Origin: Candidatus Omnitrophica bacterium UBA6215
Lineage (GTDB): Bacteria > Omnitrophota > Gorgyraeia > Pluralincolimonadales > Pluralincolimonadaceae
DNA: 64,000 bases
Reading direction: 5' to 3'
NCBI GenBank assembly: GCA_002421665.1
Contig: DISH01000007.1
Coordinates: 145,278-209,277 of the forward strand
This document shows positions 1 through 64,000 of the stretch, piece after piece. A program made the translations under genes and the position numbers. The notes beneath the pieces are model-generated. The model had not been told where the DNA came from. It saw nothing but the letters and a program-made list of their open reading frames with translations, and did no database searches. Numbering within the stretch: the stretch's first letter is position 1; every line of letters starts with the position of its first letter.

Positions 1-372
1 GCACCCCTTCGCGGCCTGCGCGAGGTCTACGGAAGATGACACGGTAGGTTGTCCGCCTGTCGAGTCATAACATTCGTTATCCAGGACCACGTGAAAATAA
101 TTCTTCGGGGCGGCTTTAGCTATCATAGTGAGTATGCCCAGGTTCATCAGGAGGTTGCCGTCGCCGTCAAACACCACGACTTTCTTCGAAGGGTCGGATA
201 TGGCGAGACCCAAACCTATCGACGAGGCCTGCCCCATCGAGCCGAGCATGTAAAAGTTCCTCGGCCGGTCCTTGGAATTAAAAGTGTCCCGCGATATGAA
301 TCCGTTCGCGCAAACGACGTATTCGTCCTTTATCGCCGACAGCAGCACGCCTATGGCGTCCCGCATGATCAT
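1..372 (-). CDS. sulfopyruvate/phosphonopyruvate decarboxylase beta subunit (TPP-binding half); 3' end runs off window start
   Basis: Minus-strand translation from ATG at 372..370 gives MIMRDAIGVLLSAIKDEYVVCANGFISRD...VVVFDGDGNLLMNLG (GDG...N thiamine-PP motif)...LDNECYDSTGGQPT; ATGA start/stop overlap with alpha subunit; absent from ORF track because truncated by window edge; the listed + ORF 49..558 is its antisense shadow. Confidence 0.7.
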   Translation of the reverse strand, partial: MIMRDAIGVLLSAIKDEYVVCANGFISRDTFNSKDRPRNFYMLGSMGQASSIGLGLAISDPSKKVVVFDGDGNLLMNLGILTMIAKAAPKNYFHVVLDNECYDSTGGQPTVSSSVDLAQAAKGC

Positions 373-842
373 GAGAGGGTCTCCTGCCTGATAAATACCG
401 CAAATGGTTTTCCGTCATCGACAGATGCGCGGGCATCCCTGAGCGCCGTCTCGATATCATCCCCCGCGCAAACCCTTGTGCGTATGCCAACCGTCTCAAG
501 CAGTTCAACGCAATGCTCGCCCATTACGATATGCTCCGGGGCATCATTGCCCCCGTAGCCGCGATAGCTGATTATCATGAACACGGGAATATCATATATG
601 AGATTAAGGCTGGTCAGGACATTGAGAGAATAGCCTATGCCCGAGTTCTGCATGAGCACACACGGTTTCCTGCCTGCCAGGTAAGCCCCGGCGGCAAGGC
701 CGAGAGCGGTGTCTTCCCTTACCGAGGGGATATATTCATCCCCCAGTGATTTGATTATGCCTCCCAAAAGGGAACAAGGCACGCCGGTGAAGAAATCGAA
801 CCCGGCATCTTTAAGTCTGGCTCTTAAGGAATCCGCTTTCAT
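369..842 (-). CDS. sulfopyruvate/phosphonopyruvate decarboxylase alpha subunit (TPP enzyme N-terminal domain)
   Basis: 157 aa; FFTGVPCSLLGG motif characteristic of ComD/Ppd N-domain; translationally coupled to beta subunit. Confidence 0.7.
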   Translation of the reverse strand: MKADSLRARLKDAGFDFFTGVPCSLLGGIIKSLGDEYIPSVREDTALGLAAGAYLAGRKPCVLMQNSGIGYSLNVLTSLNLIYDIPVFMIISYRGYGGNDAPEHIVMGEHCVELLETVGIRTRVCAGDDIETALRDARASVDDGKPFAVFIRQETLS

Positions 843-852
843 TGAATGACCG

Positions 853-1713
853 TCAGGTTAAGCGGGCAAAGTTCTTGTATATTACCTGGGATATTTCTTT
901 CTCGATGTCATGCAGGAACTTAAGCTCGTTGTCCGCCCTCTGGTATTCGCTTATGTTCATATAACGCAGGAAATCCCTTACACCCATATCGACGATCTCA
1001 TAAGGTATGGCGGGCTCTCCCATCTCCCCAAGCCTTATTATGAGCGCCTTCATCAGGGCTTCCGGCTTGACCGTAGTATTCCAAACCTTGCTCTTGGCTA
1101 TCTCTTTCCTGAACGGAATTATATTCTCGGGCTTGTAGAAATCGCCGCGGAACTTCATATAGTCTATCTTCGACCAGAACTCCCACTGGGCCGAGCAAAG
1201 CGCACAGTTCGGAAGGAATATCTGGACGGGATTATTATAGGTGTCGAAATATGTATGCGAGAGAAGGCTGACCGCAGCCGAAAGTTTGTCGGTAGATATC
1301 TTGGTCACCCTCTCATCGCCGACGACATCTCGAGCGTCATCGAGCAGCTTAAGGAAGCCGGGAGTTTCTTCGCCTATTCGAGTGAAGGCGTATATCTTCT
1401 TCTCAAGCCGCTGTCTCCTGGCGCTGTCCTTGGCGGGTGTCGCGTCAAATTCCTTCTGGAGCTGGGAGGTCTTCTCGGATATGAACTTGCCGAGTCCCGC
1501 AAAATCCCTCTTCTCAGCCTCCGGCCTCTTGAACAGCTCAATGGTAACATCGAGGAAATCCGGCTGGTTCTCGAGTATATGCGCATAGACCCTGTGAAAA
1601 TGCGCCGGTTTCTGGTCTATTACCGGTATCACCGAATATATGGCCGCCCCGACGTCAAGCTTAGCTGAGTCCAGGAGTTTTGCGGCCAACACCATATGAG
1701 ATCCCCAATCCAT
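853..1713 (-). CDS. hypothetical His-rich protein (weak PLC/P1-nuclease-like zinc hydrolase signature; not PEP mutase)
   Basis: 286 aa ORF, 10 bp upstream of decarboxylase alpha; N-terminal MDWGSH, HFH, SHTYFD motifs; no ICL/PEPM motifs. Confidence 0.45.
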   Translation of the reverse strand: MDWGSHMVLAAKLLDSAKLDVGAAIYSVIPVIDQKPAHFHRVYAHILENQPDFLDVTIELFKRPEAEKRDFAGLGKFISEKTSQLQKEFDATPAKDSARRQRLEKKIYAFTRIGEETPGFLKLLDDARDVVGDERVTKISTDKLSAAVSLLSHTYFDTYNNPVQIFLPNCALCSAQWEFWSKIDYMKFRGDFYKPENIIPFRKEIAKSKVWNTTVKPEALMKALIIRLGEMGEPAIPYEIVDMGVRDFLRYMNISEYQRADNELKFLHDIEKEISQVIYKNFARLT

Positions 1714-1747
1714 TGTCTTTATCCTTTCTCTTGGATAGGATGCCGTT

Positions 1748-2746
1748 CTAAGTGAACTGCCACCCTATCAGTTTGATTATATCCTTGAAGGACTTGCCTT
1801 CGAGCACGCTTGCCGGCTCAAAACCGCAATGGACCGCGCATTCCGCGCAGCGCGGGTTCTTGCTCCTGGAGCCATACTTTTTCCAGTCGGTCTTTTCAAG
1901 CAGCTCCTTGTACGTGGCATAATGTTTATCCGCCAGCTGGTAGCATGGCGAACGCCATCCGAACGGGTTGCGCGTCGGAGTCGTCCATGGGGCACAGTCT
2001 ATATCGCGTTTTCCCTGCACGAATTCGAGATACAGCGGCGAGCCGAGGAAATTATACTTCTTGAACTCGGGCTCAAGCTTGTCGAAGAACCCCGCCAATT
2101 CTTTCCTGGTCATAAAGAATGCGTCGCCCACATGGACATAACCGTAGGCCGGCGATATAAGGAACCCGTCGACCTTCAGTTCATGCAGCGTCTTAAAAAG
2201 CTGCCTCATTTCATTTATGTCGGTCTGCTTATATATCGTAGTGTTCGTGCAAACGAAATACCCCTTCTTCTTCGCGGCCTTTATAGCCTCTATTACTTTG
2301 TCGTAGGCGCCTTTCAGGCCGGTTATCGCATCGTGCGTCTTCGCGAGTCCGTCTATGTGAAAATTCACCATGAGGCTGTCGCTCGGCTTAAGCTTATGCA
2401 TCTTGTCCTTGAAGAGCAGGCCGTTCGTGCAGAGGTAGATGTATTTGCCTTTTTTCGTAAGCTTCGCGATAAGATCCTCGATGTGAGGATATACAAGCGG
2501 TTCTCCGCCGCATATAGAGACTATCTGCGCGTTGCATTCGTCGACTGATTCGAGGCATTCGTCGACGCTCATCATCTTATTCATCCCTTCCTTGTACTCA
2601 CGTATCCTGCCGCAACCCTCACAAGCAAGGTTGCACATGAATGTCGGCTCGAGCATTAAAACAAGCGTAAAACGCTTGTTACCCCTTATCTTGTTCGATA
2701 CGATATGTTTTGTCAGCTTTGCCGTAAGGCCCGGTTTAAACCTCAT
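1748..2746 (-). CDS. hpnH: hopanoid-associated radical SAM protein HpnH (adenosylhopane synthase)
   Basis: 332 aa; CNLACEGC (CxxxCxxC) near N-terminus; immediately downstream (5-bp gap) of squalene-hopene cyclase on same strand. Confidence 0.7.
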   Translation of the reverse strand: MRFKPGLTAKLTKHIVSNKIRGNKRFTLVLMLEPTFMCNLACEGCGRIREYKEGMNKMMSVDECLESVDECNAQIVSICGGEPLVYPHIEDLIAKLTKKGKYIYLCTNGLLFKDKMHKLKPSDSLMVNFHIDGLAKTHDAITGLKGAYDKVIEAIKAAKKKGYFVCTNTTIYKQTDINEMRQLFKTLHELKVDGFLISPAYGYVHVGDAFFMTRKELAGFFDKLEPEFKKYNFLGSPLYLEFVQGKRDIDCAPWTTPTRNPFGWRSPCYQLADKHYATYKELLEKTDWKKYGSRSKNPRCAECAVHCGFEPASVLEGKSFKDIIKLIGWQFT

Positions 2747-2750
2747 GTTC

Positions 2751-4649
2751 TTATACCTTTAGTTTGTTCCTCGTGATCGCGTACTCCGAAAGAGCTATCA
2801 GCGGGAACACGGAGGAATACAGTTCATAGCGCAGGTAGCATACCCTGGGAAAACCTGTCCCGGTAAAATTCGTCTCTTCCCAGTTGCCTGTAATGTCTTG
2901 GTTCGTTATAAGATACTCTATGCCTCTTTCGACCGCGCTGCTGTTGTAGTCGCCGGCAGCATAGAGAACCATCAAAGCCCATGCCGTCTGCGAAGCGGTA
3001 GAGACACCCTTGCCCTTCTTGAACGGGTCCGCGTAACTAAGGGGCGATTCGCCCCATCCGCCATCGTCGTTCTGCGCGGACCTTATCCAGTTAGCGGCAG
3101 TATCGAGCTCTTTCTTGAAACCCCCGGCTCCCGAGAAACTCAGTCCCCTGCAGGCAAGGAAAGTCCCGTAGATATAATTAACGCCCCACCTGCCGTACCA
3201 GGTGCCGTCGGGTATCTTTTCTTTCTTGAGAAACCTGACCGCTTCTTTTAAGGGTGATTTACGGGGGTCATAACCGAGGCGGCCGAGCAATTCGCACGTG
3301 CGTCCGGTTATGTCCGCGCAAGTCGGGTCAAGCATGGCATTATGGTCCGCGAAAGGCACCTTGTTAAGGAAACGTTTGTTGTTGTCCTTGTCGTATGAAC
3401 TGAAACCTCCGTCGCGCGACTGCATCTTGAGCAGCCAATCGAGGCCGCGTTCGAATTCAGCCTTCTTCCTGCCCTCTTCGCCGCCCATGTCTACATACAT
3501 TAGAGCCATGAGTACCTGCGCACTGTCGTCTATATCAGGATAAAATTCATTGCGGAACTCGAAATACCACCCTCCGGGCTTAGCGTCCCCGGCTTTCTTT
3601 ATCCAGTCTCCGACGTCATTGGCCTGTTTTGAGACCAGCCAGCGGCCGGCATTCCTCATGCTCTCATGGTCCTTCGGGAAACCCGAAATACCCAGTGCGT
3701 AAACGGCCAAGGCTGTATCCCACACAGGCGAAACGCATGGCTGGACCTCAGACTTGTGGCCGGAATTTACTACAAGCTTTAATATCTCGTCGATATTCGA
3801 CTTCATGAGCGGGTGGTCATTATTGTAACCCAGGCAGCTTAAGGCCATTACGGAATTGACCATGGCCGGATATATGGCGCAAAGGCCGTCGCTTTTATCA
3901 AGCCTGGCGACCATCCATTTTTCCGCGGCACGGACAGCCTTGCCCTTCAACAGGCAAATGCGAAGCTTATATACGGTCTTGATCAATATATCGGCAAGAA
4001 GAAAAAAATTCTTCCAACTTATACCTATATCGGGTTTTATCCCGCAATCCCTCATCCGCCGGCCGTTCTTATATAACTCGTCGACGTTAAAGTTCTTTTC
4101 GATCTTACGGACCGGTTTTTTGGCCCATAGAATGGAAAGCGGCACAATGATGGTCCTAGTCCACGCGCTGAAATCATATATATTGACGGGAGACCAATCA
4201 GGTAAAAACATTATCTCCGGCGGTATGGCGGGACAAGCGTCCCAACTGCCGAGCCCGAACATCGCCAGATACAACCTGGTATAGCTGTTGGATTTTTCGA
4301 TCCCGCCAAGTCCAAGGATTATCTGGCGGTCCCTTGCCATGGAATTGCTGCGCAGATCGAAGCCCTTCAACTTAAGCGCCAGGTAGCATTTTATCGTGGT
4401 GTTAAGCTCGGGCGGCCCGCCCGGATATATGGACCATCCCCCGTCTTCAAGCCTTCTTTCCAGGATGAAGTTTATGAATTTCTGCTCGAGCTCCTCGTTC
4501 CTTATACCCAGGAAACGCAGGATACACAGCGTATCCGACTCAAGGCCAAGGTCCATATGAAAAACGGACTTGAAATAACCTTCCGGGGATTGCCTGCCAA
4601 GCAGGTATTCTCTTGCCCTGTTTATGGCGCCTGATAATCTTTCGCTCAT
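2751..4649 (-). CDS. shc: squalene-hopene cyclase
   Basis: 632 aa; DIDDSA (DxDD) catalytic motif; multiple QW repeats (QANDVGDW, QNDDGGWG, QSRDGGF). Confidence 0.9.
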   Translation of the reverse strand: MSERLSGAINRAREYLLGRQSPEGYFKSVFHMDLGLESDTLCILRFLGIRNEELEQKFINFILERRLEDGGWSIYPGGPPELNTTIKCYLALKLKGFDLRSNSMARDRQIILGLGGIEKSNSYTRLYLAMFGLGSWDACPAIPPEIMFLPDWSPVNIYDFSAWTRTIIVPLSILWAKKPVRKIEKNFNVDELYKNGRRMRDCGIKPDIGISWKNFFLLADILIKTVYKLRICLLKGKAVRAAEKWMVARLDKSDGLCAIYPAMVNSVMALSCLGYNNDHPLMKSNIDEILKLVVNSGHKSEVQPCVSPVWDTALAVYALGISGFPKDHESMRNAGRWLVSKQANDVGDWIKKAGDAKPGGWYFEFRNEFYPDIDDSAQVLMALMYVDMGGEEGRKKAEFERGLDWLLKMQSRDGGFSSYDKDNNKRFLNKVPFADHNAMLDPTCADITGRTCELLGRLGYDPRKSPLKEAVRFLKKEKIPDGTWYGRWGVNYIYGTFLACRGLSFSGAGGFKKELDTAANWIRSAQNDDGGWGESPLSYADPFKKGKGVSTASQTAWALMVLYAAGDYNSSAVERGIEYLITNQDITGNWEETNFTGTGFPRVCYLRYELYSSVFPLIALSEYAITRNKLKV

Positions 4650-4660
4650 CTTTCCTTATT

Positions 4661-5449
4661 TCATTTCGAAAGGCAGTATTTGACGATCTTTTCCAATTTT
4701 TCGATATCTACGGAGGTATTCTTGCATGGCCCTTCGGGACGCATATTGGGAAGGCCGAATACGGGCATCTTAGGGGCAGTGTCCTGTATGCCCGATATAA
4801 GGTCCCTTTCACAGGCTATTCCGATCACGGCGTCGGGCATGTTATCCTTGATGGCTTTTCTCGCCTCATCACCGCCAAAAGCGGTATAAGCAACGAACTG
4901 GTACTTCTCCCCCATCTCTTTTATCCTGTTCCTCATGTCGGCAGAAAGACATCTCGGCAGAAGCAACAGTATCTTCCTGGCGCCTTTACCCGTGCCGGTA
5001 GCATACATCAGGTCATTATGGAATTTCACAAATGAGTTGCCTATCTTGTCCCTGGCTATCCCGAAAACGGAAGCCGCTTTAACGGCGCCTCCGAGAAGGA
5101 TCCTCAACGATAACCTGTTGGCTACCGCGGCCGGGACAAGCTTTAACCTAAGTAACGATGATAACACCTGCAAGATATACCAAAGCGCGAGAAGGCAGAT
5201 AAATGAAATGACCGCTGTACCGGCCAGCTTCACAAAGCCGGGGCCAAAACTCTCGAACCTGGGAAGGGCAAGATACCAAAACAACCAAACCCCAATCAGG
5301 ACAAAGAGTAATGCTAAAAATGAGAAGACAAGGAAGAGCGACTTGGGTGAATCGGAAGAACCCCCGTCTTTAGCGCCGGGCTTCCAATCCGACCACTCGT
5401 CCCCCAATAACCTGTCTTCCAGTCTCTTACCCTTGCCGGTCTCCTTCAT
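4661..5449 (-). CDS. membrane protein with C-terminal Cys-containing domain (DUF116-like, uncertain)
   Basis: 262 aa; two N-terminal TM helices; C-terminal LLLPRCL...IGIACERDL...GPC region; first gene of shc-hpnH string. Confidence 0.4.
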   Translation of the reverse strand: MKETGKGKRLEDRLLGDEWSDWKPGAKDGGSSDSPKSLFLVFSFLALLFVLIGVWLFWYLALPRFESFGPGFVKLAGTAVISFICLLALWYILQVLSSLLRLKLVPAAVANRLSLRILLGGAVKAASVFGIARDKIGNSFVKFHNDLMYATGTGKGARKILLLLPRCLSADMRNRIKEMGEKYQFVAYTAFGGDEARKAIKDNMPDAVIGIACERDLISGIQDTAPKMPVFGLPNMRPEGPCKNTSVDIEKLEKIVKYCLSK

Positions 5450-5495
5450 TAGGTAATGATTATATCACGAATCAGGGAAGGGCGCAACAGAGCTA

Positions 5496-6494
5496 TTAGG
5501 CAGACTTGCGTTTTATGAGTTTGGGCTCGAAATAACGCAAAAGGGACTTCTTATGGGGAGAATACGCGGAATTTATCAGGTCCTGTCCGGCGGCATAGGC
5601 TATATCGGCCACCGGCTGTTCTACGGTCGTAATAGGCGGATCGAAAAGCTCGCATATAGGTATATTGTCGAAACCTACTACGGCTACGTCTTCCGGTACT
5701 TTTTTTCCGGAAGACTTCACGGCCCTTATAGCGCCTATCGCCATTCTGTCGTTCGCAGCGAACACGGCATCGGGCGGATCGGCCAGCCCAAGCATCTTCT
5801 TTGTCGCGATTTCCGCATCCTCGTATTTAAAATATCCGCGCTCCACATAATCCGGTTTGAACTGGATGCCCGCTTCGGCCAAGGCCTGCTTGTATCCCTT
5901 TAATCTCTCTTCTGCGTCGAACCAGTTCTCGTGTCCGTGCAGGAAGGCTATCCTTTTCCTGCCGGAATCTATAAGGTGCTTTGTCGCTATATAGCCGCCG
6001 CGTTTGTTGTCACAGCCGAAGGAATCGGCCCTGTCGGAATATGCAAAAAGCAGCGCTATGGGAACCTTGCTCCTTTTAAGTTCCTCGAGTTTTTCCGTAT
6101 CGTCTTTGGATATGGCAACAAGTATAAGTCCGTCGACCAGCCTGCTCTTGTACATCCGCAGGCATTGTTCGCCGTCGAATTTGTTCTGGGTAAATATCAT
6201 TATCTGGTAATTGTTCTCGTTGGCAACCTTGGCAACTCCCTTTATGGTATCTATGGCAAAAAAATCCGTATTAAGGAAGGTATCCCTGGGGAATATCAGA
6301 CCTATGACATTTATCTTTTTTGAGGCGAGGCTGGCTGCATGGATATTCGGGAAATATTTTTCCCTATCGAGATGCCGGAGTATGCGCTCCCTGGTCCGAC
6401 CGGCAACATTGTTGTCGTTCTTCAGGACCCTCGATATGGTGCGGCGAGATATATTAAGTTTTTTTGCAAGATCTTCAAGCGTTTTTGCGCTCAT
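5496..6494 (-). CDS. LacI family transcriptional regulator
   Basis: N-terminal HTH LNISRRTISRVLKN, C-terminal periplasmic-binding-protein-like sugar-binding fold; 4-bp overlap with upstream hydrolase gene. Confidence 0.9.
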   Translation of the reverse strand: MSAKTLEDLAKKLNISRRTISRVLKNDNNVAGRTRERILRHLDREKYFPNIHAASLASKKINVIGLIFPRDTFLNTDFFAIDTIKGVAKVANENNYQIMIFTQNKFDGEQCLRMYKSRLVDGLILVAISKDDTEKLEELKRSKVPIALLFAYSDRADSFGCDNKRGGYIATKHLIDSGRKRIAFLHGHENWFDAEERLKGYKQALAEAGIQFKPDYVERGYFKYEDAEIATKKMLGLADPPDAVFAANDRMAIGAIRAVKSSGKKVPEDVAVVGFDNIPICELFDPPITTVEQPVADIAYAAGQDLINSAYSPHKKSLLRYFEPKLIKRKSA

Positions 6495-9400
6495 TCATCA
6501 CCTTTTCCCGATACCAATATAGTAGCAGGCAGTTTGTTAAATGTAAACTCTTTACCTGAGCGCGGATCGTTAAAAACGAACCCGCCGGGAGGGGACGCTT
6601 TTCCGCTGACTTCGAGCTTAAGACCCTTGCTATACGGTTTCAAAGAAAAACTCACGTCTCCATAATATGTCGGCAGCCCCTGCGCTTTTATCTCCTTTCC
6701 GGATACCGCCCACTCTTCAGGTATGCCTGCACCGATGACAAGTTTATCCCCGACCTCATAGACGAACATGTTCCTGACCGCGCATATATACTCGGCGCCT
6801 ATCCAGGTATGCGGCATGTCGCCTATGTACTGGGGATGGCGGTATCCGCTGAAGACAACCTCGGCCCAGTGGTTCCATTCGCGCGGCCGCTTGACTGTCT
6901 GGAAATATTCAAGCATCCTGAAGGCCTGCTCCCTTTTACCCATGAGTATTAGCGCGGATATTGAGCGCACCTCATATGGGGTAAATCCGCCTTTCCAGCC
7001 TTCGCCGGAACGGGGATCGAGCGATTCCCTTAAATACTTATCGAAGGTATTATCCAACTGGGGCCGAGGCAGGTATTCAAGCTGGCTGCACGGGAATACC
7101 GCGATAGCAGTCGAAGTGGCATCAAAATCCCCTTTATCGGCGCAGCCCGGGATAAAATCTATTCCCTTGACATTCATCGCCAGGTCGATGGATTCGTATA
7201 CGGACTTCCTGAAAGACGTCTTCTCGGAGTCTATCCACTTCGCCGCATCTTCCTTGCCGAGGATACGGGCTATTGAACCGGCATCCTCCCATCCTTTAAG
7301 GGCCCAGAAATCATCCCAATAGCTGTGCATGGCCGGGAAATAGCCTTCGTGGCTGTTCGACTCCGGAAGGATCCCGCAAAACACTTTAATATTGTCAGCG
7401 CCCTTGCAATAATAATCCGTAAGCCTTTGCTTCCTGAGCTCGACGAGGTATTCGAGCGCCTTCATTATGTTCGGCCATTTATCCTCAAGGAATTCCCTGT
7501 CGTTGGTAAACCTGTAATAATCATAGATAGAGAATATGAACTCTCCTTGGCTGTCATATTCTTTCCAATCCCTGCACCAGCCGGGCATGCCCCCTTCTTC
7601 AAGTATGAAAGGCACCATCCCGTTGCCATACTGGCGCTGCGCTATCCAGTCGAGGAACTCCTTAACGTCGTCCCTGTAACCCATCCTTAGCAGGGCCGCG
7701 GAGATCAGGGCTCCGTCGCGCATCCAGGCCTTCTTGTAATTGCGCGAGCCCGGTTGGAGCTTAAGGATATCCTTATTGATAAGGATATATCCCAGGTTGG
7801 ACTTCATCGCGTTTATTATCTCTTCGTCCGGGACTTCTATGTTGACCGCGTCAAGCTTTGCCTGCCAATATTTTTTCTGCTGTTCGAGCAACCCGTTGAA
7901 ATAACCGCGAGCCTGGGAAGCTGCCGCAGGAAGATTCCCGACGTTGCCGTGCAAAGGTACGGCAAAAAAGAGGTCCGCACCCTTCCCCGCCGGAAGGCTC
8001 AAGGAATATTCCAAGGCTCCGGAAGCATACTTATCCGGGTCATCGACCGCCCTGCAAGAAGGAACGCCGCCCTTTTCGATATAATCCGTGATATCATTGT
8101 CCCTGTACCTGACAACCCCGAAATTATCCGGTTTAGAAACAGGTATCAGCGCCGGCACTCCGTTGATCCTTACAACGGCAGGAGCGCCGCCCTCGAAAGA
8201 AACGGACCTTATCTCGGAAAGGCCCCCATGCTGCCAGGGGGGATTTACCTGGAAAGGTCTTACGGTAAGAAAAAATTTTCCGGAAAACTTCTCTTGCGTC
8301 CTGTTCTCTATCGTATACCAAATATATGCGGCGGAACTGCCTCGGTCCCCTGACGCGAACAACCTTTGCGTAAAGACCAGGCCGTTACGCTCCCATTCCA
8401 CCTTGGGCAAAGGCAGGTAGTCCTTTTCGAGAGATTGCGTTACCTTCGAATTGCATGAGGTTATGAGTTCTGAACCGTCATAAATATAAGGCATGAACGA
8501 GTAACTGCCAGAATACGGCTCTATCGTGCCGTCCTCGCACAGGAGGCATTCCTTGTCATCCCCGTCTATGCCCACGACGGTCCAATACGCCTGCTGCCTG
8601 TTCAGCCATCTGGGGTAATAGCCAGCAGGGGTCTCCTCGGCAAGCAACTCGAAATGTTTTTGCGGGGTCGCAGATTCATCCGGGCCTTTAAGCATCAGTT
8701 CTTTCAGGGAATATCCGCTGCCGGTATTGCTCTGGCGGCATTGCACTTTTATCGACCTGGCCCTTGCAGGATCCAGGTATATCAGGTCCTTGCTGCCGTT
8801 CCCTTTTTCGTTCGAAAACACATTTTTCCATGAATTGCCGTCTTCGGATATCAGGATATCGTAGGACTTGGCATAATTGAGGCCCCAATTCAACTGTATC
8901 CCGCCTATATCCTTCTGTTTTTTCAGGTCAACCGTTATCCAGGCCTCACCGCACGAATCGTTGAGCCATTCGGTCCCGCGGTCGCCGTCAAAGGCGTTAG
9001 ACGGATCGCTTATGTCCTGGGTACAAGAAGCCGTTACGACCGGTTCCTCATCCGCGCCTTTGACCAGGACCTCAAATACCGAGTATCCCCAGAACGTCCC
9101 GCGCTCTTTCATGAATATCCTTACGTATCTGGCAGGGGCCTTCCTGAAATAGACCTCATCCGTCCCGCCGTCGCTGTCGGTTATCTCGTAGACCGTCTTC
9201 CACTCGGAATTATCGGATGATATCTGGACTTCATATGATTTGCCGTAGGCGGCTTCCCACTTTATGGTGATACCGCATATCTCGATGGTTTGCCCGAGGT
9301 CTAAAAGCAGCCACTGAGGATCCGAGAATTGACTGCTCCACCTGCTCTGGTAATTGCCGTCGACGACATTTGCCGGGCGATAGAGATCGCTTTCGCTGGA

Positions 9401-9508
9401 AGATGCACAAACCTGCACGGCGGAAGGCCGGGCCTGGCCGCTGCAAACGAAAATATAGGACAGGGAGATAATGAATACGGCAAGAACGGTCCTGAGGTTC
9501 TGGTTCAT
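6491..9508 (-). CDS. secreted protein: 2x F5/8 type C (discoidin) domains + six-hairpin glycoside hydrolase domain (GH15/COG3387-like, WMRDGA motif)
   Basis: 1005 aa; signal peptide; two discoidin-like repeats (RWSSQFSDPQWLLLDLG; GTEWLNDSCGEAWITVDLK); C-terminal ~650 aa with YKKAWMRDGA. Confidence 0.5.
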   Translation of the reverse strand: MNQNLRTVLAVFIISLSYIFVCSGQARPSAVQVCASSSESDLYRPANVVDGNYQSRWSSQFSDPQWLLLDLGQTIEICGITIKWEAAYGKSYEVQISSDNSEWKTVYEITDSDGGTDEVYFRKAPARYVRIFMKERGTFWGYSVFEVLVKGADEEPVVTASCTQDISDPSNAFDGDRGTEWLNDSCGEAWITVDLKKQKDIGGIQLNWGLNYAKSYDILISEDGNSWKNVFSNEKGNGSKDLIYLDPARARSIKVQCRQSNTGSGYSLKELMLKGPDESATPQKHFELLAEETPAGYYPRWLNRQQAYWTVVGIDGDDKECLLCEDGTIEPYSGSYSFMPYIYDGSELITSCNSKVTQSLEKDYLPLPKVEWERNGLVFTQRLFASGDRGSSAAYIWYTIENRTQEKFSGKFFLTVRPFQVNPPWQHGGLSEIRSVSFEGGAPAVVRINGVPALIPVSKPDNFGVVRYRDNDITDYIEKGGVPSCRAVDDPDKYASGALEYSLSLPAGKGADLFFAVPLHGNVGNLPAAASQARGYFNGLLEQQKKYWQAKLDAVNIEVPDEEIINAMKSNLGYILINKDILKLQPGSRNYKKAWMRDGALISAALLRMGYRDDVKEFLDWIAQRQYGNGMVPFILEEGGMPGWCRDWKEYDSQGEFIFSIYDYYRFTNDREFLEDKWPNIMKALEYLVELRKQRLTDYYCKGADNIKVFCGILPESNSHEGYFPAMHSYWDDFWALKGWEDAGSIARILGKEDAAKWIDSEKTSFRKSVYESIDLAMNVKGIDFIPGCADKGDFDATSTAIAVFPCSQLEYLPRPQLDNTFDKYLRESLDPRSGEGWKGGFTPYEVRSISALILMGKREQAFRMLEYFQTVKRPREWNHWAEVVFSGYRHPQYIGDMPHTWIGAEYICAVRNMFVYEVGDKLVIGAGIPEEWAVSGKEIKAQGLPTYYGDVSFSLKPYSKGLKLEVSGKASPPGGFVFNDPRSGKEFTFNKLPATILVSGKGDE

Positions 9509-9536
9509 GGATTAGCGGCCTCCTCTTTTAAAACTC

Positions 9537-9575
9537 GCGGACAATTATATATCTTTTTGTCCGCCGGCGCAATAA
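9537..9575 (-). promoter_or_regulatory. candidate promoter/operator of hydrolase-lacI operon: inverted repeat GCGGACAA-N12-TTGTCCGC enclosing TATAAT; TTGCGC -35 at 17 bp
   Basis: Seen directly; perfect 8-bp arms at 9537..9544 and 9557..9564; minus-sense TATAAT at 9549..9544; AGAGGAGG RBS before ATG at 9508. Confidence 0.35.
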
Positions 9576-9714
9576 TATTACCCTCGGTCTTCCGCGCACG
9601 GGGGCTAAGGTTAGCGCGATCGGCCGCCTGGAAGAACAGGACCGGCCCCGCATTGATCGTCAATTGTGGGGGATGAGATTTTTGCAGGACCGGCCCCGTG
9701 AACCTCGTTGTAAG

Positions 9715-10356
9715 TTACTTCTTCTTTTTTGAAACGCCGAGCAAGCCTATCAAGCCGGAGCCCAAAAGAAGCAGGCTCGCCGGTTCCGGTACGGGTTGAG
9801 TATCAGCGACTACATCATCAAAGTAGACCGAACCGCTCGATCCGGTACCGTTGTTCCTGAGCAAAAGCGAGAGGCTCGCCTTCGCCGTCCCGGCAGGTGC
9901 CACCTGCGCGAGGCAAAGGTCTTCCCACCCGCTGGTTGAGGTATTGCGCGTCACGGTATATGCCTGACCGATCTGCGCCTCGCCGGAATCCACGAATTTA
10001 ACCTCAAGGACCGCTTCTGCATTTACCAAAGCTGTAGGAATATTGACCGGAGCCGTCGCATAGAGCGTCTGCCCTTCGGTCACCGAAGCCCACTGGCCCC
10101 AACCACCCCAGCCGGAGCCGGTTATGGCCTCCTTGCCGGAATAGGAACCGCTCTTTACTATTGAGCTTTCCCTGGTACCTGTGATGTCAGGATCGCTGAA
10201 CATATGCCACCAGTCTCCGGGAACCTGTTCGCCGCTGCTACCCCATGGGCCCCAGGTCTCAAAACCGGGATTCGTAAGGGAATTAGAGGCGACTGCCGCG
10301 GAAGACTGCAAAAGTACCGTTCCGATGAACAATCCCATCAAGATGATCTTCTTCAT
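9715..10356 (-). CDS. PEP-CTERM-anchored secreted protein with CBM4_9-like carbohydrate-binding module
   Basis: 213 aa; signal peptide; NSLTNPGFE start of CBM4_9-like fold; C-terminal VPEPASLLLLGSGLIGLLGVSKKKK = PEP-CTERM motif + TM + basic tail (exosortase substrate). Confidence 0.8.
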   Translation of the reverse strand: MKKIILMGLFIGTVLLQSSAAVASNSLTNPGFETWGPWGSSGEQVPGDWWHMFSDPDITGTRESSIVKSGSYSGKEAITGSGWGGWGQWASVTEGQTLYATAPVNIPTALVNAEAVLEVKFVDSGEAQIGQAYTVTRNTSTSGWEDLCLAQVAPAGTAKASLSLLLRNNGTGSSGSVYFDDVVADTQPVPEPASLLLLGSGLIGLLGVSKKKK

Positions 10357-10403
10357 TTATTCACCTCCTTTCGATTTGGTTTTTCTCCCCGGTTAAATTT
10401 TAT

Positions 10404-10417
10404 TGCCCACGTGGGCA
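10404..10417. promoter_or_regulatory. perfect 14-bp palindrome TGCCCACGTGGGCA upstream of PEP-CTERM gene
   Basis: Seen directly; ~50 bp upstream of start codon at 10356; one of three related CACGTG-centred palindromes. Confidence 0.4.
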
Positions 10418-10501
10418 TATATCTTCAAAAAAATATCCCTCAATGCCTACGCTACTGGCCCCGCCCGCTCGCCATAAGGCGAAAAGGCAGGGCCAACTGA
10501 C

Positions 10502-11092
10502 CTATTTAACTAAGGCTATATCATCGATGTAAATAGTACCTTGTTTCTTAGCCGAACAGGTCATATCGTCGAAAACGATCACGAACTCGGTGATCGAGCT
10601 GAGGTCCGTCAGTCCCGAGAAAGAGCCGAGCGGTATTACCGCTTCCTGCCAATCCTTCGATATGTTATCGTAAGTATACCTGCCTACCTCCCCCTTCGAG
10701 TTCTTGAGCTCAAGCTTTATCTTCTGCGAGAATCCGGCAACTCCGTCTCCCTTGACCCAGAAAGACAGCTTGTCATATTTTGTTGCATCCTGGTTAGGCA
10801 GTTTCATCCAGAAACCGTTATACGCGGGATTGGGCGAGTCTACATCATAATCCAGCTGGACCGAAAAACCGTTACCTCCATGCTTAACATCAGAGGTGAA
10901 GTTGGTCTTGCATCCCTGGGTCGTATCGTTGGGATCCTTGTCCCATGCCCCGAAATCCCCTCCCAGGTTGTTGGGTTTGTCACCGGAATCGAAATTCGCT
11001 ATGACAAGAGTGGCCGCGTAACAAGTACCAGAAAGAACCAATACTGCGATCAAAGCGAAAAAGAGACATGATATTTTATTCATCGAAGTCAT
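10502..11092 (-). CDS. secreted beta-sandwich carbohydrate-binding-module-like protein (CIA30/CBM11-like)
   Basis: 196 aa; signal peptide; paralogous (~50% identity by eye) to C-terminal module of 11293..12528 protein (KPNNLGGD..W..DPND.TQGC...YIDDI). Confidence 0.5.
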   Translation of the reverse strand: MTSMNKISCLFFALIAVLVLSGTCYAATLVIANFDSGDKPNNLGGDFGAWDKDPNDTTQGCKTNFTSDVKHGGNGFSVQLDYDVDSPNPAYNGFWMKLPNQDATKYDKLSFWVKGDGVAGFSQKIKLELKNSKGEVGRYTYDNISKDWQEAVIPLGSFSGLTDLSSITEFVIVFDDMTCSAKKQGTIYIDDIALVK

Positions 11093-11171
11093 AAACTCCT
11101 TTATGTTTTAATGCTGCACTTTCCCCTTGGCTTACCCAATAGCCCTTCACTCATCCACCCCCTTTCAATGT

Positions 11172-11199
11172 TTGTAAATGCCCACGAGGGCATTTACAA
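11172..11199. promoter_or_regulatory. 28-bp perfect palindrome TTGTAAATGCCC-ACGA-GGGCATTTACAA in leader of 10502..11092 gene
   Basis: Seen directly; 12-bp arms, 4-bp centre; lies just downstream of a TTGACA-N17-(TGG)TAAGTT promoter-like sequence on the minus strand. Confidence 0.4.
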
Positions 11200-11264
11200 G
11201 TAAAACTTACCATATAGAGCGGTGTTTGTCAAGAAAACTATATTGCTAATTTTATGGAAATATT

Positions 11265-11278
11265 TGCCCACGTGAGCA
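11265..11278. promoter_or_regulatory. near-palindrome TGCCCACGTGAGCA (third copy of motif)
   Basis: Seen directly; 13/14 match to site at 10404. Confidence 0.3.
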
Positions 11279-11292
11279 ATCCAGGACAAAAA

Positions 11293-12528
11293 TTAATCGC
11301 CAAAACCTATATCGTCTATATATACCCTTCCCTGTTTCCTGTCGGCGTTGACCTTGTCATCGAAACGGATGACGAACTCCTTGACGGAGGAAAAATCATT
11401 AAGGCCGGAAAAAGACTTCAGCGGTATAGCAAACCGCTTCCACTCCCCTGTTATCCCGGATAATGTATATTGGCCCTGTTCACCTTTTGAATTCTTTATC
11501 TCCAGCTTCATGTTCTTTGAGAAGCCGAGCGAGCCATCGCCCTTTATCCATAATATAAGGCTCTTGTAGCGCGAGAGGTCCTGGTCCGGGAAAGCCATCC
11601 AATACCCGTCAAGCGCCTCATTTGGGGAATCCACATCATAATTCAGCTCGAGCATGTAGCCCTTGCCGTCGTGTCCGCCGGTGCTGAAATTCATGTTGCA
11701 TCCCTGCGTCTTGTCATTAGGGTCCCTGTTCCATATCCCCATGTCCCCGCCGAGATTGTTGGGCTTGGAACCCGAGTTGTAATCGGCTACGAGCAATTGG
11801 GGCCCGTGCGCTGATCCAGATGCCGGCGAGGACGGCGGCACGGCAACCGTTGTGACCACGTTCCTCGGATAAGACCTGCCAAGCATATAATCCTTAAGCG
11901 CCGCTTTCTTTTCTATCTCTTCGACTGAAGCGTCGTCAACGAAAAATTTCCCGCTACCGTTCGCGGAATTGACATACTGGACCACGAAATTACAGTTATC
12001 CGCATCCTGGGGGGCTATCGCGGAAAGCGAGATAAGCGTCCATCTCAGGTACGGAAGATTGGCGCCGAACTTCTTGCCGTAATCCCTGCTTATCTCTACC
12101 GGGACATCCTTGCCGTCTTTATCCTTGGTCATCTTCCTCCATTCTATGCTGATCTGGCCGTATGAATCTCCGCTTACGGGGTCTTCGCGGGAATTCAGCG
12201 CATAACACCTGAATACGTATTTGTTACCCGGGATGACTTTTCTATAGGTATAAAAAACGCCGGTAGAATCGCCTTGCTTGGGGCATAACAAATATATCGA
12301 TTGCTGCCCTTTCCTCCTTTCGGTGGGACAAAGTCCGTTAAACGAGGAGTTCCAGCTTCCCCATTCGCGGGGGTCTTCATCCCTGAAACCCGGCCTGTTC
12401 TCGAAGCTGGCGTTGGGAAGGATGTTCCTGCCTATCATAACCGCGTTGCCGTCGGCCGGTAAAAAGATGGCCGCAATGCAGGCAATTATCAACGCTCTCA
12501 ACATTCTATTACCGCCTTTCTCCCCCAC
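11293..12528 (-). CDS. secreted two-module protein (CBM4_9-like N-module + CIA30/CBM11-like C-module)
   Basis: 411 aa; signal peptide; N-module paralogous to 12536..13090 protein, C-module paralogous to 10502..11092 protein. Confidence 0.55.
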   Translation of the reverse strand: MGEKGGNRMLRALIIACIAAIFLPADGNAVMIGRNILPNASFENRPGFRDEDPREWGSWNSSFNGLCPTERRKGQQSIYLLCPKQGDSTGVFYTYRKVIPGNKYVFRCYALNSREDPVSGDSYGQISIEWRKMTKDKDGKDVPVEISRDYGKKFGANLPYLRWTLISLSAIAPQDADNCNFVVQYVNSANGSGKFFVDDASVEEIEKKAALKDYMLGRSYPRNVVTTVAVPPSSPASGSAHGPQLLVADYNSGSKPNNLGGDMGIWNRDPNDKTQGCNMNFSTGGHDGKGYMLELNYDVDSPNEALDGYWMAFPDQDLSRYKSLILWIKGDGSLGFSKNMKLEIKNSKGEQGQYTLSGITGEWKRFAIPLKSFSGLNDFSSVKEFVIRFDDKVNADRKQGRVYIDDIGFGD

Positions 12529-12535
12529 TCCGGAA

Positions 12536-13090
12536 TTACTTTACCTCTACCGTGGCATCATCCGCGTAATACGCACCAGAACCGTCCCTGCGGAAGAACT
12601 GTATCACAAAATTGCACGCGTCCGCTTCGGCCGGGGCCGTGGCCGTCATCTCCTGCCTGGTCCAGTCCGTTTTAGAGGTCTCGGGCCCCCAGATAATACC
12701 CCAGGTACGTTCGGTCTCCCTTTCGTTCTTCAGCCATTCTATACTGAGCTGGCCGTAAGCATCCCCCGATATCGGATCCTTGGATGAATTCAAAACAAAA
12801 CAGGAAAATACGTAGGTCTTCCCTGGGACAACGTTGCGATAACGGTATAATATTCCGCTGTGCGAACCCCTGCTCGGCGCCGAACTTATATATACCGACT
12901 GGTCCCCGGTCCTCCCGGATTCAGAAGTAAGGCCGTTGTATTCGGAATTCCATGACCACCATCCCGCCGGGTTCTCGCCGCTGAAGCCTTTAAGTTCCTC
13001 GAAACCGGAATTCGGAACTATATTGCCTTCCGCATACGCGATCGAATGTAAAGACAATATAACGACGGCCGCAGTTAACAGGTGCCTCAT
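12536..13090 (-). CDS. secreted CBM4_9-like protein
   Basis: 184 aa; signal peptide; NIVPNSGFEEL...; paralog of N-module of downstream gene; 4-bp overlap with sensor gene upstream. Confidence 0.55.
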   Translation of the reverse strand: MRHLLTAAVVILSLHSIAYAEGNIVPNSGFEELKGFSGENPAGWWSWNSEYNGLTSESGRTGDQSVYISSAPSRGSHSGILYRYRNVVPGKTYVFSCFVLNSSKDPISGDAYGQLSIEWLKNERETERTWGIIWGPETSKTDWTRQEMTATAPAEADACNFVIQFFRRDGSGAYYADDATVEVK

Positions 13091-15843
13091 TTTGTGCGCC
13101 TCCTCGCTTTCTTATCTTTCTTCTTAGACAGGACATCCAGGAATACCTTGACTATCTTTGGATCAAAATGGGTACCGGATTCTTCCCTTATTATCTTGAG
13201 GGCGCTCTTCTTTGAATAGGCCTTGCGGTAAGGCCGGTTAGAGACCAACGCCTGATATACATCCACAACCGCGACTATCCTGGCCCCCACGGGTATCTCA
13301 TCGCCTCTTAATTTGGACCCGTAACCGTACCCGTCATAACGCTCGTGGTGGTGGAGGATTATAGGCACGACATTCTTGAGGAAATGCACCGGCCGGATTA
13401 TATCGGCGCCGATCTGCGGATGCCTCTTTATAACATCATACTCTTTCTTGGTAAGCTTGCCCCGCTTCAGCAGGATCTTTTCGCTTATGCCCAATTTACC
13501 TATATCATGCAGCATAGCGCCGTGCTTTATGTCTTCTATATCCTCATCGGACAACTTAAGTTTCCTCGCAACCTCTGTACAATACTTCACCATGTCCTCG
13601 GAATGCTCTTCCGTATACTCGTTCTTCGCCCCAACGGTATGGGCCAGGGCATATACGGCCTCTATGGTGTTCTGCCTGTTCCTGCGCAGCAGGTCCATGA
13701 ATTTCTTCGTTATGGCGCTCACTCGTTCTTTCGAATCTTTGTCGGAAGGAGCATGCCCGGCCTTTCTCTTGCGTAATTGCGCCAAGGCAGCTATTGTGTT
13801 CCCGCCCTGCTCCTTTGCCAGGCGCACGCACTTCTCTACCATGGTAAGCAGGCCATCGACAGCAGCCATGCCGTCTTCCGGGTATGATGCTACTCCGACG
13901 CTCACCCTGAGTTTCACCCTGTGGGTCCCGAAATGGTGCTTCTTTACGATCTTCTGTATCCTCTCGGCAAAAGCGAACGCTCCCCGCCCGTCGGTATCAG
14001 GCAATATTATGGCAAAACCTTCACCCTCAAACCTGGTCACGACATCTATGCCCCTGCAAGTATGCTGGAGCAGTATCGCAAATTCCTGGAGGACTACATC
14101 TCCGAACTCGTGCCCGAAGGTATCGTTGACCGACTTGAAATAATCTATATCGACCATCAGCACTGAAAGGGGGGTAGACCTCCTCTTTGCCAGCTCGAAT
14201 TCCGAATGTATCCTTCTCTGGAAATACCTGTAGTTATAAAGCTGCGTATGGGGATCTATGAGGGCCAGGGCTTCTGCTTCCTTCTTTTCCCTTTCTATCC
14301 TCTTTATCTCAGACATATCCCTGAAGATACCCTGCGACACTTTCCTTCCGCCTATCTCGAGCAGAGAAGCGCTTATATATACCGGTATCCTTTCCCCCGC
14401 CGAATTAATTATCTCGCCTTCGGTAAATGTTTCCCCGTCACCGCCCAACTCCGCGGCTCTGTTTGTAATAGTCCGGAATTTCTCCTTGTATATATCCTCT
14501 TCCTCCGGGGGGTGGAGCCTGGACTGGTGCAGGCCGATTAGTTCCTGCCTGGACCGGCCCATGAGTTTTTCCGTCTTCTTGTTCGCATCAACAATTCTGC
14601 CTGTGGTTATATCGGCTATGAATATTGCGTCATTGGCCGATTCAAAGAGGTTCCTGAACTTCTCCTCGGATTCCCTTGTCCGGGCTTCAAGTTTCTTGCG
14701 CAGCGTTACGTCTCTGGCTATCCCGATAGTGCCGATCACCTCGCCTTTGTCGTTGCAGAAAGGGGTCTTGATCGTCTCTATTATGGTAGAGTTGCCCTTG
14801 CTGTCTATAAGGGGCTCTTCGAATACCTTCCTGCGGCCCGTAGACATTACCTCTTTGTCGTCAACCCTGTATTTATCTGCCAGCTCCCGGTTCCAGACAT
14901 CCGAATCCGATCTTCCGACCAGATCTTCCGCGTTGACCCCGGCGGCCGCCGCAAAAGATTCGTTCACTGCGATGAACCTGCTGTCTTTGTCCTTCAACCA
15001 TGCCATATCCGGGATATTGTTAAGTATGGCGTCCTGGCGCTGTTTTACCTCCTTAAGCAGTATCTCGCCCGATCTTTCGTTAGTGATATCGCGGACTATG
15101 GTTATGATCCTGTTTATCTTCCCGTTATCGAGTATGGGGATCTTCTGGGTCTCGGTTATTATTTCTTTTTTGTCGAGCGATATCTTCTCTTCCGTGGTCA
15201 GGGACCTGCCGGTCTTCAACACCCTGTGGTATTCGTCCCTGCTCCTCTCGGGCAGGAACGGGAAAGCATCGAATACATCCATGCCCGCGATATCCGCCTT
15301 GATGCCAAGGCTCCTGTTCCATGCCTTAAAACTGTCATTTACCAAAATTATCTTCAGGTTTTCGTCAACCACGTGTATAGGATAATTAAGGGAATTTATA
15401 GTCTCATGATAAAGCTTCTCGGCTTCCCTCATCTGCCGCTCGGAGCGCAGTTTTTCGGTTACGTCCTCCACCACTTCTATGGCGGCAACGATATTCCCCT
15501 TGTCATCCTCGATAGGCGATGAGACTATGCGGTAATTCACTGTCCTGCCGGGAAAAACGGTGTCCGTGACGGATTCATGGACCTTTCCGTCGGAAATGGT
15601 CTTTACCACGGGGCAATATGAACAAATGGAATTCCTGGGGGGATAATTGAAAGACTTATGGCATATAGGCTGTTTCTTGATATCGACGTCGGGGAACCAT
15701 CTTTTCATGACCTTGTTTATCGCGATTATCTCCATTCTGGTATTGATAACCGCGACACCGACGCCAAAGTTATCGAGAAGCTTGAAACAGCTCTTATTGC
15801 TCTTTAACCAATCTTCGTCCCTGGTAAAAAGGTTTACGAACAT
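13087..15843 (-). CDS. multi-PAS / degenerate GGDEF / HD-GYP c-di-GMP phosphodiesterase-type signalling protein
   Basis: 918 aa; ~4 PAS repeats; GGDEF domain with intact I-site RGID but A-site RFEGEGF; C-terminal HD-GYP (MLHDIGK ... HHERYDGYGYG). Confidence 0.8.
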   Translation of the reverse strand: MFVNLFTRDEDWLKSNKSCFKLLDNFGVGVAVINTRMEIIAINKVMKRWFPDVDIKKQPICHKSFNYPPRNSICSYCPVVKTISDGKVHESVTDTVFPGRTVNYRIVSSPIEDDKGNIVAAIEVVEDVTEKLRSERQMREAEKLYHETINSLNYPIHVVDENLKIILVNDSFKAWNRSLGIKADIAGMDVFDAFPFLPERSRDEYHRVLKTGRSLTTEEKISLDKKEIITETQKIPILDNGKINRIITIVRDITNERSGEILLKEVKQRQDAILNNIPDMAWLKDKDSRFIAVNESFAAAAGVNAEDLVGRSDSDVWNRELADKYRVDDKEVMSTGRRKVFEEPLIDSKGNSTIIETIKTPFCNDKGEVIGTIGIARDVTLRKKLEARTRESEEKFRNLFESANDAIFIADITTGRIVDANKKTEKLMGRSRQELIGLHQSRLHPPEEEDIYKEKFRTITNRAAELGGDGETFTEGEIINSAGERIPVYISASLLEIGGRKVSQGIFRDMSEIKRIEREKKEAEALALIDPHTQLYNYRYFQRRIHSEFELAKRRSTPLSVLMVDIDYFKSVNDTFGHEFGDVVLQEFAILLQHTCRGIDVVTRFEGEGFAIILPDTDGRGAFAFAERIQKIVKKHHFGTHRVKLRVSVGVASYPEDGMAAVDGLLTMVEKCVRLAKEQGGNTIAALAQLRKRKAGHAPSDKDSKERVSAITKKFMDLLRRNRQNTIEAVYALAHTVGAKNEYTEEHSEDMVKYCTEVARKLKLSDEDIEDIKHGAMLHDIGKLGISEKILLKRGKLTKKEYDVIKRHPQIGADIIRPVHFLKNVVPIILHHHERYDGYGYGSKLRGDEIPVGARIVAVVDVYQALVSNRPYRKAYSKKSALKIIREESGTHFDPKIVKVFLDVLSKKKDKKARRRTK

Positions 15844-16643
15844 TATCTCTTCTTATGGGTTGACCTCAGGTTATTAAGCATCTCCTGCGCCTTCCTGAAC
15901 GATATCCCTTCATGGACTATGGCCCTTACCGTCTTTATCATGGCCACGGGATCCTCGGACTGCCAGATGTTCCTTCCCATATCGACGCCCGCCGCGCCGC
16001 GCTTGAGCGCTTCGCATGCTATCTCGAGCGCGTCAAATTCGGTCTTCAATTTAGGGCCCCCGGCTATGACTACCGGGACGGGGCAGCTCTTGATGACCTT
16101 TTCGAAATCGTCGCAGTAATACGTCTTAACGAAACTCGCCCCGGTCTCGGCCGCTATCCTGCAGCAAAGCGATAGATAGCGGGCGTCTCTCTTTTCCAGC
16201 TCTTTCCCGACGGCGGTTACGGCCAGGACGGGCATACCATACTCCATCCCTTCGTCCACCAACCGCGCAAAGTTCATTATCGTCTGGTGCTCGTATTTCG
16301 AACCTATATATATCGAGAACGCAACGGCGGAGACGTTCAACCTGACCGCATCCTTCATCGAAACTGTTATCTCTTCGTTAGACAGGTCCTCGCCTATTAT
16401 ACTATTGCCCCCGGATACCCTGAGGACAACCGGTATATCGCTGGAGGCATCCACGCAGTTGCGCAATACCCCGCGTGTAGGCATAAGAGCATCGGTATAC
16501 GGCAGGAGCGGCTTTATTGTCCGGGAAGGATCTTCCAGCTTCGAGACTGCCCCGAGAAAATAACCGTGGTCAACGGCGAGCATTACCGTATGACCGTCAT
16601 CTTTGATTATACGGCTAAGTCTGTTCTTTATACCCCAATCCAT
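15843..16643 (-). CDS. class I fructose-bisphosphate aldolase, DhnA/FbaB family
   Basis: 266 aa; AVDHGYFLG N-terminal motif and overall DhnA-type (archaeal-type) class I aldolase pattern; 1-bp overlap with sensor gene. Confidence 0.65.
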   Translation of the reverse strand: MDWGIKNRLSRIIKDDGHTVMLAVDHGYFLGAVSKLEDPSRTIKPLLPYTDALMPTRGVLRNCVDASSDIPVVLRVSGGNSIIGEDLSNEEITVSMKDAVRLNVSAVAFSIYIGSKYEHQTIMNFARLVDEGMEYGMPVLAVTAVGKELEKRDARYLSLCCRIAAETGASFVKTYYCDDFEKVIKSCPVPVVIAGGPKLKTEFDALEIACEALKRGAAGVDMGRNIWQSEDPVAMIKTVRAIVHEGISFRKAQEMLNNLRSTHKKR

Positions 16644-16677
16644 ATGGCGTATCTCCTTTTTGTAAAGGGCGTTATAA

Positions 16678-16705
16678 ATTATACCTTATTTACCGGTTTT
16701 TTCAA
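16678..16705 (-). promoter_or_regulatory. sigma70-like promoter TTGAAA-N16-TATAAT for aldolase/sensor/CBM operon
   Basis: Minus-sense TTGAAA at 16705..16700, TATAAT at 16683..16678, AAGGAG RBS ~8 nt before ATG at 16643. Confidence 0.45.
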
Positions 16706-18159
16706 GAAGACACTAACCTGTTCTTCTCTATAAGGTACTGGAGCATCTCAAGTTCCCCCCTGTCAAACCAGATCCCGCCGCAATTAATACACCTGTCGAC
16801 CTCTACCGGAAGCCCGTAAGAAAAGAAGCCCCTGGACATCTTCTTCCCGCAATACGGGCAGTCCAACGGGTCCTGTATCTTGTAAAAATTGGGCCTTGGC
16901 GAAAGCCACTGCACCTTTTGGAGGGAATCGGCCATATCCTTTACCTCTTTGGGAAAAGAATAGTTCTCCCTTGCCAGAATCCTGGCGACCGCGTCGCGCT
17001 TAGAGGATATCCCGCCGCAAACCCCGCAACTCATTGCCGGGGCACCTTCGTAAAGCACTTCGGTCAGAGGCTTAAAACACCTCGGACATTTATTGCTTTC
17101 GCCGGCGCCGGAGATCCGGGGAAAAGGCCCCGGATGAGACTTTATTACGCTTGCCGGGGACACGGTATCACAATGGGCCATATCGAGAAGAACCTTGAGC
17201 CTGCGTTTTATCGGCGGATGCGTCGAAAACATATCCTGGAAAAACCCGTCGGATTCATCCAGGGCTTTAAACCCGGTATTCATTATGAATATCGGTGATA
17301 AGGCCTGCGGCACGGCGCCCAGGCCGCGCCAGCCCCTGGAAATTATATAAAGCGATTCTGCCAGGGCCAGCGGATCCCTTGTAAGCTTGACCGCCACCGC
17401 GTCGGCGCGATACTCCCTCTGCCTCGATATGAATATATTGAGCATGTAATTAATGCCTTTTACCGCCAAGAGTATAAAATAGACCACGACAAGGTATGCC
17501 CCAAACCTCGCGCCTATACTTACGCCGGTATCGGACCTGTCCGAGGAATCCCTTAACGTCATGCGGTCTATAACGGAAAGGATCGCGGCATATACCCCGA
17601 AAAGAGAACAGATCAAGGTAGTGGAAAAGCTGTCGCCGGAAGCTATATGAGCGGCCTCGTGGCCTACCACGGCCTCAAGCTGGCTCCTGGTGAGCCTGGA
17701 TAAAAGGCCTTCGGTTATGCCGATAACGGCATTGCCCTTCCCGTCGGAGACGGCGAAAGCGTTCATGCCAGAAACGGGTATCACATAAGCGTCTATGCGT
17801 ATACCCCCGGTAGCAACGGATACTTCATCGACGACATTCCTGAACATCTTATGATAGGAATCCCTAGGGTCGGGCCGCGATGCGTCAAGCAGGTTTAGGA
17901 TATCGCCTACCATATTCCTGGTAGAAAAATACCAGTGGATATACGCTACGGCTAAAGATACGAGGAAGACAAAAACGGATTCGCGTAAAGATAAGACGGG
18001 GACCCCGGCCGCGGCATACGTATAAGCGCCCGAAAAAAAGAACCTGGTCACGATCCAGAGCAGCTGGGCTGCGATGAAATAGAAAACGAGGAGAAACACA
18101 AAGACAACCTGTATCTGCCACGTCTTGTGCTTTTCTATCTCAACGAATGAGTAGGGCAT
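16702..18159 (-). CDS. M48 family zinc metallopeptidase (HtpX-like) with two C-terminal TFIIB-type zinc ribbons
   Basis: 485 aa; TM helices; HEAAHIASGD; C-terminal CPRCF...CGVCGG and CPYCG...CINCGGIWFDRGEL. Confidence 0.8.
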   Translation of the reverse strand: MPYSFVEIEKHKTWQIQVVFVFLLVFYFIAAQLLWIVTRFFFSGAYTYAAAGVPVLSLRESVFVFLVSLAVAYIHWYFSTRNMVGDILNLLDASRPDPRDSYHKMFRNVVDEVSVATGGIRIDAYVIPVSGMNAFAVSDGKGNAVIGITEGLLSRLTRSQLEAVVGHEAAHIASGDSFSTTLICSLFGVYAAILSVIDRMTLRDSSDRSDTGVSIGARFGAYLVVVYFILLAVKGINYMLNIFISRQREYRADAVAVKLTRDPLALAESLYIISRGWRGLGAVPQALSPIFIMNTGFKALDESDGFFQDMFSTHPPIKRRLKVLLDMAHCDTVSPASVIKSHPGPFPRISGAGESNKCPRCFKPLTEVLYEGAPAMSCGVCGGISSKRDAVARILARENYSFPKEVKDMADSLQKVQWLSPRPNFYKIQDPLDCPYCGKKMSRGFFSYGLPVEVDRCINCGGIWFDRGELEMLQYLIEKNRLVSS

Positions 18160-18169
18160 CTATCATGCT

Positions 18170-18727
18170 TTACGCGAAATTGACCTTCGGCGGTTCCTTT
18201 TCTGACAGGTCCTTGAGCTCGAAGAATTCCGCGGGAACGAAACCAAACGCCGAAGCGACGGTATTCGTCGGAAAAGACTTTACGGTCGTATTATACCTGG
18301 TAACTTCGTCGTTATAGTACTGCCTGGCGAAGGCGATCTTGTTCTCCGTAGAAGTCAGCTCCTCCTGGAGCGCAAGCATATTCTGGCTGGCCTTCAGGTC
18401 CGGGTATTTCTCGGCGACGGCAAATAATGAACGCAGGGCGCCCGTAAGGATGTTTTCGGCGCCTTCCTTGTCCCTTACCGAAGTAGCCTGTGTCGCCTGC
18501 GTGCGGGCTTTGATGACGTTCTCGAGTGTTTCCCTCTCGAATTTCATGTACCCCTTTGCGGTCTCGACAAGGTTTGGTATAAGGTCATGCCTCCTCTTGA
18601 GCTGAACATCTATCTGGGACCAGCCGTTAGTCACCCTTAGCTTAGACTGGACGAGGCCGTTATATGCGCCGATAAGCCAGAGCACAGCCGCGATCAATAC
18701 GATAAGGACCACATAGAGCAGTACCAT
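18170..18727 (-). CDS. lemA: LemA family protein
   Basis: 185 aa; N-terminal TM then LemA signature (NGLVQSKLRV..W..IDVQLKRRHDLIPNLVETAKGY). Confidence 0.9.
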   Translation of the reverse strand: MVLLYVVLIVLIAAVLWLIGAYNGLVQSKLRVTNGWSQIDVQLKRRHDLIPNLVETAKGYMKFERETLENVIKARTQATQATSVRDKEGAENILTGALRSLFAVAEKYPDLKASQNMLALQEELTSTENKIAFARQYYNDEVTRYNTTVKSFPTNTVASAFGFVPAEFFELKDLSEKEPPKVNFA

Positions 18728-18770
18728 CTAATGCCCTCCTTGTTATGACAGGCGATTAAGTATACCCTAT

Positions 18771-19799
18771 TTACTCCTGGGGCGCAATGATGACTTTGAT
18801 GGAATCCCCGGCGGAAGCGACAAGCCCAAAACCTTCCTGAGCTTTAGCGAGGCCGAACCTGTGGGTCACCATCTCCTTGACCTTAACATCACCCCTCTCG
18901 ATAAGCCCCATGGCCTTAAGGTGTTCCTCGGGAGTTGCCGCATAGGATGAGACCAGCGTTATCTCATTGCGCCAAAAGACATCGTTTATGGATCTAGGCA
19001 TATTAAGGTCTTTTTCCGCCGCGGCGAAAAAGAGAACCGTCCCCCCGCGTTCTACCGAATCGAGGGCCTGCAAAACGGCCTGCCCCGCGCCGGCACACAC
19101 AATGACCACGTCAGCCAGCGACCCTGAGGCCTCCTTGAGTTCTGCCGGGCAATACTTCCTTCCGTCAAATACCTTATCGGCGCCGAACTTTTTTGCGGTC
19201 TCGATCCTATAGCCTGAAATGTCGGTTGCCGCTATAAAACCCGCGCCGGAAGCACGCGCATATTTAATATGGAGCAGGCCCGATATCCCGCTTCCTATAA
19301 CGAGGATATTGTCGCCTTTCCTTACTCCGGCAAGCCGTTGGCCCCTGATGACGCAGGCCAGGGGTTCGACGAACGTAGCTTCCTCGAAAGATACCTTGTC
19401 GGGTATCGGATAGACGCCTTTGCGTTTTATGTTGACGGCAGGCACACGGATGAATTCCGAAAAACCTCCGGGGAAGAAATTTGTCTTGCGCAGGGTCTCG
19501 CATACGGTCTCGTGGCCCCTGCGGCAATAACGGCATTCCCCGCAGGGTACATGATGGGATACCGCAACGCGGTCGCCGGCCTTAAAACTTCCTGCTTCGG
19601 CGCCTGCCTTCTCAACGGTCCCGGCTATCTCATGGCCCAGGACAAGAGGGACCCTGTCTTTACGGTACCACTCCATGACGTCGCTGCCGCAGATGCCGCT
19701 GGCAATTACCCGGACAAGTATCTCATCCTGTGCTATGTCAGGGACGGGCATCTCCTGCAAACGGACATCATTGTTCGCGTAATACATCGCTACGCGCAT
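18771..19799 (-). CDS. zinc-dependent alcohol/polyol dehydrogenase (MDR family)
   Basis: 342 aa; GICGSDV, GHEIAGTVEKAG, GxGxxG Rossmann (VIGSGISG), structural-zinc Cys cluster. Confidence 0.85.
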   Translation of the reverse strand: MRVAMYYANNDVRLQEMPVPDIAQDEILVRVIASGICGSDVMEWYRKDRVPLVLGHEIAGTVEKAGAEAGSFKAGDRVAVSHHVPCGECRYCRRGHETVCETLRKTNFFPGGFSEFIRVPAVNIKRKGVYPIPDKVSFEEATFVEPLACVIRGQRLAGVRKGDNILVIGSGISGLLHIKYARASGAGFIAATDISGYRIETAKKFGADKVFDGRKYCPAELKEASGSLADVVIVCAGAGQAVLQALDSVERGGTVLFFAAAEKDLNMPRSINDVFWRNEITLVSSYAATPEEHLKAMGLIERGDVKVKEMVTHRFGLAKAQEGFGLVASAGDSIKVIIAPQE

Positions 19800-19813
19800 C
19801 GCGCGGCGCTCTC

Positions 19814-20062
19814 CTAGTGTTTGTGTTTGCAGCCGGACGGACAGCTTGAGGAAGCCTTATCGCAGGGTTTTGGCTGGGATTTCTTCTTGTAATCAGTTTC
19901 GTAGAAACCCGAGCCCTTGAATATTATACCCGATCCCCCTCCTATAAGCCTTTTTACGGGACCCTTGCATTTCGGGCATTTGGATATCGGTTTATCCGTC
20001 ATCGACTGGAATATCTCGAAGATGTGCTTGCATTTCTGGCACTCGTAATCGTAATGCGGCAT
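19814..20062 (-). CDS. FmdB family zinc-ribbon protein
   Basis: 82 aa; YECQKCKH...CPKCKG CxxC...CxxC pattern typical of FmdB regulatory zinc ribbon. Confidence 0.75.
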   Translation of the reverse strand: MPHYDYECQKCKHIFEIFQSMTDKPISKCPKCKGPVKRLIGGGSGIIFKGSGFYETDYKKKSQPKPCDKASSSCPSGCKHKH

Positions 20063-20071
20063 CGTTTTCCC

Positions 20072-21130
20072 TTACCTTCCCAGCGGCAGGAACCTGCCGT
20101 ACAGATAACCTTCCGTGAAACCTATTATATTCTCCATCATCTTTACCGTCTCTACGGGATGCCGGCCTACCGCGGTCTCTCCGGAAAGCATAACGTAATT
20201 TGCGCCGTCCATGATGGCGTTGGCCACATCCGTCACCTCCGCCCTTGTCGGACGAAGGTTCTCGGTCATGCTTTCGAGCATCTGTGTGGCGGTTATGACA
20301 AATTTACCGTCGCGGTTGCACCTTTTTATGATGACTTTCTGTATTATAGGTATCTGGTATATGGGCATCGATACTCCCATGTCGCCCCTGGCTATCATTA
20401 TCCCGTCGGAAACTTCTATGATGTCGTCTATGTTCTTTATGCCGTCGCGGTTCTCGATCTTGGCGATTATCTTGCATTCGGGAAGGCGGGGTTTGACGAG
20501 CTTGACGATCTTCAGGACATCCTCGCGGTTCCTGACGAAAGACTGGGCGATGAAATCGACCTTATGCTCTATGCCGAACTCTATGCTCTTGCGGTCCTTG
20601 GCGGTAATGCCGGAGAACTTGAGCCGGGCGCCGGGCATATTGACGCCCTTCTTCTCCTTGATAAGGCCGCCTTCCCAGACGGAGGTCTCGACGCGGTCCC
20701 TGCATATCCTCTTGACCCGCAGCGCTATGTTTCCGTCGTCTATATATATGAACTCGGCGCCCCTTATATCGCAAAGGGAACCCTTATAATCGAACGGTAT
20801 CAACTTATCGCAGCCGACCGTATCGGCGTTGGTCAATATCACCTTCTGCCTCTTCCTGACCTCTACAGGCTTGCCGTCCTTGAGCCGGCCTATCCTTATC
20901 CTGTAACCTTCCAGGTCCTGGAGTATCTTTATCGGCCTGGCCGCGGTCTTGTTTATCTTCCTTATAAGCTTTATCTTCGCTTCCTGGTCCTTATATGACG
21001 AATGCGAAAAATTAAGGCGAGCCACATCCATACCGGCTTCGCCCAGCTTCCTTATAACAGGCTCGGTCGCCGTCGCCGGGCCCAAAGTGCATATGACCTG
21101 CGTCTTGTTGCCTGTCCTCTTCATCTTCAT
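20072..21130 (-). CDS. pyk: pyruvate kinase, barrel (catalytic) domain only; lacks canonical C-terminal domain
   Basis: Start moved to internal MKMKRTGNKTQVICTLGP (ATGA overlap with upstream radical SAM stop); 353 aa ends right after MLSGETA..G.HPVE motif. Confidence 0.7.
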   Translation of the reverse strand: MKMKRTGNKTQVICTLGPATATEPVIRKLGEAGMDVARLNFSHSSYKDQEAKIKLIRKINKTAARPIKILQDLEGYRIRIGRLKDGKPVEVRKRQKVILTNADTVGCDKLIPFDYKGSLCDIRGAEFIYIDDGNIALRVKRICRDRVETSVWEGGLIKEKKGVNMPGARLKFSGITAKDRKSIEFGIEHKVDFIAQSFVRNREDVLKIVKLVKPRLPECKIIAKIENRDGIKNIDDIIEVSDGIMIARGDMGVSMPIYQIPIIQKVIIKRCNRDGKFVITATQMLESMTENLRPTRAEVTDVANAIMDGANYVMLSGETAVGRHPVETVKMMENIIGFTEGYLYGRFLPLGR

Positions 21131-22122
21131 AACCAGCACAGCCTGTCCTCCGCCAAGTAGTCCCTGTCGACCGCGTAAGCCAGCGCCCTGCATCCCCTGC
21201 AAGCGGATATCTGGCAATTGCGGCATTTTCCTTTTAGTTTAGATTTATCCGCGACATCCCGCAGGATATCGCTCCTGAGGACCACATCCGCAAAATTCTC
21301 TTTGAGCAGGTTGCCAAGGACAAAGTCGAACCTGCGGCAGGGAAGCAGGTCGCCGTTAGGCAATATGGCAAACGCATCTTCGCCGAGATTGCAGCCTGCC
21401 GTGAGCAACTCCGCATTCTCTTCCTTGAATTTGACCCAAAAAGCCTTGCACGGGAGTATCTCGCTCTCCGACATGTCCGCTTCCATATATTCGCACACGT
21501 CCTTCACGACCCTTTTCCAGTCCTCTTTCCTTAAAACTTCCGACTTGAGCTCCTTGCTTTGACCAAGGGGAATGAACCTTTCCAGGATCAGGCCGTCGAC
21601 CCTCAGGTCCCTGCACAATTGGAAAAGCGCGGGCAATTCATACGAGTTCGAGCGCATCAGGGTCAACATTATAATTACTTCCAGGCGGGTCTTCTCCTGG
21701 ATGAGGTTTACCTTTTCAAGAACGGCCCTGAAAGCCCCGGGCTTGCGTATCATGTCGTTGGTCTTCTCGGTAGCGCCGTCCATCGATATCTTGACCGCCT
21801 TAAGCTTTTTTACCGCATCGAGTTTTGCGGCAACATCCTCATCGATAAGGCTCGCATTCGTTATTAACATCAATTCCCCGGCGCTGGGGTCCCTATCCAG
21901 GTAATTAAGAAGGTCGTAAACATCCTTCCTGATCAATGGTTCCCCGCCGGTTATGTTAAAATCCACCTTCCTGCCGGGCGATGAGGATACTATGTTCCGG
22001 TAGATCTTGAGCAGGTCCTGCAAAGACAGGTCCGAATCCTTTACATAGGAATGCTGGTAGCAATGCCTGCACCTGAAATTACAGGCATCCGTAATATGCC
22101 ACTGGAAATACAGATCCCCCAT
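21127..22122 (-). CDS. radical SAM protein with C-terminal SPASM domain
   Basis: 331 aa; CNFRCRHC radical SAM cluster; C-terminal CRRFDFVLGN...CRNCQISACRGC SPASM-type Cys cluster. Confidence 0.85.
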   Translation of the reverse strand: MGDLYFQWHITDACNFRCRHCYQHSYVKDSDLSLQDLLKIYRNIVSSSPGRKVDFNITGGEPLIRKDVYDLLNYLDRDPSAGELMLITNASLIDEDVAAKLDAVKKLKAVKISMDGATEKTNDMIRKPGAFRAVLEKVNLIQEKTRLEVIIMLTLMRSNSYELPALFQLCRDLRVDGLILERFIPLGQSKELKSEVLRKEDWKRVVKDVCEYMEADMSESEILPCKAFWVKFKEENAELLTAGCNLGEDAFAILPNGDLLPCRRFDFVLGNLLKENFADVVLRSDILRDVADKSKLKGKCRNCQISACRGCRALAYAVDRDYLAEDRLCWL

Positions 22123-22123
22123 A

Positions 22124-22540
22124 TCACTCCCCTATTATCTTGACCAGGACCCTTTTCTTCCTGCGGCCGTCAAATTCTCCGTAAAAAACCTGCTCCCATG
22201 GCCCGAAATCCAGCTTTCCTTTGGTTACCGCCATCACTACTTCACGGCCCATGATGGTCCTCTTAAGGTGCGCGTCGCCGTTGTCCTCGCCGGTCATATT
22301 ATGCCTGTACCTGTCTTTCCCGAAAGGCGCCAGGCGTTCCACCCACTCAAGGAAATCCTCATGAAGCCCCGGTTCATCGTCATTTATGAAGACGCTCGCC
22401 GTGATATGCATTGCGTTCACAAGACACAGGCCTTCCCTTATTCCGCTTTTTTCCACGGCCTTTTCTACCTGCGGGGTCATGTTAACGATATCGTAACGTT
22501 TCTGCGTCTCGAATACGAGGTATTCCGTGTAGGACTTCAT
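22124..22540 (-). CDS. yjbQ: YjbQ family (UPF0047) secondary thiamine-phosphate synthase-like enzyme
   Basis: 138 aa; [10 protein letters not shown]...HLKRTIMG signature. Confidence 0.75.
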
Positions 22541-22580
22541 GGACCAATTATATCAGGAATTGCCCCCGCTGACAAGAAAG

Positions 22581-23267
22581 CTACTTTGCGTATTTCTGCA
22601 GGTCCTTTATAAGGGCCTCTCCGGCAGCAGTAGGCTTGACCTTGTCCGTCTTCAGTATCTCCTTGGCCGTTACATCCTGCTTGTATAACGCCTTGTTGCC
22701 TTCTTTGTTCTGGGATATACCGGTCCCTTCAAGCTTCAGGCCGGCAAAGGCCCCGCGGGACCTTGAATACGAAAATATGCCGCCCTTGAGCTGAAGATCC
22801 GTCGATGCCTGGGCATCCCTCCCGACAGGCCCGGCAGCCACCGAAGCATCAGCCCCGAGGGTCAACTTGCTCGCCAGTAAACCGTCAACGCCGCGGTCGT
22901 TCATTATAACGAGTATAAGGTCCGTCGCCTGGCCGCCTATCTGCCAACCAAAGCTTCCTCCGCCGATATTAAATACCGCGGGAGCGCTCCAATTGCCTTT
23001 ATCATCCTTATAGAGCACCACGCCCTGCCCGTACTTAGCCCCGATTATAAAGCCGCCCCCGACCGTGCTGGGAAATATCGCTATCGCCTTGCATTTCCTG
23101 AACATATCGCTCGGGATCGCCGTATCGGGCATTGAATTGACTTCTGCAAGGACCTTTCCGGATTCGGTTATCAGGTCTTCCCATTTGTCGGCATAAGCCT
23201 TGGGACCTGCCGCCGACATGGCCAACATAAACACGCTAAGCACGATAAAAGCAAATACCTTCTTCAT
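22581..23267 (-). CDS. secreted SYLF/Ysc84 (DUF500) lipid-binding domain protein
   Basis: 228 aa; signal peptide; Gly-rich GGGFIIGAKYGQG...GGGSFGWQIGGQ repeats typical of SYLF. Confidence 0.6.
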   Translation of the reverse strand: MKKVFAFIVLSVFMLAMSAAGPKAYADKWEDLITESGKVLAEVNSMPDTAIPSDMFRKCKAIAIFPSTVGGGFIIGAKYGQGVVLYKDDKGNWSAPAVFNIGGGSFGWQIGGQATDLILVIMNDRGVDGLLASKLTLGADASVAAGPVGRDAQASTDLQLKGGIFSYSRSRGAFAGLKLEGTGISQNKEGNKALYKQDVTAKEILKTDKVKPTAAGEALIKDLQKYAK

Positions 23268-23287
23268 CTTGCGCCTCCTTTTGCTTG

Positions 23288-23947
23288 TTATTTGTTATTC
23301 TCGAGGAACTTCTCCATGTCATCCGGCATAGGAGACTCGAATGACATCCTCTGCCCGGTGGCCGGATGGTTGAACTCTATCCTGCGCGAATGGAGCGCGG
23401 CCCTCCTGAACCGCAGCTTATAGTCCCTGGCAAATGCGAATTTCCTTTCGCCCACCAAGGGGTGGCCTATGGACTTAAAATGTATCCTGATCTGGTTCGT
23501 GCGCCCGGTAACGGGCTCGACTTCAATCACCGCAAAATCCCTGCGCTGTTCCAGGAGCCTGTAGCGTGTCAGCGCCTTCTTCCCCTCTATAGAGGAACTT
23601 ATCTCCGTCCGCCTGCCGTCAAGCCGCCCGTTGACAAAAGCGGTATAGGATTTCTTGACGCGGCGCTGCTTAAACTCCTCCATCATCGCCTGCTGGGTCT
23701 TCTTGCCTTTCGCATATATTATCAATCCGGAAGTCTGCCTGTCAATCCTGTGGCAGGGCTGCACAGCCGGCGAAACCGGTGGAGCGCCCTGAGCGCTTCC
23801 GGCACGAAGGGATGGGTCATGATTCAGCAGATACGTCAGCGTACGTCCGTTATCGCCCGGCGCGGGTATGACAAGCATCCCTGCGGGCTTGTCGACAACC
23901 ATTATATTATCGTCTTCGTAGATGATCCTTACCTCGCTCATCGCCAA
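23288..23947 (-). CDS. rluA: RluA family pseudouridine synthase
   Basis: 219 aa; HRIDRQTSGLIIYAK catalytic Asp motif. Confidence 0.85.
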   Translation of the reverse strand: MAMSEVRIIYEDDNIMVVDKPAGMLVIPAPGDNGRTLTYLLNHDPSLRAGSAQGAPPVSPAVQPCHRIDRQTSGLIIYAKGKKTQQAMMEEFKQRRVKKSYTAFVNGRLDGRRTEISSSIEGKKALTRYRLLEQRRDFAVIEVEPVTGRTNQIRIHFKSIGHPLVGERKFAFARDYKLRFRRAALHSRRIEFNHPATGQRMSFESPMPDDMEKFLENNK

Positions 23948-23972
23948 TGATTATACCCCCCAAAGAGACGAA

Positions 23973-24001
23973 TTGACAACGTAAAACTAATGTGATAGTT
24001 T
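23973..24001 (+). promoter_or_regulatory. putative promoter TTGACA-N17-TAGTTT for the lone plus-strand gene
   Basis: Seen directly in 63-bp divergent intergenic region; very short leader to ATG at 24011. Confidence 0.25.
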
Positions 24002-24010
24002 ATTCTGGAT

Positions 24011-25243
24011 ATGGAAATCAACACTACACGGACGATAAACGAACTCGTCTCCGCCATTGCCTATGTGCTTGACGTTATGAGCGAAGGCACCAACCTCTAT
24101 CACTCCTGGCGAGTAGGCATATTTTCATCGGAATTCGCCAAGGTCATACTGCCGGAAGAAAGAAAGAACGTCTTCTATGCCTCCCTCCTCCATGACATCG
24201 GGTACCTGGCGCTTCCCGAGCACATAACGCACTACCTTTTCACCCACGAAGACCCGGTAAAGAACCCTATCATACTTTCTCATACGATAATAGGCGCAGA
24301 GCTGACAAGCCAGATACCCAACCTTTCGACGATAGCAAAGCTCATCCTGAACCACCATGAATGGTATAACGGCAGGGGGTATCCACTAGGCAGGCAGCGT
24401 AACGAAATCCCCATGGGCGCGCAAATAATACTGCTCGGGGACCAGTTGGATCTCTTTCTGAGGGATGAATCTGTCCACGGCATAAAAGAGGTCGAGAAAG
24501 AGATGTCGGCCTGGGCGAATGAACGGGCCTCCGCGGAACTCGTGAATACGGCGCTCGATATATTAAAGAACGGCGACATCCTTAACGAGGTAATAGACAA
24601 GGACAGGGTCGCCGACGTCTTCAAGAAGGTGCGTACTGAAACAGGCCAGATAGATATACCGGCAAGTGTTGACGCCGTAGGCATAGCGTGCGAGGTCTTC
24701 TCCCAACTCATCGACACGAAACACCCTTCCATGATAGGCCATTCAAAAAGGGTTTCCGTGTACGCCATGCTCATAGCGCTGGCCATGAACCTCTCCCACG
24801 ACGATATCACCAAGACCAAGTGGGCTGCGCTGCTGCATGACGTCGGGAAGCTTGGGATCGCCAGGAGCCTGATAAATAAACCCGGAAAACTCACTCCCGA
24901 AGAATTCGAGACCATAAAACTGCACGCCGTCTATACGCGCGAGTTATTGGAGACTATAACTGATTTCAAGGATGTTTCGCTGATCGCCAGTTCGGACCAC
25001 GAGAGGTTCGACGGCAAGGGATATCCCCTCGGCCTCAAAGGCGACCAGATACCGATAGGCACGAAGATAATATCGATAGCCGATGCTTTCGATGCCATGA
25101 CGTCTACCAGGACTTACAGAAAGGCGCTGTCGAAAGAAGTAGCGTGCGAAGAGATAGAGAAATGCTCCGGGACACAGTTCGATCCCGCAGTAGTAAAAGA
25201 AGCTGTCCCCGTCCTCAGGAACCTTTCAGTATCGCTGATGTAG
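24011..25243 (+). CDS. tandem HD-GYP domain protein (two HD-GYP phosphodiesterase-like domains)
   Basis: 410 aa; LLHDIGY...HHEWYNGRGYPLG and LLHDVGKLG...HERFDGKGYPLG; only plus-strand gene in window. Confidence 0.8.
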   Translation: MEINTTRTINELVSAIAYVLDVMSEGTNLYHSWRVGIFSSEFAKVILPEERKNVFYASLLHDIGYLALPEHITHYLFTHEDPVKNPIILSHTIIGAELTSQIPNLSTIAKLILNHHEWYNGRGYPLGRQRNEIPMGAQIILLGDQLDLFLRDESVHGIKEVEKEMSAWANERASAELVNTALDILKNGDILNEVIDKDRVADVFKKVRTETGQIDIPASVDAVGIACEVFSQLIDTKHPSMIGHSKRVSVYAMLIALAMNLSHDDITKTKWAALLHDVGKLGIARSLINKPGKLTPEEFETIKLHAVYTRELLETITDFKDVSLIASSDHERFDGKGYPLGLKGDQIPIGTKIISIADAFDAMTSTRTYRKALSKEVACEEIEKCSGTQFDPAVVKEAVPVLRNLSVSLM

Positions 25244-25246
25244 CCT

Positions 25247-25825
25247 TTAGGCAAAAAGGTCCACGCCGACTTTCTTCAGCATATTAGCGAGTTTAGCCAG
25301 CGGAAGCCCTATTACGTTATTGAAACAACCTTCTATCCTGTTTATGAATATACTTCCGAGGCCCTGGATATCGAAACTGCCGGCCTTGTCGAGGGGGGAT
25401 ACTTTCCTGAAATAATTCCTGATCTGCCTGTCGCTCAGGGCATACATGTATATGCGGGTCTTTTCATAATCGGTGATCACCTTTTTCCTGTCGATATCGA
25501 TGACCGCCATCCCGGTATAGACCCACTGCGGCCTCTTGGAGATAAGCTTCAGCATCCTGAAAGCGTGGTCAATATCCCTCGGCTTGCCGATGACCTTCTT
25601 ACCGGAAAGCACGACGGTATCCGCCGCTATCACTACCCCGGAACGGTACCTGCCTGCTACATCTTCGGCTTTTCTGAGCGCGTTGGACATCACAAGAGCC
25701 GCACAGCTGCCCTTCAGGCGCATATCCTCTTTCGCCACGGAATTCGCAACAGTGAACTTCAGGCCTACCTGTTCCAGCAACCGCTGCCTTTGCCTGGACC
25801 GGGAAGCGAGAATTATCTTACGCAT
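25247..25825 (-). CDS. maf: Maf-like nucleoside triphosphate pyrophosphatase
   Basis: Start moved to internal MRKIILASRS; Maf family pattern (SxS/R...E...K...D). Confidence 0.8.
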   Translation of the reverse strand: MRKIILASRSRQRQRLLEQVGLKFTVANSVAKEDMRLKGSCAALVMSNALRKAEDVAGRYRSGVVIAADTVVLSGKKVIGKPRDIDHAFRMLKLISKRPQWVYTGMAVIDIDRKKVITDYEKTRIYMYALSDRQIRNYFRKVSPLDKAGSFDIQGLGSIFINRIEGCFNNVIGLPLAKLANMLKKVGVDLFA

Positions 25826-27086
25826 TCGTTCCCTCCCGGGCTGTCGCGCAACCCTCGCCTGCAAGATATCCCGTCGAAAAAGCCTGTTGCAGGTTGTAGC
25901 CCCCGCTGGGGGCCGAGACATCTATTATTTCGCCTGCAAAGAAAAGACCGGGCACTATCCTCGAACCCATGGTCCTGGGATCTATATCCTTTACCGGGAT
26001 GCCTCCGCAGGTCACCATCGCCTCTTCCAGCGCAAGCGCACCGGTTATCGTCAGGACAAAAGACTTCATTAGTTTCGCTATCGAGCGGCGCTCCTGGGCG
26101 GTAAGCTGGTTTATCCGTTTCGAGGCGTCCAGTTTTATAATACCTGAAAAGACAGGTACCATCTTCAGAGGGAGCATCTCCTTAAGCAGGGTCTTTATGT
26201 TTATGCTGCCGTGAGACTCTATGTCGCGAAGTATCCTGTTATTTATCTGCTCCTCGGTCAGCCCAGGTTTGATATCTATGGATATGTATACGGGTTTGCC
26301 TGAATCAAGCATCGAGACAACCTGAGCGCTCATGTCCAGGACAAGCGGCCCGGAGACCCCGAAATGGGTGAACAGAAGCTCGCCGACCTCCGATACGATC
26401 TTCTTCCCGCTGCATTCAAACGTAACTTTTACGTTCTTAAGGGTCAGGCCCTGCAAATCGGAAGCGATCTTTTCCCTGGTCTTGAGCGGCACCAGACCGG
26501 GCCTCAGGGGATTGAACTTATGCCCCAATAATTTCGCAAAATGGAACCCGTCGCCGGTCGAACCGGTAGCTTTATAGGAAGCACCTCCGGTAGCAAGCAC
26601 AACCTTCTCGGCGAGCACTTCAACCGCGTTATCGAGTGCAATGAGGAACATGCCTTCATCACGGCGTATGGACGTTACCCGCGCACCGAGCATTACCCGG
26701 ACACCGTTATCCTCGAGCGCTTTCTCCAGCGCCTTAACCACCGACATCGACCTGTCATCCGACGGGAAGACCCTGCCCTGCCTCTCGGTCTTTACTGAAA
26801 GGCCGTACTTGCCGAGGAAATCTATAAGGTCCGCGTTGAAAAACCTGTAGAACGCCGACCTTAGGAACTGTCCCTGCTTCCCGAACTTCTCCATGAAGCT
26901 GTCCATGCCGGCGGAATTGGTGATATTACAGCGCCCCTTGCCGGTGATAAGTATCTTACGCCCTACCGACTTGTTCCTCTCCAACAGTATTACGTCTTTC
27001 TTCATCTGGGCAGCGCGGACTGCCGCCATTATCCCCGAAGGGCCGCCTCCTATTACCGCGATCTGGCGGAATTCCCGATGGCTCAT
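25818..27086 (-). CDS. HI0933/BaiN family NAD(P)/FAD-dependent oxidoreductase
   Basis: Start moved to MSHREFRQIAVIGGGPSGIMAA (ATGA overlap with cstA stop); GxGxxG FAD motif; KGRCNITN. Confidence 0.8.
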   Translation of the reverse strand: MSHREFRQIAVIGGGPSGIMAAVRAAQMKKDVILLERNKSVGRKILITGKGRCNITNSAGMDSFMEKFGKQGQFLRSAFYRFFNADLIDFLGKYGLSVKTERQGRVFPSDDRSMSVVKALEKALEDNGVRVMLGARVTSIRRDEGMFLIALDNAVEVLAEKVVLATGGASYKATGSTGDGFHFAKLLGHKFNPLRPGLVPLKTREKIASDLQGLTLKNVKVTFECSGKKIVSEVGELLFTHFGVSGPLVLDMSAQVVSMLDSGKPVYISIDIKPGLTEEQINNRILRDIESHGSINIKTLLKEMLPLKMVPVFSGIIKLDASKRINQLTAQERRSIAKLMKSFVLTITGALALEEAMVTCGGIPVKDIDPRTMGSRIVPGLFFAGEIIDVSAPSGGYNLQQAFSTGYLAGEGCATAREGTNA

Positions 27087-28762
27087 TTGTCTTTCCTGCC
27101 TTTTATGAATATCAGGGTATCCTCTATTATCAGCATTAAAGACAGCAGGAAGAGTACAAGGCCCGTGATTACAAGCGGCTCCGGGAATATCCGGTTCTCG
27201 GCCACATGCCTGGCCAGCCAAGGTTTGAGCACCAGGCTGAGGGAAGTAAGCGCGACGAACGTCATGAATACGGCCGGGAGCAGCGTCACGATGTAATTCC
27301 TCTTCCTCCTGAACAGCCATACGCTTAGGCCCAGAAGCACCATGGCCGCCAATAGCTGGTTGCTGGAACCGAACACCGTCCAGAAAAGCGACCAGGCAGG
27401 TATCACGTTACCCTGCGCGTCGGTCAACTTGCTGGTAACAAAGAACGCGGGAAGAAGCAAAGTGGCAAAAGCTGATACGAACAGGCTCACTTTTCCTTTT
27501 ATATTGGTCAATTCCTGGAATATATAACGTCCGAGCCTCGTGGCGACATCGAGCGTATCGTATACGAAGGTCGCAAAGGCCAAGAGGGCAAAATTAAGCG
27601 CGAACTCCCTGTTTATCCCGAGACTGCTGAGAAAAGTAGCTATACCGTTGGCGTATATCTGGTCGGGGCTGCCCATCCCCTGCGCCTGGGTCTTGGTAAG
27701 GAGCAGTAAAGTCCCCAGCGCGGTAATGGCCACAAAACTCTCTAAAAGCATGCCCCCGTAACCTATCACCCTTGCTTCGGGTTCCCTTGATATCTGCTTT
27801 GATGTAGTACCTGAGGAAACGAGCGCGTGGAACCCGGAGCACGCGCCGCAGGCCACGGTGGTGAACAAAAGCGGGAACAGGGGCAGGCCGCCGGGATTGA
27901 CCCATCCCGTGAAAGCCGGATAGTTTATCACGTAATTTTGCGTGAAATGCCCTACTATAAGCCCTATAAAGCTGGCGCCCGCGGTCAACGTAAGGAAAAA
28001 GCCCCCGAGGTAACCCCTTGGCTGCAGCAGAAGCCATACGGGTATTATTGCCGCGACAAAACAATAACCGAGAAGTATAAGGTCCCACGTGGTGCGGATA
28101 TCAAGCCCGAACAGGGGTTTCATTGCCAGCGGGAATTTTGGCCCGATCCATATGCAGACAAGGACCAGCGGCATGAATATGAACGTCGACAATGATAGCG
28201 GGGGGTTAAAAACCCTGAGGATAATCCCCATGATAAGCGCAAGCGCGAGATACATCATTGAAGATGAGGCCACCCCCGCCCCATGGACGGGATCGGCAAA
28301 AGTCCCGGCGGTTATATCGGTGAAGGCGGTAATTATATATATTATGGATATCCAAAGAAAGACCAGGAATATCATGAACGCTCTTTTGCTCTTATATTCT
28401 TTTATTACTTCCGCTATGGAGCGGCCGTTATGGCGGATGGAAGCTACCAGGGTGAACATATCATGCACACCGCCTATGAATATCCCTCCCAGTATTATCC
28501 ATAAGACCGTCGGCACCCATCCGAACCACAGTCCGGCGAGTATGGGGCCGACTATAGGACCGGCAGCCGCAATGGCGGAAAAATGCTGACCAAGTAGGTA
28601 GAATTTATTGGTAGGCACGAAATCTACATCGTCCCGTTGCGCATAGGCGGGTGTCTTGAAATCCGGATGCAGCTGCAGCAGGCGGCTCAGGAACTTTCCG
28701 TATATTAAATATCCCGCAAGAAGAAGTACAGCCGAAGCTACGACAAGTATGATAAGGCTCAT
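27083..28762 (-). CDS. cstA: carbon starvation protein A (peptide/pyruvate transporter)
   Basis: Start at internal ATG (MSLIILVV; listed ORF begins at an upstream GTG); polytopic; FVPTNKFYLLGQHFSAIAAAGPIVGPILA CstA signature. Confidence 0.9.
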   Translation of the reverse strand: MSLIILVVASAVLLLAGYLIYGKFLSRLLQLHPDFKTPAYAQRDDVDFVPTNKFYLLGQHFSAIAAAGPIVGPILAGLWFGWVPTVLWIILGGIFIGGVHDMFTLVASIRHNGRSIAEVIKEYKSKRAFMIFLVFLWISIIYIITAFTDITAGTFADPVHGAGVASSSMMYLALALIMGIILRVFNPPLSLSTFIFMPLVLVCIWIGPKFPLAMKPLFGLDIRTTWDLILLGYCFVAAIIPVWLLLQPRGYLGGFFLTLTAGASFIGLIVGHFTQNYVINYPAFTGWVNPGGLPLFPLLFTTVACGACSGFHALVSSGTTSKQISREPEARVIGYGGMLLESFVAITALGTLLLLTKTQAQGMGSPDQIYANGIATFLSSLGINREFALNFALLAFATFVYDTLDVATRLGRYIFQELTNIKGKVSLFVSAFATLLLPAFFVTSKLTDAQGNVIPAWSLFWTVFGSSNQLLAAMVLLGLSVWLFRRKRNYIVTLLPAVFMTFVALTSLSLVLKPWLARHVAENRIFPEPLVITGLVLFLLSLMLIIEDTLIFIKGRKDK

Positions 28763-29256
28763 TTGGTCACGGCCTCCCAGCTCATCATCCCCAAGGCGCA
28801 CAACAATGATACAGCCAGCCCGGCGGCGAGTATCCCCAATATTATTCCGGAGACCGCATACCTGAACCTGATCTTCAACAGCGACGCGGCTATGGCTCCG
28901 GTCCAGGCGCCCGTCATCGGAAGGGGTATAGCCACGAACAGGGCCAGGCCGAGCATCTCATATTTCTGTATGGTATCGGCGCGTTTGCGCGTCCGTGCAA
29001 AGAGCCACTCGAAGAAACGTGCAAACAACCTGTACCGGCCAAGCCTGTTCGATACCGGCTCCAGGAGCAACAGGACGGGTATTACCGGGATAAAATTGCC
29101 TGCAATCGAGAGAAGGTACGCCTTCTGCGGCGTCATGCCGAAAGACAATGCAAGCGGTATGGCGCCCCTGAGTTCGGATACCGGCAGGGCGGATACTATC
29201 AAAACGATATAATCTTTCGGGAGGCCGTTAAGCCAGGAGATAAGGTTCTCTGTCAT
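28759..29256 (-). CDS. small multidrug-export-like membrane protein (COG2426-type)
   Basis: 165 aa, 4 TM; SELRGAIPLALSFG...IAGNFIPVIPVLLLL pattern. Confidence 0.55.
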   Translation of the reverse strand: MTENLISWLNGLPKDYIVLIVSALPVSELRGAIPLALSFGMTPQKAYLLSIAGNFIPVIPVLLLLEPVSNRLGRYRLFARFFEWLFARTRKRADTIQKYEMLGLALFVAIPLPMTGAWTGAIAASLLKIRFRYAVSGIILGILAAGLAVSLLCALGMMSWEAVTK

Positions 29257-29258
29257 CT

Positions 29259-29720
29259 TTACCTTAAGGGAGGCGGAGTAAGGTCGACTACTTCGCTCAC
29301 CGTTACGGCTATCAGATACTTAGGTTCCGGAAACCTCGCCTCGGGATGGCTGGCATGGCCAGGTTCACCTTTGAGGTTCTTTATCAACCGATGGGTTATC
29401 CTGGCAGTCAGTTTCTTTTCCCAGGCCAGGACGACAGCCTCCGCCAACTGGCCTTCCTTGACCAGCCTGGCTTTACCTTTAAGACAATATCCCCTGAACC
29501 TGTGCTCGTCAACTGCGCAGATGCTTACGGACGGGTTCTTCTCGAGATTATCGTGGGTCTTTCCTTTATACAGATCCAGCAGGTAGACCGTCCCGTCGGG
29601 GCCTATTTCGACGAGGCCTTTGCATGAATTATGGGGCAGGCCGTCCGGACCTATCGAAGAAACTACGATAAACGGCTGGCTGTGCAGGAACTTGGCTATC
29701 TCCGGGGCAACTTTATTCAT
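29259..29720 (-). CDS. pyridoxamine 5'-phosphate oxidase-related FMN-binding split-barrel protein
   Basis: 153 aa; PFIVVSSIGPDGLPH...G.VYLLD pattern. Confidence 0.6.
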   Translation of the reverse strand: MNKVAPEIAKFLHSQPFIVVSSIGPDGLPHNSCKGLVEIGPDGTVYLLDLYKGKTHDNLEKNPSVSICAVDEHRFRGYCLKGKARLVKEGQLAEAVVLAWEKKLTARITHRLIKNLKGEPGHASHPEARFPEPKYLIAVTVSEVVDLTPPPLR

Positions 29721-29766
29721 ATTTTCCCTACAATATACCTTATCATCCGGGTTTTATCCATAACAA

Positions 29767-30024
29767 TCACTTCACGGGTTTTACATGAATGCTGGAAGCA
29801 AGTTCCTTGTCTACCGCGAACTGGGTATGGCCGAGTTTAAAGACATAGGACGGGAACCTCTGCACCAGGAGGACAGACATGCCGGGAATGACGCCTATGC
29901 TCAATAATTTCTGCATCTGGTTCTTCCCTTTTGCCTGCAGATATGCTATCTGCCCCTTCTCCCCCGGTTTTAATTCGGAAAGCGGAACAACCTGTTTCTT
30001 GTCATCCTTGTCGTATTGTACCAT
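29767..30024 (-). CDS. feoA: FeoA family ferrous iron transport protein
   Basis: Start at internal MVQYDK; LSELKPGEKGQI...GVIPGMSVLLVQRFP SH3-like FeoA pattern. Confidence 0.75.
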   Translation of the reverse strand: MVQYDKDDKKQVVPLSELKPGEKGQIAYLQAKGKNQMQKLLSIGVIPGMSVLLVQRFPSYVFKLGHTQFAVDKELASSIHVKPVK

Positions 30025-30041
30025 TCGGATATCCCCGCAGA

Positions 30042-31499
30042 TTAAAGATTCAAGCCCAATAGGTTCAATGCTACGTACACTAGCCAACCCGTGCCGAACG
30101 AAAAGAACAATATAAAGACCGACATTGCCACTCCGACGCGCATCCCGCGTTCCTTGATATTCATCAGAAGCTGCGCTATACACGGCAGGAAAAGCGTCAG
30201 CGTAACACAGGCAACGACCAATTGGTTGCCGTTGAGCAGCCCCTGTGTCTTAAGGTCATAGAGGCCGGCTGCCCCGTAATCCCTGCGGAAGAACCCGAAG
30301 AGGAATGCTACCGCCGACTCGGAAGGCAGGCCTATCCACCTTACGGGATGTTCCAGCAGCCTGACAAGGAACCCAAAAACACCGGTTATCTTCCCGACCC
30401 ATATAAGCACACTTGCCAGCATAAAAAGCGGCAGCACTTCCAGGAAATACCATTTCATCCTGCTCCACGTCTTGCGCAGCACATTAGAAGGCTGCGGGAA
30501 CCTCAAGGGCGGGATCTCCATGTAAAAACTCGGCAATTCGCCCGGCATTATCTTCGAGGCAAGAAAACCTACGATCATAAAAACTCCGACTATGACCGAA
30601 AGCCATATTATAAGACCAAGGGGCCTAGATTCAAGAAGTGCGAGGATCACTCCCATTTGCGCGGAACACGGTATAGCCAGCGCAAGAAGGAACGTAGCTA
30701 TTATGCGTTCGCGCTTAGTGGGAAGGGTCCGGGTGACCATCGTCGCCATCGTGCTGCAGCCAAGGCCGAGGACAAGCGGTATTACCGCCCTCCCTGAAAG
30801 GCCTATCTTCTTGAATATCTGGTCCACCAGCATGGCCAGGCGGGGAAGGTAACCGCTGTCTTCGATTATCGCGAAAGCGAAAAAGAAGGTCGCGACTATC
30901 GGGAGCACTATGGCAAAAGCATACCTGAAACCGAGCGTAAGAATCCCGTAATCGCCGGCGATAAGGTCGCGCAGGACCGGGTAAGGCACGAACCTGTTGA
31001 CGACATCGATAAAAACAGGGTTCAGGTGCTGGTCGAAGACTTTGTCTTCAAGGAAATCCACAACGACACCCGCACCGAAATTACCCACGAACTTATACAA
31101 CCCGTAATACATTACTGCCAGCAATATCGGCCCGCCTATAAATGGGTTCATCATCGCCCTGCTAAGGGCTTCCTTGATCCCAAGGGAACCTTTCTTTCCG
31201 ACCGTAGTAACTGCGGCTGCGATACGGCTGGCTTCTCTCTGCCTGCGCTCGCTTATAATGTAAGCAAGCGGATACGAATAGTGCGGTTTGATCTTCTCTA
31301 TTATAGAAAATATTTTCTCCGCGCGTTCCGCCTCGTTCTTCCTTACGAGCTCGAACATCTCCGGGTCTTCCTGGAGCAGCAGCAATGCCGCCGAACGCTT
31401 CGATATCCTGTAATTATACTGCAGCAACGCTTCCAGCTCGGAAAGGCATATCTCAAGCGGATCGTCGTAACCTATATTCTTAACAAAATCTCTTAACAT
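30042..31499 (-). CDS. feoB: FeoB C-terminal part (GDI-like helical domain + membrane gate/nucleoside-recognition domains)
   Basis: 485 aa polytopic; follows G-domain ORF with 20-bp out-of-frame overlap. Confidence 0.8.
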   Translation of the reverse strand: MLRDFVKNIGYDDPLEICLSELEALLQYNYRISKRSAALLLLQEDPEMFELVRKNEAERAEKIFSIIEKIKPHYSYPLAYIISERRQREASRIAAAVTTVGKKGSLGIKEALSRAMMNPFIGGPILLAVMYYGLYKFVGNFGAGVVVDFLEDKVFDQHLNPVFIDVVNRFVPYPVLRDLIAGDYGILTLGFRYAFAIVLPIVATFFFAFAIIEDSGYLPRLAMLVDQIFKKIGLSGRAVIPLVLGLGCSTMATMVTRTLPTKRERIIATFLLALAIPCSAQMGVILALLESRPLGLIIWLSVIVGVFMIVGFLASKIMPGELPSFYMEIPPLRFPQPSNVLRKTWSRMKWYFLEVLPLFMLASVLIWVGKITGVFGFLVRLLEHPVRWIGLPSESAVAFLFGFFRRDYGAAGLYDLKTQGLLNGNQLVVACVTLTLFLPCIAQLLMNIKERGMRVGVAMSVFILFFSFGTGWLVYVALNLLGLNL

Positions 31500-31977
31500 G
31501 CTCCTCTATCTTTCCCCTTAAAATGTCCATGCCTGCGCCTTTTGTGCCCACGGTCTTGACAGCGGGGACCTTAAGCTCCTTCTCCAGGTGGGCCGTATCT
31601 ATATCTATCCCCAATGCCTGCGCCTCATCAAAAACATTCAGGACCAGCAGCACCGGCAAGCCGGCTTCAAGCAGCTGGAGCGTCATCGACAACATCCTCT
31701 CTATGTTCTTTGCGTCCACCACGTGCAGGAGAAGGCACGGGTTCTCATCAAGCAGTATAGAACGGCCCACCTTCTCTTCCTCGGATATCGGAAGCAGGGA
31801 ATACATGCCGGGTGTATCTATAACCTCGAAATCTTCCTCCCCTATCCTGCACTTTCCGCGGGAGACCTCCACCGTGGTGCCGGGATAGTTGGAAACATCG
31901 GCATAGCTTCCGGTCAGGTTATTGAATATTACCGACTTACCGACATTCGGCGAACCTACAATGGCTATCTTCCTCAT
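31480..31977 (-). CDS. feoB: FeoB N-terminal GTPase (G) domain
   Basis: 165 aa; IAIVGSPNVGKS (G1), DTPG (G3), NVFD (G4). Confidence 0.8.
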   Translation of the reverse strand: MRKIAIVGSPNVGKSVIFNNLTGSYADVSNYPGTTVEVSRGKCRIGEEDFEVIDTPGMYSLLPISEEEKVGRSILLDENPCLLLHVVDAKNIERMLSMTLQLLEAGLPVLLVLNVFDEAQALGIDIDTAHLEKELKVPAVKTVGTKGAGMDILRGKIEEHVKRFC

Positions 31978-32403
31978 CTATCCCCTCTTAGTCGCGCTAA
32001 TAACTTTACGCCTGTAATAATCGTCTATCGCGGCGCGCAAAGCCTTATGCCCCAGCACGGAACAGTGCACCTTGTTCTCGGGAAGGCCGCCAAGTTCTTT
32101 TACTATGTCCTTGGCGCTGAGGTTATAAGCCTGATCGAGCGTCTTGCCTTTGGCTATCTCGGAAAGGACGGACGTACTGGCTATCGCGCCGGCGCATCCG
32201 TACGTCTTCCACTTACAATCTGTTATAATACCGGTATCCCTGTCAACCTGTATAGCGATAAGCATCTCATCGCCGCATTTAACATTGCCGATCTTGCCCT
32301 TGCCGTCTTCTTTATAGACCGTCTCATCGGCAAGAAGATTGCGGGGATTCATGAAATGGTCCTTCACGATCTCAGAATACGCCCATTCAACCTTATTCCT
32401 CAT
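31978..32403 (-). CDS. nifU: NifU/IscU-type Fe-S cluster assembly scaffold
   Basis: Start at internal MRNKVEW (AGGAG RBS upstream); GNVKCGDEM, CAGAIAS, ...HCSVL conserved Cys ligands. Confidence 0.8.
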   Translation of the reverse strand: MRNKVEWAYSEIVKDHFMNPRNLLADETVYKEDGKGKIGNVKCGDEMLIAIQVDRDTGIITDCKWKTYGCAGAIASTSVLSEIAKGKTLDQAYNLSAKDIVKELGGLPENKVHCSVLGHKALRAAIDDYYRRKVISATKRG

Positions 32404-32404
32404 T

Positions 32405-33607
32405 TCAACTCCTGTGCCCTGTCGTTGATATCTTCCTGACCTTGTCAATAACCGCGGTCAGTTTGCCGACCGTATAATCTATCTCGGCCTCGGTATTATC
32501 CCTTCCAAGGCTTATTCTTATAGAACCGTGGGCCCTCTCTGCATCCATGCCCGACGCGATAAGAACATGCGAAGGGTCGAGCGAACCGGAAGCACACGCG
32601 GAACCGGTAGATACCGCTATGCCCTCAAGGTCCAGGTAAAGCAATATGGCTTCTCCCTCGGCCCCGTCGAAAGAGACATTAAGCGTGCCCGGAAGGACAT
32701 CCGACGGATGCCCGTTGAACTTTATGTCTTTTATGTTCTTTTCTATCCCCGCTCTAAGGCGCGACTTAAGTAAAAGCAGCCTTCCGGCTTCACCTGCCAT
32801 CTCTTTAGAGCGCATCTCAACGGCCTTACCGAATCCGACTATTCCCATCGTATTCTCGGTACCCGCGCGCCTGCCTCTCTCCTGGTGGCCTCCGCGTATA
32901 AACGGGCAAAACGGGACACCCGGTGATACATAAAGCGCGCCGATCCCCTTAGGCCCGTATATTTTATGCGCTGACATAGAAAGATAGTCCACTCCCAGGT
33001 CCATAACATCAACGGGGATCTTACCGGCCGCCTGCACGGCATCTGTATGGAACAGAACTCCGTACCTGTGCGCTATTGCCGCTATCTTCTTTATATCCTG
33101 TATAGTCCCTGTCTCGTTATTTGCCATCATGACCGAAACGAGCGCGGTCCTTTCCGAGACAAGTTTCTCGTATTCTGGTATATCTATCTTGCCGTCCCCA
33201 TCCACGGGCGCATAGGCTACCTCGACACCCCTCTCCTGCAGGCATCCTGCCGCCTCAAGCACGCAGGGATGTTCGATGAGCGAGGTCACAACCTGCCGTC
33301 TCCCGATATGCGGCGCCTCGCACTTCTTGGCGCTGCAGCTTAAGAGATTAAAGACGGTATTGTTGGCCTCGGAACCGCTTCCCATGAACACCATGTCCTC
33401 GGGTTTACCGCCTATGAAGGAGGCTATAGAGCGCCTTGACTCATCAATAAGCCTGCGCGCCTGCCTGCCGAAACCGTGCATGCTCGACGGATTGCCGAAT
33501 ATCTCCATCGCTTCCGACATAACTTTCTTTACTTCCGGATGCAGCGGAGTAGTGGCGTTATGGTCAAGATATACTTTGCGGTCCACCGTCACTCCTGGAA
33601 CAGCCAT
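32405..33607 (-). CDS. nifS: cysteine desulfurase NifS/IscS (class V aminotransferase)
   Basis: 400 aa; [10 protein letters not shown]-terminus; [19 protein letters not shown]-Lys; SGSACASG active-site Cys loop. Confidence 0.9.
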
Positions 33608-34515
33608 GTGGAAAGATAGCGTTCTCCCGTATCAGGGAGCAGGACAACTATCGTCTTTCCTGACGATTCGGCGCGTTTCGCGACTTCCAGAGCGGCCCAC
33701 ATCGCAGCACCGCAGGATATGCCCGCCAGGATGCCTTCTTCCCTGGCAAGCCGCCTCGCCGTAGAACCGGCATCATCCGAATCAACCTGTATTATCTCAT
33801 CGATTATCTTCCCGTTCAATACCCCGGGGATGAACCCCGCGCCTATCCCCTGTATCTTATGCGGGCCGGGTTTCCCGCCGGAAAGCACGGGCGAATCTTT
33901 CGGCTCAACGGCGACTATCCTCACGGCAGGGTTCCTTTCTTTCAGGACCTCCCCTACGCCGGTCAACGTCCCTCCGGTCCCGACGCCTGCAACAAAAACA
34001 TCGACTTTACCGCAGGTATCGCGCCATATCTCTTCCGCCGTCGTCTTACGATGTGCTTCAGGGTTCGCAGGATTATTGAACTGGTCGGGTATATAGCTCT
34101 TGGATATCTTTCCGGCCAATTCACCGGCCTTATCCACCGCGCCTTTCATTCCTTTTGAGCCTTCCGTCAGCACTATCTCGGCGCCGAGTATCTTCAACAG
34201 CTGCCTTCTCTCCACACTCATAGTCTCGGGCATCGTAAGTATGAGCCGATATCCGCGCGATGCGCAGACAAAAGCAAGCGCAACCCCGGTATTACCGCTA
34301 GTAGGTTCTATTATAACGGTATCCTTGTTCACCAGCCCTTTCTTTTCGGCAGCCTCTATCATAGCCGCGCCTATCCTGTCTTTCGCGCTGGAAAGAGGGT
34401 TAAAGGACTCGAGCTTAGCCAGTATGGAGGCATTAGCGCCTGCGGATATCTTGTTGATCCTTACCAAAGGCGTATTGCCTATCGTGCCTGTTATATCATT
34501 GAATATCCCGCTCAT
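33589..34515 (-). CDS. cysK: cysteine synthase A (O-acetylserine sulfhydrylase)
   Basis: 308 aa; [16 protein letters not shown] (PLP Lys), TSGNTG, GTGGT motifs. Confidence 0.9.
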
Positions 34516-34530
34516 ATCCGCCTCTTAATT

Positions 34531-34974
34531 TTAAATATAATACATTGATCCGGTCTTCCTGGACTTGGCTTCCTGCCTGCGGACAAGTTCCTCGAGGGTC
34601 ACCGAGGCCAGGGCGCGGGAGATTTTCTTTCCAATATCCTCCCAAATATCTCTCGACGCGCACAGTTTTGATCTTTTACAGCAAGAAGGGTCTTCCGCAC
34701 ATAATGTAGGAAACAAAGGGCCTTCCACGGCACTGACTATATCCTCCAGGGTAACCCTTGAAGGAGGCTTTGTAAGCGAATACCCGCCATGGGCTCCCCT
34801 GCCTGCTGACAACAATCCGGCCGCCTTGAGCGGAGGGACCAAATGCCAAAGGTATTTTTCGGATATAGACTGGTCCTTAGCGACATGCTTGAGCGTAACC
34901 GGCTCTTTCCCGTAATGCGAGGCCAGTTCAAGCATGAACCTTACTCCGTATCTTCCCCTTGTGGATATCCTCAT
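34531..34974 (-). CDS. Rrf2 family transcriptional regulator (IscR/CymR-like, 3 Cys)
   Basis: 147 aa; MRISTRGRYGVRFMLELA wHTH; Cys cluster CAEDPSCCKRSKLC. Confidence 0.85.
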   Translation of the reverse strand: MRISTRGRYGVRFMLELASHYGKEPVTLKHVAKDQSISEKYLWHLVPPLKAAGLLSAGRGAHGGYSLTKPPSRVTLEDIVSAVEGPLFPTLCAEDPSCCKRSKLCASRDIWEDIGKKISRALASVTLEELVRRQEAKSRKTGSMYYI

Positions 34975-34998
34975 GGTCTCTCCATCAATTATCCACTA

Positions 34999-35027
34999 TT
35001 TCTATCATTTTAGTTGATATTTGTCAA
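34999..35027 (-). promoter_or_regulatory. sigma70-like promoter TTGACA-N17-(TGA)TAGAAA for rrf2-cysK-nifS-nifU operon
   Basis: Minus-sense TTGACA at 35027..35022, TAGAAA at 35004..34999 with TG extended element; GGAGAG RBS before ATG at 34974. Confidence 0.45.
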
Positions 35028-35029
35028 GT

Positions 35030-35060
35030 AAAAAGGGGACGTGTCACTTTGGGACACGTC
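35030..35060 (-). terminator. rho-independent terminator of pst-phoU operon (8-bp stem GACGUGUC/GACACGUC, 7-nt loop, U5)
   Basis: Inverted repeat 35038..35045 / 35053..35060 followed on minus transcript by CCCCUUUUU; located 9 bp after phoU stop. Confidence 0.5.
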
Positions 35061-35068
35061 ACTTATTC

Positions 35069-35740
35069 TTATTGGAGTTTTTCGGGGTGGTGTTTTACGA
35101 CCTTGGCCTGGACCATGTATATAACGTCCTCGGCTATATTCGTCGCGTGGTCACATATGCGCTCAAGGTGGCGCGCTATGAGGAGCAGCGGCACTGCGCG
35201 CGGGGCAGTCGAGCCGTCCTTTGCCATGAAGTCGTTGACGAGTTCATTCTGGACAAGGCTCTTGAGTTTGTCAGCCTCGGAATCCGAAAGGACCACCTTC
35301 CTGGCCAGCTCTATGTCCCTGTTAACGAATGCGTCGATAGACTGCCTTACCATATTCTGGGCTATCACGCAGAGTTTCGGTATATCCACAAGCGGTTTAA
35401 GCAAAGGTTTATCCACTATCTCGAGTACGCGCTGGGCCACATCGACCGCAAGGTCCGCGATCCTTTCAAGCTCGTTATTGAGTTTCAACGCGGTCGTTAT
35501 AAACCTAAGGTCTATCGCGGCCGGCTGGTACAATGCCAGCATTTCGAGGCAGCGCTCTTCTATCTCCAACTCCATCATATCGATACGCTTGTCGGAATTG
35601 ACCACTTTTGAAGCCATCTCCTTGTCCTGCTGCTTCAGGGCCTTCACCGAGTCCATTATAGCTTCTTCGGTCATCGCACCCATCTTCAGGATCTGGGCAT
35701 TAAGACTCTTGAGTTCCTCATCGAAGTGGCGTTGCATCAC
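35069..35740 (-). CDS. phoU: phosphate transport system regulator PhoU
   Basis: 223 aa; two PhoU repeats (ELEIEERC...; ELERIADLAVDVAQ; ERICDHATNIAE). Confidence 0.9.
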   Translation of the reverse strand: MMQRHFDEELKSLNAQILKMGAMTEEAIMDSVKALKQQDKEMASKVVNSDKRIDMMELEIEERCLEMLALYQPAAIDLRFITTALKLNNELERIADLAVDVAQRVLEIVDKPLLKPLVDIPKLCVIAQNMVRQSIDAFVNRDIELARKVVLSDSEADKLKSLVQNELVNDFMAKDGSTAPRAVPLLLIARHLERICDHATNIAEDVIYMVQAKVVKHHPEKLQ

Positions 35741-36131
35741 GAATCTCCTTTTCTTCTATAAGTTCCCTGACTTTTCGGCCTATCTCATCCCTTATCTTCC
35801 TGAAAAACTCAGGTCCTTTTCCCTTCGGGTCCTCTATATCCCATTCCAAGCCCTTTTCCGCAGGCACTATCGGACAGACGTCCTTGCAGCCCATGGTAAC
35901 GGCTATATCGAACTTTTCCTCCGGCAGGTCAAAAAAGCCCTTGGACCTTTGCGACGAAATATCTATCCCCGCCTCCGACATCGCCTTTACGGCTTCCGGG
36001 TCGACCCGGCCGGACGGCTTCGAGCCGGCGCTGAAGGCCTCTATCTTTCCCGCGCCGAAATGCCTCGCGAACCCCTCGGCCATCTGGCTCCTGCATGAAT
36101 TCTCCACGCACACGAACAGTATCTTTTTCAT
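35718..36131 (-). CDS. arsC: thioredoxin-coupled arsenate reductase / LMW phosphotyrosine phosphatase family (ArsC, pI258-type)
   Basis: 137 aa; FVCVENSCRSQMAEG CX5R P-loop; second/third Cys in TMGCKDVCPIVP as in pI258 ArsC. Confidence 0.75.
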   Translation of the reverse strand: MKKILFVCVENSCRSQMAEGFARHFGAGKIEAFSAGSKPSGRVDPEAVKAMSEAGIDISSQRSKGFFDLPEEKFDIAVTMGCKDVCPIVPAEKGLEWDIEDPKGKGPEFFRKIRDEIGRKVRELIEEKEIRDATPLR

Positions 36132-36132
36132 A

Positions 36133-36894
36133 TCAACCGAACCTCCCTGTCACGTAATCCTCGGTCCGCTTATCGGACGGGGCGGTAAATATCCTTTGCG
36201 TCCTGTCGAACTCTATAAGTTCTCCCAGGAGGAAAAATCCCGTGTAGTCTGAGACGCGCGCAGCCTGCTGCATATTATGCGTTACTATAGCTATGGTGTA
36301 ATCCTTCTTAAGCTGGAGTATGAGTTCCTCTATCTTCTGGGTGGAGACCGGGTCAAGACTCGCGCACGGCTCATCGAAAAGTATGACCTCCGGCTCCACG
36401 GCAAGGCACCTTGCAATGCAAAGCCTCTGCTGCTGCCCCCCGGACAACTTCAAGGCGTTATCGTTAATACGGTCCTTTATCTCGTGCCACAACGCCGCTT
36501 CCTGCAGAGATTTGACTACCCTCTCTTCGATTATTTTCCTGCTCGAGACCCCGTTGACTTTCAGGCCGTAGGCGATATTCTCGAATATGCTTTTTGGAAA
36601 AGGATTGGGTTTCTGGAAGACCATACCTACGCGCCTTCTTATCTCGACGGGATCTACCGAAGGGTCGAATATATCACGGCCGTCCAGCGATATCTTCCCC
36701 TTCAGGATGGTGTTAGGTATAAGTTCATTCATGCGGTTAAGCAGCCTTATGAACGTGGACTTCCCGCATCCGGACGGGCCGATTATGGCCGTGACACGGT
36801 TCTCGCAAATATCGAGGTCTATCCCTTTAAGGGCATGCCGCGGCCCATAAAAGAAATCCACCTTTTCGGCTTTCATCTTAGCGTTATCAGGCAT
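36133..36894 (-). CDS. pstB: phosphate ABC transporter ATP-binding protein
   Basis: 253 aa; Walker [18 protein letters not shown] signature, Walker B ILFDEP. Confidence 0.95.
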
Positions 36895-37738
36895 TTTGTA
36901 TCCTCTGGCGTTGTCGTATATAAACCGCTATCGCGGAAACGCCGAGCACCAATACCATCAGTATCAGCGCGCAGCCGTAAGCTATCGCGGTCTGTTTTTC
37001 CGGATGGGTCCCCTCGGTCATGAGGGCGTAAATATGGTAAGGCAGGGCCATGACCTCGGAAAATACCGAATCCGGGTATCTCCTGGAATAGAATGTGGCC
37101 GCCGTGAACAATATGGGAGCGGTCTCGCCCGCTACCCTGCCTATGCTAAGTATCACTCCCGTCAATATACCCGGAAGCGCGCTCGGCAAAACTATCTTCC
37201 TTATTGTCTCCCATTTGGACGCGCCGAGGGCCAATGAAGCTTCCCTTAGCGAATGAGGCACTGCCATGAGGGCCTCCTGTGTCGCAGATATTATTATGGG
37301 CAGTACGAGGATGCCAAGAGTCAGGCTGCCGGACAGTATCGAGATCCCGAACTTCATGAATTTCACGAAGACCGCAAGTCCGAAAAGCCCGAAGACGACC
37401 GAAGGCACGCCGGCCAGGTTGTTGATGCTCATCCTTATGATGTTGACGAAGAACCCCCTCGGGGAATATTCGCAAAGGTATATCGCGCACGCGAGCCCGA
37501 GCGGCAGCGCAAAAAGTATGGAGCCGGCCGTCAGGTATAACGTGCCGACGATCGCGGGGGCCACGCCGCCTTCCGTCATCCCCGACCTGGGCACCTGGGT
37601 AAGGAATCCCCATGATATGGCGCCGATCCCGCGGACAACGGTAAAGTATATTATAGCGCCGAGAAAGAACATAGTTATTAGCATGCACCCGAACAGCGCG
37701 CTGAAACCGATCTTCTGCGTGATATGCCCGTTCTTCAT
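36887..37738 (-). CDS. pstA: phosphate ABC transporter permease PstA
   Basis: 283 aa, 6 TM; ABC permease EAA-like loop; operon position. Confidence 0.85.
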
Positions 37739-38619
37739 CCGCTCTGCCCCAGCCTGATCCTGAACTTACGGCTAACCAGTTCCGCAATTATATTGAAAAC
37801 GAACGTAACGATAAAAAGTATCAACGCGATGGCAAAAAGCGAATGGTAGTGGAGCCCGCCTACGGGCGCTTCTCCCATCTCCGCCGCGATGGCCGATGTC
37901 ATCGGCCTTACGGGATCCAGGAAGGACTTCGGTATTACCGCGGAACCTCCCGCAACCATAAGCACGGTCATAGTCTCGCCTATCGCGCGGCTTATGCCGA
38001 GTATTACCGCGGTCGATATACCCGAGCCCGCCGCGGGGATCACCACCTGCGTCAGCGTCTGCCACCTGTTTGCGCCGACGGCGAAAGAGGCTTCCCTGAA
38101 GCTGTTGGGCACGCAATTCAGGGCATCCTCGGCTATACTGCATACGGTAGGTGTCGCCATGACGCCCAATATTATGCTCGCGGTCAACGCGCACAATCCC
38201 GTATCGAGTTTCAGCAGGTTCTGCACGAACGGCGCGACCACGACCATCCCGAAGAAACCGTATACGACCGAAGGGATGCTTGCAAGCACCTCAACGGCGG
38301 GCTTTAATAACGAGCGCTGCTTAAAACCCGCTATCTCGTTAAGATACAAGGCGCTGCCGACGCCCAACGGAACGCATACGCATAAAGCACCCAACGTGAC
38401 CCACATTGAAGCCATGATAAGCGGGAATATCCCGAATTCGGGAGGGTCATACGTGGGATACCAGAATTTCCCGAATATGAAATCGCCCGGCCTGACAGCC
38501 TTGAATATAGGAAGACCTTCCTTAAAAAGGACTATAATTATCCCGACCAGGAAGATCAATGAAGAGAAGGCCAGCGCGGCCAAAGTCCACCGGATGGCCT
38601 TCTCTTTTACTCTTGCCAT
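37735..38619 (-). CDS. pstC: phosphate ABC transporter permease PstC
   Basis: 294 aa, 6 TM; operon position between pstS and pstA. Confidence 0.85.
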   Translation of the reverse strand: MARVKEKAIRWTLAALAFSSLIFLVGIIIVLFKEGLPIFKAVRPGDFIFGKFWYPTYDPPEFGIFPLIMASMWVTLGALCVCVPLGVGSALYLNEIAGFKQRSLLKPAVEVLASIPSVVYGFFGMVVVAPFVQNLLKLDTGLCALTASIILGVMATPTVCSIAEDALNCVPNSFREASFAVGANRWQTLTQVVIPAAGSGISTAVILGISRAIGETMTVLMVAGGSAVIPKSFLDPVRPMTSAIAAEMGEAPVGGLHYHSLFAIALILFIVTFVFNIIAELVSRKFRIRLGQSG

Positions 38620-38623
38620 GGCC

Positions 38624-39445
38624 TTATTTTAAGGCAACAAAGCCTTCTTCATCAACTATTTTCTGCCCTTCCGCGCTCAATACGTAATCCAGGAACGCTT
38701 TTACCGTGCCTTTAGGTTCGCCGTTCGTATACATGAACAACGGCCTTGACAGCGGATACTTATTCGAAAGAACGGTCTCCTTGGAAGCGACTACACCGTC
38801 TATCGTGACCGCCTTCACGGAATCGGTAATATAGCCGAGCCCCACATAACCTATCGCACCCGGGGTCTTGGACACGACCGAAGCGACAGCCTGGTTGGAA
38901 GCCTGCATAAGCGCATCCGGCCTTACCTTCTTCTTCTCGAGCGCAAGTTCGCCGAACGCCTCATAAGTACCGCTGGAGCTGTCGCGCGATACCGCCACTA
39001 TCTTTCCGCCGGAACCGCCCACTTCCGACCAATCGTTAATGGCACCAGTAAATATATCCCTTACCTGCTTTTTGGTAAGGGCGTTCATGTTGTTCGACGG
39101 ATTCACTATGACCGCGATACCGTCCATCGCTACAACATGGACCTTCGGGTCGCGTCCTTTATCGGCGGCCTTCTGCAATTCCGAGTCTTTCATCGGGCGC
39201 GAAGCGTCACCGATGTCGCATGAGCCGTCTATTATCGATGCGATACCAACTCCGGAACCGCCTCCGCGGACGGAGATGTCAACCGCCGGGTTCTTGTCCA
39301 TGAATATTTCAGCCGCTTTTTGGGCTATGGGCAGAACGGTGGTCGATCCCTCGATGACTATCTTGTCGGCGGCTTGGGCACACGCAAAAGACACTATGCC
39401 GGCCAGGAACGCCGCCGCAAAAACCGCCTTCTTCGTTATATTCAT
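38624..39445 (-). CDS. pstS: phosphate ABC transporter substrate-binding protein
   Basis: 273 aa; signal peptide; GSTTVLP..., RDSSSGTY phosphate-binding motifs. Confidence 0.9.
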   Translation of the reverse strand: MNITKKAVFAAAFLAGIVSFACAQAADKIVIEGSTTVLPIAQKAAEIFMDKNPAVDISVRGGGSGVGIASIIDGSCDIGDASRPMKDSELQKAADKGRDPKVHVVAMDGIAVIVNPSNNMNALTKKQVRDIFTGAINDWSEVGGSGGKIVAVSRDSSSGTYEAFGELALEKKKVRPDALMQASNQAVASVVSKTPGAIGYVGLGYITDSVKAVTIDGVVASKETVLSNKYPLSRPLFMYTNGEPKGTVKAFLDYVLSAEGQKIVDEEGFVALK

Positions 39446-39455
39446 ATTGCCTCCC

Positions 39456-40763
39456 TTAGAATTTTACGGTCCAGTCGGCCTGGATCGTCTGCGCAGGCAG
39501 CCTGGAGCTGTCGCTTTTGTTCGTCAACCTCGTCATATTCCTGGTATTGAAGTACGAAAGGGTAAGGACCGAGTTCTTGCTGACGCCGTAGTTGAACGAA
39601 AGGTGGTTGCCTTTCGCGTTGGTCTTGCCCCCGTAGAAGTCCGAATCCGGGAATATATCGAGAAACGCATCCTTCTCTATGAACCTGTAGTCATAGACGA
39701 ACTGCCACTGGTTCTTGCCGGAAACTTTCTCGTTGCCTATCTTCAAACCGGCTATCCATCCGGTCTTCTTTTCGCTCGGGTCGAGATTGTTTATATACTC
39801 GCCGAATACGCCGAAGTACGGGAAACCGGTATTGAACCCGAAGAACGGCTCCGTAAAGCCTATCTCCAGCTTGGGTACCACGCTCTTGTAATCGTGAAGA
39901 TACACAACGCTGCTTGACTGCTTGTTCTGGTCGGACAACCTTCCCATCGAGTTGGAACCCGGGCTGTACGATATAGCCGTGTGGTCCTTGACGCCGTTAG
40001 CGAGCCAGAAATCAACCGCGGACTTCAACTTCACATTATCAAGTATCTTCCAGTTTACACCGGGCTGTATTACGTTGAGTATCGGGTCGCCGCGATCGGA
40101 AGAGTTCTCTAACACGGTAAGGAAACCGTAGCTCAGGAAAAGGTCCGCGCTGTCGTTCACCTTATACCCGAGGGTCGTCGAAACACCGTCCAGGTTTATG
40201 TCACCGTCAACTAATGCCGAGATCGGTTCCCAGAACGGGTTCTTGAACCGGCCGCCGACGAATGTCGTGCTGACAGGCGAATTCCAGTCGGGAGTATACC
40301 TGCCGTAAGCGTAGTCCAGGACTATGTTCTTGGCCGCGAAACCGTCTCCAAGCGTTATATTGGTGGATTTGGGATCTGAAGTGGTTCCCGTGGCGATACC
40401 GAAGCCGACGTTAAAATTATCCACCACCCTCGTCTCGGCCCCTATCCTGAGCCTTATCCTGGCCCTGTCGCGCTGGCTGTCCGTAGACGCAGCCTGCTTG
40501 GCCTTGTCCCACTGGTACCTGAGCCTGAAATCACCCTTAAGCTTGATGTCCTGCACCCACTGCGGGACACCGGCAACTTTGCCTTGAGCCATCTCTTTCC
40601 TTATCTCTTCCTTAGTCTCGGTCAGTATCTGCTGCCCTTCACCCGGGGTCAAGACACCTTTGTCCACAAGCTTCTGGACAAGGATATCCATATCCGAGGC
40701 ATAGGAACAGGATGCCGCCGAAAATAAGGCCAGCAAACATATTATAATACCTTTCTTCATCAT
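39456..40763 (-). CDS. outer-membrane beta-barrel porin (probable phosphate-selective porin O/P-like)
   Basis: 435 aa; signal peptide; alternating beta-strand pattern, C-terminal aromatic (…WTVKF); directly upstream of pstS. Confidence 0.55.
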   Translation of the reverse strand: MMKKGIIICLLALFSAASCSYASDMDILVQKLVDKGVLTPGEGQQILTETKEEIRKEMAQGKVAGVPQWVQDIKLKGDFRLRYQWDKAKQAASTDSQRDRARIRLRIGAETRVVDNFNVGFGIATGTTSDPKSTNITLGDGFAAKNIVLDYAYGRYTPDWNSPVSTTFVGGRFKNPFWEPISALVDGDINLDGVSTTLGYKVNDSADLFLSYGFLTVLENSSDRGDPILNVIQPGVNWKILDNVKLKSAVDFWLANGVKDHTAISYSPGSNSMGRLSDQNKQSSSVVYLHDYKSVVPKLEIGFTEPFFGFNTGFPYFGVFGEYINNLDPSEKKTGWIAGLKIGNEKVSGKNQWQFVYDYRFIEKDAFLDIFPDSDFYGGKTNAKGNHLSFNYGVSKNSVLTLSYFNTRNMTRLTNKSDSSRLPAQTIQADWTVKF

Positions 40764-40838
40764 CCTATTCTCCTTTTTTTATTCGTCTTGCGTCCTGATA
40801 CGGTACTTATCTGTATATTTGAATGTGTATTGCGGGTT

Positions 40839-41246
40839 TTACACAATTGTCCCTGTGCTCTTTTTCACCTCCTCTCTCTCCAGGATCTTCCTGACCCTAA
40901 TACTTAATTCTCTCGGGCTGAAAGGTTTTGTCACGTAATCATCGGCACCTACGCCGAACGCCTTGAGCTTCTCTTCGGTATCCGATAAGGCGGAAAGTAT
41001 CACTACCGGTATATCCCTGGTATCCGGCCTGTTCTTTAATACCCTGCAGACCTCTATGCCGTCTATCTTCGGCATCATAAGGTCGAGCACGACAAGGTCC
41101 GGGCCCTTGGAGACACAGGCCTCGAGGGCTTCTTTTCCGTCGTAGGCCGTGAGAATGTCAAAACCCGACATGTTCATGTGCAGGCTTACAAGCCCCACAA
41201 GTTCTTTCTCGTCGTCGACTATAAGGATGGTCTTGCGTTTATCCAT
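40839..41246 (-). CDS. single-domain response regulator (CheY-like receiver)
   Basis: 135 aa; DD...D phospho-acceptor (VLDLMMP), KPF motif. Confidence 0.85.
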   Translation of the reverse strand: MDKRKTILIVDDEKELVGLVSLHMNMSGFDILTAYDGKEALEACVSKGPDLVVLDLMMPKIDGIEVCRVLKNRPDTRDIPVVILSALSDTEEKLKAFGVGADDYVTKPFSPRELSIRVRKILEREEVKKSTGTIV

Positions 41247-41310
41247 TGGAGGGTCCTTTGATCTTCAATAGGAAGTATAAAAGAGGACTGTTACGGAAAA
41301 AGGGAGGAAT

Positions 41311-41328
41311 TGTGAACTTTTTGTGAAC
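41311..41328 (-). promoter_or_regulatory. Pho-box-like direct repeat TGTGAAC-N4-TGTGAAC (minus-sense GTTCACA-AAAA-GTTCACA; TTCACA at 11-bp periodicity)
   Basis: Seen directly ~65-80 bp upstream of receiver/porin/pst operon start; matches 7-4-7 PhoB box / TT(A/T/C)ACA-N5 PhoP box architecture. Confidence 0.45.
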
Positions 41329-41352
41329 AAAAAAGCGGGAAAAAGAGGGTCT

Positions 41353-43125
41353 TTAAGCTATTGGTATGGTAAAACTGAAGGTGGAACCGCGGCCCGGGGA
41401 AGATACCACCCATACTCTCCCTCCGTGGGCCTGCACTATATGTTTGACTATGGAAAGGCCGAGGCCGGTGCCGCCAAGTTCCCTGGAGCGCGCCTTATCT
41501 ACACGGTAAAACCTCTCGAATATCCTAAGGATATCCTCTTCAGGAATACCCACACCGGTGTCGGAGACATCCACCCGGACAAAATTGCCTTCAACGGCTG
41601 CGGATAATTTTATCTCGCCTCTCTCGGGCGTATACTTGACCGCGTTATCGAGAAGGTTCATTATAACCTGCGAAAGCCTGCCTTCATCCGCGAGTACGCG
41701 CGGCAAGCCTGCCGGCACCTCAAGGCTCACCGATATGGCTTTTGACGTCGATTGTTTCTCGAGTATTGCACAAACACGTTTTGCCACCGACCACAGGTCC
41801 ATAGGGACAAAGGCCATGGCCATCTTGCCGGATTCTATCCTGGACAGGTCCAGCAGGTCATCTATCAGCTTGGCGAGGCGGTCGCTCTCCCTGTAGATGA
41901 TATCAAGGAAATCCTTCACTTCCGGCCCGTTGACGCTGCCGTCTTTGAGCGTCTCCGCATAACCTTTTATGCTCGAGAGGGGCGTCCTCAACTCATGCGA
42001 GACATTGGCTACAAAGTCCTTCCTTATGTTCTCGAGCCTCCTTAATTCGGTTATGTCGTGAAAGACCAATATGGCCCCTTCGCGCCCGCCGTCGCGGACT
42101 ATGGGCACCGCGCTCATCTTCATGGACCTCTCCTCGGGAAAATTTATCGAAATCTCTTCGGAGATGAACCCTTGCCCTTCCCTGAGTATCCTGTCCACGG
42201 CTGACTGGACCGCAGCGTTGCGCACAACTTCCAGCGGCCTCTTGCCTTCGGGAGGAGTATCTATGAAGAAGTACCTCCTGGCCGAAGGGTTCGCCAGGAT
42301 TATATCGCCTTTCGAGTCGGTGACTACAAGGCCTTCCGCCATGCCCAGCAGCACCGATTCAAGCCTGGCTTCGCCGGAAGTAACCTGGTCTATCCTGCTC
42401 TTTATCTCATCGGCCATACGGTTAAGGTCTGATGCGAGTGCACCTATCTCGCCGCGCGAACCGATTATTACTTTCTTAGAAAAATCCCCGCCCGCGATGG
42501 CCCTGGCAGCCTCCGATATCCTGGCTATCGGGCGCGTGATGAAGAACGAAAGTACGCCGCTTAACACTACGGCTATCAGCAGGCCCAGCATTACCGCTAT
42601 TACGGTTATCTTTATCATTCCCGCTTCTATGATGTGGACATCGGCAAGAGGTATTGAGAGCCTAAGGACCCCCACCGGTTTGTCCTTACCGAGGGGAACG
42701 GCCATGTAATGCATATATTTTTTCAGGGTATAGCTGTAACGGTTACCGCTCTCCCCGAACCCTGAGCTGAGGGCCTGGCGGATCTCGGGCCTGTCCGAAT
42801 GGTCCTCCGCCTTGGCGAGCCCTGCGGCATCCAATTCGGAATCGCCAAGTACCTTTCCGTCTATGCCGACGATGGTGGCGCGAAGGCCCAACGCCTTGCC
42901 TATCTTATCGGCCAGGCGGTCGGTATCGGCGGGGAGCGACTTATCGCCTATTTCCGCATCGAGAAGTTCCTTACCCAGGTAAAGATCCTTGACCACGTCT
43001 TCCCTGATGCGCCGGCCCATGTAATCCTTCAGGTGGGAATCGAGGTAAAAATAGGTGACGCCGAGGAGCACGGCAACCATAAGGCAAAAAAGCGCGGTAA
43101 GTTTCCAGTGCAGTTTTATCCTCAT
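41353..43125 (-). CDS. phoR: phosphate regulon sensor histidine kinase (PhoR-like: TM-HAMP-PAS-HisKA-HATPase)
   Basis: 590 aa; H-box SHELRTPL, N/G1/G2 boxes (NLLDNAVKYT, DTGVGI, GGTGLGL); 4-bp overlap with phoB. Confidence 0.85.
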   Translation of the reverse strand: MRIKLHWKLTALFCLMVAVLLGVTYFYLDSHLKDYMGRRIREDVVKDLYLGKELLDAEIGDKSLPADTDRLADKIGKALGLRATIVGIDGKVLGDSELDAAGLAKAEDHSDRPEIRQALSSGFGESGNRYSYTLKKYMHYMAVPLGKDKPVGVLRLSIPLADVHIIEAGMIKITVIAVMLGLLIAVVLSGVLSFFITRPIARISEAARAIAGGDFSKKVIIGSRGEIGALASDLNRMADEIKSRIDQVTSGEARLESVLLGMAEGLVVTDSKGDIILANPSARRYFFIDTPPEGKRPLEVVRNAAVQSAVDRILREGQGFISEEISINFPEERSMKMSAVPIVRDGGREGAILVFHDITELRRLENIRKDFVANVSHELRTPLSSIKGYAETLKDGSVNGPEVKDFLDIIYRESDRLAKLIDDLLDLSRIESGKMAMAFVPMDLWSVAKRVCAILEKQSTSKAISVSLEVPAGLPRVLADEGRLSQVIMNLLDNAVKYTPERGEIKLSAAVEGNFVRVDVSDTGVGIPEEDILRIFERFYRVDKARSRELGGTGLGLSIVKHIVQAHGGRVWVVSSPGRGSTFSFTIPIA

Positions 43126-43811
43126 TCCTCTTCCCTTAACTTATACCCGAGACCCCTTACGGTCTCGATAAGGTCCCCGGCCTTGCCCAATTTTTCGCGC
43201 AACCTTTTTACGTGAGTGTCTATAGTGCGCGTATCTACATCGGATGCGACATCCCAAACATCGGTAAGCAGCTGCTCCCTGGACTGGACCCTGCCCGAAC
43301 GTTCGATAAGGGTAGCCAACAGCTTGAATTCCATGGGGGTAAGTTCAACCGGCCTCTTGTTGGCCGTCACGGTATGCTTCTCGAGGTCTACGACCAGCCC
43401 GCCGGCCTTCAGCAGGTCCTTCTTCCCGGGCGCCGAGGTCCCGCGCCTCAAAACAGCTTTTATCCTCAAAGCGAGTTCCCTCGGGCTGAACGGTTTTACC
43501 ATGTAATCATCGGCGCCGAGCTCGAAACCCACGACCCTGTCGACCTCTTCGCCTTTCGCGGTAAGCATTATTACGGGGAGTCTGCCGAGCTTGGGATCCT
43601 GCCGTATCCTCCGGCAGACCTCAAAACCGTCCATCTTCGGAAGCATTATATCCAGGACAACCAGGTCCGCGCTGAACCTCTGCAGGTGTTCAAGGGCTTC
43701 TTCGCCGTTGGGAACGGCAAAGGCGTCATAACCCTCTCTTTCGAGGTTATACTTTATGAGTTTTGAGATGTTCTTATCGTCTTCGACGATAAGGATCTCT
43801 TCTTTCGGCAT
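43122..43811 (-). CDS. phoB: OmpR/PhoB family response regulator
   Basis: 229 aa; receiver + winged-helix (VDTRTIDTHVKRLREKL). Confidence 0.9.
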   Translation of the reverse strand: MPKEEILIVEDDKNISKLIKYNLEREGYDAFAVPNGEEALEHLQRFSADLVVLDIMLPKMDGFEVCRRIRQDPKLGRLPVIMLTAKGEEVDRVVGFELGADDYMVKPFSPRELALRIKAVLRRGTSAPGKKDLLKAGGLVVDLEKHTVTANKRPVELTPMEFKLLATLIERSGRVQSREQLLTDVWDVASDVDTRTIDTHVKRLREKLGKAGDLIETVRGLGYKLREEE

Positions 43812-44440
43812 GTCTTGGCCACCCTCAATAGCCCGGAGATCTTGCGCGTTATCCCGCAGGGGCCGGCTTCTTTCAACTCGGAATGAGACGATGAGCCCCC
43901 AAGGACCGCGACTACCCTGACCCCTGCATTATGCCCGGCGTGGACATCAACCGTCATGTCCCCGACATAAAGGGCATCTTCCTTACTGACCCCGAGTTTC
44001 TTAAGTATCCTCGGTATAAGAAAAGGTTTGGGCTTTATCTGCCTCTTGTTCTTTGCGCACTCGACGGCATCGAAATACTCCAGCAGGCCGAGGTGCTTGA
44101 GCAATATCATGCTGTAATTCGGCGGCCTGTTGCTGGCTATGGCAAGCTTGTAACCCTTTTTCTTGAGGCCGCGCAACAGCTGCCTTGCGCCGGGAATAAC
44201 CTTTGAATATTTAAGCAGCGCTTTCTCGTGGTGGGCGCGGTAGAGCCTGAGCCCTTCTTCCACGTCCTTCCTGTCCACAAAATGCTCCACGAAATTCCTG
44301 TCGCCGTGGCCGACCGCCCTTCTTATCACCGGCATCGAGGCTTTCTTATAGCCCAGTTTGCCGAGAGTGTAATTCAGGCTTCTTCCGATGGCGTCATAAG
44401 CGTCTACTATAGTCCCGTCAATATCGAATATTATCAGCAT
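43754..44440 (-). CDS. HAD family hydrolase (phosphoglycolate phosphatase-like)
   Basis: 228 aa; motif I IIFDIDGT, motif II ASNR, motif III/IV K...GDMTVD; 58-bp overlap with phoB start. Confidence 0.8.
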   Translation of the reverse strand: MLIIFDIDGTIVDAYDAIGRSLNYTLGKLGYKKASMPVIRRAVGHGDRNFVEHFVDRKDVEEGLRLYRAHHEKALLKYSKVIPGARQLLRGLKKKGYKLAIASNRPPNYSMILLKHLGLLEYFDAVECAKNKRQIKPKPFLIPRILKKLGVSKEDALYVGDMTVDVHAGHNAGVRVVAVLGGSSSHSELKEAGPCGITRKISGLLRVAKTCRKKRSLSSKTIRTSQNS

Positions 44441-44655
44441 CCTATTTCGAAGATCTTTATCTTTGAAGTATGGCCGCGAACAAGTGTGACTTTCGATCTC
44501 GAAACGCCGAAATATCCCGCCAGGGCTTTTATGGCGGCTTCGTTCGCCTTCCCGTCAACCGGCCTCGCCGTGACCCGGACCGAGTAATCCGCTTCTCCCG
44601 CCTTCTCTACTTTTTCGCGGCTTGAACCAGGCTTTATCTTTACCGTTATCTTCAA
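44434..44655 (-). CDS. DUF167 (YggU/UPF0235) family protein
   Basis: 73 aa; VKPGS...DGKAN..L pattern. Confidence 0.7.
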   Translation of the reverse strand: MKITVKIKPGSSREKVEKAGEADYSVRVTARPVDGKANEAAIKALAGYFGVSRSKVTLVRGHTSKIKIFEIGC

Positions 44656-45531
44656 TTATTTGGTCATCCGGGAGATGTCAAAACCCGCCGTAAGGTCCCT
44701 CTTGCCTTGTTTTCCGTCCATCTTCAGGCGCAGCAATATCACATCTCCGTCCTTCGAGACTTCCAGCTTTCCTTCGGTATAATTATAGTATTTAAAATTG
44801 CTCCTTATAATATCAACCGGCTGTTTGGACCGTTCCGCCAGCATCTTGATAAATCCCTCGTCCTTTATCTCTATGATACCGCCGGGCCCATCCGTAGTAA
44901 ATTCCCCTTTTATAGAAGTCAACTCGAGGTCCTTCCCGGCCAACTCGATCTCCCCTGACATCTTCCCCTTGATGCCGAACTTTTGCGAAGCATCGAAAAA
45001 TTTTGGAAGCAGCCCCAGGTCTATGCTGTTGACTTTTACCACCGCGTCGTATTCTATGTCCTTCTTGACCGAAGCATTCGCCCGCACAATGGCGCTCAGG
45101 TCGCAATCGGAGGTATGTATCTCGAGGTTCATCTCGTTTATTTCAAGAGAATCCACGATGAACATGGCCCCGGGTTTCGGCGCGGGCATCTCTAAAAGGT
45201 CATTTACCTTTTCTGAAGGCGAGCTCAGTACGATACTGCAGCCGTTTATAGATACCTTGGGAACTGTCCTGTTCAGAAGCGTCAGGGGGCCTAACCTTAT
45301 ATCGAGTTCCCTTGCCCTGTAACGGACGGATTCGCCTTTGCTTATTTCGATATTCGAGAAAGATACCAGGTCGGCGGTTTTTACCTCGGTGTTGCTTATC
45401 GTTACTTTATAACCCGGGAAAGCGGACCTTAGCTGCTTTTCTGCGGCGCCCAGGATAAAATTTTTTCCGAATATCCAGACCGAAAAGATCACTGCAAGTA
45501 TGGCCGCGAATATCAGGTATTCTTTTTTCAT
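44656..45531 (-). CDS. hypothetical N-terminally membrane-anchored beta-rich protein
   Basis: 291 aa ORF tightly packed between flanking genes; single N-terminal TM. Confidence 0.5.
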   Translation of the reverse strand: MKKEYLIFAAILAVIFSVWIFGKNFILGAAEKQLRSAFPGYKVTISNTEVKTADLVSFSNIEISKGESVRYRARELDIRLGPLTLLNRTVPKVSINGCSIVLSSPSEKVNDLLEMPAPKPGAMFIVDSLEINEMNLEIHTSDCDLSAIVRANASVKKDIEYDAVVKVNSIDLGLLPKFFDASQKFGIKGKMSGEIELAGKDLELTSIKGEFTTDGPGGIIEIKDEGFIKMLAERSKQPVDIIRSNFKYYNYTEGKLEVSKDGDVILLRLKMDGKQGKRDLTAGFDISRMTK

Positions 45532-47915
45532 TTTTTGAGGGCCTTCCCGAACGAATACTTAATGCCTAGGACCTCTTCCATCAGGGTATAGATATACCAG
45601 CTTGCCGAACCCGTAAGGTAAAAATACAGCCCGCGGCCTTCGTTATTGAAATATTCAGGTATCATCGGGTAGATACGGGCCCTGTCGCTTGAGGCCATAT
45701 TATATATGGAATCGAAAGCCTCGCGGCCTTCCTTTACGTAACCCCTCTTCAAAAGGGCATTGGCGAGCATCACTACCATATGGTTAAAGAACGCGCCGTT
45801 CTCCTTGTCGCCGTAGGCAAATCCGAATGCCCTGCCCAAGTCCATGTACAGCGACTTGAAATCGGTCCCAAGCCGGAAACCCCCGAGTTTATTGTCCTTC
45901 AGGTGTCTCTTTATGGATATCCATGTCTTGGCAACCTGCTCGTCGCTGGCGCCGCCGCTCATTATCGCGAAAACCTGCGACTGCAATTTCATCCTGACGC
46001 GGCCTTTAGACTTGCCCTCGACACGGCGGCCCTTATTGTCATAATAGCCGTTGAAGAACCCGGCCGACGGCAGCCATTCTTTCCCGCCGAGCCAGGCGAA
46101 CATATGGTCCGCCTTCCCGCGCAGGTCCTTTACAAGGCTGTCAATATCCACCTCGACCCGCTGGCCGCTTATATTCCTGACCGACTCGAGATATTCATCG
46201 AGCCTTCTTTGTTTCTGCCTGTAGTCGTCGTAATCGACGGGTATGTTAAGGGTGTCAAAAAGAGGGAGCAGTTCCACAAGTAATTTTACTTTCTCGCGCT
46301 CTTCCTTCATCTTCTCAAGCATGGAACAGATATCCCAGAGATTATGGGCATACATGAAACTGAACGTTACGCTCTCGCCCCTGTCAGAGGCCATATCGAG
46401 GCCGTCGTTCCAGTCGGCATTCTCAAGACGGATAACGTTATGCTCGCCTACATTAAAAAATTGAACAACATTCTGGACCAAGAGGTGTTCGAGAACGCTG
46501 CCCTTGTATATCTTTCCGGCGCTGTCACGCTGGATAAAATCCATCTGGCTGAATGACTTGTCAACTTCTTTGGCGCGTTTTAGCTGGTGATCGCGGAAAT
46601 ATTCGTTCTCCTTGAGCATAAAACCGACATCGCCGGTCTTGTGGACATAAAGCCTGGTCGTCAAGTAAGGCCACACGCCGTGGTCCATCCACACGCGGCT
46701 TATCCTGTTGCGATCGGCTATGAACCTGCCGTCTTTGGTTATTATAGTGGCGTTCGAACCGTCAAGACGCACACCTTTGAAACTGTCTAATATAAACCCT
46801 TTGGCCTTCTCCGGCTCGGTCAACAGGAGCGTCAGGGCGTCCTGCCAGATGTCTCTCCATCCGCGGCCGCCCTTGCCGTAATCGAAATGCGGCAGGAACG
46901 AACATCCGAAAAGCTTGCGCAATGTCGGCTGCAGTTTTACCCACTTCAGCCAGTTGTTATAATCACGGCTGCCAAAACTGATATCTGGCCGCGAGAGATA
47001 ATTGCGCCAGTATTTTTTTGTAGAGGCGAGGCTCTTCTCGACCTTAGCGGGCGTATTAAGCCTCCTGAAATAATTCAAGGCCGCGGGCTTGCTCTCCTCT
47101 ATGCCCATGACAAGGCAATATTCGGCCCGCGCGCCGTTCTTAAGCTTCCTTCGGGAGAACCTGAACGCGCCGCAAGCCTCCTTGCCGTCATGTTCCGGGG
47201 ACTTCTTCGAGGCGGGGACTACCAGCTTATGTATGGCATCGGGGAATATCATGTCGCCTTCGCCGTAGAACATGCCCAGCGTGGGGAACTGCCCAACGGG
47301 CGCCTTGCCCTGCCCCTCATACCCCAGGACAAAGTAGCGCGTCCTGTTCTCCATGTGGCCCTTCTCGTCGAATATCATGGTGGGCTTGAGAAATATGCCG
47401 AACCTGTCGAGCTCGACACGGTTGAGCAGCGAGCTCACGTGCCTGTGGTCGCGTATATTCTTTTCACTGCGGCCGAATAACGGGATAAATGAGGTCGGGA
47501 CCATATCAACATCTTTCCCGCTTTCGTTGGTCACACGCACGCGCATGACCTCTACCGGCATATCGAACGGCACGAAATTCAATACTTCCATCTTCAAGCC
47601 CGAGGCTCTCTTGGTTACCTTGTGGTAAAGGAAGCCCGCCTCCAGAACGTCATCATGCGGATATGACATCCTTATAACGTGCCCGCCGGCCTTAATGAAA
47701 AAATCCCGGCGGCAGAAGAGGTTGTTGCGGATATCCTCTATGCTTGCCGGCGGGGTCAGGAAACGGTCGTTATCGCGCTTGATATCCCCGCCGAGATTCG
47801 GACTGATGGAGCTGAGGATCCTGCCGTCCTTATCGGTCAAAGGAAAATACAGGTTGAACCTGTGCGGCTCTTTTACGGTGAAAGTACCGTTATCGTCTAT
47901 GAACTTGTATATCAT
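45528..47915 (-). CDS. putative six-hairpin glycoside hydrolase/phosphorylase (GH94-like N-terminus; family uncertain)
   Basis: 795 aa; cytoplasmic; N-terminal F.DDNGTF...P..PN pattern and C-terminal (alpha/alpha)6-like region. Confidence 0.35.
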   Translation of the reverse strand: MIYKFIDDNGTFTVKEPHRFNLYFPLTDKDGRILSSISPNLGGDIKRDNDRFLTPPASIEDIRNNLFCRRDFFIKAGGHVIRMSYPHDDVLEAGFLYHKVTKRASGLKMEVLNFVPFDMPVEVMRVRVTNESGKDVDMVPTSFIPLFGRSEKNIRDHRHVSSLLNRVELDRFGIFLKPTMIFDEKGHMENRTRYFVLGYEGQGKAPVGQFPTLGMFYGEGDMIFPDAIHKLVVPASKKSPEHDGKEACGAFRFSRRKLKNGARAEYCLVMGIEESKPAALNYFRRLNTPAKVEKSLASTKKYWRNYLSRPDISFGSRDYNNWLKWVKLQPTLRKLFGCSFLPHFDYGKGGRGWRDIWQDALTLLLTEPEKAKGFILDSFKGVRLDGSNATIITKDGRFIADRNRISRVWMDHGVWPYLTTRLYVHKTGDVGFMLKENEYFRDHQLKRAKEVDKSFSQMDFIQRDSAGKIYKGSVLEHLLVQNVVQFFNVGEHNVIRLENADWNDGLDMASDRGESVTFSFMYAHNLWDICSMLEKMKEEREKVKLLVELLPLFDTLNIPVDYDDYRQKQRRLDEYLESVRNISGQRVEVDIDSLVKDLRGKADHMFAWLGGKEWLPSAGFFNGYYDNKGRRVEGKSKGRVRMKLQSQVFAIMSGGASDEQVAKTWISIKRHLKDNKLGGFRLGTDFKSLYMDLGRAFGFAYGDKENGAFFNHMVVMLANALLKRGYVKEGREAFDSIYNMASSDRARIYPMIPEYFNNEGRGLYFYLTGSASWYIYTLMEEVLGIKYSFGKALKK

Positions 47916-49264
47916 CAGGCGTTGCCTATCTCCGGTATCTTTTTAAGGGCTTCCTTTATCTTCTCTTCGGGATGTTCATAGTCCTCGAGCTTGCCGTCAA
48001 GATAAGCGTCATACGCGGAAAGATCGAAATGGCCGTGGCCGCTGTAATTGAAGACTATTACCTTCTTGTCATTCTTCTTCGCCTCATCGATAGCGCACCT
48101 TATCGCGTGCGATGTCTCAGGTGCTGGCAGGAAACCCTCTGTCCTGGCCCATAAGATAGCGGCTTCGAATACGGGATTTTGCGAAAAGGCTTTTGATTCG
48201 ACAATTTTTTTCCTTACCAGCAGTGATACCTGCGGGGCCACCCCGTGATACCTGAGCCCCCCGGCGTGTATCCCTGCGGGGATAAAACTATGGCCGAGGG
48301 TATACATCTTCATCAGGGGCGTCAGCTTTTCCGTATCGCCGAAGTCATAGAGATATTCACCCTTGGTAAGCGACGGGCAGGCGGTAGGCTCAACCGCGAT
48401 TATCCTGACCTGTTTGCCCTTAAGTTTATCCGGAACGAACGGGAATGCGAATCCGGCGAAATTGCTCCCGCCGCCTACGCACGCGATAAGGGTATCGGGT
48501 TTTTCACCTATTATTTCGAGCTGTTTCTTCGTCTCGAGCCCGATGACCGACTGGTGCGTAAGCACGTGGTTCAACACGCTCCCGAGGGAGTATTTCGTGT
48601 CATCGTGTGTCGCGGCGTCTTCGACGGCCTCGGAGATCGCTATGCCGAGACTGCCGGGAGTCTCGGGGTTTCCCTTGAGCACGGCACGGCCGGAATTGGT
48701 CCTGTCGGTCGGCGAAGGGAATACTTCCGCTCCCCAGACGCGCATAAGCGATTTACGGTAAGGTTTCTGGTAGAAGCTCGCCTTGACCATGTATACGGTA
48801 CATTTAAGGCCCAGGATATTGCACGCGAACGAAAGGGCCGAACCCCACTGGCCGGCGCCCGTCTCGGTCGAAATGCGCTTTACGCCTTCCTTCTTGTTGT
48901 AATAAGCCTGCGCGATGGCCGTATTGAGCTTATGGCTTCCGGCGGGCGAAGCGCTCTCGTCTTTATAATATATCCTGCAGTTGGTGTTTAGCGCCTTCTC
49001 CAGGCGGACAGCCCTCCTAAGCGGGGTGGGCCTGTATATCTTGTAGACATCGATCACTTCATCCGGGATATCTATCCAGCGCTCGGCGCTCATCTCCTGC
49101 TCTATCAACGAGAGGGGGAATATGGGCGCCAGGTCCTGCGGCATAAGCGGTTTTCCGGTAGCCGGGTTGAGTGAAGGCGGAAGCTGCTCCGGGAGATCCG
49201 GCATTATGTTGTACCAGGCTTTCGGAATGTCTTTTAACGACAGGATGACTCTTTCATTATCCAT
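47915..49264 (-). CDS. trpB: TrpB-like PLP-dependent enzyme (tryptophan synthase beta paralog, TrpB2)
   Basis: 449 aa; [17 protein letters not shown]-Lys motif; GAGQWGSA; long N-terminal extension typical of TrpB2. Confidence 0.8.
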
Positions 49265-49287
49265 ATCGGTGGGCTCCTTTTGGCAGT

Positions 49288-49296
49288 ATTATACCA
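49288..49296 (-). promoter_or_regulatory. extended -10 element TGGTATAAT upstream of trpB2
   Basis: Seen directly; AAAGGAG RBS 9 nt before ATG at 49264. Confidence 0.3.
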
Positions 49297-49326
49297 AAAC
49301 GCATGGGCAAAATAAAGTCTAAGGGA

Positions 49327-49722
49327 TCAGGCGACCTTGATCTCTTTGCTGTTCTGCCAAAGGCCGTGGATATTGCAATAGCTCGAGGCGAAGATCGTCC
49401 CGGGCTTATCCGTCTTGAAGCTCAATACCGCTTCGGGATGAGTGTATACCGAGCTTGTGTCCGGGCCGTTTACCGAAGCTCCATGCGCAACGAACTCGGC
49501 TTTCGCTATCTGGTATGGGAACTTCTCCCCTTCCGGTTTGAAATAGACCGCTATCCAGTTTATGTGGTGTTCGGTCTTATTCGGATGCTGTATCTCTTTT
49601 CCTACGCTGACCGTTATCCTAAAGAACTCCCCCTTCTTGACGCTATCGGGCGCTTCTATAACAGGTACATGCTTCTCCGTCTTCCAATCGGCACTCTGGT
49701 ACAAGTCCTTTACATCGGGCAT
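49327..49722 (-). CDS. superoxide reductase (1Fe-SOR / neelaredoxin-type)
   Basis: 131 aa; EKHVPVIE, ...H..H..., CNIHGLW Fe-ligand pattern. Confidence 0.8.
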   Translation of the reverse strand: MPDVKDLYQSADWKTEKHVPVIEAPDSVKKGEFFRITVSVGKEIQHPNKTEHHINWIAVYFKPEGEKFPYQIAKAEFVAHGASVNGPDTSSVYTHPEAVLSFKTDKPGTIFASSYCNIHGLWQNSKEIKVA

Positions 49723-49748
49723 TTCGAACCCCCTTTCTTAAAATAGGA

Positions 49749-50654
49749 TTACTGGTGGTATTCCTCTGCCGGACGAAACACTCCCGCAGGAACTATCTGC
49801 GTAACTATCCTTCCTTTTAGCTTACCGGACTTCTCGAGCCGCTCCACCGATTCTTCAGCCAGTTTCTTCTGCTCCCTGTTGCGGTAAAATATGGCGGACC
49901 TGCAAGCCGCGGGATCGTGCATCTTCCAGAACGCATCCAAAAGCTGGCTGTATGTTATTACTTCGGGATCATAGAGGATCTGCACTGCCTCGACGCGCGC
50001 CATATGACCGGCCCTAGTCCATATTACTCCCTTAAGCGGTTTAAAAAATCCTTCCGCTTCCAAAGAGGGCCCTGCCGCGAATACCGCAAGTCTGACAGGT
50101 TTATAATTGCCCGGATCGAATTTCAAGGCCGCCGAATTTATGCAATAACGTTTTCCCGTGGGAAGGGGCCCGTCGTCGAAGACATGCCCGAGGTGCGCCC
50201 CGCAGCGCGCGCAGACAACCTCTACCCTCTCCATACCAAAATCAAGATCCTGTCTAAGCTCAATATTAATGGGCGCCACCGGCTGCCAAAAACTCGGCCA
50301 ACCCGTGCCCGATTCGAACTTCGCGGCTACGCCGAAAAGGTCCGTTCCGCAACATACGCACTTATAAAGACCCTTGTCCTTTGGGATATCGCAGGTGCCT
50401 GTAGAGGGCCTCTCCGTGCCTTTTTGGCGCGTAACTATATACTGTTCGGGCGTCAGTATCTTTTTCCATTCCTCCGGGGTCTTAACGATCTTGTCGACAT
50501 CCTCAACTTTCGTTGCTCTCGCATCGTAAATTGGTATCTTCCCTTTATCTTCGACAGGCCTCTTCATACATCCTCCCGCGGCAAGCAAAACCCCTCCCAA
50601 CACCAATACGAACGGTACTTTAATCATCCTTGCGCACTTGTTCGAGCCAGGCAT
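49749..50654 (-). CDS. msrB: lipoprotein: methionine-R-sulfoxide reductase MsrB fused to a degenerate MsrA-like domain
   Basis: Signal LAAGGC lipobox; MsrB CxxC...CxxC (CVCCG...CARCG) and RYCINS; C-terminal MsrA-like region [10 protein letters not shown] (GCFWG replaced) and internal deletions. Confidence 0.7.
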
Positions 50655-51225
50655 TGAATTTCTCCATAAATTCAGAATAAGCCGCTTTCTGTTCTTCGGT
50701 GGCTTTGGCGCGGATAGCGGAATCGTATTTTACGCGCTCTTCGATGGTGTCATTCAGGACTTCACTGAGGAAAGTGACGGCATTTTTCGTGTCGCTCTCA
50801 CCGTCCCAGGTTTCTGTGACGGTAAAACCCGCTTTTCTAAGCGGGAGGTCATAAGTGGCGTCTACAAGGACCCATCGGCCGTCTATGAGGGCCTTTACGG
50901 CGAGGTGGTTACCTAAAGGTATCTTTTTGGCCAGCGCCCTGAGCTCGGGAGGATATTTCACGGACGGCTCGTCCCAGTTAAAGCGATAGTTGGCGTACTT
51001 TACATCCAGCCCGAGCCTGCTCAAATACGAACCGAGAAGGACATGCTTGGGGTTGCATGAGCCGCCGTTACCCTCAAGAAGCCCGGTAGGCCCGATCTTC
51101 GGGTCGCGAAGCGCGGCAATGAGTTTATACGGGATATCCCTTATATGCGTATAGACGGCTATCCGCGCTTCCTTCGGCCCGAGTCCCTTGGTCCACTCCG
51201 CAAATTTTTGCTCAACTATATCCAT
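50620..51225 (-). CDS. transglutaminase-like (Cys-His-Asp) superfamily protein
   Basis: 201 aa; [19 protein letters not shown] (Cys), GNHLAVKAL (His), VLVDATYD (Asp). Confidence 0.4.
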
Positions 51226-51283
51226 AGGACATAGTATAGCATAATTTCATTTTTAGGAATATGCCCCCTTGAAGGGGCTTTGG

Positions 51284-51928
51284 TCAATCCCTGCCGAGCC
51301 TGCGGCTAAGGTAACCTCCCGTCAGGCCGTCAATAGTCGCTGTCAGCTCTTCGATGCGGATCTCCCTTTCGGTAAAGGAAGGATTATCCCTATCCTGTAC
51401 CTTTTCGAGCTGCTTTAGAAGTTTTTTCCTCTCGAAATACGCGGTATTTAAGTCCGCGAGTATATCGTTACGCAGCTGAACCATTAATTTTGAGCGGGAG
51501 TCTATGGAAGTCTGGGCGGAATTATATACCAGGTCGCCTAAATCCCACGACGCGGAAAAATCCCAGCCGTTGCGAGAATCGTCGGGGCCTATGAAATAGT
51601 TGACCTTGCCGTCTTTGGTGGCGGTGGATATGGTATCGTAAATATCCGTGTCATAACCGACGGATATCTCGGGCATCAAGGCCTTCATCGCGGCCTGTTT
51701 GCGCCAATTCGTTATCTTTTCGGGGTTTACTTCTGCGTATTTTATTGCGGCTCTTTGGAGTTCCAATATGGTGGGTTCATCGACCATCTTATCTTTGGAA
51801 ATTTCGATGGTATTGCATGATATCGGTTTGCATACCTGCTTTGGGCCTGCCTGCACTTCGGCAGCCGACGTAACCGTTGGTAACAATAAAACGACACTTA
51901 TGACAACCGCTTGCGTTCTTACTTTCAT
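51284..51928 (-). CDS. secreted hypothetical protein with C-terminal coiled coil
   Basis: 214 aa; signal peptide. Confidence 0.5.
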   Translation of the reverse strand: MKVRTQAVVISVVLLLPTVTSAAEVQAGPKQVCKPISCNTIEISKDKMVDEPTILELQRAAIKYAEVNPEKITNWRKQAAMKALMPEISVGYDTDIYDTISTATKDGKVNYFIGPDDSRNGWDFSASWDLGDLVYNSAQTSIDSRSKLMVQLRNDILADLNTAYFERKKLLKQLEKVQDRDNPSFTEREIRIEELTATIDGLTGGYLSRRLGRD

Positions 51929-51990
51929 GCCTTTTTGTCTCCTTTCTATGGTAATAGACGTGAGATGAGTGGAAATTCTTTCAAATATTT

Positions 51991-52953
51991 CTAATATTCA
52001 TCGGGAGAATAGGCTTCATTGTCATCCGGCATATGCTTAACGTCAGGATTTAATGGAGGTCTATACAAAAATTTGTCTACCTCGAGATCCCTTGAGCCAT
52101 CGGGATTAATGTAGTAGTCAATATAACCTCTGAAAGCGATCTTGCCGTATTTGCCATCCGGGGTTTTGAAGTAATAATAAATATCTCCCTGTTCCTTATC
52201 CGCATTATCGGCAGGACAGATGGTCTGGACATAGCCGTCTTCAGGGGCCTCTGGCATCAAATTAAAATTATTATATAATTCATTTAGGGCGCTCTCGCGT
52301 TGAGGTAGACCGGGACAATATACAAAACCACCGGGTTCTTTCATGGTATAGATATGTTGATTATTTTCGTTTATATCAAGTACTATATCAACGGGAACAT
52401 CCTTGTCAACAGGATAATACCATCTTTTGGCAAATGACCAACCGCATTGTTTGCCGAAGGATTGTTTTTCATCTAAATCTGGAATATAGGCATTTTCAGT
52501 ATATTCAAGCTTGGAAGAAACACCCTTAGGTATTAGATACAAGATTGTATCTCTGCTGGTTATCTCCGTAGCAACCCTAACAGGAAAACCATCCTCTTCC
52601 TCGATAATCCTTTTACTCCTAGGGAGTTTGACAGATATCCTATGGTAACCTTCTTTTTCGGCCGTTACAGTTATATATGATGCTTTTCCACTCCAGCTAA
52701 AATGTCCATTTGAAACTTTAAATTCATAAGATTCTTCTCTAGATCCTACGCCATCAACGGAAGCAGCATCGGGAAAAGTAATCTCTGCGGTTATTTTTAT
52801 CAACACTTCTTCATTGAACAAATTTCCGTTTTTATCAAATACTTTGCCAGAAATATCAACCGGAAATAAATTTTCCTTGGTCACCTCTTCCGCCAAGGCC
52901 ACTGAACTAAAACATATTAAACTTAATATGATAGTAAATAATAGCCTTTTCAT
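51991..52953 (-). CDS. secreted hypothetical protein (candidate immunity/partner of upstream lipase-like protein)
   Basis: 320 aa; signal peptide; 4-bp overlap with upstream gene; AT-richer than genome. Confidence 0.5.
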   Translation of the reverse strand: MKRLLFTIILSLICFSSVALAEEVTKENLFPVDISGKVFDKNGNLFNEEVLIKITAEITFPDAASVDGVGSREESYEFKVSNGHFSWSGKASYITVTAEKEGYHRISVKLPRSKRIIEEEDGFPVRVATEITSRDTILYLIPKGVSSKLEYTENAYIPDLDEKQSFGKQCGWSFAKRWYYPVDKDVPVDIVLDINENNQHIYTMKEPGGFVYCPGLPQRESALNELYNNFNLMPEAPEDGYVQTICPADNADKEQGDIYYYFKTPDGKYGKIAFRGYIDYYINPDGSRDLEVDKFLYRPPLNPDVKHMPDDNEAYSPDEY

Positions 52954-55900
52954 TTTTTCTCCTTATAATAATACTTTTCCGGATCTTTAAGAAACATAAA
53001 ATATTCCTGCACATCATAATAATATTCATTCATCATACTGCTATGGCTTCTAATACCGTACGGTCGATAATCTTTATCTACGTTCATGATTTTACCGGGA
53101 GGATAAAAAGTATCGTTAAATAACTTTGTGTATTTAGACCTTGCGGCATTTGAACCCAAAGCTTGATATCCATATTCAAGCATACACTGTTTATAATCCC
53201 ATTCGCTCTTAACAAGCTTATAAACGAGGTCTAATGGGGTAGGAAATGAACGTACTACATCATTTGCTTCATAAGCATCTGTTAGAGCCCTATCAACTGT
53301 TGAAAAAGTATTATATATATTTTTCTTTACTACAGATATGCTTGGACCATACATATTGCCAAAAAACCCATAATATCTGTTGTTCCTTTGATTGAATCGT
53401 AAATTTTGCGGATTACCAGTAAATACTTCACCAGGTATTGCAGCTTCAGCTAAAATAACATTATCTATTATCTCTCCCTCGCTATTAGAAAGCAACCTTA
53501 AAGCATAACACATTATATTATTACCTAAAGAGTGTGCTCCAACATTAATTTTTGAATCCGGGAATTGTGCTATTGTATCTGTAATTATATCTGCAAAAAC
53601 TTGTCCGGTTTGATAAGATACCACCCAGTCTGCATTAAAATCAATGGTTGACATTAAATCATTCGGCCACTTATGAGCTTTCCAAACAACTCCAATAAAA
53701 CCTCCCCTGAATCCGCTCCTATAAAGCCTCTTATAAATAGTATTGAGTGACCGAACCGATACATCATATGTGTTATTATACCCATGGGTCCAAATCAGTA
53801 TGACATCAGGATTATCAGGATATATATTCCCATGACCAACTTCAATTTCTTTATTTCTAAAACGAGGGATGTCATCGAATTGAGTGGTAGTCGGTCCGGT
53901 CCTTACATTGTAAAGCCTATACATTTCACTAATATTTTTCAACGTAATAATAGCTTCGTCCAACACAATCTTTCTCGACGTGTTGCCGTTAATAAGCTCT
54001 ACCTCGAGGATAATCTTGAGATCGCCTTCTTCTACCCCTTCGAATGTGCCGTAGAATTTGCCGTCGGAGTCAAACCATGAGGAATCAAGAAGTTCACCTT
54101 TTTTCTTGGTGTCAGAGTCGGAAGGGAGGAGGAATTTCTCTTTTTCGATAAATTGTTTCTTTGAATAACGTAAATCTGTCAAAAAAGCATCGTTTACCCT
54201 CTTAAATACCCTAATCTTGCCTTTTCCCTCAGTCTTAAGATAGAACTTCACATTCTGGTTATTAGCCCATTCCTTTATGTTGGCAACGGTTATATTAATC
54301 GGCATGAAGTCTTCAAGATCGCGAATACCGTTGATTCTATCATCATAAGTATCGCACTCTCCGCTTGCTAGATTAGAATTATTGTCGTCAGGATGGACTT
54401 TTGACTCGTCATAATCGTCATCATCATTCACCCAGAATACGCAGCCGGGGGAAATCATCTCGCAGGCGTTATCATCACCGCCGAGGAAGCCGTCGTTGTT
54501 GGAGTCAATTAAAATATCGCCCGTAAGGCCTTCGTGAAATTCAGCCGCAAAATGCTTATCAATATACCCTCTATAGATCCTGAAACCCTCGGCATAATAA
54601 GGCGTATCAACACTGATGCCGAAATCGGTATCGGGTTTTACATTATCCAATACCACATAAGATGTCCTCGGCTCAGGCCCAAGCTGCGCCAGCTCCATTC
54701 CGTTGACCTTATACCCGCTTATCGATGATATCGTATATCGGGGAAAGAACGGGAGATCCTCTAAAAACGAGCAATTCTTAAGCACAACAACAAATGGTTT
54801 ATTGTCTACCGGAGGGGAATGCAGCGTAATAGATGTCTTTATAGAGCCATGCCCTCTATAAGTTTCTAAACCGCTGTAATAATACAACTCCGGATAATTC
54901 TCAGCGAAATAATACGGTATGCTATCATCGTTATAATAATACAGGCCCGGTTTATTAAGGGGGATATCATAACGATACCCCTTTTCCGGGTAAGGCCAAC
55001 TCCCAAACGGAGGTTCTCCGAACAGGTCTTTATTATATGACTGGATGGTCTGGTAAGGAGTGGACATCTGAAAACCGTCTTCAAGATCATATACATCGGT
55101 TCCAAAAATATGCGTCATCACGAACATCTGATAGTAATAATATTCCACCCTGTCCTCATACGCCTTGCCGTCTTCCGGTTTTATGACGACTTTAAGCTCG
55201 TTCTTGCCGGAGTGATTTTCGGGGTTGACTTTCATGATAATGTATTCGGCGGAATCGGAATTGATCTTTTTCCTGCGCGCCTCACCGGGAGATACGAGCG
55301 TCGGGCCCTCGAACGTACCGTCGGCCTTATCAAGGGTGCAAGACTGGCCGTTGACCGTGATAGAGGATATCCCGGCGTCCTTGTTGAACCTGCCGCCGAT
55401 TTTAAGCTTATTCTCGGTAATGACCTGATCGAAATACGGGGAAGTGAACACGACGTCTGCGGAACTCGCCGTGTACTGCGAAGCATTGCTCTGGTACTGC
55501 GGAGGGGTATAACTTGTTGTGACGGCGGTAAGCACCTTGCGCCTTGGCCCCGGTTCGGAATATCCCTCGGCGGTCAGGCCCGAATTAAAAGCAACGGTCT
55601 CGACTAAGCTGCCGCCGCCTAAATTGAGCTTCTTCTTCTCCGACCGGACGGTATACGATACCAGCCTTCTCTTTCCGTTTATATCGGTCATATCGATCAA
55701 GAAGGTATTGACCCCGTCCTTGAGCCGTATATCTTTTATCTCAAAACCGTTATCGACTATCTCGACCGGCTCGCCTTTGAACTTGACCAGCTTGGCCTGG
55801 AAGTTGTCTTTCAGCCGGCCCTTGAGATCGAAATGGTCGTCATAGATCACACTCGACTGGGACGGAGAAATAGACTCGAATCCCAATGGAAGGCTCAAGT

Positions 55901-55985
55901 CGATATCCGACCCTGAGGTCATTTCTATTGGGATCAAGCTGAACAGGATTATTGAGATTACAAGGAATGTAAGCTTTTTAGACAT
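52950..55985 (-). CDS. large Sec-secreted protein with C-terminal alpha/beta-hydrolase (lipase/esterase-like, GxSxG) domain
   Basis: 1011 aa; signal peptide; C-terminal ILIWTHGYNN ... VGAHSLGNN (GHSxG nucleophile elbow, DUF900/PGAP1-like pattern); Asp-rich linker; C-terminal coding part strongly AT-rich. Confidence 0.6.
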   Translation of the reverse strand: MSKKLTFLVISIILFSLIPIEMTSGSDIDLSLPLGFESISPSQSSVIYDDHFDLKGRLKDNFQAKLVKFKGEPVEIVDNGFEIKDIRLKDGVNTFLIDMTDINGKRRLVSYTVRSEKKKLNLGGGSLVETVAFNSGLTAEGYSEPGPRRKVLTAVTTSYTPPQYQSNASQYTASSADVVFTSPYFDQVITENKLKIGGRFNKDAGISSITVNGQSCTLDKADGTFEGPTLVSPGEARRKKINSDSAEYIIMKVNPENHSGKNELKVVIKPEDGKAYEDRVEYYYYQMFVMTHIFGTDVYDLEDGFQMSTPYQTIQSYNKDLFGEPPFGSWPYPEKGYRYDIPLNKPGLYYYNDDSIPYYFAENYPELYYYSGLETYRGHGSIKTSITLHSPPVDNKPFVVVLKNCSFLEDLPFFPRYTISSISGYKVNGMELAQLGPEPRTSYVVLDNVKPDTDFGISVDTPYYAEGFRIYRGYIDKHFAAEFHEGLTGDILIDSNNDGFLGGDDNACEMISPGCVFWVNDDDDYDESKVHPDDNNSNLASGECDTYDDRINGIRDLEDFMPINITVANIKEWANNQNVKFYLKTEGKGKIRVFKRVNDAFLTDLRYSKKQFIEKEKFLLPSDSDTKKKGELLDSSWFDSDGKFYGTFEGVEEGDLKIILEVELINGNTSRKIVLDEAIITLKNISEMYRLYNVRTGPTTTQFDDIPRFRNKEIEVGHGNIYPDNPDVILIWTHGYNNTYDVSVRSLNTIYKRLYRSGFRGGFIGVVWKAHKWPNDLMSTIDFNADWVVSYQTGQVFADIITDTIAQFPDSKINVGAHSLGNNIMCYALRLLSNSEGEIIDNVILAEAAIPGEVFTGNPQNLRFNQRNNRYYGFFGNMYGPSISVVKKNIYNTFSTVDRALTDAYEANDVVRSFPTPLDLVYKLVKSEWDYKQCMLEYGYQALGSNAARSKYTKLFNDTFYPPGKIMNVDKDYRPYGIRSHSSMMNEYYYDVQEYFMFLKDPEKYYYKEKK

Positions 55986-56041
55986 AATGACATAACTTTA
56001 TAAAGTGTCATTAGTCTACCTTTTATCCCCCGGATTGTCAA
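55986..56041 (-). promoter_or_regulatory. promoter TTGACA-N17-TAGACT plus inverted repeat AATGACA-N13-TGTCATT overlapping start codon of lipase-like gene
   Basis: Minus-sense TTGACA 56041..56036, TAGACT 56018..56013; IR 55986..55992/56006..56012. Confidence 0.35.
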
Positions 56042-56066
56042 CACAAATCTCGATACGTGTTTACAT

Positions 56067-56813
56067 TCACTCCGTTATCGCGAAATCCGCGTGGACCACG
56101 GCAAAGACCTTCTTCTCAAGCGAGGTTGTGTCGTTCTCGCCCCAGGCGGAGACCTCTGTGGAGTTTACCGGAGTTATCTGAAAAACACCCATATCGGCGG
56201 AGCGTATCCTGCCTATCTTGTTACCGGAAGCCGCGGCTATCTTCCCGGCGCGTTTCTTGGCATCCGCAGAGGCCGCCGCGAGCATCTCGAGTTTGAGCTC
56301 GCCCAGTTTTGTGTAGAAATACTGCGGCGCGTCCGAGACAAAGCGTATATCCTGCTCGATGAGCTCGGTCGATTCGCGCGAAACAACCGTTATCTTGGCG
56401 ACATCGGCGGAACGCACTTCCACCCGCTGGTTGAGGACGTATGCCTCGATGTCGTTGGTAAAGTTGCCCTTCTCGTTCCTCTTGTAGATGGGGGTGGTCT
56501 CGACCTGCGGGATTATCATCTCGTCGTCCGAGATGCCCTTTAACGCGAGGTAGGCCTTAACTTTTGCGGTATCACCTTTGAGTTTCGCGAACGCTTCTTT
56601 AAGCTGCGCGTCGCGGACTGAAAATCCCGATGTCCACACCGAATAATCCGAGACTATCTTCTTCTCGGCGGAACCCGTTACGTTGATGACCTCGGCCGAG
56701 GCCTTCTTGAATCTTATCAGGCCGTCCGAGAGTATCATCGTCGATATTATCGTGCCCAGCGCGATGCAAATTCCCAGTACCACAACCTGCACATTCTTCA
56801 AAGAACCGAACAT
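56067..56813 (-). CDS. SIMPL domain (DUF541, BP26/OMP28-like) protein
   Basis: 248 aa; N-terminal TM/signal; two-lobed SIMPL pattern. Confidence 0.55.
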   Translation of the reverse strand: MFGSLKNVQVVVLGICIALGTIISTMILSDGLIRFKKASAEVINVTGSAEKKIVSDYSVWTSGFSVRDAQLKEAFAKLKGDTAKVKAYLALKGISDDEMIIPQVETTPIYKRNEKGNFTNDIEAYVLNQRVEVRSADVAKITVVSRESTELIEQDIRFVSDAPQYFYTKLGELKLEMLAAASADAKKRAGKIAAASGNKIGRIRSADMGVFQITPVNSTEVSAWGENDTTSLEKKVFAVVHADFAITE

Positions 56814-56831
56814 CTCTCTCCCCTTTACTTT

Positions 56832-57335
56832 TTAGATCTTGCGCGCGTCATAAGCCCAATGCAGCAGGGCCTGGCGCTGTTTCCTCCTGCAATCCAAATC
56901 CTTCGGGCGGCAATTCTTCTTTACCGCCATAACATGGCGCTTAATGGCCTTCCACCTCCTTATCTGCCGGTCGTCCTCGGCGGGTATGCGGCGGCCCATG
57001 TAATAACGGCAATACCATTGGAACCAGCCGCGTGGGTCATCGGGGTATATCCATCCTTTATCCTGCCACGCCCTGAGCGGCAGGGAAGCGTCTACCTTGA
57101 AATAATTGAGCAGCGGGTTTTTCTTCTTTGGCGAGAGTTTTGCTTTCGTGAACCAGCCGCGGGGGAATTCCCTGCGGCAATCGGTCATGTATTTGCCGCC
57201 GAAGACCCCGAGACGCAGCATCTCCTTCGGGGTAAGCTCGGGCTTGAATTCGGGGCCGAATTTCTTGCCCATAGGGGCCGTCAGGTAATAAGCGTAGCCC
57301 TGTTGCATCTTATCATTGACGATGACTCTTTTCAC
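56832..57335 (-). CDS. conserved hypothetical Trp/Arg-rich protein
   Basis: 167 aa; GVFGGKYMTDCRREFPRGWF...GWFQWYCRYYMGRR; native GC. Confidence 0.5.
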   Translation of the reverse strand: MKRVIVNDKMQQGYAYYLTAPMGKKFGPEFKPELTPKEMLRLGVFGGKYMTDCRREFPRGWFTKAKLSPKKKNPLLNYFKVDASLPLRAWQDKGWIYPDDPRGWFQWYCRYYMGRRIPAEDDRQIRRWKAIKRHVMAVKKNCRPKDLDCRRKQRQALLHWAYDARKI

Positions 57336-57366
57336 TTTACAACCTGTCCCTAACTGACACGTCCCA

Positions 57367-59646
57367 TTAATACAGGGTTATCTCGTATATCTCGCAGGTG
57401 CCGTCACCGGAGTTACCCGGGAAATAAAGGTCAAAGTTGCGTATGGCCTGCAGGTCCACGGTCTTGTTGCCGGACTGGTTGCCGAAGACCGTCCTGAGCA
57501 TGAACTGGTCGAACGGGTAATCATACGTCATGACGGCCCCGTCGCCGGCGTTGGGCTCCGACGAGAAACTCTCACCGTCGGCGCCTTTTATGCCTTTGTA
57601 CTCAAGCTTTCCCAGTTCGTTCGCGCCGGACTCGTTCATGAAGAGCGAGAACGGCAGGTTATTCGACACGGACATCTTTATCCTTATGCCCTTGTATCCC
57701 TGGAGGTCAACGGACGTATCCCCGTTCTTCACCTTGAGATCGCAGGGAATATTAAACCCGCATCCCCAGCCGCTGCCGGTAGTGACCTCGCATTTCAGGA
57801 AGGCCGCGCCTTCGGCATCGGTCTCTTTCGAGAACTTAAACCCGGCCGCAGACGAGCTGTCTGCCCATACACCTAAGCGCCTGACGTTCAGCTCGGCTAT
57901 GTCGCAAAAAGCGACGGACGGCCTGGCCTCGGACTTATTGTTCACGGAGGCATAACCGCTTAAGGAAACCGCCTTGTCCGGGTAAGGCAGTTCGGACTTC
58001 TTATGTACGGTATCGGCTTGCTTGTTGGTCTTCTTCATCTGCCCGGTAAGGATCTCGTATTCCTCGTCGTAGATATCCACTATGCCGTAATTACTGTTCT
58101 CGCCGTCAAAACTGCGGCCCTGCGGCGACTGATCGAAATAGTCGAACCAATGGTAACCGACCAGGTACGGGAACTCCATTACCTGTGTAACGTATTTGTC
58201 GAAGCCCGTGGCCCTGTCGGCCTGGGTCTTTACGGTGACATCCGCACCCTTGGTGTTCTTGTCTCCGCTGCGGTTCTCCATGGCCCTGTAAGAGAACTCG
58301 GTTATCATTATGGGTTTCTTGCAGATAAAATAGTAATTATCGAAGAGTTGCCTGTCCACCTTCATGTTCTTGCAGTAATAATTGACCGAGACTATGTCGC
58401 AATGCTCGCCGCAAGCCCTGGCCACGTCGTCAGGCGCGTTGCAGGCAAAGCGCACGCCAAGGATAAGATGGTTGGGGTCGTATTTCCTTATGGTGTCGCA
58501 TATCACCGAGAAATATTCGTCCGCGACGATCCCCGCGAACTGCTCGCGCGCCTCCCTCGACTGCGCGCCGCGCACCTTCATGAAATCATCTATGGATTTA
58601 TTGTAGGCACACTGCAGGAACTCCTCGAGCTTTTTCCTGCCAGGGGCGTTATCCGGCAGGCGCGAGTATTCGTCGAGCAAAAGCGGAGCGTGGCCCGTAT
58701 ACCAGCCGACATCACCGTACCACGGAAGCTCGTTATCGATATAATATCCGACAAGGTATTTCGCGTCCCTGAACCTCTTGCATTTGCCCGCGACAGTCGC
58801 TTCCACGTTCTCGATGAACATAGGATCGAACACGTCAACAAGGCGATGGTCTGTGGTCGAAGGGATACCCAGCATGACGGTAAAAGGCATATCATAGAAA
58901 TAAGTGGCCGCGTCCGACCACGAGCCGATGGTATTGAACTTCCATTTCTTCAACCGCTTTATGGCATCTTTCGCCCAATCCTCGCGGCTCTTGTATTTTT
59001 CGGAGACGTCGTAATACTGCGAATTCTGGAGCACCGCGCCGTCCTTATCGAGGACAACGTTGACTCCCTTGGAGATGAACGGCCTCCCGGAAGGATCTAC
59101 CAGCCAATATTTATCGCCCTTCTGCTCGACTTTAAAGAATTTCTTGCCTTTGGGTATCGAGACACGCTTCGGGAGGTTCTTATATGGCTTCCCGGCATTG
59201 AACTCTATCTCAAATATCGAAAAACCCCAGGCGGTAGCCCTGTCGGCGCAATCTATCTTCACGAACCTGCACTCGGCGGGTTTCTTGAAATTTATCCTGA
59301 TATCCTCTCCCTCGTTGCCGTCGGGGATCTCGGCAAGGACCTGCCATTGCGAGCCGTCAAGCGAGCCGAGTATCTTGTATGTATACGCCGATGCCGTCTC
59401 CCACTTTATGCGGATCCCGGTAAGGGTAACGGGCTCCTCAAATTCCAACCGGAGCCACTGGTCGTTCTTCCACTCCGACTCCCAGCGCGTGCGGTCTTTG
59501 CCGTCAACGGCTTTAGCGGGAAGGTTATTGTCGTAGTCGGATGAGGCCGTAACGGACTTAATAACCGGGGAAGGGATATCCGCAGAAGCCGCGGAAAAAA
59601 CGAACAGGAAAGACAAAAGGACCATAAAGCCGGCAAGCTTTTTCAT
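57367..59646 (-). CDS. secreted discoidin-domain protein with clan GH-A TIM-barrel glycoside hydrolase domain
   Basis: Start moved to MKKLAGFMVLL signal peptide; F5/8 type C domain (RWESEWKNDQWLRLEF); YIDNELPW (acid/base NE) and MITEFSY (nucleophile TE) motifs. Confidence 0.5.
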   Translation of the reverse strand: MKKLAGFMVLLSFLFVFSAASADIPSPVIKSVTASSDYDNNLPAKAVDGKDRTRWESEWKNDQWLRLEFEEPVTLTGIRIKWETASAYTYKILGSLDGSQWQVLAEIPDGNEGEDIRINFKKPAECRFVKIDCADRATAWGFSIFEIEFNAGKPYKNLPKRVSIPKGKKFFKVEQKGDKYWLVDPSGRPFISKGVNVVLDKDGAVLQNSQYYDVSEKYKSREDWAKDAIKRLKKWKFNTIGSWSDAATYFYDMPFTVMLGIPSTTDHRLVDVFDPMFIENVEATVAGKCKRFRDAKYLVGYYIDNELPWYGDVGWYTGHAPLLLDEYSRLPDNAPGRKKLEEFLQCAYNKSIDDFMKVRGAQSREAREQFAGIVADEYFSVICDTIRKYDPNHLILGVRFACNAPDDVARACGEHCDIVSVNYYCKNMKVDRQLFDNYYFICKKPIMITEFSYRAMENRSGDKNTKGADVTVKTQADRATGFDKYVTQVMEFPYLVGYHWFDYFDQSPQGRSFDGENSNYGIVDIYDEEYEILTGQMKKTNKQADTVHKKSELPYPDKAVSLSGYASVNNKSEARPSVAFCDIAELNVRRLGVWADSSSAAGFKFSKETDAEGAAFLKCEVTTGSGWGCGFNIPCDLKVKNGDTSVDLQGYKGIRIKMSVSNNLPFSLFMNESGANELGKLEYKGIKGADGESFSSEPNAGDGAVMTYDYPFDQFMLRTVFGNQSGNKTVDLQAIRNFDLYFPGNSGDGTCEIYEITLY

Positions 59647-59666
59647 TCGTGTCTCCTTTTTCGGTA

Positions 59667-60617
59667 TTACAGGTACGGGCACTGCCCTCCGCTCTTGAGG
59701 ATGAGGCAATCGCGGGCACAGGCTTCCGTCTTGACAAAAACCTCGCTGTCGGGCACTGCCGTCATTATATCGTTCTCCACCTTCCTGCAGATGTCATCCG
59801 CCTTCGCGAACGGCATCTCCAAAGGAAGCGTTATCTTCAGGTTGATGAACTTCCTGTGTCCCGAACTGCGCGTCCTTATGTCGCTGAACCCGCAGAAGAG
59901 CCCCGCGTTCTGCGCCAAGCTCACCACTACATCCATCTTGCTCGGCTCCTCTATAGAGGCATCGAGCAGGTTAAAGAACGCTTTCTTGGCAATACCGAAA
60001 GACGGTATCGCGATGACAATGCTTACCAGCATCGCGACCCCGGGGTCAAGATAGAGCGCTATGCGGTCCTTCCCGGCGGACGTCAGCATCATAGACGCTA
60101 CGAACGCGCACGCGATGGCAAAGGATATCACTCCCTCAAGCAGGTAGTGGATACCCTCCGCGCGCACTGCCGGGGAACGGCTCTTCCTGCCCATAATTAA
60201 TATATAGTATGAACCCCCGAAATTCAATGTGAAACTCAGGATACTTGAGGCCAGGCCGAGCCACGGGTTGGTGATGTGTTCGGGGTGCACCAGGGACTTT
60301 ACTGACTGCGATATCATCGCGAACGCGATGCCGATAAGAACTATCCCCTCTATTCCCTCGCAGACATTCTCTATCTTACCGTAACCGTAGTTGTGCATAA
60401 TGTCCGCGGGACGGTGGGCGAGTTTCAGCGAATAATAGAGTATTATAGAAACGCTGAGGCCGGTAACCGTTATCGCAAAATCCGTCGCTATGGCAAGGGA
60501 GCGTACTATCGCGAAAGCCGTTCCTTTGAAGATGAAAAGCGCGATGTTGCACCAAAGGCTGACGAGCGCGGCCCTCATTACGTATTCCTGCCTGTTGATA
60601 CGGCTGACTTTTGCCAT
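59667..60617 (-). CDS. cation diffusion facilitator family transporter
   Basis: 316 aa; 6 TM; HxxxD-type metal sites, C-terminal cytoplasmic domain. Confidence 0.85.
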   Translation of the reverse strand: MAKVSRINRQEYVMRAALVSLWCNIALFIFKGTAFAIVRSLAIATDFAITVTGLSVSIILYYSLKLAHRPADIMHNYGYGKIENVCEGIEGIVLIGIAFAMISQSVKSLVHPEHITNPWLGLASSILSFTLNFGGSYYILIMGRKSRSPAVRAEGIHYLLEGVISFAIACAFVASMMLTSAGKDRIALYLDPGVAMLVSIVIAIPSFGIAKKAFFNLLDASIEEPSKMDVVVSLAQNAGLFCGFSDIRTRSSGHRKFINLKITLPLEMPFAKADDICRKVENDIMTAVPDSEVFVKTEACARDCLILKSGGQCPYL

Positions 60618-60628
60618 CTATGCCTTTA

Positions 60629-60886
60629 TTATTCTTTCGCTTTTTTATCCAGGTCCTTGAGTATCTCTTTTGCATCCGCGGCATCGCCGCGGGAAACGAG
60701 TATCTTCACCGGCCCGACAACCGGATTTAAGCCGCCGAGGTTGCCCCAGGCGATCAAGTCCTGCGCGTTCTCATCCTCGACAAAAAACTCTATTCCCGCG
60801 CTCGCCAAAAGAGATTTCGCCGTCATGATATCCGCGCGTTCGAACGAGCTGAAAACTATTACCGGGGCGTCTTTCATATTTGACAC
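60629..60886 (-). CDS. DUF2007 family small protein
   Basis: 85 aa; pattern consistent with DUF2007. Confidence 0.45.
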   Translation of the reverse strand: MSNMKDAPVIVFSSFERADIMTAKSLLASAGIEFFVEDENAQDLIAWGNLGGLNPVVGPVKILVSRGDAADAKEILKDLDKKAKE

Positions 60887-60995
60887 TCCTCTTCATCACT
60901 TAATATTTTAACACTTTTAAACAATTGCGGATATCTTTTAGCTTCAAATGTATGAATTTAATAAGAAACTCGCTGTTTAAATATGCCGCGGTGGA

Positions 60996-62372
60996 TTAGG
61001 AGTTGCATTTCTTGAACTTACTTAATAAATGTCCAGCTTCAGTGCGGTTAATAAAGAATGTATCGTCGAGAATATTGGTTTTTAAGAATAAGCGCATTGT
61101 ATAATCATCACTCATTTTGGCCCAGTCATCAATCGCCCTGCCTAATAATCCGTCCTGCTTGAGATCGCTCCTGATATTATAGTTATCGAGAACTACGGCT
61201 CCCATAATGTCTTTCTTAGATATTTCTTCCTTCCGCGCGAACCTACAATCTACGGCTTTCAACAACCCAAGTTTTACCTTCTGCTCTAGAACATTTTTAT
61301 AGGTCGACATGAAATCGTCGTATTTGTCATATACTATATCTATATATCTTTTAGTCTGTCCGGAAAATACACTTTCTATTTCTTTATTGTTTTTATTTTT
61401 TAGTTCGATTACCGCAAAAGTAAATATGTTATCCTTTATCCTTTTAAGTCCTAACAAATCGATCCTACAATCCTTCTTGCCCGGATAAACAACCTGCCTG
61501 TCTATAACTAAAATACCATTTTTACCTATGGCGCGGTTATCGATAAAATGATTTATCTCGCTTACGCCTTCGGAAATATTTCCCCTTTTATGGGCTACGA
61601 TTTTAGCGATTACCTGCACCATAATATCATTGAAACACTTGGAATCATTTATATCATCAATACTAATCTGCCATTTTCTAGGCCCATAAGCCTTTACCAT
61701 GCTGTTTGTCGTAGCTAACGATCCTCTTGGGCTGAACTCGTTAGAGGCAATAAGGCAATAACCCTTCCCTTTTCTTCTTACCTCTACCGTATGACCCAGG
61801 AAATATAAATCGAGGAAATTGTCCCTTATTTCAACCATAAATGATTTTCGGTTCTTTCGCTCAAACTCTAATATATATCGTAATCTTCCTTTAATTAGAT
61901 CACTAATAAACTCGTCGTCCAGGCCTCGAAAAACACGTTTATCCTTACAGTCTTTATCAGGTTTTGGATTGGCAATTAGGCACGCACCGGGTAATGTCCT
62001 TAACAACCTTTTACCAGTAGAATAGCGCTCCATTTCTTCAAGCTTAAGAGGAATATTTAATTTTTTAAGATTATTGAAGCCATAATAATATTTCCCTGTT
62101 TCCGATTCGCATCCGGGCAGACGATATCTATGCGGATTTTTGTCCGTAACCTCTATCAAATTTGCCATATGGGATATTTCTACCTTACCCGCCGGTCTAG
62201 CTGTCAATTTAAAATACACCTTTGCGATATCTTCATTTATTGCTTTTTTTATAGGTGAGTCTGTCTTAAAATACAACTTGGTTTTTCCTGTCCTAAAGTA
62301 ATTAAACGCAGCTTCAATCCATTTTTGATTAACCAATGCTAGCAACGCGGCTCTACCGCTATTCTCTTTCAT
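60996..62372 (-). CDS. uncharacterised protein with C-terminal PD-(D/E)xK nuclease-like motif (candidate defense nuclease, possibly Shedu/DUF4263-like)
   Basis: 458 aa; AT-rich; ...GKKDCRIDLLGLKR...FAVIELKNK...Q..Y matches D-(n)-ExK; 12 bp downstream of mrr. Confidence 0.45.
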   Translation of the reverse strand: MKENSGRAALLALVNQKWIEAAFNYFRTGKTKLYFKTDSPIKKAINEDIAKVYFKLTARPAGKVEISHMANLIEVTDKNPHRYRLPGCESETGKYYYGFNNLKKLNIPLKLEEMERYSTGKRLLRTLPGACLIANPKPDKDCKDKRVFRGLDDEFISDLIKGRLRYILEFERKNRKSFMVEIRDNFLDLYFLGHTVEVRRKGKGYCLIASNEFSPRGSLATTNSMVKAYGPRKWQISIDDINDSKCFNDIMVQVIAKIVAHKRGNISEGVSEINHFIDNRAIGKNGILVIDRQVVYPGKKDCRIDLLGLKRIKDNIFTFAVIELKNKNNKEIESVFSGQTKRYIDIVYDKYDDFMSTYKNVLEQKVKLGLLKAVDCRFARKEEISKKDIMGAVVLDNYNIRSDLKQDGLLGRAIDDWAKMSDDYTMRLFLKTNILDDTFFINRTEAGHLLSKFKKCNS

Positions 62373-62383
62373 ATATATCCTTA

Positions 62384-63283
62384 TTACTCGTTAAAATAAT
62401 CAGAATCTATCTTCTTAACTTCGAAAGTTGCCGAAGAAAACACTCCGACATTATTTTCAATCATAAGTTGCGCGAGCATCTCGCCATCAATAAGCACAAT
62501 CTTGTTATCAATATTTTTTACGAAATCCAACGCTTCTCTGGAAAAACTTGAAGTTGTAATAAAAACGCCTTTCTTCGCATGCTTGCCAATTAAGGCACCG
62601 GCAAACCTTTGAATCTCCGGACGACCGACTTGAGCATCCCAACGTTTTGCTTGTATATAAATACAATCTAACCCCAAACGATCCTGATTTATAATCCCAT
62701 CTATCCCTTCATCACCTCTTCTGCAGAGAGCCTTCCCAGCATCTTTTCTTGAGCCTCCATACCCCATGCCTAAAAGCACTTCTACCACTAATCTTTCAAA
62801 AAATGCCCAGGAACAACGCATGATCTGAGTTAATAATTCCTGAGCTAACTCATCTTGAATCTTCCTGTATCCAGCTTCAAATAAATCATCCGGAGTACTT
62901 TGCATCTCCCCTTTAATAACGGGAGTCTCAGTTTTAACATCTTCTTTCTTTAACCAAGATCTAAACCTGGGAATCTTCAAAAGAAATTCAATGTTAATCT
63001 CTTTCGTGGTTTTCAGGATCCTCATTCCTTCATCGCTAATTGACCAATATCCCCACCGCGGAGAATCAATTAATCCGGCTTTATTTAAGTAGTTTCTCGC
63101 CCAAGCAACGCGATTGCCAAAAACAGGGTTTCTACCGCTGGGCTGCATTTTTGCCAACTCTTCTTCAGTTAGCTTAAACTGCTTCGCTAAAATATCTATA
63201 ACCTCGCTTTTATGGTGTTCTTTTTTATCCGATAAAACTTTTAATAACGGCAACATAATAGTTTCAAAATCAGGAATAGCCAT
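62384..63283 (-). CDS. mrr: Mrr-family type IV (modification-dependent) restriction endonuclease
   Basis: 299 aa; N-terminal Mrr_N winged helix (MAIPDFETIMLPLL); C-terminal Mrr_cat GDEGIDGI...IYIQAKRW...GVFITTS closely parallels E. coli Mrr. Confidence 0.9.
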   Translation of the reverse strand: MAIPDFETIMLPLLKVLSDKKEHHKSEVIDILAKQFKLTEEELAKMQPSGRNPVFGNRVAWARNYLNKAGLIDSPRWGYWSISDEGMRILKTTKEINIEFLLKIPRFRSWLKKEDVKTETPVIKGEMQSTPDDLFEAGYRKIQDELAQELLTQIMRCSWAFFERLVVEVLLGMGYGGSRKDAGKALCRRGDEGIDGIINQDRLGLDCIYIQAKRWDAQVGRPEIQRFAGALIGKHAKKGVFITTSSFSREALDFVKNIDNKIVLIDGEMLAQLMIENNVGVFSSATFEVKKIDSDYFNE

Positions 63284-63286
63284 TTG

Positions 63287-64000
63287 TTAATCTCCTTTTT
63301 CATTCAATTCTTCGACAACTTCTTTAAATTCCTCCAACGCGGATTCCAGTTCCTTAACAATATCTTCGGCGATTTCATTAGGTTCTGGTAAATTCTCCAA
63401 ATCTTCCAAAGATTCGTCTTTGAGCCAGAAGATGTCCAGGCTGACTTTGTCACGCTTGAGGATTTCATCGTAGTCGTAAGCCTTGAAGCGCTCGCTTTCT
63501 TTGCGCTTGGCCCGGTTATCCGGATTGTAGCACTTGATAAAATCCTTCAAATCTTCAAACTTTAAGGTATTTTCTTTCAAAGTAAAATGCTTATTCGTGC
63601 GTAGGTCGTAGAACCAAACCTTAGAAGTCCAGGGCTTTTCCTGCGCCGGCTTCTTGTCAAAGAAAATTACGTTCGCCTTCACCCCCTGGGCGTAGAAAAT
63701 CCCCGTAGGCAGACGCAAAATAGTATGCAGGTCAAAATCATGCAGGAGTTTCTTCCTCACTGTCTCCCCTGCCCCTCCTTCAAACAAGACATTATCCGGC
63801 ACCACCACCGCAGCCCTGCCGTGGACTTTCAAAATCGAGGCAATATGCTGGACAAAATTCAGCTGCTTGTTCGAGGTCGTGGTCCAGAAATCATCGCGCT
63901 CATAGGAATCTTTTTCTTTAGCCGTCTTGCCGTCTTCACCAATAACCGTGGTCGAGCTCTTCTTGCCGAAAGGCGGATTGGTCAAAACCATCTCAAAATG
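63287..64000 (-). CDS. hsdM: type I restriction-modification N6-adenine methyltransferase HsdM, C-terminal part (5' end beyond window)
   Basis: LTNPPFG motif IV followed by VVPDNVLFEGG...RLPTGIFY typical HsdM; ORF open to window end. Confidence 0.85.
   Translation of the reverse strand, partial: HFEMVLTNPPFGKKSSTTVIGEDGKTAKEKDSYERDDFWTTTSNKQLNFVQHIASILKVHGRAAVVVPDNVLFEGGAGETVRKKLLHDFDLHTILRLPTGIFYAQGVKANVIFFDKKPAQEKPWTSKVWFYDLRTNKHFTLKENTLKFEDLKDFIKCYNPDNRAKRKESERFKAYDYDEILKRDKVSLDIFWLKDESLEDLENLPEPNEIAEDIVKELESALEEFKEVVEELNEKGD

Follow-up and report, generated by a model that had tools for sequence, protein, structure and literature searches.

A conserved Omnitrophota locus for exported CBM-fold and PEP-CTERM proteins with LacI-type operator-like sites

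PEP-CTERM proteins of floc-forming bacteria are under the control of sigma-54/PrsR and, in particular, PepA of Zoogloea is under PrsK/PrsR and sigma-54. In the lac system of E. coli, which has the operators O1 and O3, one site lies near +11 and an auxiliary site is located upstream. Among LacI-family motifs, 1173 of 1303 are even palindromes with a central CG; the operators fall in the range from -140 to -30 relative to start codons, and 72% of the regulators autoregulate (PMC4052901).

HD-GYP enzymes such as PmGH (4mcw), V-cGAP3 (5z7c), and RpfG share a ligand pattern of H, HD, H, HH, and D, while the Caulobacter protein PdeA (CC3396) is an enzyme with a degenerate, regulatory GGDEF domain. 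E. coli LsrF (3gkf, 4p2v) is a phospho-AI-2 thiolase, and the CBM11 of Clostridium thermocellum Lic26A-Cel5E (1v0a, 6r31) belongs to the jelly rolls together with CBM4, CBM9, CBM16, and CBM22.

Omnitrophota are uncultured and mostly ultra-small, and most inferences on their surface biology come from giant adhesin-like genes. The reference survey of these bacteria makes no mention of PEP-CTERM, exosortase, c-di-GMP, or LacI (PMC10066038). The locus described here lies in a stretch of 64,000 nucleotides (the window) and is best read as a sugar-derepressed unit for exported CBM-fold proteins placed beside a unit for a probable cyclic-dinucleotide phosphodiesterase and two further CBM-fold proteins.

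Genes and CBM-fold modules

The locus comprises eight genes, all on one strand:

15843..16643, minus strand: LsrF-like DeoC-fold enzyme, 3-hydroxy-5-phosphonooxypentane-2,4-dione thiolase type (NCBIfam, PDB alignment)
13087..15843, minus strand: sensor of 918 aa with four PAS domains, a degenerate GGDEF, and an HD-GYP domain (Pfam, NCBIfam, PDB alignments)
12536..13090, minus strand: A, stand-alone CBM4_9-like module, exported (PF02018)
11293..12504, minus strand: A+B, CBM4_9-like and CBM11-like modules with a variable linker, exported (11-sequence alignment, AF2, CBM11 fold match)
10502..11092, minus strand: B, stand-alone CBM11-like module, exported (PF03425)
9715..10356, minus strand: PEP-CTERM protein carrying a third, divergent A-type module as passenger (PF07589, TIGR02595, hhalign)
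6491..9508, minus strand: GH-like exported protein with two CBM32 (discoidin) domains (Pfam, AF2, Foldseek)
5496..6494, minus strand: LacI-family regulator, proposed binder of the palindromes O1, O2, and O3 (Pfam LacI and Peripla_BP)

Profile searches bear out the gene content and the domain calls of a first-pass annotation of this DNA, including the A, A+B, and B combinations of the two modules and the PEP-CTERM protein downstream. That annotation had also counted five overlapping or near-overlapping genes, which holds for the first four: the LsrF-like and sensor genes overlap by 1 nt, the sensor gene and A by the 4 nt of ATGA, and A is separated from A+B by a 31-nt gap, while B lies 200 bp from A+B. 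A further spacer of 145 bp separates B from the PEP-CTERM gene, and both wide spacers contain conserved regulatory DNA; the GH-like and LacI-family genes overlap by 4 nt. Translation of A+B starts from the ATG at 12504, whose product has exact matches on 18 contigs; the GTG at 12528 was discarded as exact look-up of its product found nothing.

The genes are genuine, and the locus, which is lineage-specific, is conserved in about 10 metagenome genomes of uncultured Omnitrophota. The A orthologues are 68-73% identical in L008, L010, L011, L012, L015, and L016 and 95% identical in L009, and the A+B coding sequence is 50-70% identical at the protein level in 10 aligned loci.

A matches PF02018 (CBM_4_9) with an E-value of 1.7e-10 (score 41.9, cut-off 25.9) and B matches PF03425 (CBM_11) with an E-value of 1.7e-8 (35.2, cut-off 27), a profile that also recognizes the C-terminal half of A+B (28.7, cut-off 27). 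Module alignments agree with the proposed pattern, A being 45% identical to the N-terminal half of A+B (E 1e-50) and B 54% identical to its C-terminal half (E 1e-70). A and B are kept as two families, since hhalign gives their union a probability of just 21%. The duplications had been regarded as recent; judging from the sequences they are old, because the A and B paralogues are 40-55% identical and, for both modules, the stand-alone form and the corresponding part of A+B form two deep clades, each tracking the species tree.

In the AF2 model of A+B the B part has a pLDDT of 76-93 and Foldseek aligns it to the CBM11 structures 1v0a and 6r31 with a TM of 0.66-0.70, an E-value of 5e-8, and an rmsd of about 3 A; weaker hits on CBM16 and CBM4 are probably due to the A half. 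Alongside the fold match and the Pfam hit above threshold, the identity of B to CBM11 is 18-20%. Outside this locus, B-type modules occur attached to GH144-type glucanases together with CBM30 or CBM9, and 5 of 10 large relatives show such a fusion to a GH144-type beta-1,2-glucanase domain; no names for B-family relatives are on record. Both modules are predicted to have CBM folds, and fold and fusion partners suggest carbohydrate binding by A, B, and the PEP-CTERM passenger, the glucanase fusions pointing indirectly to beta-glucan as a possible ligand of B. In contrast to the known jelly rolls, the modules of this locus are stand-alone exported proteins or are fused to each other, with no catalytic domain.

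The PEP-CTERM protein scores 28.6 bits with PF07589 (cut-off 20.7) and 23.9 with TIGR02595 (cut-off 16). As in the PEP-CTERM/exosortase system described by Haft and co-workers, it has a hydrophobic, signal-peptide-like N-terminal segment (read by eye) and a C-terminal tail with PEP motif, hydrophobic helix, and basic end (VPEPASLLLLGSGLIGLLGVSKKKK). Its passenger alone has no Pfam hit for CBM4_9, while hhalign relates it to the A family with a probability of 97.5% (E 8.6e-12, 151 columns). It is the only exosortase-type protein of the locus. The locus differs from described PEP-CTERM systems in that no exosortase or exopolysaccharide genes occur among the window ORFs scanned (Pfam scans of 38 ORFs found no exosortase) and in the CBM4_9-like passenger and in a sigma-70-type promoter with LacI-type operator-like sites.

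Sensor, LsrF-like enzyme, and the predicted first transcription unit

The locus appears, on balance, to consist of three transcription units with predicted boundaries and not of a single operon. The first, starting from promoter P1, would include the LsrF-like enzyme, the PAS/degenerate-GGDEF/HD-GYP phosphodiesterase, A, and A+B; the second, from P2, the exported B module and the PEP-CTERM protein; the third, from P3, the glycosidase-like protein with two CBM32 domains and the LacI-family repressor. The promoters are located as follows:

16678..16705, minus strand: P1, sigma-70-type TTGAAA-N16-TATAAT, 11 of 12 consensus matches
11204..11250, minus strand: P2, -35 TTGACA (11232-11227), -10 TAAGTT (11209-11204), and an A/T-rich upstream block
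9544..9572, minus strand: P3, TTGCGC-N17-TATAAT upstream of the GH-like gene, read from sequence

P1, which the first-pass annotation had already recognized, overlaps with the stop codon of the M48/HtpX-like gene upstream and is conserved in 8 of 8 aligned orthologous loci, including L008 where htpX is absent. P3 is conserved in L009, L012, L014, and L015.

In the sensor, which is cytoplasmic, Pfam and NCBIfam find the four PAS, the GGDEF, and the HD-GYP domains; motifs were compared by PDB alignments to PmGH (4mcw), V-cGAP3 (5z7c), and PleD (1w25) and in 10 orthologues. The GGDEF motif is degenerate, as first proposed: the window has EGEGF where relatives have EGEDF or QGEDF, and L017 alone shows GGEEF, the canonical motif of an active diguanylate cyclase; the RxxD site is retained in all orthologues and the guanine-contacting N and D residues are kept. 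The HD-GYP metal-ligand pattern H...HD...H...HH...D is intact in the 10 orthologues, as in the known enzymes, while the signature reads GYG in place of GYP (HHERYDGYGYG), with Pro replaced by Gly in all of them. The domain aligns equally well to V-cGAP3 (E 3.1e-37) and PmGH (E 6.7e-37), and because of these equal scores the substrate could be 3'3'-cGAMP as easily as c-di-GMP; the third-metal Glu of PmGH corresponds to Tyr in the sensor, as in V-cGAP3.

The sensor is probably a cyclic-dinucleotide phosphodiesterase, in which the PAS domains would sense a signal and the degenerate GGDEF would probably be a nucleotide-binding regulatory domain. The latter recalls Caulobacter PdeA, from which the sensor differs in its HD-GYP, not EAL, output; known HD-GYP enzymes differ from it in the GYP signature and in lacking its arrangement of four PAS domains, the first with an invariant Cys motif.

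The enzyme encoded upstream had been called a class I aldolase. It is indeed a DeoC-fold enzyme and, more specifically, LsrF-like: it scores 394.9 bits with the NCBIfam equivalog NF006081 (cut-off 297), aligns over residues 1-255 of 266 with E. coli LsrF 3gkf (E 1.1e-82), and keeps the active-site Lys of the (I/V)KTYY stretch in the catalytic position. It differs from E. coli LsrF in lacking the first 31 profile positions and in having the gene of a cyclic-dinucleotide enzyme as partner; lsrK, lsrG, lsrR, and lsrACDB are absent among the window ORFs scanned and in the syntenic loci.

Because the ATGA overlap translationally couples the sensor gene to A, the sensor is plausibly co-expressed with A and A+B; what connects cyclic dinucleotide to the CBM proteins is co-expression and not demonstrated control. 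A doubtful, though not negligible, alternative is that sensor and CBM genes have no link at all, being neighbours by vertical inheritance of a compact genome, and that the coherent unit consists of A, A+B, B, PEP-CTERM, GH-like, and LacI genes. In fact, the order of sensor followed by A or A+B, preserved in four lineages, says by itself little on function because the same genomes also keep their gene order over a long range, from LemA to the hopanoid genes, and are syntenic over the entire 20-kb region, unrelated housekeeping genes included; moreover, the A-type gene of L018, a more distant one, lies in unrelated surroundings with no sensor, and the LsrF-like/sensor pair has no evident glycan function. 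However, the ATGA overlap recurs wherever a stand-alone A follows the sensor gaplessly, the loci without A have a sensor-to-A+B gap of just 26 nt in L006 and a short one in L013, and no promoter-like or operator-like conserved DNA is found between the sensor gene and A.

Promoter P2, palindromes, and the LacI-family regulator

The 200-bp and 145-bp spacers and their surroundings contain the following elements:

11265..11278, no strand assigned: O1, operator-like palindrome that reads TGCTCACGTGGGCA on the minus strand, with its centre at about -75 from the predicted P2 start
11179..11192, no strand assigned: O2, operator-like palindrome, centre at about +11 from the predicted P2 start
10404..10417, no strand assigned: O3, perfect palindrome TGCCCACGTGGGCA, centre about 54 nt upstream of the PEP-CTERM start codon
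11076..11150, minus strand: relic ORF of 24 codons with GTG start (alignment of relatives)
10456..10495, minus strand: strong hairpin just 3' of the B stop codon (MFE -38.2 kcal/mol)
9628..9704, minus strand: structured element 3' of the PEP-CTERM gene, with a 17-bp covarying stem, a loop of about 30 nt, and an invariant TCATCCCCCA

P2 is unique within the window and has a 17-nt spacer ending in TGG; its -10 TAAGTT is weak in the window and was missed by a consensus promoter scan. In 10 of 10 aligned loci, A+B is directly followed by the invariant elements O1 (also invariant in position), A/T-rich block, TTGACA, TGGTAA, and O2, while the spacer between TTGACA and TGGTAA varies; the ribosome-binding site is nearly invariant in the same loci.

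The 14-bp palindrome has a central CG and the half-site layout TGCCCA-CG-TGGGCA; two copies bracket P2, a third precedes the PEP-CTERM gene, and all three fall in the two spacers. Copies with at most one mismatch number 3 against 0.01 expected, and none of 100 shuffles reaches three. Within a pair the palindromes are spaced by 83-86 bp or 135-136 bp, corresponding to about 8 or 13 helical turns, and in-phase spacing survives a 50-bp insertion. In L012, L014, and L015 a second complete P2-type module precedes the terminal PEP-CTERM gene; O3 is homologous to its downstream operator, while in the window the O1' and -35 of this module are lost.

The relic ORF, whose stop overlaps the second in-frame ATG of B (11083, the start chosen by gene callers), is, as judged from the alignment, what remains (ribosome-binding site and start) of a PEP-CTERM gene copy that was deleted: in the aligned relatives whose sequence extends that far, which L010 does not, the same start region GAAAGGGGGTG...GTGAAG heads a PEP-CTERM gene. 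Its GTG is lost in the 93%-identical L009. The hairpin after B has a z of -4.17, with 0 of 200 shuffles folding as well. The element 3' of the PEP-CTERM gene shows compensatory changes at 11 of 21 pairs and a minimum free energy of -39 kcal/mol (z -4.79); according to a covariance model it is present in one copy per locus, with no further copies elsewhere in the window, and it has no Rfam match.

The first-pass annotation had placed the genes from P1 through B, perhaps with the PEP-CTERM gene, in one operon; c-di-GMP, at levels set by the HD-GYP protein, would then govern how the CBM-like and PEP-CTERM proteins of the surface are produced or function, a biofilm matrix being one example. This is improbable. 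The shared strand, the strong and conserved P1, the coupling of the sensor gene to A, and the conserved order of sensor and A/A+B are in agreement with it, and read-through from P1 into B and the PEP-CTERM gene is possible because no convincing strong intrinsic terminator follows A+B in the window (fold z +0.42). Against it, short or overlapping junctions are confined to the first four genes, and a conserved promoter, P2, lies with O1, O2, and O3 inside the supposed operon; the PEP-CTERM gene falls in the second unit, with LacI-like operators, and not in that of the sensor, and the synteny argument is weakened by the LemA-to-hopanoid order and by the sensor-free A-type gene of L018. As for c-di-GMP control itself, no riboswitch was matched by Rfam over 9300-17000 at a permissive threshold, and neither PilZ proteins nor exosortases emerged from the Pfam scans of the 38 window ORFs. 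The c-di-GMP story is attractive but unsupported for this locus, and is corrected here: the control of the PEP-CTERM protein that the evidence supports best, by a modest margin over even odds, is a sugar switch of lac-repressor type.

The candidate repressor has 332 aa and carries an HTH and an effector domain (Pfam LacI and Peripla_BP_1/3/4). NCBIfam matches cover residues 5-331, the full length, with resemblance to RbsR, CytR, PurR, and CcpA, all below the equivalog cut-offs; the LacI tetramerisation helix is probably missing. The gene is intact and always located about 0.2-3.3 kb downstream (3.2 kb in the window). Palindromes are present in every relative that reaches the region and has a neighbouring LacI-family gene; in L017, the most divergent locus and the single negative lineage, glpK and glpD stand where the LacI gene would be, and the palindromes are missing while P2 is kept. 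The shape and position of the palindromes fit the LacI-family rule (PMC4052901). Because of shape, proximity, and this natural 'knock-out' lineage, O1, O2, and O3 look somewhat more like operators of the LacI-family protein than like anything else.

According to the proposed mechanism, in the absence of its sugar effector the LacI-family protein would sit on O1, O2, and O3; the in-phase O1 and O2 around P2 would cooperate like lac O3 and O1, keeping unit 2 off. A sugar, plausibly released by the glycosidase-like enzyme, would take the repressor off, whereupon B and the PEP-CTERM lectin-like protein would be made, the latter to be processed by an exosortase encoded elsewhere. The likeness to the lac-type dual operators includes the even palindrome with central CG, a site near +11 with an auxiliary site 75-85 bp upstream on the same helix face, and a regulator with HTH_LacI and a periplasmic-binding-protein fold encoded in the same locus. 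Lac-type systems control catabolic enzymes or transporters, whereas the targets here would be exported proteins of CBM-fold and PEP-CTERM type, and the regulator gene lies downstream behind the GH-like gene, with no clear autoregulatory site found.

The GH-like protein of 1005 aa has a glycosidase-like body of beta-sandwich, six-hairpin, and beta-sandwich parts (AF2 pLDDT 94.3), and its CBM32 domains match modules of Paenibacillus glucanases/chitosanases (E 2.4e-22). Foldseek aligns the model to GH94, GH116, and GH15 at a TM of 0.5-0.65 and 11-13% identity; the protein is assigned to no family or substrate, since GH94, GH116, GH15, GH95, and GH142-type folds fit about equally. An operator-like sequence inside P3 (TGCGCTCATGGGCA in L012-type loci) has 3 mismatches, and 5 in the window, and was rejected as too degenerate for autoregulation. 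A metagenome scan for regulon members with GGGCAA-N55-85-TGCCCNCGNGGGCA returned, among the matches listed, no orthologue, and chance matches and CRISPR-like arrays (L035, L090).

It seems unlikely that the palindromes bind another regulator or act as RNA hairpins (attenuators or processing sites), with LacI controlling GH-like or distant sugar genes only: O2 does extend in the window to a 24-bp palindrome able to form a hairpin with a 10-bp stem, a transcript would include O2 and O3, the search upstream of the GH-like/LacI unit found no operator, and just one lineage without LacI serves as a test, but O1 lies outside the P2 transcript because it is upstream of the -35, the half-sites keep their sequence and show no compensatory changes, not even at the variable position 4 of O1 (C, T, or G), the spacing stays in phase across the insertion, the shape follows the LacI-family rule (PMC4052901), and no other DNA-binding protein gene is conserved nearby.

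Implications for Omnitrophota

A far more speculative extension of the LacI-type reading, given a low probability as a whole, is a glycan-recognition switch by which ultra-small, possibly host-dependent Omnitrophota would attach to a partner cell or polymer. It would have three components: a repressor of lac type would unmask a lectin that is anchored through PEP-CTERM and exchanges its passenger domain from lineage to lineage; a cyclic-dinucleotide phosphodiesterase that senses redox state or metabolites would be made together with CBM proteins of the periplasm or the secreted fraction; and the conserved 3' hairpin, whose loop has the invariant UCAUCCCCCA, would serve as a novel regulatory RNA for the GGGGG-type ribosome-binding sites of these genes.

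More directly, the locus offers a compact candidate circuit in Omnitrophota, with a defined promoter and three defined operator-like sites, a putative repressor, and a set of four small CBM-fold proteins that are exported. If the operator assignment is true, PEP-CTERM surface-protein genes would here be under sugar-responsive control of LacI type and not of the sigma-54/PrsR type.

Gene layout and predicted transcription units

The minus strand from 16705 to 9715 encodes six genes, which are listed here together with the two genes of the proposed third unit:

15843-16643 (-), LsrF-like enzyme with a DeoC fold
13087-15843 (-), sensor, a 918-aa protein with four PAS, GGDEF and HD-GYP domains
12536-13090 (-), A, a CBM4_9-like module protein
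11293-12504 (-), A+B, a two-module fusion
10502-11092 (-), B, a CBM11-like module protein
9715-10356 (-), PEP-CTERM protein (PEP)
6491-9508 (-), GH-like protein, exported, with CBM32 domains and a glycosidase-like body
5496-6494 (-), LacI-family regulator

The promoter proposed in the first-pass annotation, TTGAAA-N16-TATAAT, is present at 16705-16678 (P1) and is the top consensus match of the region; it overlaps the stop codon of the upstream M48/HtpX-like gene and is kept in 8 loci. Enzyme and sensor genes overlap by 1 nt, sensor and A by 4 nt, and A is separated from A+B by a 31-nt gap, with a ribosome-binding site preceding ATG 12504. The A+B product in public assemblies begins at this ATG, and GTG 12528 was rejected as a start. 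The same annotation described five overlapping or near-overlapping genes in one operon, which does not agree with the later junctions of 200 bp (A+B/B) and 145 bp (B/PEP), nor with the conserved promoter and operators located inside the cluster. A further predicted promoter, P3 (TTGCGC-N17-TATAAT), lies upstream of the GH-like gene in 5 loci.

The arrangement favoured here, with slightly better than even confidence, comprises three units: unit 1 would be transcribed from P1 (enzyme, sensor, A, A+B), unit 2 from an operator-controlled promoter, P2 (B, PEP), and unit 3 from P3 (GH-like, LacI), with a sugar-responsive LacI-type repressor gating the second. It is rather unlikely that the sensor and the CBM genes are neighbours by inheritance only; a single argument speaks against this reading, the conserved sensor-A coupling.

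The identical locus is present on 18 metagenome contigs, whose named relatives are Candidatus Omnitrophota, some bins carrying a Planctomycetia label. Mapping of the window proteins on ten related loci resulted in four architectures.

Gene orders in the window and in related metagenome loci
Window, L009: enzyme, sensor, A, A+B, B, PEP, GH-like, LacI
L012, L015, L014+L016: window order, with A+B and B separated by an additional PEP-CTERM gene
L008: agrees with the L012/L015 order up to the contig end
L006, L013: enzyme, sensor, A+B, PEP, LacI
L017: enzyme, shorter sensor, A, PEP, B, PEP, without the A+B fusion and without LacI

Elsewhere in the window, the stretches 52000-54000 and 60000-64000 have a GC content of 36-44% vs ~52% and hold a 1011-aa protein (Glucodextran_B and DUF900 hits), an Mrr-type restriction endonuclease and several ORFs without Pfam match; they are possibly acquired DNA.

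Operator-like palindromes and the LacI-family regulator

Allowing one mismatch at most, the 14-bp palindrome TGCCCACGTGGGCA is present in three copies, all confined to the two long spacers (A+B/B and B/PEP):

10404-10417, O3
11179-11192, O2
11265-11278, O1

Three copies compare with 0.01 expected, and three were reached in 0/100 shuffles. A palindrome pair lies directly 3' of A+B in every related locus except L017, which has no palindrome, and a second pair lies upstream of the terminal PEP-CTERM gene in L012, L014 and L015. In the alignment of the post-A+B spacer, covering 10 loci, an invariant series is found in which O1 is followed by an A/T-rich block (AAAAATAGCAA.TTAGT.TTC), TTGACA, a variable 17-nt spacer with a TGG end, TAAATT (TAAGTT in the window), O2 and GAAAGGGGGTG, then a GTG AAG AAA start. 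The start of P2 is predicted ~7 nt past the -10 (~11197), which places the centre of O2 near +11 and O1 near -75. The centre-to-centre spacing within pairs is 83-86 bp or 135-136 bp, corresponding to ~8 or 13 helical turns, and the 50-bp insertion in L006 and L013 leaves the phase unchanged; this dual-operator geometry can be likened to that of lac O1/O3. In the second promoter module of the window, before the PEP-CTERM gene, O1' (the counterpart of O1) and the -35 are lost and only a perfect O3 is left.

The gene at 5496-6494 encodes a full-length LacI-family regulator without equivalog assignment. In L017 its position is occupied by glpK and glpD; this locus retains the promoter AAGCAAATTAATCTTCTTGACAA...TGGTAAAAT, and no palindrome was found there. 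From shape, position, conservation and co-occurrence we infer that O1-O3 are probably sites of this regulator. An action of the palindromes as RNA, or as sites of another factor, is improbable considering that O1 is upstream of the -35, that the half-sites are conserved in sequence without covariation and that the phase between sites is preserved. Equally improbable is a single operon under c-di-GMP control, the surface proteins included, as the first-pass annotation had suggested, since the conserved operator-bearing promoter lies inside the cluster and no c-di-GMP effector was found among the window ORFs scanned or by the Rfam scan of 9300-17000, in which no family, including c-di-GMP riboswitches, gave a match.

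By-catch of the pattern scan were two metagenome contigs with long arrays of 65-67-bp periodic repeats containing the same TGCCC..GGGCA palindrome (L035:5-810 and L090:41-6658), which look like CRISPR arrays and have no relation to the locus.

Exported proteins, their modules and candidate glycans

The combinations A, A+B and B of two modules were confirmed by alignment: identity is 45% between A and the N-terminal half of A+B (E 1e-50) and 54% between B and the C-terminal half (E 1e-70). Pfam assigns A to CBM_4_9 and both B and the C-terminal half of A+B to CBM_11. No sequence kinship between A and B was detectable by profile-profile comparison. The AlphaFold model of A+B (mean pLDDT 66.8; B domain 76-93, A domain ~70-85) resembles C. 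thermocellum Lic26A-Cel5E CBM11 (1v0a, 6r31; TM 0.66-0.70, E 5e-8); its hits to CBM16, CBM4 and a CIA30-like chain are weaker. In neighbour-joining trees the A sequences split into two deep clades, one of the stand-alone proteins and one of the A halves of A+B, each in species order, and the B sequences split likewise. Orthologues across genomes are 53-75% identical vs 38-56% for paralogues within a genome (near-identical L009 left out); the duplication and the fusion are thus of old date and have been stably kept, and are not recent as had been proposed.

In a library of 1.84 billion representatives B has 1719 relatives at E <= 1e-3 and 210 at E <= 1e-30, mostly stand-alone proteins of ~200 aa. 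Of 10 large relatives, 5 combine B with PF10091 domains and with CBM30 or CBM9 in one protein, and one B-PF10091 fusion protein matches GH144 endo-beta-1,2-glucanases (5gzh, 8xul). The GH-like protein (1005 aa) carries two CBM32 domains resembling Paenibacillus glucanase/chitosanase modules (E 2.4e-22) and a 725-aa C-terminal body belonging to a large family without Pfam model, whose >1842 relatives, usually with discoidin domains, occur in Omnitrophota, Elusimicrobiota, Kiritimatiellia, Planctomycetota and Verrucomicrobiota. The model of this body (pLDDT 94.3) consists of a beta-sandwich, a six-hairpin barrel and a beta-sandwich with distant resemblance only to GH94, GH116 and GH15; structure comparison found no close solved relative. 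Beta-glucan would be a plausible ligand. A GH94 protein 30 kb from the locus, 45528-47915 (-), closely resembles laminaribiose phosphorylase (6ggy, E 1.2e-217), which hints at the use of beta-1,3-glucan oligosaccharides by the organism. Another discoidin (F5/8 type C) protein, 780 aa long and without other annotated domains, is encoded at 57367-59709 (-).

The C-terminal sorting signal of the PEP-CTERM protein exceeds Pfam and TIGRFAM cut-offs; no exosortase or exopolysaccharide genes were found among the window ORFs scanned. Its passenger is, on profile evidence, a third, divergent A-type module: pairwise BLAST gives only 22% identity (E 0.002), and comparison of the A-family and passenger-family profiles gives 97.5% probability (E 8.6e-12, 151 columns). 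The passenger tree conflicts with the species tree, the window passenger clustering with L017 and those of L012-L015 with L013; this incongruence, together with the conserved signal peptide and sorting tail of the orthologues, suggests cassette replacement of the exposed domain. The passenger of the window gene (9715-10356) is 50% identical to L017a and 36-40% to L012-L015, whose neighbour genes are ~73% identical.

Paired PEP-CTERM genes flank B in three loci:

L012:9954-10592 and 11503-12144
L014:1082-1729 and 2627-3274
L015:9943-10587 and 11500-12147

The coding DNA of the two copies is 97.5-99.8% identical within these genomes and 84% between species, while their upstream regions are merely ~49% identical, which points to gene conversion limited to the coding sequence; judged from these values, the recent event is the homogenisation of the two copies. 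In the window and L009 the copy after A+B was deleted, and its relic is a 24-codon GTG-start ORF, 11150-11076 (-), in the leader of B, of which the ribosome-binding site and first codons remain. The intact copy behind this ORF is still found in L008, L012, L014 and L015, and in L009 the relic is already decaying, with loss of the start codon.

Directly 3' of the terminal PEP-CTERM gene, eight loci have a 17-bp stem, in which 11/21 predicted pairs show compensatory changes, and a ~30-nt loop in which TCATCCCCCA is invariant. Copies are located at:

Window 9628-9704 (-), minimum free energy -39 kcal/mol, z -4.79
L006:12106-12180
L012:12151-12226
L013:10083-10157
L014:3284-3359
L015:12158-12233
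L017:7856-7930

The element is single-copy per locus, with none elsewhere in the window and related loci, and has no Rfam match; it may serve as a terminator whose loop is functional, or as a regulatory RNA of the 3'-UTR.

The HD-GYP sensor and the LsrF-like enzyme

The HD-GYP domain aligns with PmGH (4mcw, E 6.7e-37) and the cGAMP-specific V-cGAP3 (5z7c, E 3.1e-37). The positions H, HD, H, HH and D are kept in 10/10 orthologues, and the GYP signature is replaced by GYG in all of them. The GGDEF domain is degenerate, as previously annotated, with the motif EGEGF in the window, EGEDF and QGEDF as other variants and canonical GGEEF in L017 only; with its RxxD site and D-x-D/ND/GD residues retained, the domain is more likely regulatory than catalytic. 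PAS1, encoded at 15585-15680 (-) (sensor residues ~55-90), has invariant Cys residues (C-x12-C-x2-C) and an invariant His in DGKxHE; a fourth Cys in L006 and L013 generates CxxC-x9-CxxC. This cluster could be a metal or Fe-S site, and its pattern recalls that of Fe-S PAS sensors, NreB for instance, which we take as a lead only. A further protein of HD-GYP type, which has two HD_5 regions, the N-terminal of them also matching HDIG/HDOD models, is encoded on the opposite strand ~8 kb upstream of the locus, 24011-25243 (+).

The upstream enzyme is LsrF-like (NF006081, 394.9 bits vs a cut-off of 297; E. coli LsrF, E 1.1e-82) and matches the thiolase of the phospho-AI-2 pathway at equivalog level. 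Its gene is in all cases accompanied by that of the HD-GYP sensor, and no other lsr genes were found near it.

Every component of the locus is from known families. The main Omnitrophota survey is silent on PEP-CTERM, exosortase, c-di-GMP and LacI (PMC10066038), and literature searches for PEP-CTERM in combination with Omnitrophota, or with exosortase and c-di-GMP, gave nothing relevant. What appears to be new is the presence of putative LacI-type operators on genes for PEP-CTERM and CBM-only exported proteins, and the placement of genes for predicted CBM-fold proteins in tight linkage with those of an LsrF-like enzyme and of a degenerate-GGDEF/HD-GYP(GYG) sensor.

Follow-up and report, generated by a model that had tools for sequence, protein, structure and literature searches.

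Gene organization around the palindromic sites

The window analysed here is the whole stretch of DNA presented above, 64 kb in length. In the region that carries the palindromic sites all genes are on the minus strand (Table 1). A PAS-GGDEF-HD-GYP protein is followed by a CBM4_9 protein, two proteins with CBM11 or CBM11-like domains, a PEP-CTERM protein, a large protein with a glycosidase-like region (GH) and a LacI-family transcription factor, which is encoded by the last gene of the string. A 4-nt overlap joins the end of the glycoside hydrolase gene to the start of the LacI gene, and the two genes constitute an operon (GH-LacI operon). The gene of the 1005-aa protein is likely a member of the regulon in relatives.

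In a previous sequence-only reading, the palindromes were placed in intergenic regions 5' of paralogous secreted-protein genes. The intergenic location holds for all three sites, and sites 2 and 3 are located in one shared intergenic region 5' of the 196-aa CBM11 gene. As for paralogy, the two CBM11 proteins (196 aa and 411 aa) are 54% identical, whereas no paralogy between the PEP-CTERM protein and the CBM11 proteins was detected by BLAST. The 213-aa PEP-CTERM protein is instead a member of the NPGFE/CBM4_9-like PEP-CTERM family. An exact-protein look-up of the CBM11 gene returned only a 998-bp contig. By its best protein matches, the host is a Candidatus Omnitrophota MAG. Between the 196-aa CBM11 gene and site 1 there is also a GC-rich hairpin without U-tract.

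Table 1. Coordinates of genes, palindromic sites and predicted promoter elements in the window
Feature	Position	Strand	Sequence or composition	Assignment
PAS-GGDEF-HD-GYP protein	15843-13087	-
CBM4_9 protein	13090-12536	-
CBM11-like protein	12528-11293	-	411 aa
Site 3	11264..11279 (14-mer 11265-11278)	-	TGCCCACGTGAGCA, 1 mismatch; sense strand TTGCTCACGTGGGCAA	predicted auxiliary upstream operator
Promoter of 196-aa CBM11 gene	-35 box 11232-11227; -10 box 11209-11204	-	TTGACA, 17-nt spacer ending TGG, TAAGTT	predicted sigma-70-type promoter
Site 2, full palindrome	11172..11199	-	28-bp perfect palindrome
Site 2, core	11179-11192	-	TGCCCACGAGGGCA, 1 mismatch; sense strand TGCCCTCGTGGGCA (11192-11179)	predicted primary operator
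CBM11-domain protein	10502..11092	-	secreted, 196 aa	proposed target
Site 1	10404-10417	-	TGCCCACGTGGGCA, 0 mismatches	predicted operator, 5' of PEP-CTERM gene
PEP-CTERM protein	9715..10356	-	secreted, 213 aa; NPGFE/CBM4_9-like N-terminal domain	proposed target
Possible weak or degenerate site	9558..9571	-	TGCGCCGGCGGACA; overlaps -35 region of GH-LacI operon promoter	status uncertain
-10 box of GH-LacI operon promoter	9549-9544	-	TATAAT
1005-aa protein	6491..9508	-	two F5/8-type-C domains and (alpha/alpha)6-type glycosidase-like region
LacI-family transcription factor	5496..6494	-	332 aa	proposed cognate repressor (Pfam, orthologues, alignments)

Sequence and statistics of the motif

The three palindromes were found by sequence check at the coordinates given by the sequence-only reading, with 0, 1 and 1 mismatches to TGCCCACGTGGGCA, and the 28-bp perfect palindrome described around site 2 is present with 12-nt arms and a 4-nt centre. 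The claim that the motif occurs nowhere else in the window also stands, as no further site with two or fewer mismatches exists in 64 kb. Allowing at most one mismatch to TGCCCACGTGGGCA, 3 matches were observed versus 0.01 expected from dinucleotide shuffles of the 64 kb, and none of 100 shuffles reached 3 matches. Using a 17.4-bit matrix built from 17 sites to scan the window, the three sites score about 22 bits and the next best position only 9.3 bits. The flanks of the three sites are mutually unrelated.

CACGTG, which had been taken for the conserved centre of the motif, was not borne out by the comparison. Next to the central CG the bases differ from site to site. What is conserved is TGCYC-N-CG-N-GRGCA, an even palindrome of 14 bp that has CpG at its centre and 7 bp in each half-site. 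All three window sites have this CG in the middle, as do 16 of the 17 sites of the matrix. A eukaryote-style E-box reading of CACGTG was rejected because the flanking A/T bases are not conserved and vary between sites.

Location of the sites relative to promoters and start codons

All promoters described here are predictions from sequence, and that of the 196-aa CBM11 gene was recognised by its conservation across genomes. This TTGACA-17-TAAGTT promoter escaped a generic promoter scan, its -10 box being weak, with 3 of 6 matching bases. Along the sense strand, the order of elements is TTGCTCACGTGGGCAA, 31 nt, TTGACA, the 17-nt spacer, TAAGTT, 4 nt and TTGTAAATGCCCTCGTGGGCATTTACAA. The promoter form TTGACA-N14-TGG-TAnnnT recurs in six related loci (L002, L006, L090, L092, L093 and L094).

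At site 2, 4 nt lie between the -10 hexamer and the palindrome and 11 nt between the hexamer and the core (core roughly at +6 to +19, centre near +12), and the site therefore overlaps the predicted transcription start of the CBM11 gene. Site 3 is located upstream of the -35 box and begins 14 nt past the stop codon of the gene for the 411-aa CBM11 protein. It is centred about 75 nt before the predicted start, and its distance from site 2 is 86 bp, centre to centre. Sites 3 and 2 lie on either side of the CBM11 promoter. Relative to the start codons, the centres of the window sites are at -54.5 (site 1, PEP-CTERM gene), -93.5 (site 2, CBM11 gene) and -179.5, and two of the three fall inside the zone from -140 to -30 before the start codon.

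For site 1, only poor promoter candidates were found (TTGAAG-19-TAAAAT), and they are not conserved in L004, a locus whose regulator is 94% identical to that of the window. As site 1 is without a clear promoter of its own, it may be a roadblock or internal operator, or it may overlap a weak promoter. The degenerate site at the GH-LacI promoter has no central CG and is homologous to TGCGCCGGCGGGCA in L004 and TGCGCTCATGGGCA in L088. Since this promoter has only the degenerate half-palindrome TGCGCCGGCGGACA, autoregulation of the LacI gene is doubtful in this genome.

A LacI-family regulator is encoded near the sites

LacI/GalR operators are characterised by an even palindrome of this kind, 14 bp long and with CpG in the middle, and therefore the neighbouring LacI gene was tested as the cognate factor. 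Ravcheev et al. 2014 described even palindromes with a central CG for 1173 of 1303 LacI-family factors, with base contacts in the 7 bp nearest to the operator centre, more than 75% of sites at -140 to -30 before the start codon and autoregulation of three quarters of the local LacI regulators (PMC4052901). The regulator gene is 4-5 kb downstream of the sites on the same strand, and its product combines a LacI helix-turn-helix with Peripla_BP_1/3/4 domains; the Pfam matches are PF00356 (33.5 bits, cut-off 27), PF13377 (116.8 bits) and PF00532 (91.7 bits). The features of LacI/GalR operators found here are an even inverted repeat (14 bp here, 14-22 bp in the family) with a central CpG, a regulator encoded nearby, co-travel of the motif with orthologues of the regulator, positions at predicted promoters or within -140 to -30, and agreement with the recognition rules of the family.

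Distribution of the motif in related genomes

In order to compare, loci were fetched for orthologues of the regulator at 94% to 42% identity (164 loci fetched overall). The motif recurs, in intergenic DNA only, in eight further genomes with orthologues or close paralogues of the regulator (29-80% identity to the window protein). The pattern TGCYCNCGNGRGCA is found in 11 of the 164 loci, and all of these 11 carry an orthologue of the window LacI regulator. In 250 kb, comprising the orthologue loci and the window, there are 14 exact matches, all of them intergenic.

Two sets of loci served as controls. In the LacI-alignment search of genome contigs, the true orthologues among the matches listed were L008 and L009, and the other 78 loci were used as negative control; the PEP-CTERM control loci came from a metagenome-contig search with a generic PEP-CTERM peptide pattern and contain mostly unrelated PEP-CTERM genes. 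No match was found in 909 kb around unrelated LacI paralogues or in 274 kb around generic PEP-CTERM genes, and about 190 kb of related flanks contained no copies elsewhere. The sequence-only reading had stated that a similar frequency of the motif in coding regions genome-wide, or membership in a generic repetitive element, would speak against it. In the loci compared there are no coding copies, and the motif is no dispersed repeat.

At 94% identity of the regulator (L004 and L005), all three sites are kept, and site 2 is conserved in L004, L005 and L001. In L002 (80%), the upstream site TGCGCACGTGGGCA has the same place relative to the conserved promoter as site 3, the operator spacing is 135 bp versus 86 bp in the window, and TTCTGCCCTCGGGGGCAGAA is located before the PEP-CTERM gene; this PEP-CTERM leader site is also kept in L006. 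Across the related loci, the motif stands as a conserved island between diverging flanks.

In more distant orthologues, the sites are found on glycosidase and regulator promoters. For example, L092 (48%) contains TGCCCACGTGGGCA 1 nt past the -10 box of a GH3-LacI operon, TGCTCACGAGAGCA at the start site of the adjoining promoter and ATGTTTCTGCTCTCGTGAGCAGAAACAT before a PEP-CTERM gene. L093 (47%) and L094 (44%) have TGCTC..GAGCA sites on glycosidase(-LacI) promoters and before PEP-CTERM genes. A perfect TGCCCACGTGGGCA lies 6 nt past the -10 box of the regulator's own promoter in L009 (44%, labelled Elusimicrobiota), and TGCCCACGCGGGCA lies 2 nt past the -10 box of the own LacI-glycosidase operon in L095 (43%). 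Among 19 compiled sites, 10 start 1-11 nt past a predicted -10 hexamer, and 5 of these are on the promoter of the regulator itself or of its operon (L009 twice, L095, L092 and L093). The PEP-CTERM leader sites behave differently: they are found 43-56 nt before orthologous genes in L002, L006, L090, L092, L093 and L094, and for these sites and site 1 there is no recognisable promoter, the distance being fixed to the start codon and not to a promoter. Three orthologue loci (L090 for its first LacI, L091 and L096) have no site within 10 kb.

Co-variation between regulator residues and bases of the sites

The recognition helix of the regulator reads S16-R17-R18-T19-I20-S21-R22 and the hinge residue is Leu56, in a numbering that coincides with that of E. 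coli LacI. R22 and L56 are at least 90% conserved across the aligned orthologues and paralogues. In the half-site T-G-C-C-C-A-C|G, NT-6 is the G, and variation is confined to NT-4; G at NT-6 and the central CG are near-invariant among the sites. According to Camas et al. 2010, Arg at AA-20 corresponds to G at NT-6 and a hinge Leu to a central CG, while AA-15/16 correspond to NT-5/NT-4 with AA-16 as the dominant determinant of NT-4 (PMC2978694). In this numbering AA-20 is R22 and AA-15/16 are residues 17/18, and both the Arg rule and the hinge Leu rule hold for the regulator and sites of the window.

Two clades make up the orthologous group, one with R17-R18 and one with R17-F18. R18 proteins are accompanied by TGCCC..GGGCA sites (window, L002, L006, L009 and L095) and F18 proteins by TGCTC..GAGCA sites (L092, L093, L094 and the second LacI of L090). 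In L009, an R-W paralogue (W18) has TGCACACGGGTGCA, of TGCAC type, on its own promoter, and at a distance of 4.7 kb the promoter of the RR protein carries TGCCCACGTGGGCA. For the RR protein P0040, a TGCCC..GGGCA site was predicted in writing before the locus was examined, and it is present. At the locus of the RF protein P0044 there is no site of any type, only a CIRCE element before hrcA. There are two exceptions, namely a TGCCC-type site in L092 despite its F18 regulator and TGCAC/GAGCA hybrids in L090 with an F18 protein. Because of these, the correspondence between residue 18 and the NT-4 base (R with C, F with T, W with A) is a tendency and not an absolute rule.

Table S1 of Camas et al. 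lists C at NT-4 for Lys at AA-16 and T for Met or Ile, while Arg, Phe and Trp at AA-16 are outside the classes of that table (PMC2978694). The trend here is the same as in that code, with a basic residue facing C and a hydrophobic residue facing T at NT-4, and the helix here reads T-I/V-S/A-R. As R, F and W are absent from Table S1, the dyads RR, RF and RW and the NT-5/NT-4 pairs CC, CT and CA would be additions to it.

Interpretation of the palindromes

From the above, the three palindromes are very probably operators of the LacI-family repressor encoded at 5496-6494. The basis of this assignment is motif anatomy, position of the sites, co-occurrence across genomes and residue-base co-variation. 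A shared operator for a dimeric transcription factor had been one of two functions proposed by the sequence-only reading, and it is strongly supported by the LacI-operator anatomy, the co-occurrence with orthologues, the promoter position and the co-variation. One property is unexplained by the operator model, namely the extended symmetry of many sites, which are palindromic well past the 7 bp read by the LacI headpiece, with arms that differ between sites.

The second proposed function was that of conserved leader RNA hairpins. In its strong form, the palindromes would act mainly as hairpins in the 5' leaders of secreted-protein mRNAs (for 5'-end stability, as a processing mark or by occluding translation signals), and the LacI gene would be incidental. 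Several properties fit such a role. All copies fold if transcribed (-18.5 kcal/mol with z = -7.4 for site 2, -18.7 for site c of L092 and -14.8 for L002), and the sole mismatch of site 3 becomes a G.U pair on the sense strand. In 12 of 19 sites, the palindrome runs 2-7 bp past the 14-mer with differing arms such as TTGTAAA/TTTACAA, ATTATG/CATAAT and ATGTTTC/GAAACAT, and the PEP-CTERM leader sites keep their fixed 43-56 nt distance to the start codon.

However, transcription would miss part or all of several sites. In L092a, L090c, L095 and L093a, the 14-mer begins 1-2 nt past the predicted -10 hexamer, and its left arm is therefore outside the RNA; the left extension of L009b likewise precedes the predicted start, and the whole of site 3 and of its counterpart in L002 is upstream of the -35 box of the predicted promoter. 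Moreover, the stem positions T, G, C and C and the CG of the "loop" stay the same as far out as 29-44% identity of the regulator, where a purely structural stem would drift, and the only stem position that varies (NT-4/NT+4) changes in step with a protein residue. Pairing itself is not always preserved, as the upstream site of L002 has a G.G clash and in L004 an A.C pair interrupts the long stem of site 2. An Rfam search of 9300-11500 on both strands gave no match at E <= 1, and to our knowledge NCGN loops are outside the known classes of stable tetraloops. Hairpins as the main explanation are thus very improbable, given the left arms or whole sites upstream of predicted starts. As a possible added role of the long palindromes the hairpin idea survives, since complementary outer arms whose sequences differ, at 12 of 19 sites, leave room for a secondary function in RNA.

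An intrinsic terminator was considered separately. The terminator scan flagged site 1, and only on the plus strand, antisense to all genes. In the sense direction, AAUAAAAU comes after site 1 and AAUAUUUCC after site 3, and the hairpin with U-tract of an intrinsic terminator is not seen there; site 3 as terminator of the 411-aa gene was rejected because it has no U-tract.

Another possibility is that the sites are operators, but for a different DNA-binding protein that is encoded elsewhere in the genome. In its favour, the window's own LacI promoter is without a good site, L092 has its TGCCC site alongside an F18 regulator, and the three orthologue loci mentioned above lack sites. Against this, no gene other than the LacI orthologue is shared by every locus with the motif, the neighbour genes being completely different in L009, L092 and L095, and the motif is found on the LacI gene's own promoter in four or five genomes; for these reasons we consider a different transcription factor quite unlikely. 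The motif architecture and the residue-base co-variation are also specific to the LacI family.

Recurrence by chance, a remnant of duplication or a dispersed REP/MITE-type repeat can practically be excluded: the CBM11 genes are tandem paralogues whose upstream sequence could have been copied along, but 3 matches were seen against 0.01 expected, the three sites stand far above the next best position in 64 kb with no further copies in the flanks of related loci, co-occurrence is limited to orthologue loci, and the motif remains an island between flanks that are unrelated within the window and diverging between genomes.

Comparison with known LacI/GalR systems

With its GC-rich half-site TGCYC, the motif departs from most catalogued LacI-family motifs, which have the AT-rich form TGnAAnCG. 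The general layout is that of known LacI/GalR operators such as those of PurR, CcpA (cre) and RbsR: a palindrome of even length that has CG at its centre and about 7 informative bp in each half, a dimeric protein with HTH_LacI and a periplasmic-binding fold encoded nearby, sites on promoters or within 140 nt before start codons, and a local carbohydrate-related regulon with frequent autoregulation (PMC4052901). The targets differ, being secreted CBM and PEP-CTERM proteins and F5/8-type-C glycosidases here and transporters or catabolic enzymes in the catalogue of Ravcheev et al., from which Omnitrophota are apparently absent (PMC4052901).

Two operators around one promoter, the first close to the start and the other about 75-86 bp upstream, are also known from GalR (OE/OI) and LacI (O1/O3). 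Judged by its length and alignment, the 332-aa regulator ends where PurR-/GalR-type dimers end and is without a LacI-like C-terminal tetramerisation helix.

Proposed mechanism and implications

By analogy with PurR, GalR and CcpA, a repressor dimer would place one helix-turn-helix on each TGCCC half-site and insert Leu56 of its hinge helix into the central CpG. On site 2, it would cover the transcription start of the CBM11 gene and block initiation. A second dimer on site 3, 86 bp upstream, could allow cooperative binding or looping, and binding to site 1 before the PEP-CTERM gene could block read-through or a weak local promoter. A sugar or oligosaccharide in the periplasmic-binding-protein-like domain would then release the repressor; the CBM11, F5/8-type-C and glycoamylase-type neighbours point to oligosaccharides derived from beta-glucan as candidates. 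In this way, the availability of substrate would be coupled to the expression of secreted carbohydrate-binding proteins and, in relatives, also of F5/8-type-C glycosidases and of the regulator itself. Binding itself, its repressing and not activating effect, the kind of effector and the possible looping are inferred.

A LacI-type switch is known and its mechanism is textbook; modestly new are the uncultivated phylum, the PEP-CTERM targets and the uncatalogued recognition residues R, F and W. In a literature search, we found no paper that ties LacI-type sugar sensing to PEP-CTERM proteins in Omnitrophota. The result is a concrete, testable cis-regulatory prediction for a phylum with almost no experimental genetics. 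It comprises a named regulator, an operator of 14 bp, a type of promoter and a small regulon, whose members are secreted carbohydrate-binding proteins, PEP-CTERM proteins and glycosidases. The correspondence of R/F/W to C/T/A is a natural experiment in the specificity divergence of duplicated LacI regulators, and it could supply orthogonal repressor-operator pairs.

More tentatively, and with the balance of probability against it at present, an Omnitrophota-centred LacI subfamily may extend the recognition code by recognition of C, T or A at NT-4 through an Arg, Phe or Trp at AA-16, so that a single base pair would insulate paralogues within one genome. Separately, and as part of the same tentative picture, the long palindromes may double as operator and stabilising 5' RNA hairpin in a sugar-sensing circuit for exosortase-dependent (PEP-CTERM) surface lectins, in an uncultivated and partly host-dependent phylum.

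Candidate signals at gene boundaries

Immediately 3' of the PEP-CTERM gene lies a conserved stem-loop, whose position suggests that it is a candidate terminator, and it is found again in six loci from other genomes. Its stem is GC-rich and 16–17 bp long; in the window, four of the pairs are G.U when read on the sense strand, and compensatory changes across genomes occur at three pairs. The loop contains an invariant AAAAUCUCAUCCCCCA. No match to the window stem-loop was found in Rfam.

The imperfect GC-rich inverted repeat between the CBM11 and PEP-CTERM genes has arms of 18 nt (complementarity 78%), and no U-tract accompanies it on the sense strand. L004, a related locus, keeps the repeat with changes. 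This repeat could terminate transcription weakly, or else act in processing or stability, and read-through into the PEP-CTERM gene is therefore plausible.

G+C content is 0.365 at 52001–54000 and 0.41–0.44 at 60001–64000, versus about 0.52 elsewhere in the window.

Coordinates of elements in the window and in loci from other genomes (L numbers)
Element	Window (stem-loop, promoter and half-palindrome: minus strand)	Other loci
Stem-loop	9636–9700	L004 3886–3958; L088 84–156; L002 9822–9894; L006 9760–9832; L003; L007
Inverted repeat	10456–10495	
Promoter TTGACA-N14-TGG-TAnnnT	11204–11232	L002 ~9010–9040; L006; L090 ~17600; L092 ~11010; L093 ~11048; L094 ~11830
Half-palindrome TGCGCCGGCGGACA	9558–9571	
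Paralogue palindromes		L009 1216–1239, 5956–5969
Other CG-centred palindromes		L098 ~215–235, ~305–325; L094 ~12935–12950, ~11870–11885
CIRCE		L096 ~4320–4350

Predicted promoters and a possible operator

The promoter form TTGACA-N14-TGG-TAnnnT, with a 17-nt spacer, an extended -10-like TGG and weak -10 hexamers (TAAGTT, TAAATT, TAACCT, TAATCT), recurs 5' of these genes across several Omnitrophota genomes. At the promoter of the GH-LacI operon (-10 TATAAT at 9549–9544), the degenerate half-palindrome overlaps the -35 region; its homologues are TGCGCCGGCGGGCA (L004) and TGCGCTCATGGGCA (L088), and it could represent an autoregulatory site that is weak or has decayed.

LacI paralogues

One MAG (L009) encodes two LacI paralogues, each heading its own F5/8-type-C gene cluster; the promoter of each paralogue has a separate palindrome at its start site. 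NT-4, the variable half-site base, is A in one palindrome versus C in the other, and residue 18 in the recognition helix of the matching LacI is W versus R.

In L096, an RF-type (R17-F18) LacI orthologue, which has no operator of the TGCYC-N-CG-N-GRGCA type, adjoins hrcA-grpE-dnaK-dnaJ, preceded by a canonical CIRCE element (TTAGCACTC-N9-GAGTGCTAA).

Different CG-centred palindromes (ATAAACACGTGTCGAT, GATAAACACGTTTCGAT and TTCACACGTTTGCA) precede other PEP-CTERM/CBM4_9-like genes in L098 and L094, which suggests that paralogous PEP-CTERM genes of Omnitrophota are under the control of further LacI paralogues.

Follow-up and report, generated by a model that had tools for sequence, protein, structure and literature searches.

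The analyzed window is a stretch of 64,000 nt whose base composition changes near 60.9 kb, the GC content falling from about 0.53 (0.52-0.54 at 57-60.5 kb) to 0.36-0.40 (61-63 kb). Beyond this break, a partial hsdM, mrr and an ORF of 458 codons follow one another on the minus strand, with gaps of 3 nt (hsdM/mrr) and 11 nt (mrr/ORF). A first-pass annotation, made from the letters alone, had described the shift from GC-rich to AT-rich DNA and three co-oriented, tightly spaced genes, and our measurements agree with it. Its partial type I restriction-modification (R-M) methyltransferase and its Mrr-family type IV enzyme were likewise both matched in Pfam and PADLOC. The features of the region are the following.

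59667..60617: cation-efflux gene, next after the DUF2007 gene (Pfam Cation_efflux, 2.1e-35)
60629..60886, minus strand: DUF2007 gene, the first GC-rich core-genome gene and thus the island boundary (Pfam DUF2007, 5.2e-09)
60874..61008, minus strand: deletion scar of a β-CASP/MBL gene, 135 nt (tblastn of the L001 MBL protein, with the 5′ codons read from the sequence)
60996..62372, minus strand: 458-aa chimeric ORF, an ORFan N-terminal extension plus a conserved, predicted two-domain nuclease core (ORF, Shine-Dalgarno, homologue coverage, AF2)
60999..61163, minus strand: family-specific C-terminal α/β extension of the ORF, residues ~404-458, with the motif FLKTN(V/I)LD (family conservation)
61164..61586, minus strand: core domain 2, residues ~263-403, predicted PD-(D/E)xK domain with E268/E272 (helix), D291, D305, E323-L-K325 and Q339...Y343
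61587..61937, minus strand: core domain 1, residues ~146-262, predicted α-α-β6-α fold of the YjbR/YdhG(DUF1801)/CyaY-like 'double-wing' class
61938..62372, minus strand: lineage-specific N-terminal extension, residues 1-145 (no homologues apart from the same locus in another assembly)
62384..63283, minus strand: mrr, type IV (modification-dependent) restriction endonuclease, 299 aa (Mrr_N, 1.6e-30; Mrr_cat, 3.5e-34; PADLOC mREase_IV, 5.8e-88)
63287..>64000, minus strand: hsdM, C-terminal part of a type I R-M methyltransferase (Pfam N6_Mtase, 2.5e-35; PADLOC MTase_I, 1.8e-96)

The mrr product consists of an Mrr_N winged-helix domain and an Mrr_cat catalytic domain, each matched end to end by its Pfam model. 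The hsdM gene runs beyond the window and could be read at full length (484 aa; PADLOC MTase_I, 2.2e-199) in L075, the window's own locus in a second assembly of the same genome. There, the upstream part of the island also contains hsdS, a type II MTase, a PDC-S31 candidate and a Ymh/HEPN gene. It had been noted earlier that neither hsdS nor hsdR is present in the window. This is true inside the window, but hsdS lies just past position 64000, 3.4 kb upstream of hsdM, in the sequence where both genes were suggested to be sought. A tblastn search with an HsdR query covered the window and, in L075, the 10 kb that precede X, reaching ~7.6 kb beyond hsdM on its upstream side, and gave no match. Of a complete type I system (HsdR-HsdM-HsdS), the searched span therefore holds hsdM and hsdS, and no hsdR was found in it. 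With Mrr and hsdM in the window and the further genes upstream, the locus is a defence island, as the earlier reading had it. No tRNA genes or Rfam families that might mark an integration site were found in the window, and a consensus scan around X for its own promoter or terminator did no better than shuffled sequence.

We use X as a label for the nuclease family of the 458-aa ORF and X core for residues ~146-458 (~313 aa). The ORF has an AGGA Shine-Dalgarno sequence 6 nt ahead of its ATG. Among 5.8 billion proteins, X gave 149 matches, mostly from Omnitrophota and typically 316-324 aa long, and these homologues align to residues ~146-458 only. The first-pass annotation of a 458-aa single-gene protein is thus right about the ORF but not about the family, whose core is ~313 aa, the N-terminal 145 aa being a lineage-specific fusion. 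With 5 loci among 185,579 species genomes, the family is rare and patchily distributed; it is confined to uncultivated anaerobes and had no copies in the phage and plasmid collections. The 458-aa protein had no match in Pfam or PADLOC at E<=1, nor in NCBIfam or PHROG, and neither the protein (phmmer) nor the X family profile matched any PDB sequence. By these comparisons X is a new family, which was one of the two possibilities raised beforehand.

The window's X has kept all 36 residues that are invariant in the family. The dN/dS of the X core was 0.11 against L001 and 0.14 against L017, which indicates purifying selection as a mean over the whole divergence of the alleles, though not specifically in the time after the partner loss. 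In L075, X is split into ORFs of 210 aa and 208 aa, which might be read as a pseudogene. We rejected this reading and took the split as a likely draft-assembly error, because over 10 kb L075 differs from the window by eight single-base insertions and no substitutions.

The only database match of residues 1-145 was the same locus in the other assembly (P0138/L075), and among 74 related loci no neighbor gene was similar to them. Three possible sources were tried and rejected: the small upstream ORF of L001 and the HAD-like upstream gene of the relatives had no similarity to the extension, and a known domain was dismissed on the single database match. The DNA homology of the window to L001 and L017 begins only at about residue 142 of the ORF, and the fusion junction falls exactly at this recombination breakpoint. 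The extension occupies the slot that in relatives is taken by a small, tightly coupled upstream gene. From base composition, the chance of 145 extra codons without a stop in DNA of ~36% GC was estimated at ~3e-5. Judging from these alignments, the first 145 codons are an ORFan segment joined in frame to the X core.

In the AF2 model, the X core forms two domains with pLDDT >90, and residues 1-145 have pLDDT <50. The first domain is predicted to pack its helices against a single side of an antiparallel sheet of 5-6 strands, as in the double-wing fold, and its top structural matches were the DNA-binding double-wing proteins YjbR and MotA-CTD; neither YjbR/MmcQ (PF04237) nor YdhG/DUF1801 matched X in Pfam at E<=1. 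It might be a DNA- or ligand-recognition domain. The second domain is modeled as a PD-(D/E)xK nuclease fold, whose α-β-β-β-α core carries acidic residues on β2 and β3, the latter strand also bearing a lysine, and the catalytic motif residues map onto these canonical elements. A QxxxY motif on the helix after the ExK strand is of the RecB/NucS type. The residues D305, E323, K325, Q339 and Y343 were invariant in 121 family members. Hence the earlier proposal that a C-terminal D...ExK...QxxxY pattern fits PD-(D/E)xK nucleases, for which structure prediction was the suggested check, is supported, and the motifs that it quoted do occur in the sequence. The C-terminal α/β extension is missing from the distant A4 superfamily members. 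The window's X ends in ...KKCNS, and this CN terminus tracks the clade described next.

X overlaps a β-CASP MBL-fold gene in 14 of the 35 informative distinct loci, by 13 nt in every case but the most divergent pair, where the overlap is 4 nt. With 18 loci, MBL is the only recurrent neighbor of X. The gene is lacking in the other 21 informative loci, which form a large natural 'solo' clade. MBL-coupled and solo X fall into distinct clades, the window's X being nested within the coupled one. The partner has Lactamase_B_2 and RMMBL domains with an intact HxHxDH motif, and its PDB matches were EF2904, archaeal CPSF and RNase J, which point to a β-CASP-like metallo-β-lactamase-fold nuclease. In the coupled clade, a small and variable gene, in many cases for a nucleotidase or phosphatase, usually also stands ahead of X and is tightly coupled to it. 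A search for fusions of X with MBL returned a single sub-threshold RMMBL match (E 0.007).

Only a scar of this partner is left in the window. Its ATG lies at 61008, within the end of X; codons 1-8 (MQLLIHRG) and residues 381-407 (IHTFEAKRYPQLFKSVKILSDEEECQI and a stop codon) are left, about 370 codons being missing. Residues 381-407, at 60957..60877, are 81% identical to the L001 MBL protein (E 1.8e-8, tblastn against the window). The description of X as a single-gene candidate must therefore be revised, since in its clade X is normally coupled translationally to the MBL gene. On the sequence evidence, the window's X is the surviving half of a two-gene module and a damaged example of it. A full-text literature search returned no description of the X-β-CASP gene pair, and the module is likely an undescribed two-gene system.

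The same chromosomal slot was compared in three related genomes. L001 and L017 have the same flanking genes on the DUF2007/cation-efflux side next to differing island contents, and the R-M systems differ in each genome. MBL is intact in L001, a decaying pseudogene in L017, which is the closest relative (flanks 96.8% identical), and a scar in the window. X has ~91% DNA identity in genomes that share ~73% identity in the core genes at its flanks, which indicates that it was exchanged between lineages.

On balance, we favor the view that the 458-aa ORF represents an unnamed nuclease family of defence islands, in a copy that has been rearranged and has lost its partner. The double-wing α-β-α domain of X would most likely recognize DNA or a DNA feature, and the second domain would be a NucS/RecB-like, Mg2+-dependent PD-(D/E)xK nuclease. 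In the intact module, X would recognize and then nick or cut invading DNA, and the β-CASP enzyme would degrade DNA from the break. Island turnover in the window genome would have put the hsdM-mrr block upstream of X, swapped the start of X for 145 ORFan codons in frame, and deleted the ~370 codons of the MBL gene. With all invariant residues in place, the window's X may still work by itself as a restriction-like endonuclease, much like the natural solo clade, which presumably does so. An anti-phage role, nuclease activity and a DNA substrate are what we infer for the family, and the activity of the window's copy is uncertain.

Conceivably, the ORF is instead a non-functional relic, decaying after MBL loss and start replacement, in which no stop codon has arisen so far. 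We regard this as possible but rather doubtful. The reduction of MBL to a scar, the low-confidence ORFan N-terminus and the position of the junction on a breakpoint would all fit decay, and the MBL pseudogene in L017 suggests that the module is eroding in this lineage. Against decay, the 458 codons are fully open in AT-rich DNA behind a good Shine-Dalgarno sequence, the invariant residues are complete, and the dN/dS is low, although as a mean over the whole divergence. Moreover, the size of the MBL-free clade implies that X can evidently stand alone. A more elaborate form of the defence reading is speculative, and we would not expect it to hold in full: X, the β-CASP MBL and the small variable upstream gene would together be an undescribed anti-phage system, in which X detects and cleaves some feature of invading DNA, possibly a base that is modified or ADP-ribosylated, the β-CASP enzyme then degrades the target, and the 145-aa fusion is a natural swap of the sensor module.

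β-CASP enzymes are often RNases. X, its partner and phosphatase neighbors might thus act on RNA or nucleotides, for example as an RNase in abortive infection, in RNA end-processing, or as an effector in ADP-ribose conflict systems of the ARG/ARPP type; we consider this unlikely. That the partner has an RMMBL ('RNA specificity') domain, and CPSF and RNase J as nearest relatives of known structure, is compatible with RNA, and the recurrent tightly coupled neighbors of X (HAD/PNKP-like phosphatase, SurE, HD_4 and ARPP-1) would fit an RNA or nucleotide substrate. These neighbors and ADP-ribosylglycohydrolase, which is near X in L003, are listed components of ARG-centred systems (PMC9503650), and one distant X-like protein, P0174, is fused to a separate REase-ARP domain. 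But the nuclease domain was structurally closest to DNA enzymes (NucS, Upx, SduA, HamA and type II/IIS REases), the top matches of the N-domain were DNA-binding proteins, and the phosphatase and ARPP neighbors each occur in at most five loci, with none in the window. It is very improbable that X serves the adjacent type I R-M system as an accessory or alternative nuclease subunit, or that it is a housekeeping NucS-like repair endonuclease: type I R-M genes are absent altogether from most X loci, and a housekeeping gene would hardly be so rare, sit in variable islands and be exchanged between lineages. The Shedu-like (SduA/DUF4263, PF14082) effector suggested by the first-pass annotation is least probable of all and can practically be set aside. 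Neither DUF4263 (Pfam) nor SduA (PADLOC) matched even at E<=1. In structure, NucS and Upx scored above SduA against the nuclease domain of X, and HamA and Can2 about equally, so the resemblance is at the superfamily level only; X also has a YjbR/YdhG-like N-domain, its own conserved motifs and a β-CASP partner, which Shedu lacks.

Among known enzymes, NucS/EndoMS (PDB 2vld) is a RecB-like PD-(D/E)xK mismatch endonuclease without detectable relationship to X at the sequence level. The N-domain of NucS is β-barrel-like, unlike the predicted α-β-α domain of X, and NucS is a conserved repair gene, whereas X is island-borne and often accompanied by a β-CASP gene. X belongs to none of the Pfam or PADLOC families of Upx (9wuf), Shedu SduA (8ps4), Hachiman HamA (8vxy) and Can2, and its accessory domain differs from theirs. 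It has no helicase partner such as HamB of Hachiman and no CARF domain as in Can2; its partner, if any, is the β-CASP MBL enzyme. Mrr, McrB-N-containing and FokI-like enzymes and YjbR-nuclease fusions, like X as modeled, combine a recognition domain with a PD-(D/E)xK cleavage domain, but the β-CASP coupling is not a feature of type IV or type IIS enzymes or of these fusions. [quoted passage not shown] Within the X superfamily, a Pfam signal, and a very weak one, came only from HSDR_N and HSDR_N_2 (PF04313, PF13588), which are stand-alone PD-(D/E)xK domains: three of 68 distant members matched at E~1e-3, and P0100 has a precomputed PF04313 match. The window protein itself matches neither at E<=1, so that Pfam criteria place X outside these families. 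Nor did X match REase-ARP (PF22558), the ARG/ARPP effector, in Pfam. Foldseek searches of PDB and BFVD yielded no significant match to the whole chain.

Defence-island nucleases without a cognate methyltransferase (Shedu, HamA of Hachiman, Upx and the enzymes of type IV) form a class that keeps growing, and few of them have known triggers. X would add to them an unnamed architecture of a YjbR/YdhG-like domain and a NucS-like PD-(D/E)xK domain, and a conserved, translationally coupled β-CASP partner. No model of known anti-phage systems in PADLOC v2.0 matched X, two MBL partners, or their pairing. The impact is limited in that X is very rare and comes from uncultivated anaerobes only, the copy in the window is damaged, and all statements on function are inferred. 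The locus also displays island turnover at base-pair resolution. Across phyla, X occurs in defence islands with type I R-M, Mrr, GmrSD, McrBC, BrxL, AbiEii, Ymh/HEPN and nSTAND3 genes, and in several loci it directly adjoins Mrr- or GmrSD-type genes.

At about 60.9 kb of the window the GC content drops from 0.52-0.54 to 0.36-0.40. ORF calling over 60.9-64.0 kb gave three genes sharing one orientation, spaced by 3 and 11 nt:

63287..>64000, minus strand: C-terminal part of hsdM (N6_Mtase; PADLOC MTase_I, 1.8e-96)
62384..63283, minus strand: mrr, 299 aa (Mrr_N and Mrr_cat; PADLOC mREase_IV, 5.8e-88)
60996..62372, minus strand: X, an ORF of 458 aa with an AGGA Shine-Dalgarno sequence 6 nt ahead of its ATG

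The ORFs, the GC shift and the Pfam/PADLOC matches bear out the AT-rich gene trio with short gaps described in the first-pass annotation. It lies in a true defence island.

The same genome is also represented by JGI contig Draft_10000043 (L075), which reaches beyond window position 64000. Compared with window 54001-64000, it shows no substitutions over 10 kb; the only differences are eight single-base insertions, of which three break X into ORFs of 210 and 208 aa. We read the eight insertions as draft-assembly errors, so the database gene calls there (protein P0138) are truncated artefacts. The gene order in L075 is HATPase_c_3 … type II (D12) methyltransferase – hsdS – PDC-S31-like – 210 aa – Ymh/HEPN – 337 aa – hsdM – mrr – X. 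In L075 1-9989, between hsdS and hsdM, the PDC-S31-like protein has 279 aa, the 210-aa protein has no assigned family, the Ymh/HEPN protein (280 aa) is PD-Lambda-3_B/Aga_HEPN-like and the 337-aa protein has a weak SIR2 match. The first-pass annotation saw neither hsdS nor hsdR in the window and proposed looking past 64000. There hsdS is present upstream. No HsdR homologue was found in a search covering the window and the 10 kb that precede X in L075, of which ~7.6 kb lie upstream of hsdM.

Searches of Pfam, NCBIfam, PADLOC, PHROGs and PDB sequences gave no hit for the 458-aa protein. Among 5.8 billion proteins, we found 149 homologues, typically of 316-324 aa and 54-93% identity, with alignments limited to ORF residues ~146-458. 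The named sources were MAGs of Omnitrophota, Aminicenantes, Atribacterota, Acidobacteriota, Eubacteriales and one Asgard archaeon. Five loci occurred in 185,579 species-representative genomes (four in Omnitrophota), and none turned up in searches of viral contigs and of phage and plasmid collections. At E<1e-30, an exhaustive profile search gave just ~15 cluster representatives. A broader, likewise unnamed family of 275-300-aa proteins also emerged from it, whose homology to X (hhalign probability 99.9%, E 1.6e-31, X residues 145-403) spans both core domains, a YjbR/YdhG-like putative recognition domain and a PD-(D/E)xK domain.

In an AlphaFold2 model from a 121-sequence alignment, residues ~146-458 reached pLDDT >90 and residues 1-145 stayed at <50. 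The following residues are invariant:

E268 and E272: helix
D291: β1
D305: β2
E323-L-K325: β3
Q339 and Y343: helix after β3

Placed on the model, they fit the canonical core, which upholds the earlier assignment of D...ExK...Q..Y as a PD-(D/E)xK core; the predicted active site is of the RecB/NucS type. Structural comparison scored NucS 2vld at 9.6 (21% identity), Upx 9wuf at 9.0, Shedu SduA 8ps4 at 8.0, HamA at 7.6, Can2 at 7.4 and N.BspD6I and FokI at 7.3 and 6.6. The first-pass annotation had suggested either a Shedu-like (DUF4263) protein or a new family. The DUF4263 and SduA models of Pfam and PADLOC gave no match at E<=1, and X resembles SduA structurally no better than several other PD-(D/E)xK families. 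Shedu was therefore rejected, the likeness being only at superfamily level, and the 458-aa ORF encodes a member of an unnamed PD-(D/E)xK family.

We fetched 82 loci in all and surveyed the neighbours in 74 related loci. The sole recurrent neighbour of X was a metallo-β-lactamase-fold (MBL) gene of 407-447 aa, in 18 loci, with Lactamase_B_2 and RMMBL matches and an HSHMDH motif. Judged by its nearest solved structures (EF2904, archaeal CPSF and RNase J), it is β-CASP-like. Among 35 distinct informative loci, MBL was present in 14 and absent from 21. The two genes overlap by a constant 13 nt, except in the most divergent pair (4 nt). The MBL start codon sits within the final codons of X (…AA ATG CAA C…), and X is thereby constrained to a K-C-N terminus. 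In a neighbour-joining tree of 121 X sequences, a 'CN' clade (47/121) stood apart from a solo 'NN' clade (74/121), and the window X (…KKCNS) nested within the coupled clade beside homologues P0001 and P0002. No PADLOC v2.0 model matched MBL or X, and no description of the pair was found in the full-text literature searched.

Two fetched loci, L001 and L002, come from one Omnitrophica MAG with core flanks ~73% identical to the window genome. They occupy the same chromosomal slot, adjoining cation-efflux and F5/F8-type-C genes, with the order hsdM – hsdS – AAA_15/21 – hsdR – two small ORFs – X (303 aa) – MBL – …. Locus L017, whose flanks share 96.8% identity with the window genome, contains hsdR – 159 aa – X (319 aa) – MBL pseudogene, the last disrupted by a stop codon as well as three internal deletions. 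DNA homology of the window to L001/L017 begins at ~residue 142 of the ORF and stops 15 nt past the X stop. Downstream of X, the window keeps two MBL pieces in a single frame, codons 1-8 (MQLLIHRG) and residues 381-407 (IHTFEAKRYPQLFKSVKILSDEEECQI*; 81% identity, E 1.8e-8); the MBL gene at 60874-61008 has lost ~370 codons by internal deletion. Of our results, this scar and the conserved pairing of X with a β-CASP gene are the most informative.

ORF codons 1-145 had no homologues outside this same locus, in databases or among related-locus neighbours, and fill the slot where relatives have a small upstream gene. Thus, the 458-aa ORF is a chimera made by island turnover. Between the window and L001, the DNA of the X core shows ~91% identity, against just ~73% for core genes, and its dN/dS is 0.11-0.14. 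X has therefore moved between lineages and, overall, stayed under purifying selection. The main rival reading is that the window copy is a relic; we regard it as possible but rather unlikely.

Some solo-clade X proteins, of 423-467 aa (P0035, P0042, L031), carry an N-terminal γ-glutamylcyclotransferase/AIG2-like domain (PF13772 + PF06094), and P0100 has a different one of ~115 aa; N-terminal additions are thus recurrent among X proteins. Locus L028 has a pair of X paralogues, of 321 and 324 aa, at ~6000-11000, with an opposite-strand 458-aa ORF between them. Mid-contig internal X fragments of 36-190 residues occur in L062, L068, L070, L073 and L074. Like the L017 pseudogene, they suggest that the module decays often.

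X is usually preceded by a small, tightly coupled gene of variable identity:

HAD/PNKP-like phosphatase, 139-166 aa: gap +1/+2 or -4 nt, MBL-type loci L005, L019, L020, L058 and L065
SurE nucleotidase: in the HAD/PNKP-like position, L047
proteins without assigned family, 129-159 aa: 11-nt overlap with X
TPR protein, 175 aa: 14-nt overlap with X
DUF6994
Cas4-like protein

A three-gene phosphatase-X-MBL operon is suggested in one subclade. The wider neighbourhoods were defence islands in all annotated cases, with type I R-M, Mrr_cat, GmrSD_N, McrBC, BrxL, AbiEii, Ymh/HEPN, nSTAND3, RT and Fic genes. In five solo-clade loci (L030, L031, L039, L041, L056), ARPP-1 (PF20208) lay upstream of X, within a few hundred nt in four (~90-220 nt in three) and elsewhere in the upstream flank in the fifth. 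HD_4 was near X in five loci, and L003 also had an ADP-ribosylglycohydrolase. These are among the components of ARG-centred conflict systems (PMC9503650). The ARPP-1 neighbours, and the fusion of a distant X-like protein (P0174) to a REase-ARP/PDDEXK_13 domain, link the X family to such ADP-ribose systems.

X is a putative defence-island nuclease effector, a new member family of an established class. Its putative recognition and NucS-like PD-(D/E)xK domains, the absence of a cognate methyltransferase and the often adjacent type IV enzymes suggest that X is a DNA endonuclease of restriction-like type. Its action would depend on DNA modification or structure, or be triggered by infection; where X is coupled to MBL, the β-CASP enzyme would widen the damage from a break by exonuclease action. 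A second rival reading, a module acting on RNA or nucleotides within ARG/ARPP-type systems, is improbable in our view. The reach of the finding is moderate, as the family is rare, the window copy degenerate and the effector function putative.

The MBL remnant's stop codon and the ATG of a DUF2007 gene overlap at window 60874-60886 (…CAAATATGAAAGAC…), so that no intergenic spacer separates the island boundary from the first core gene. A second AT-rich patch, 51991-55985 on the minus strand (GC 0.34-0.39 against ~0.52 for the window), comprises an ORF of 1011 aa, whose residues 725-860 form a DUF900 α/β-hydrolase domain, and a 320-aa ORF, without Pfam or PADLOC match, overlapping it by 4 nt. This patch could be a further two-gene cassette gained by horizontal transfer.
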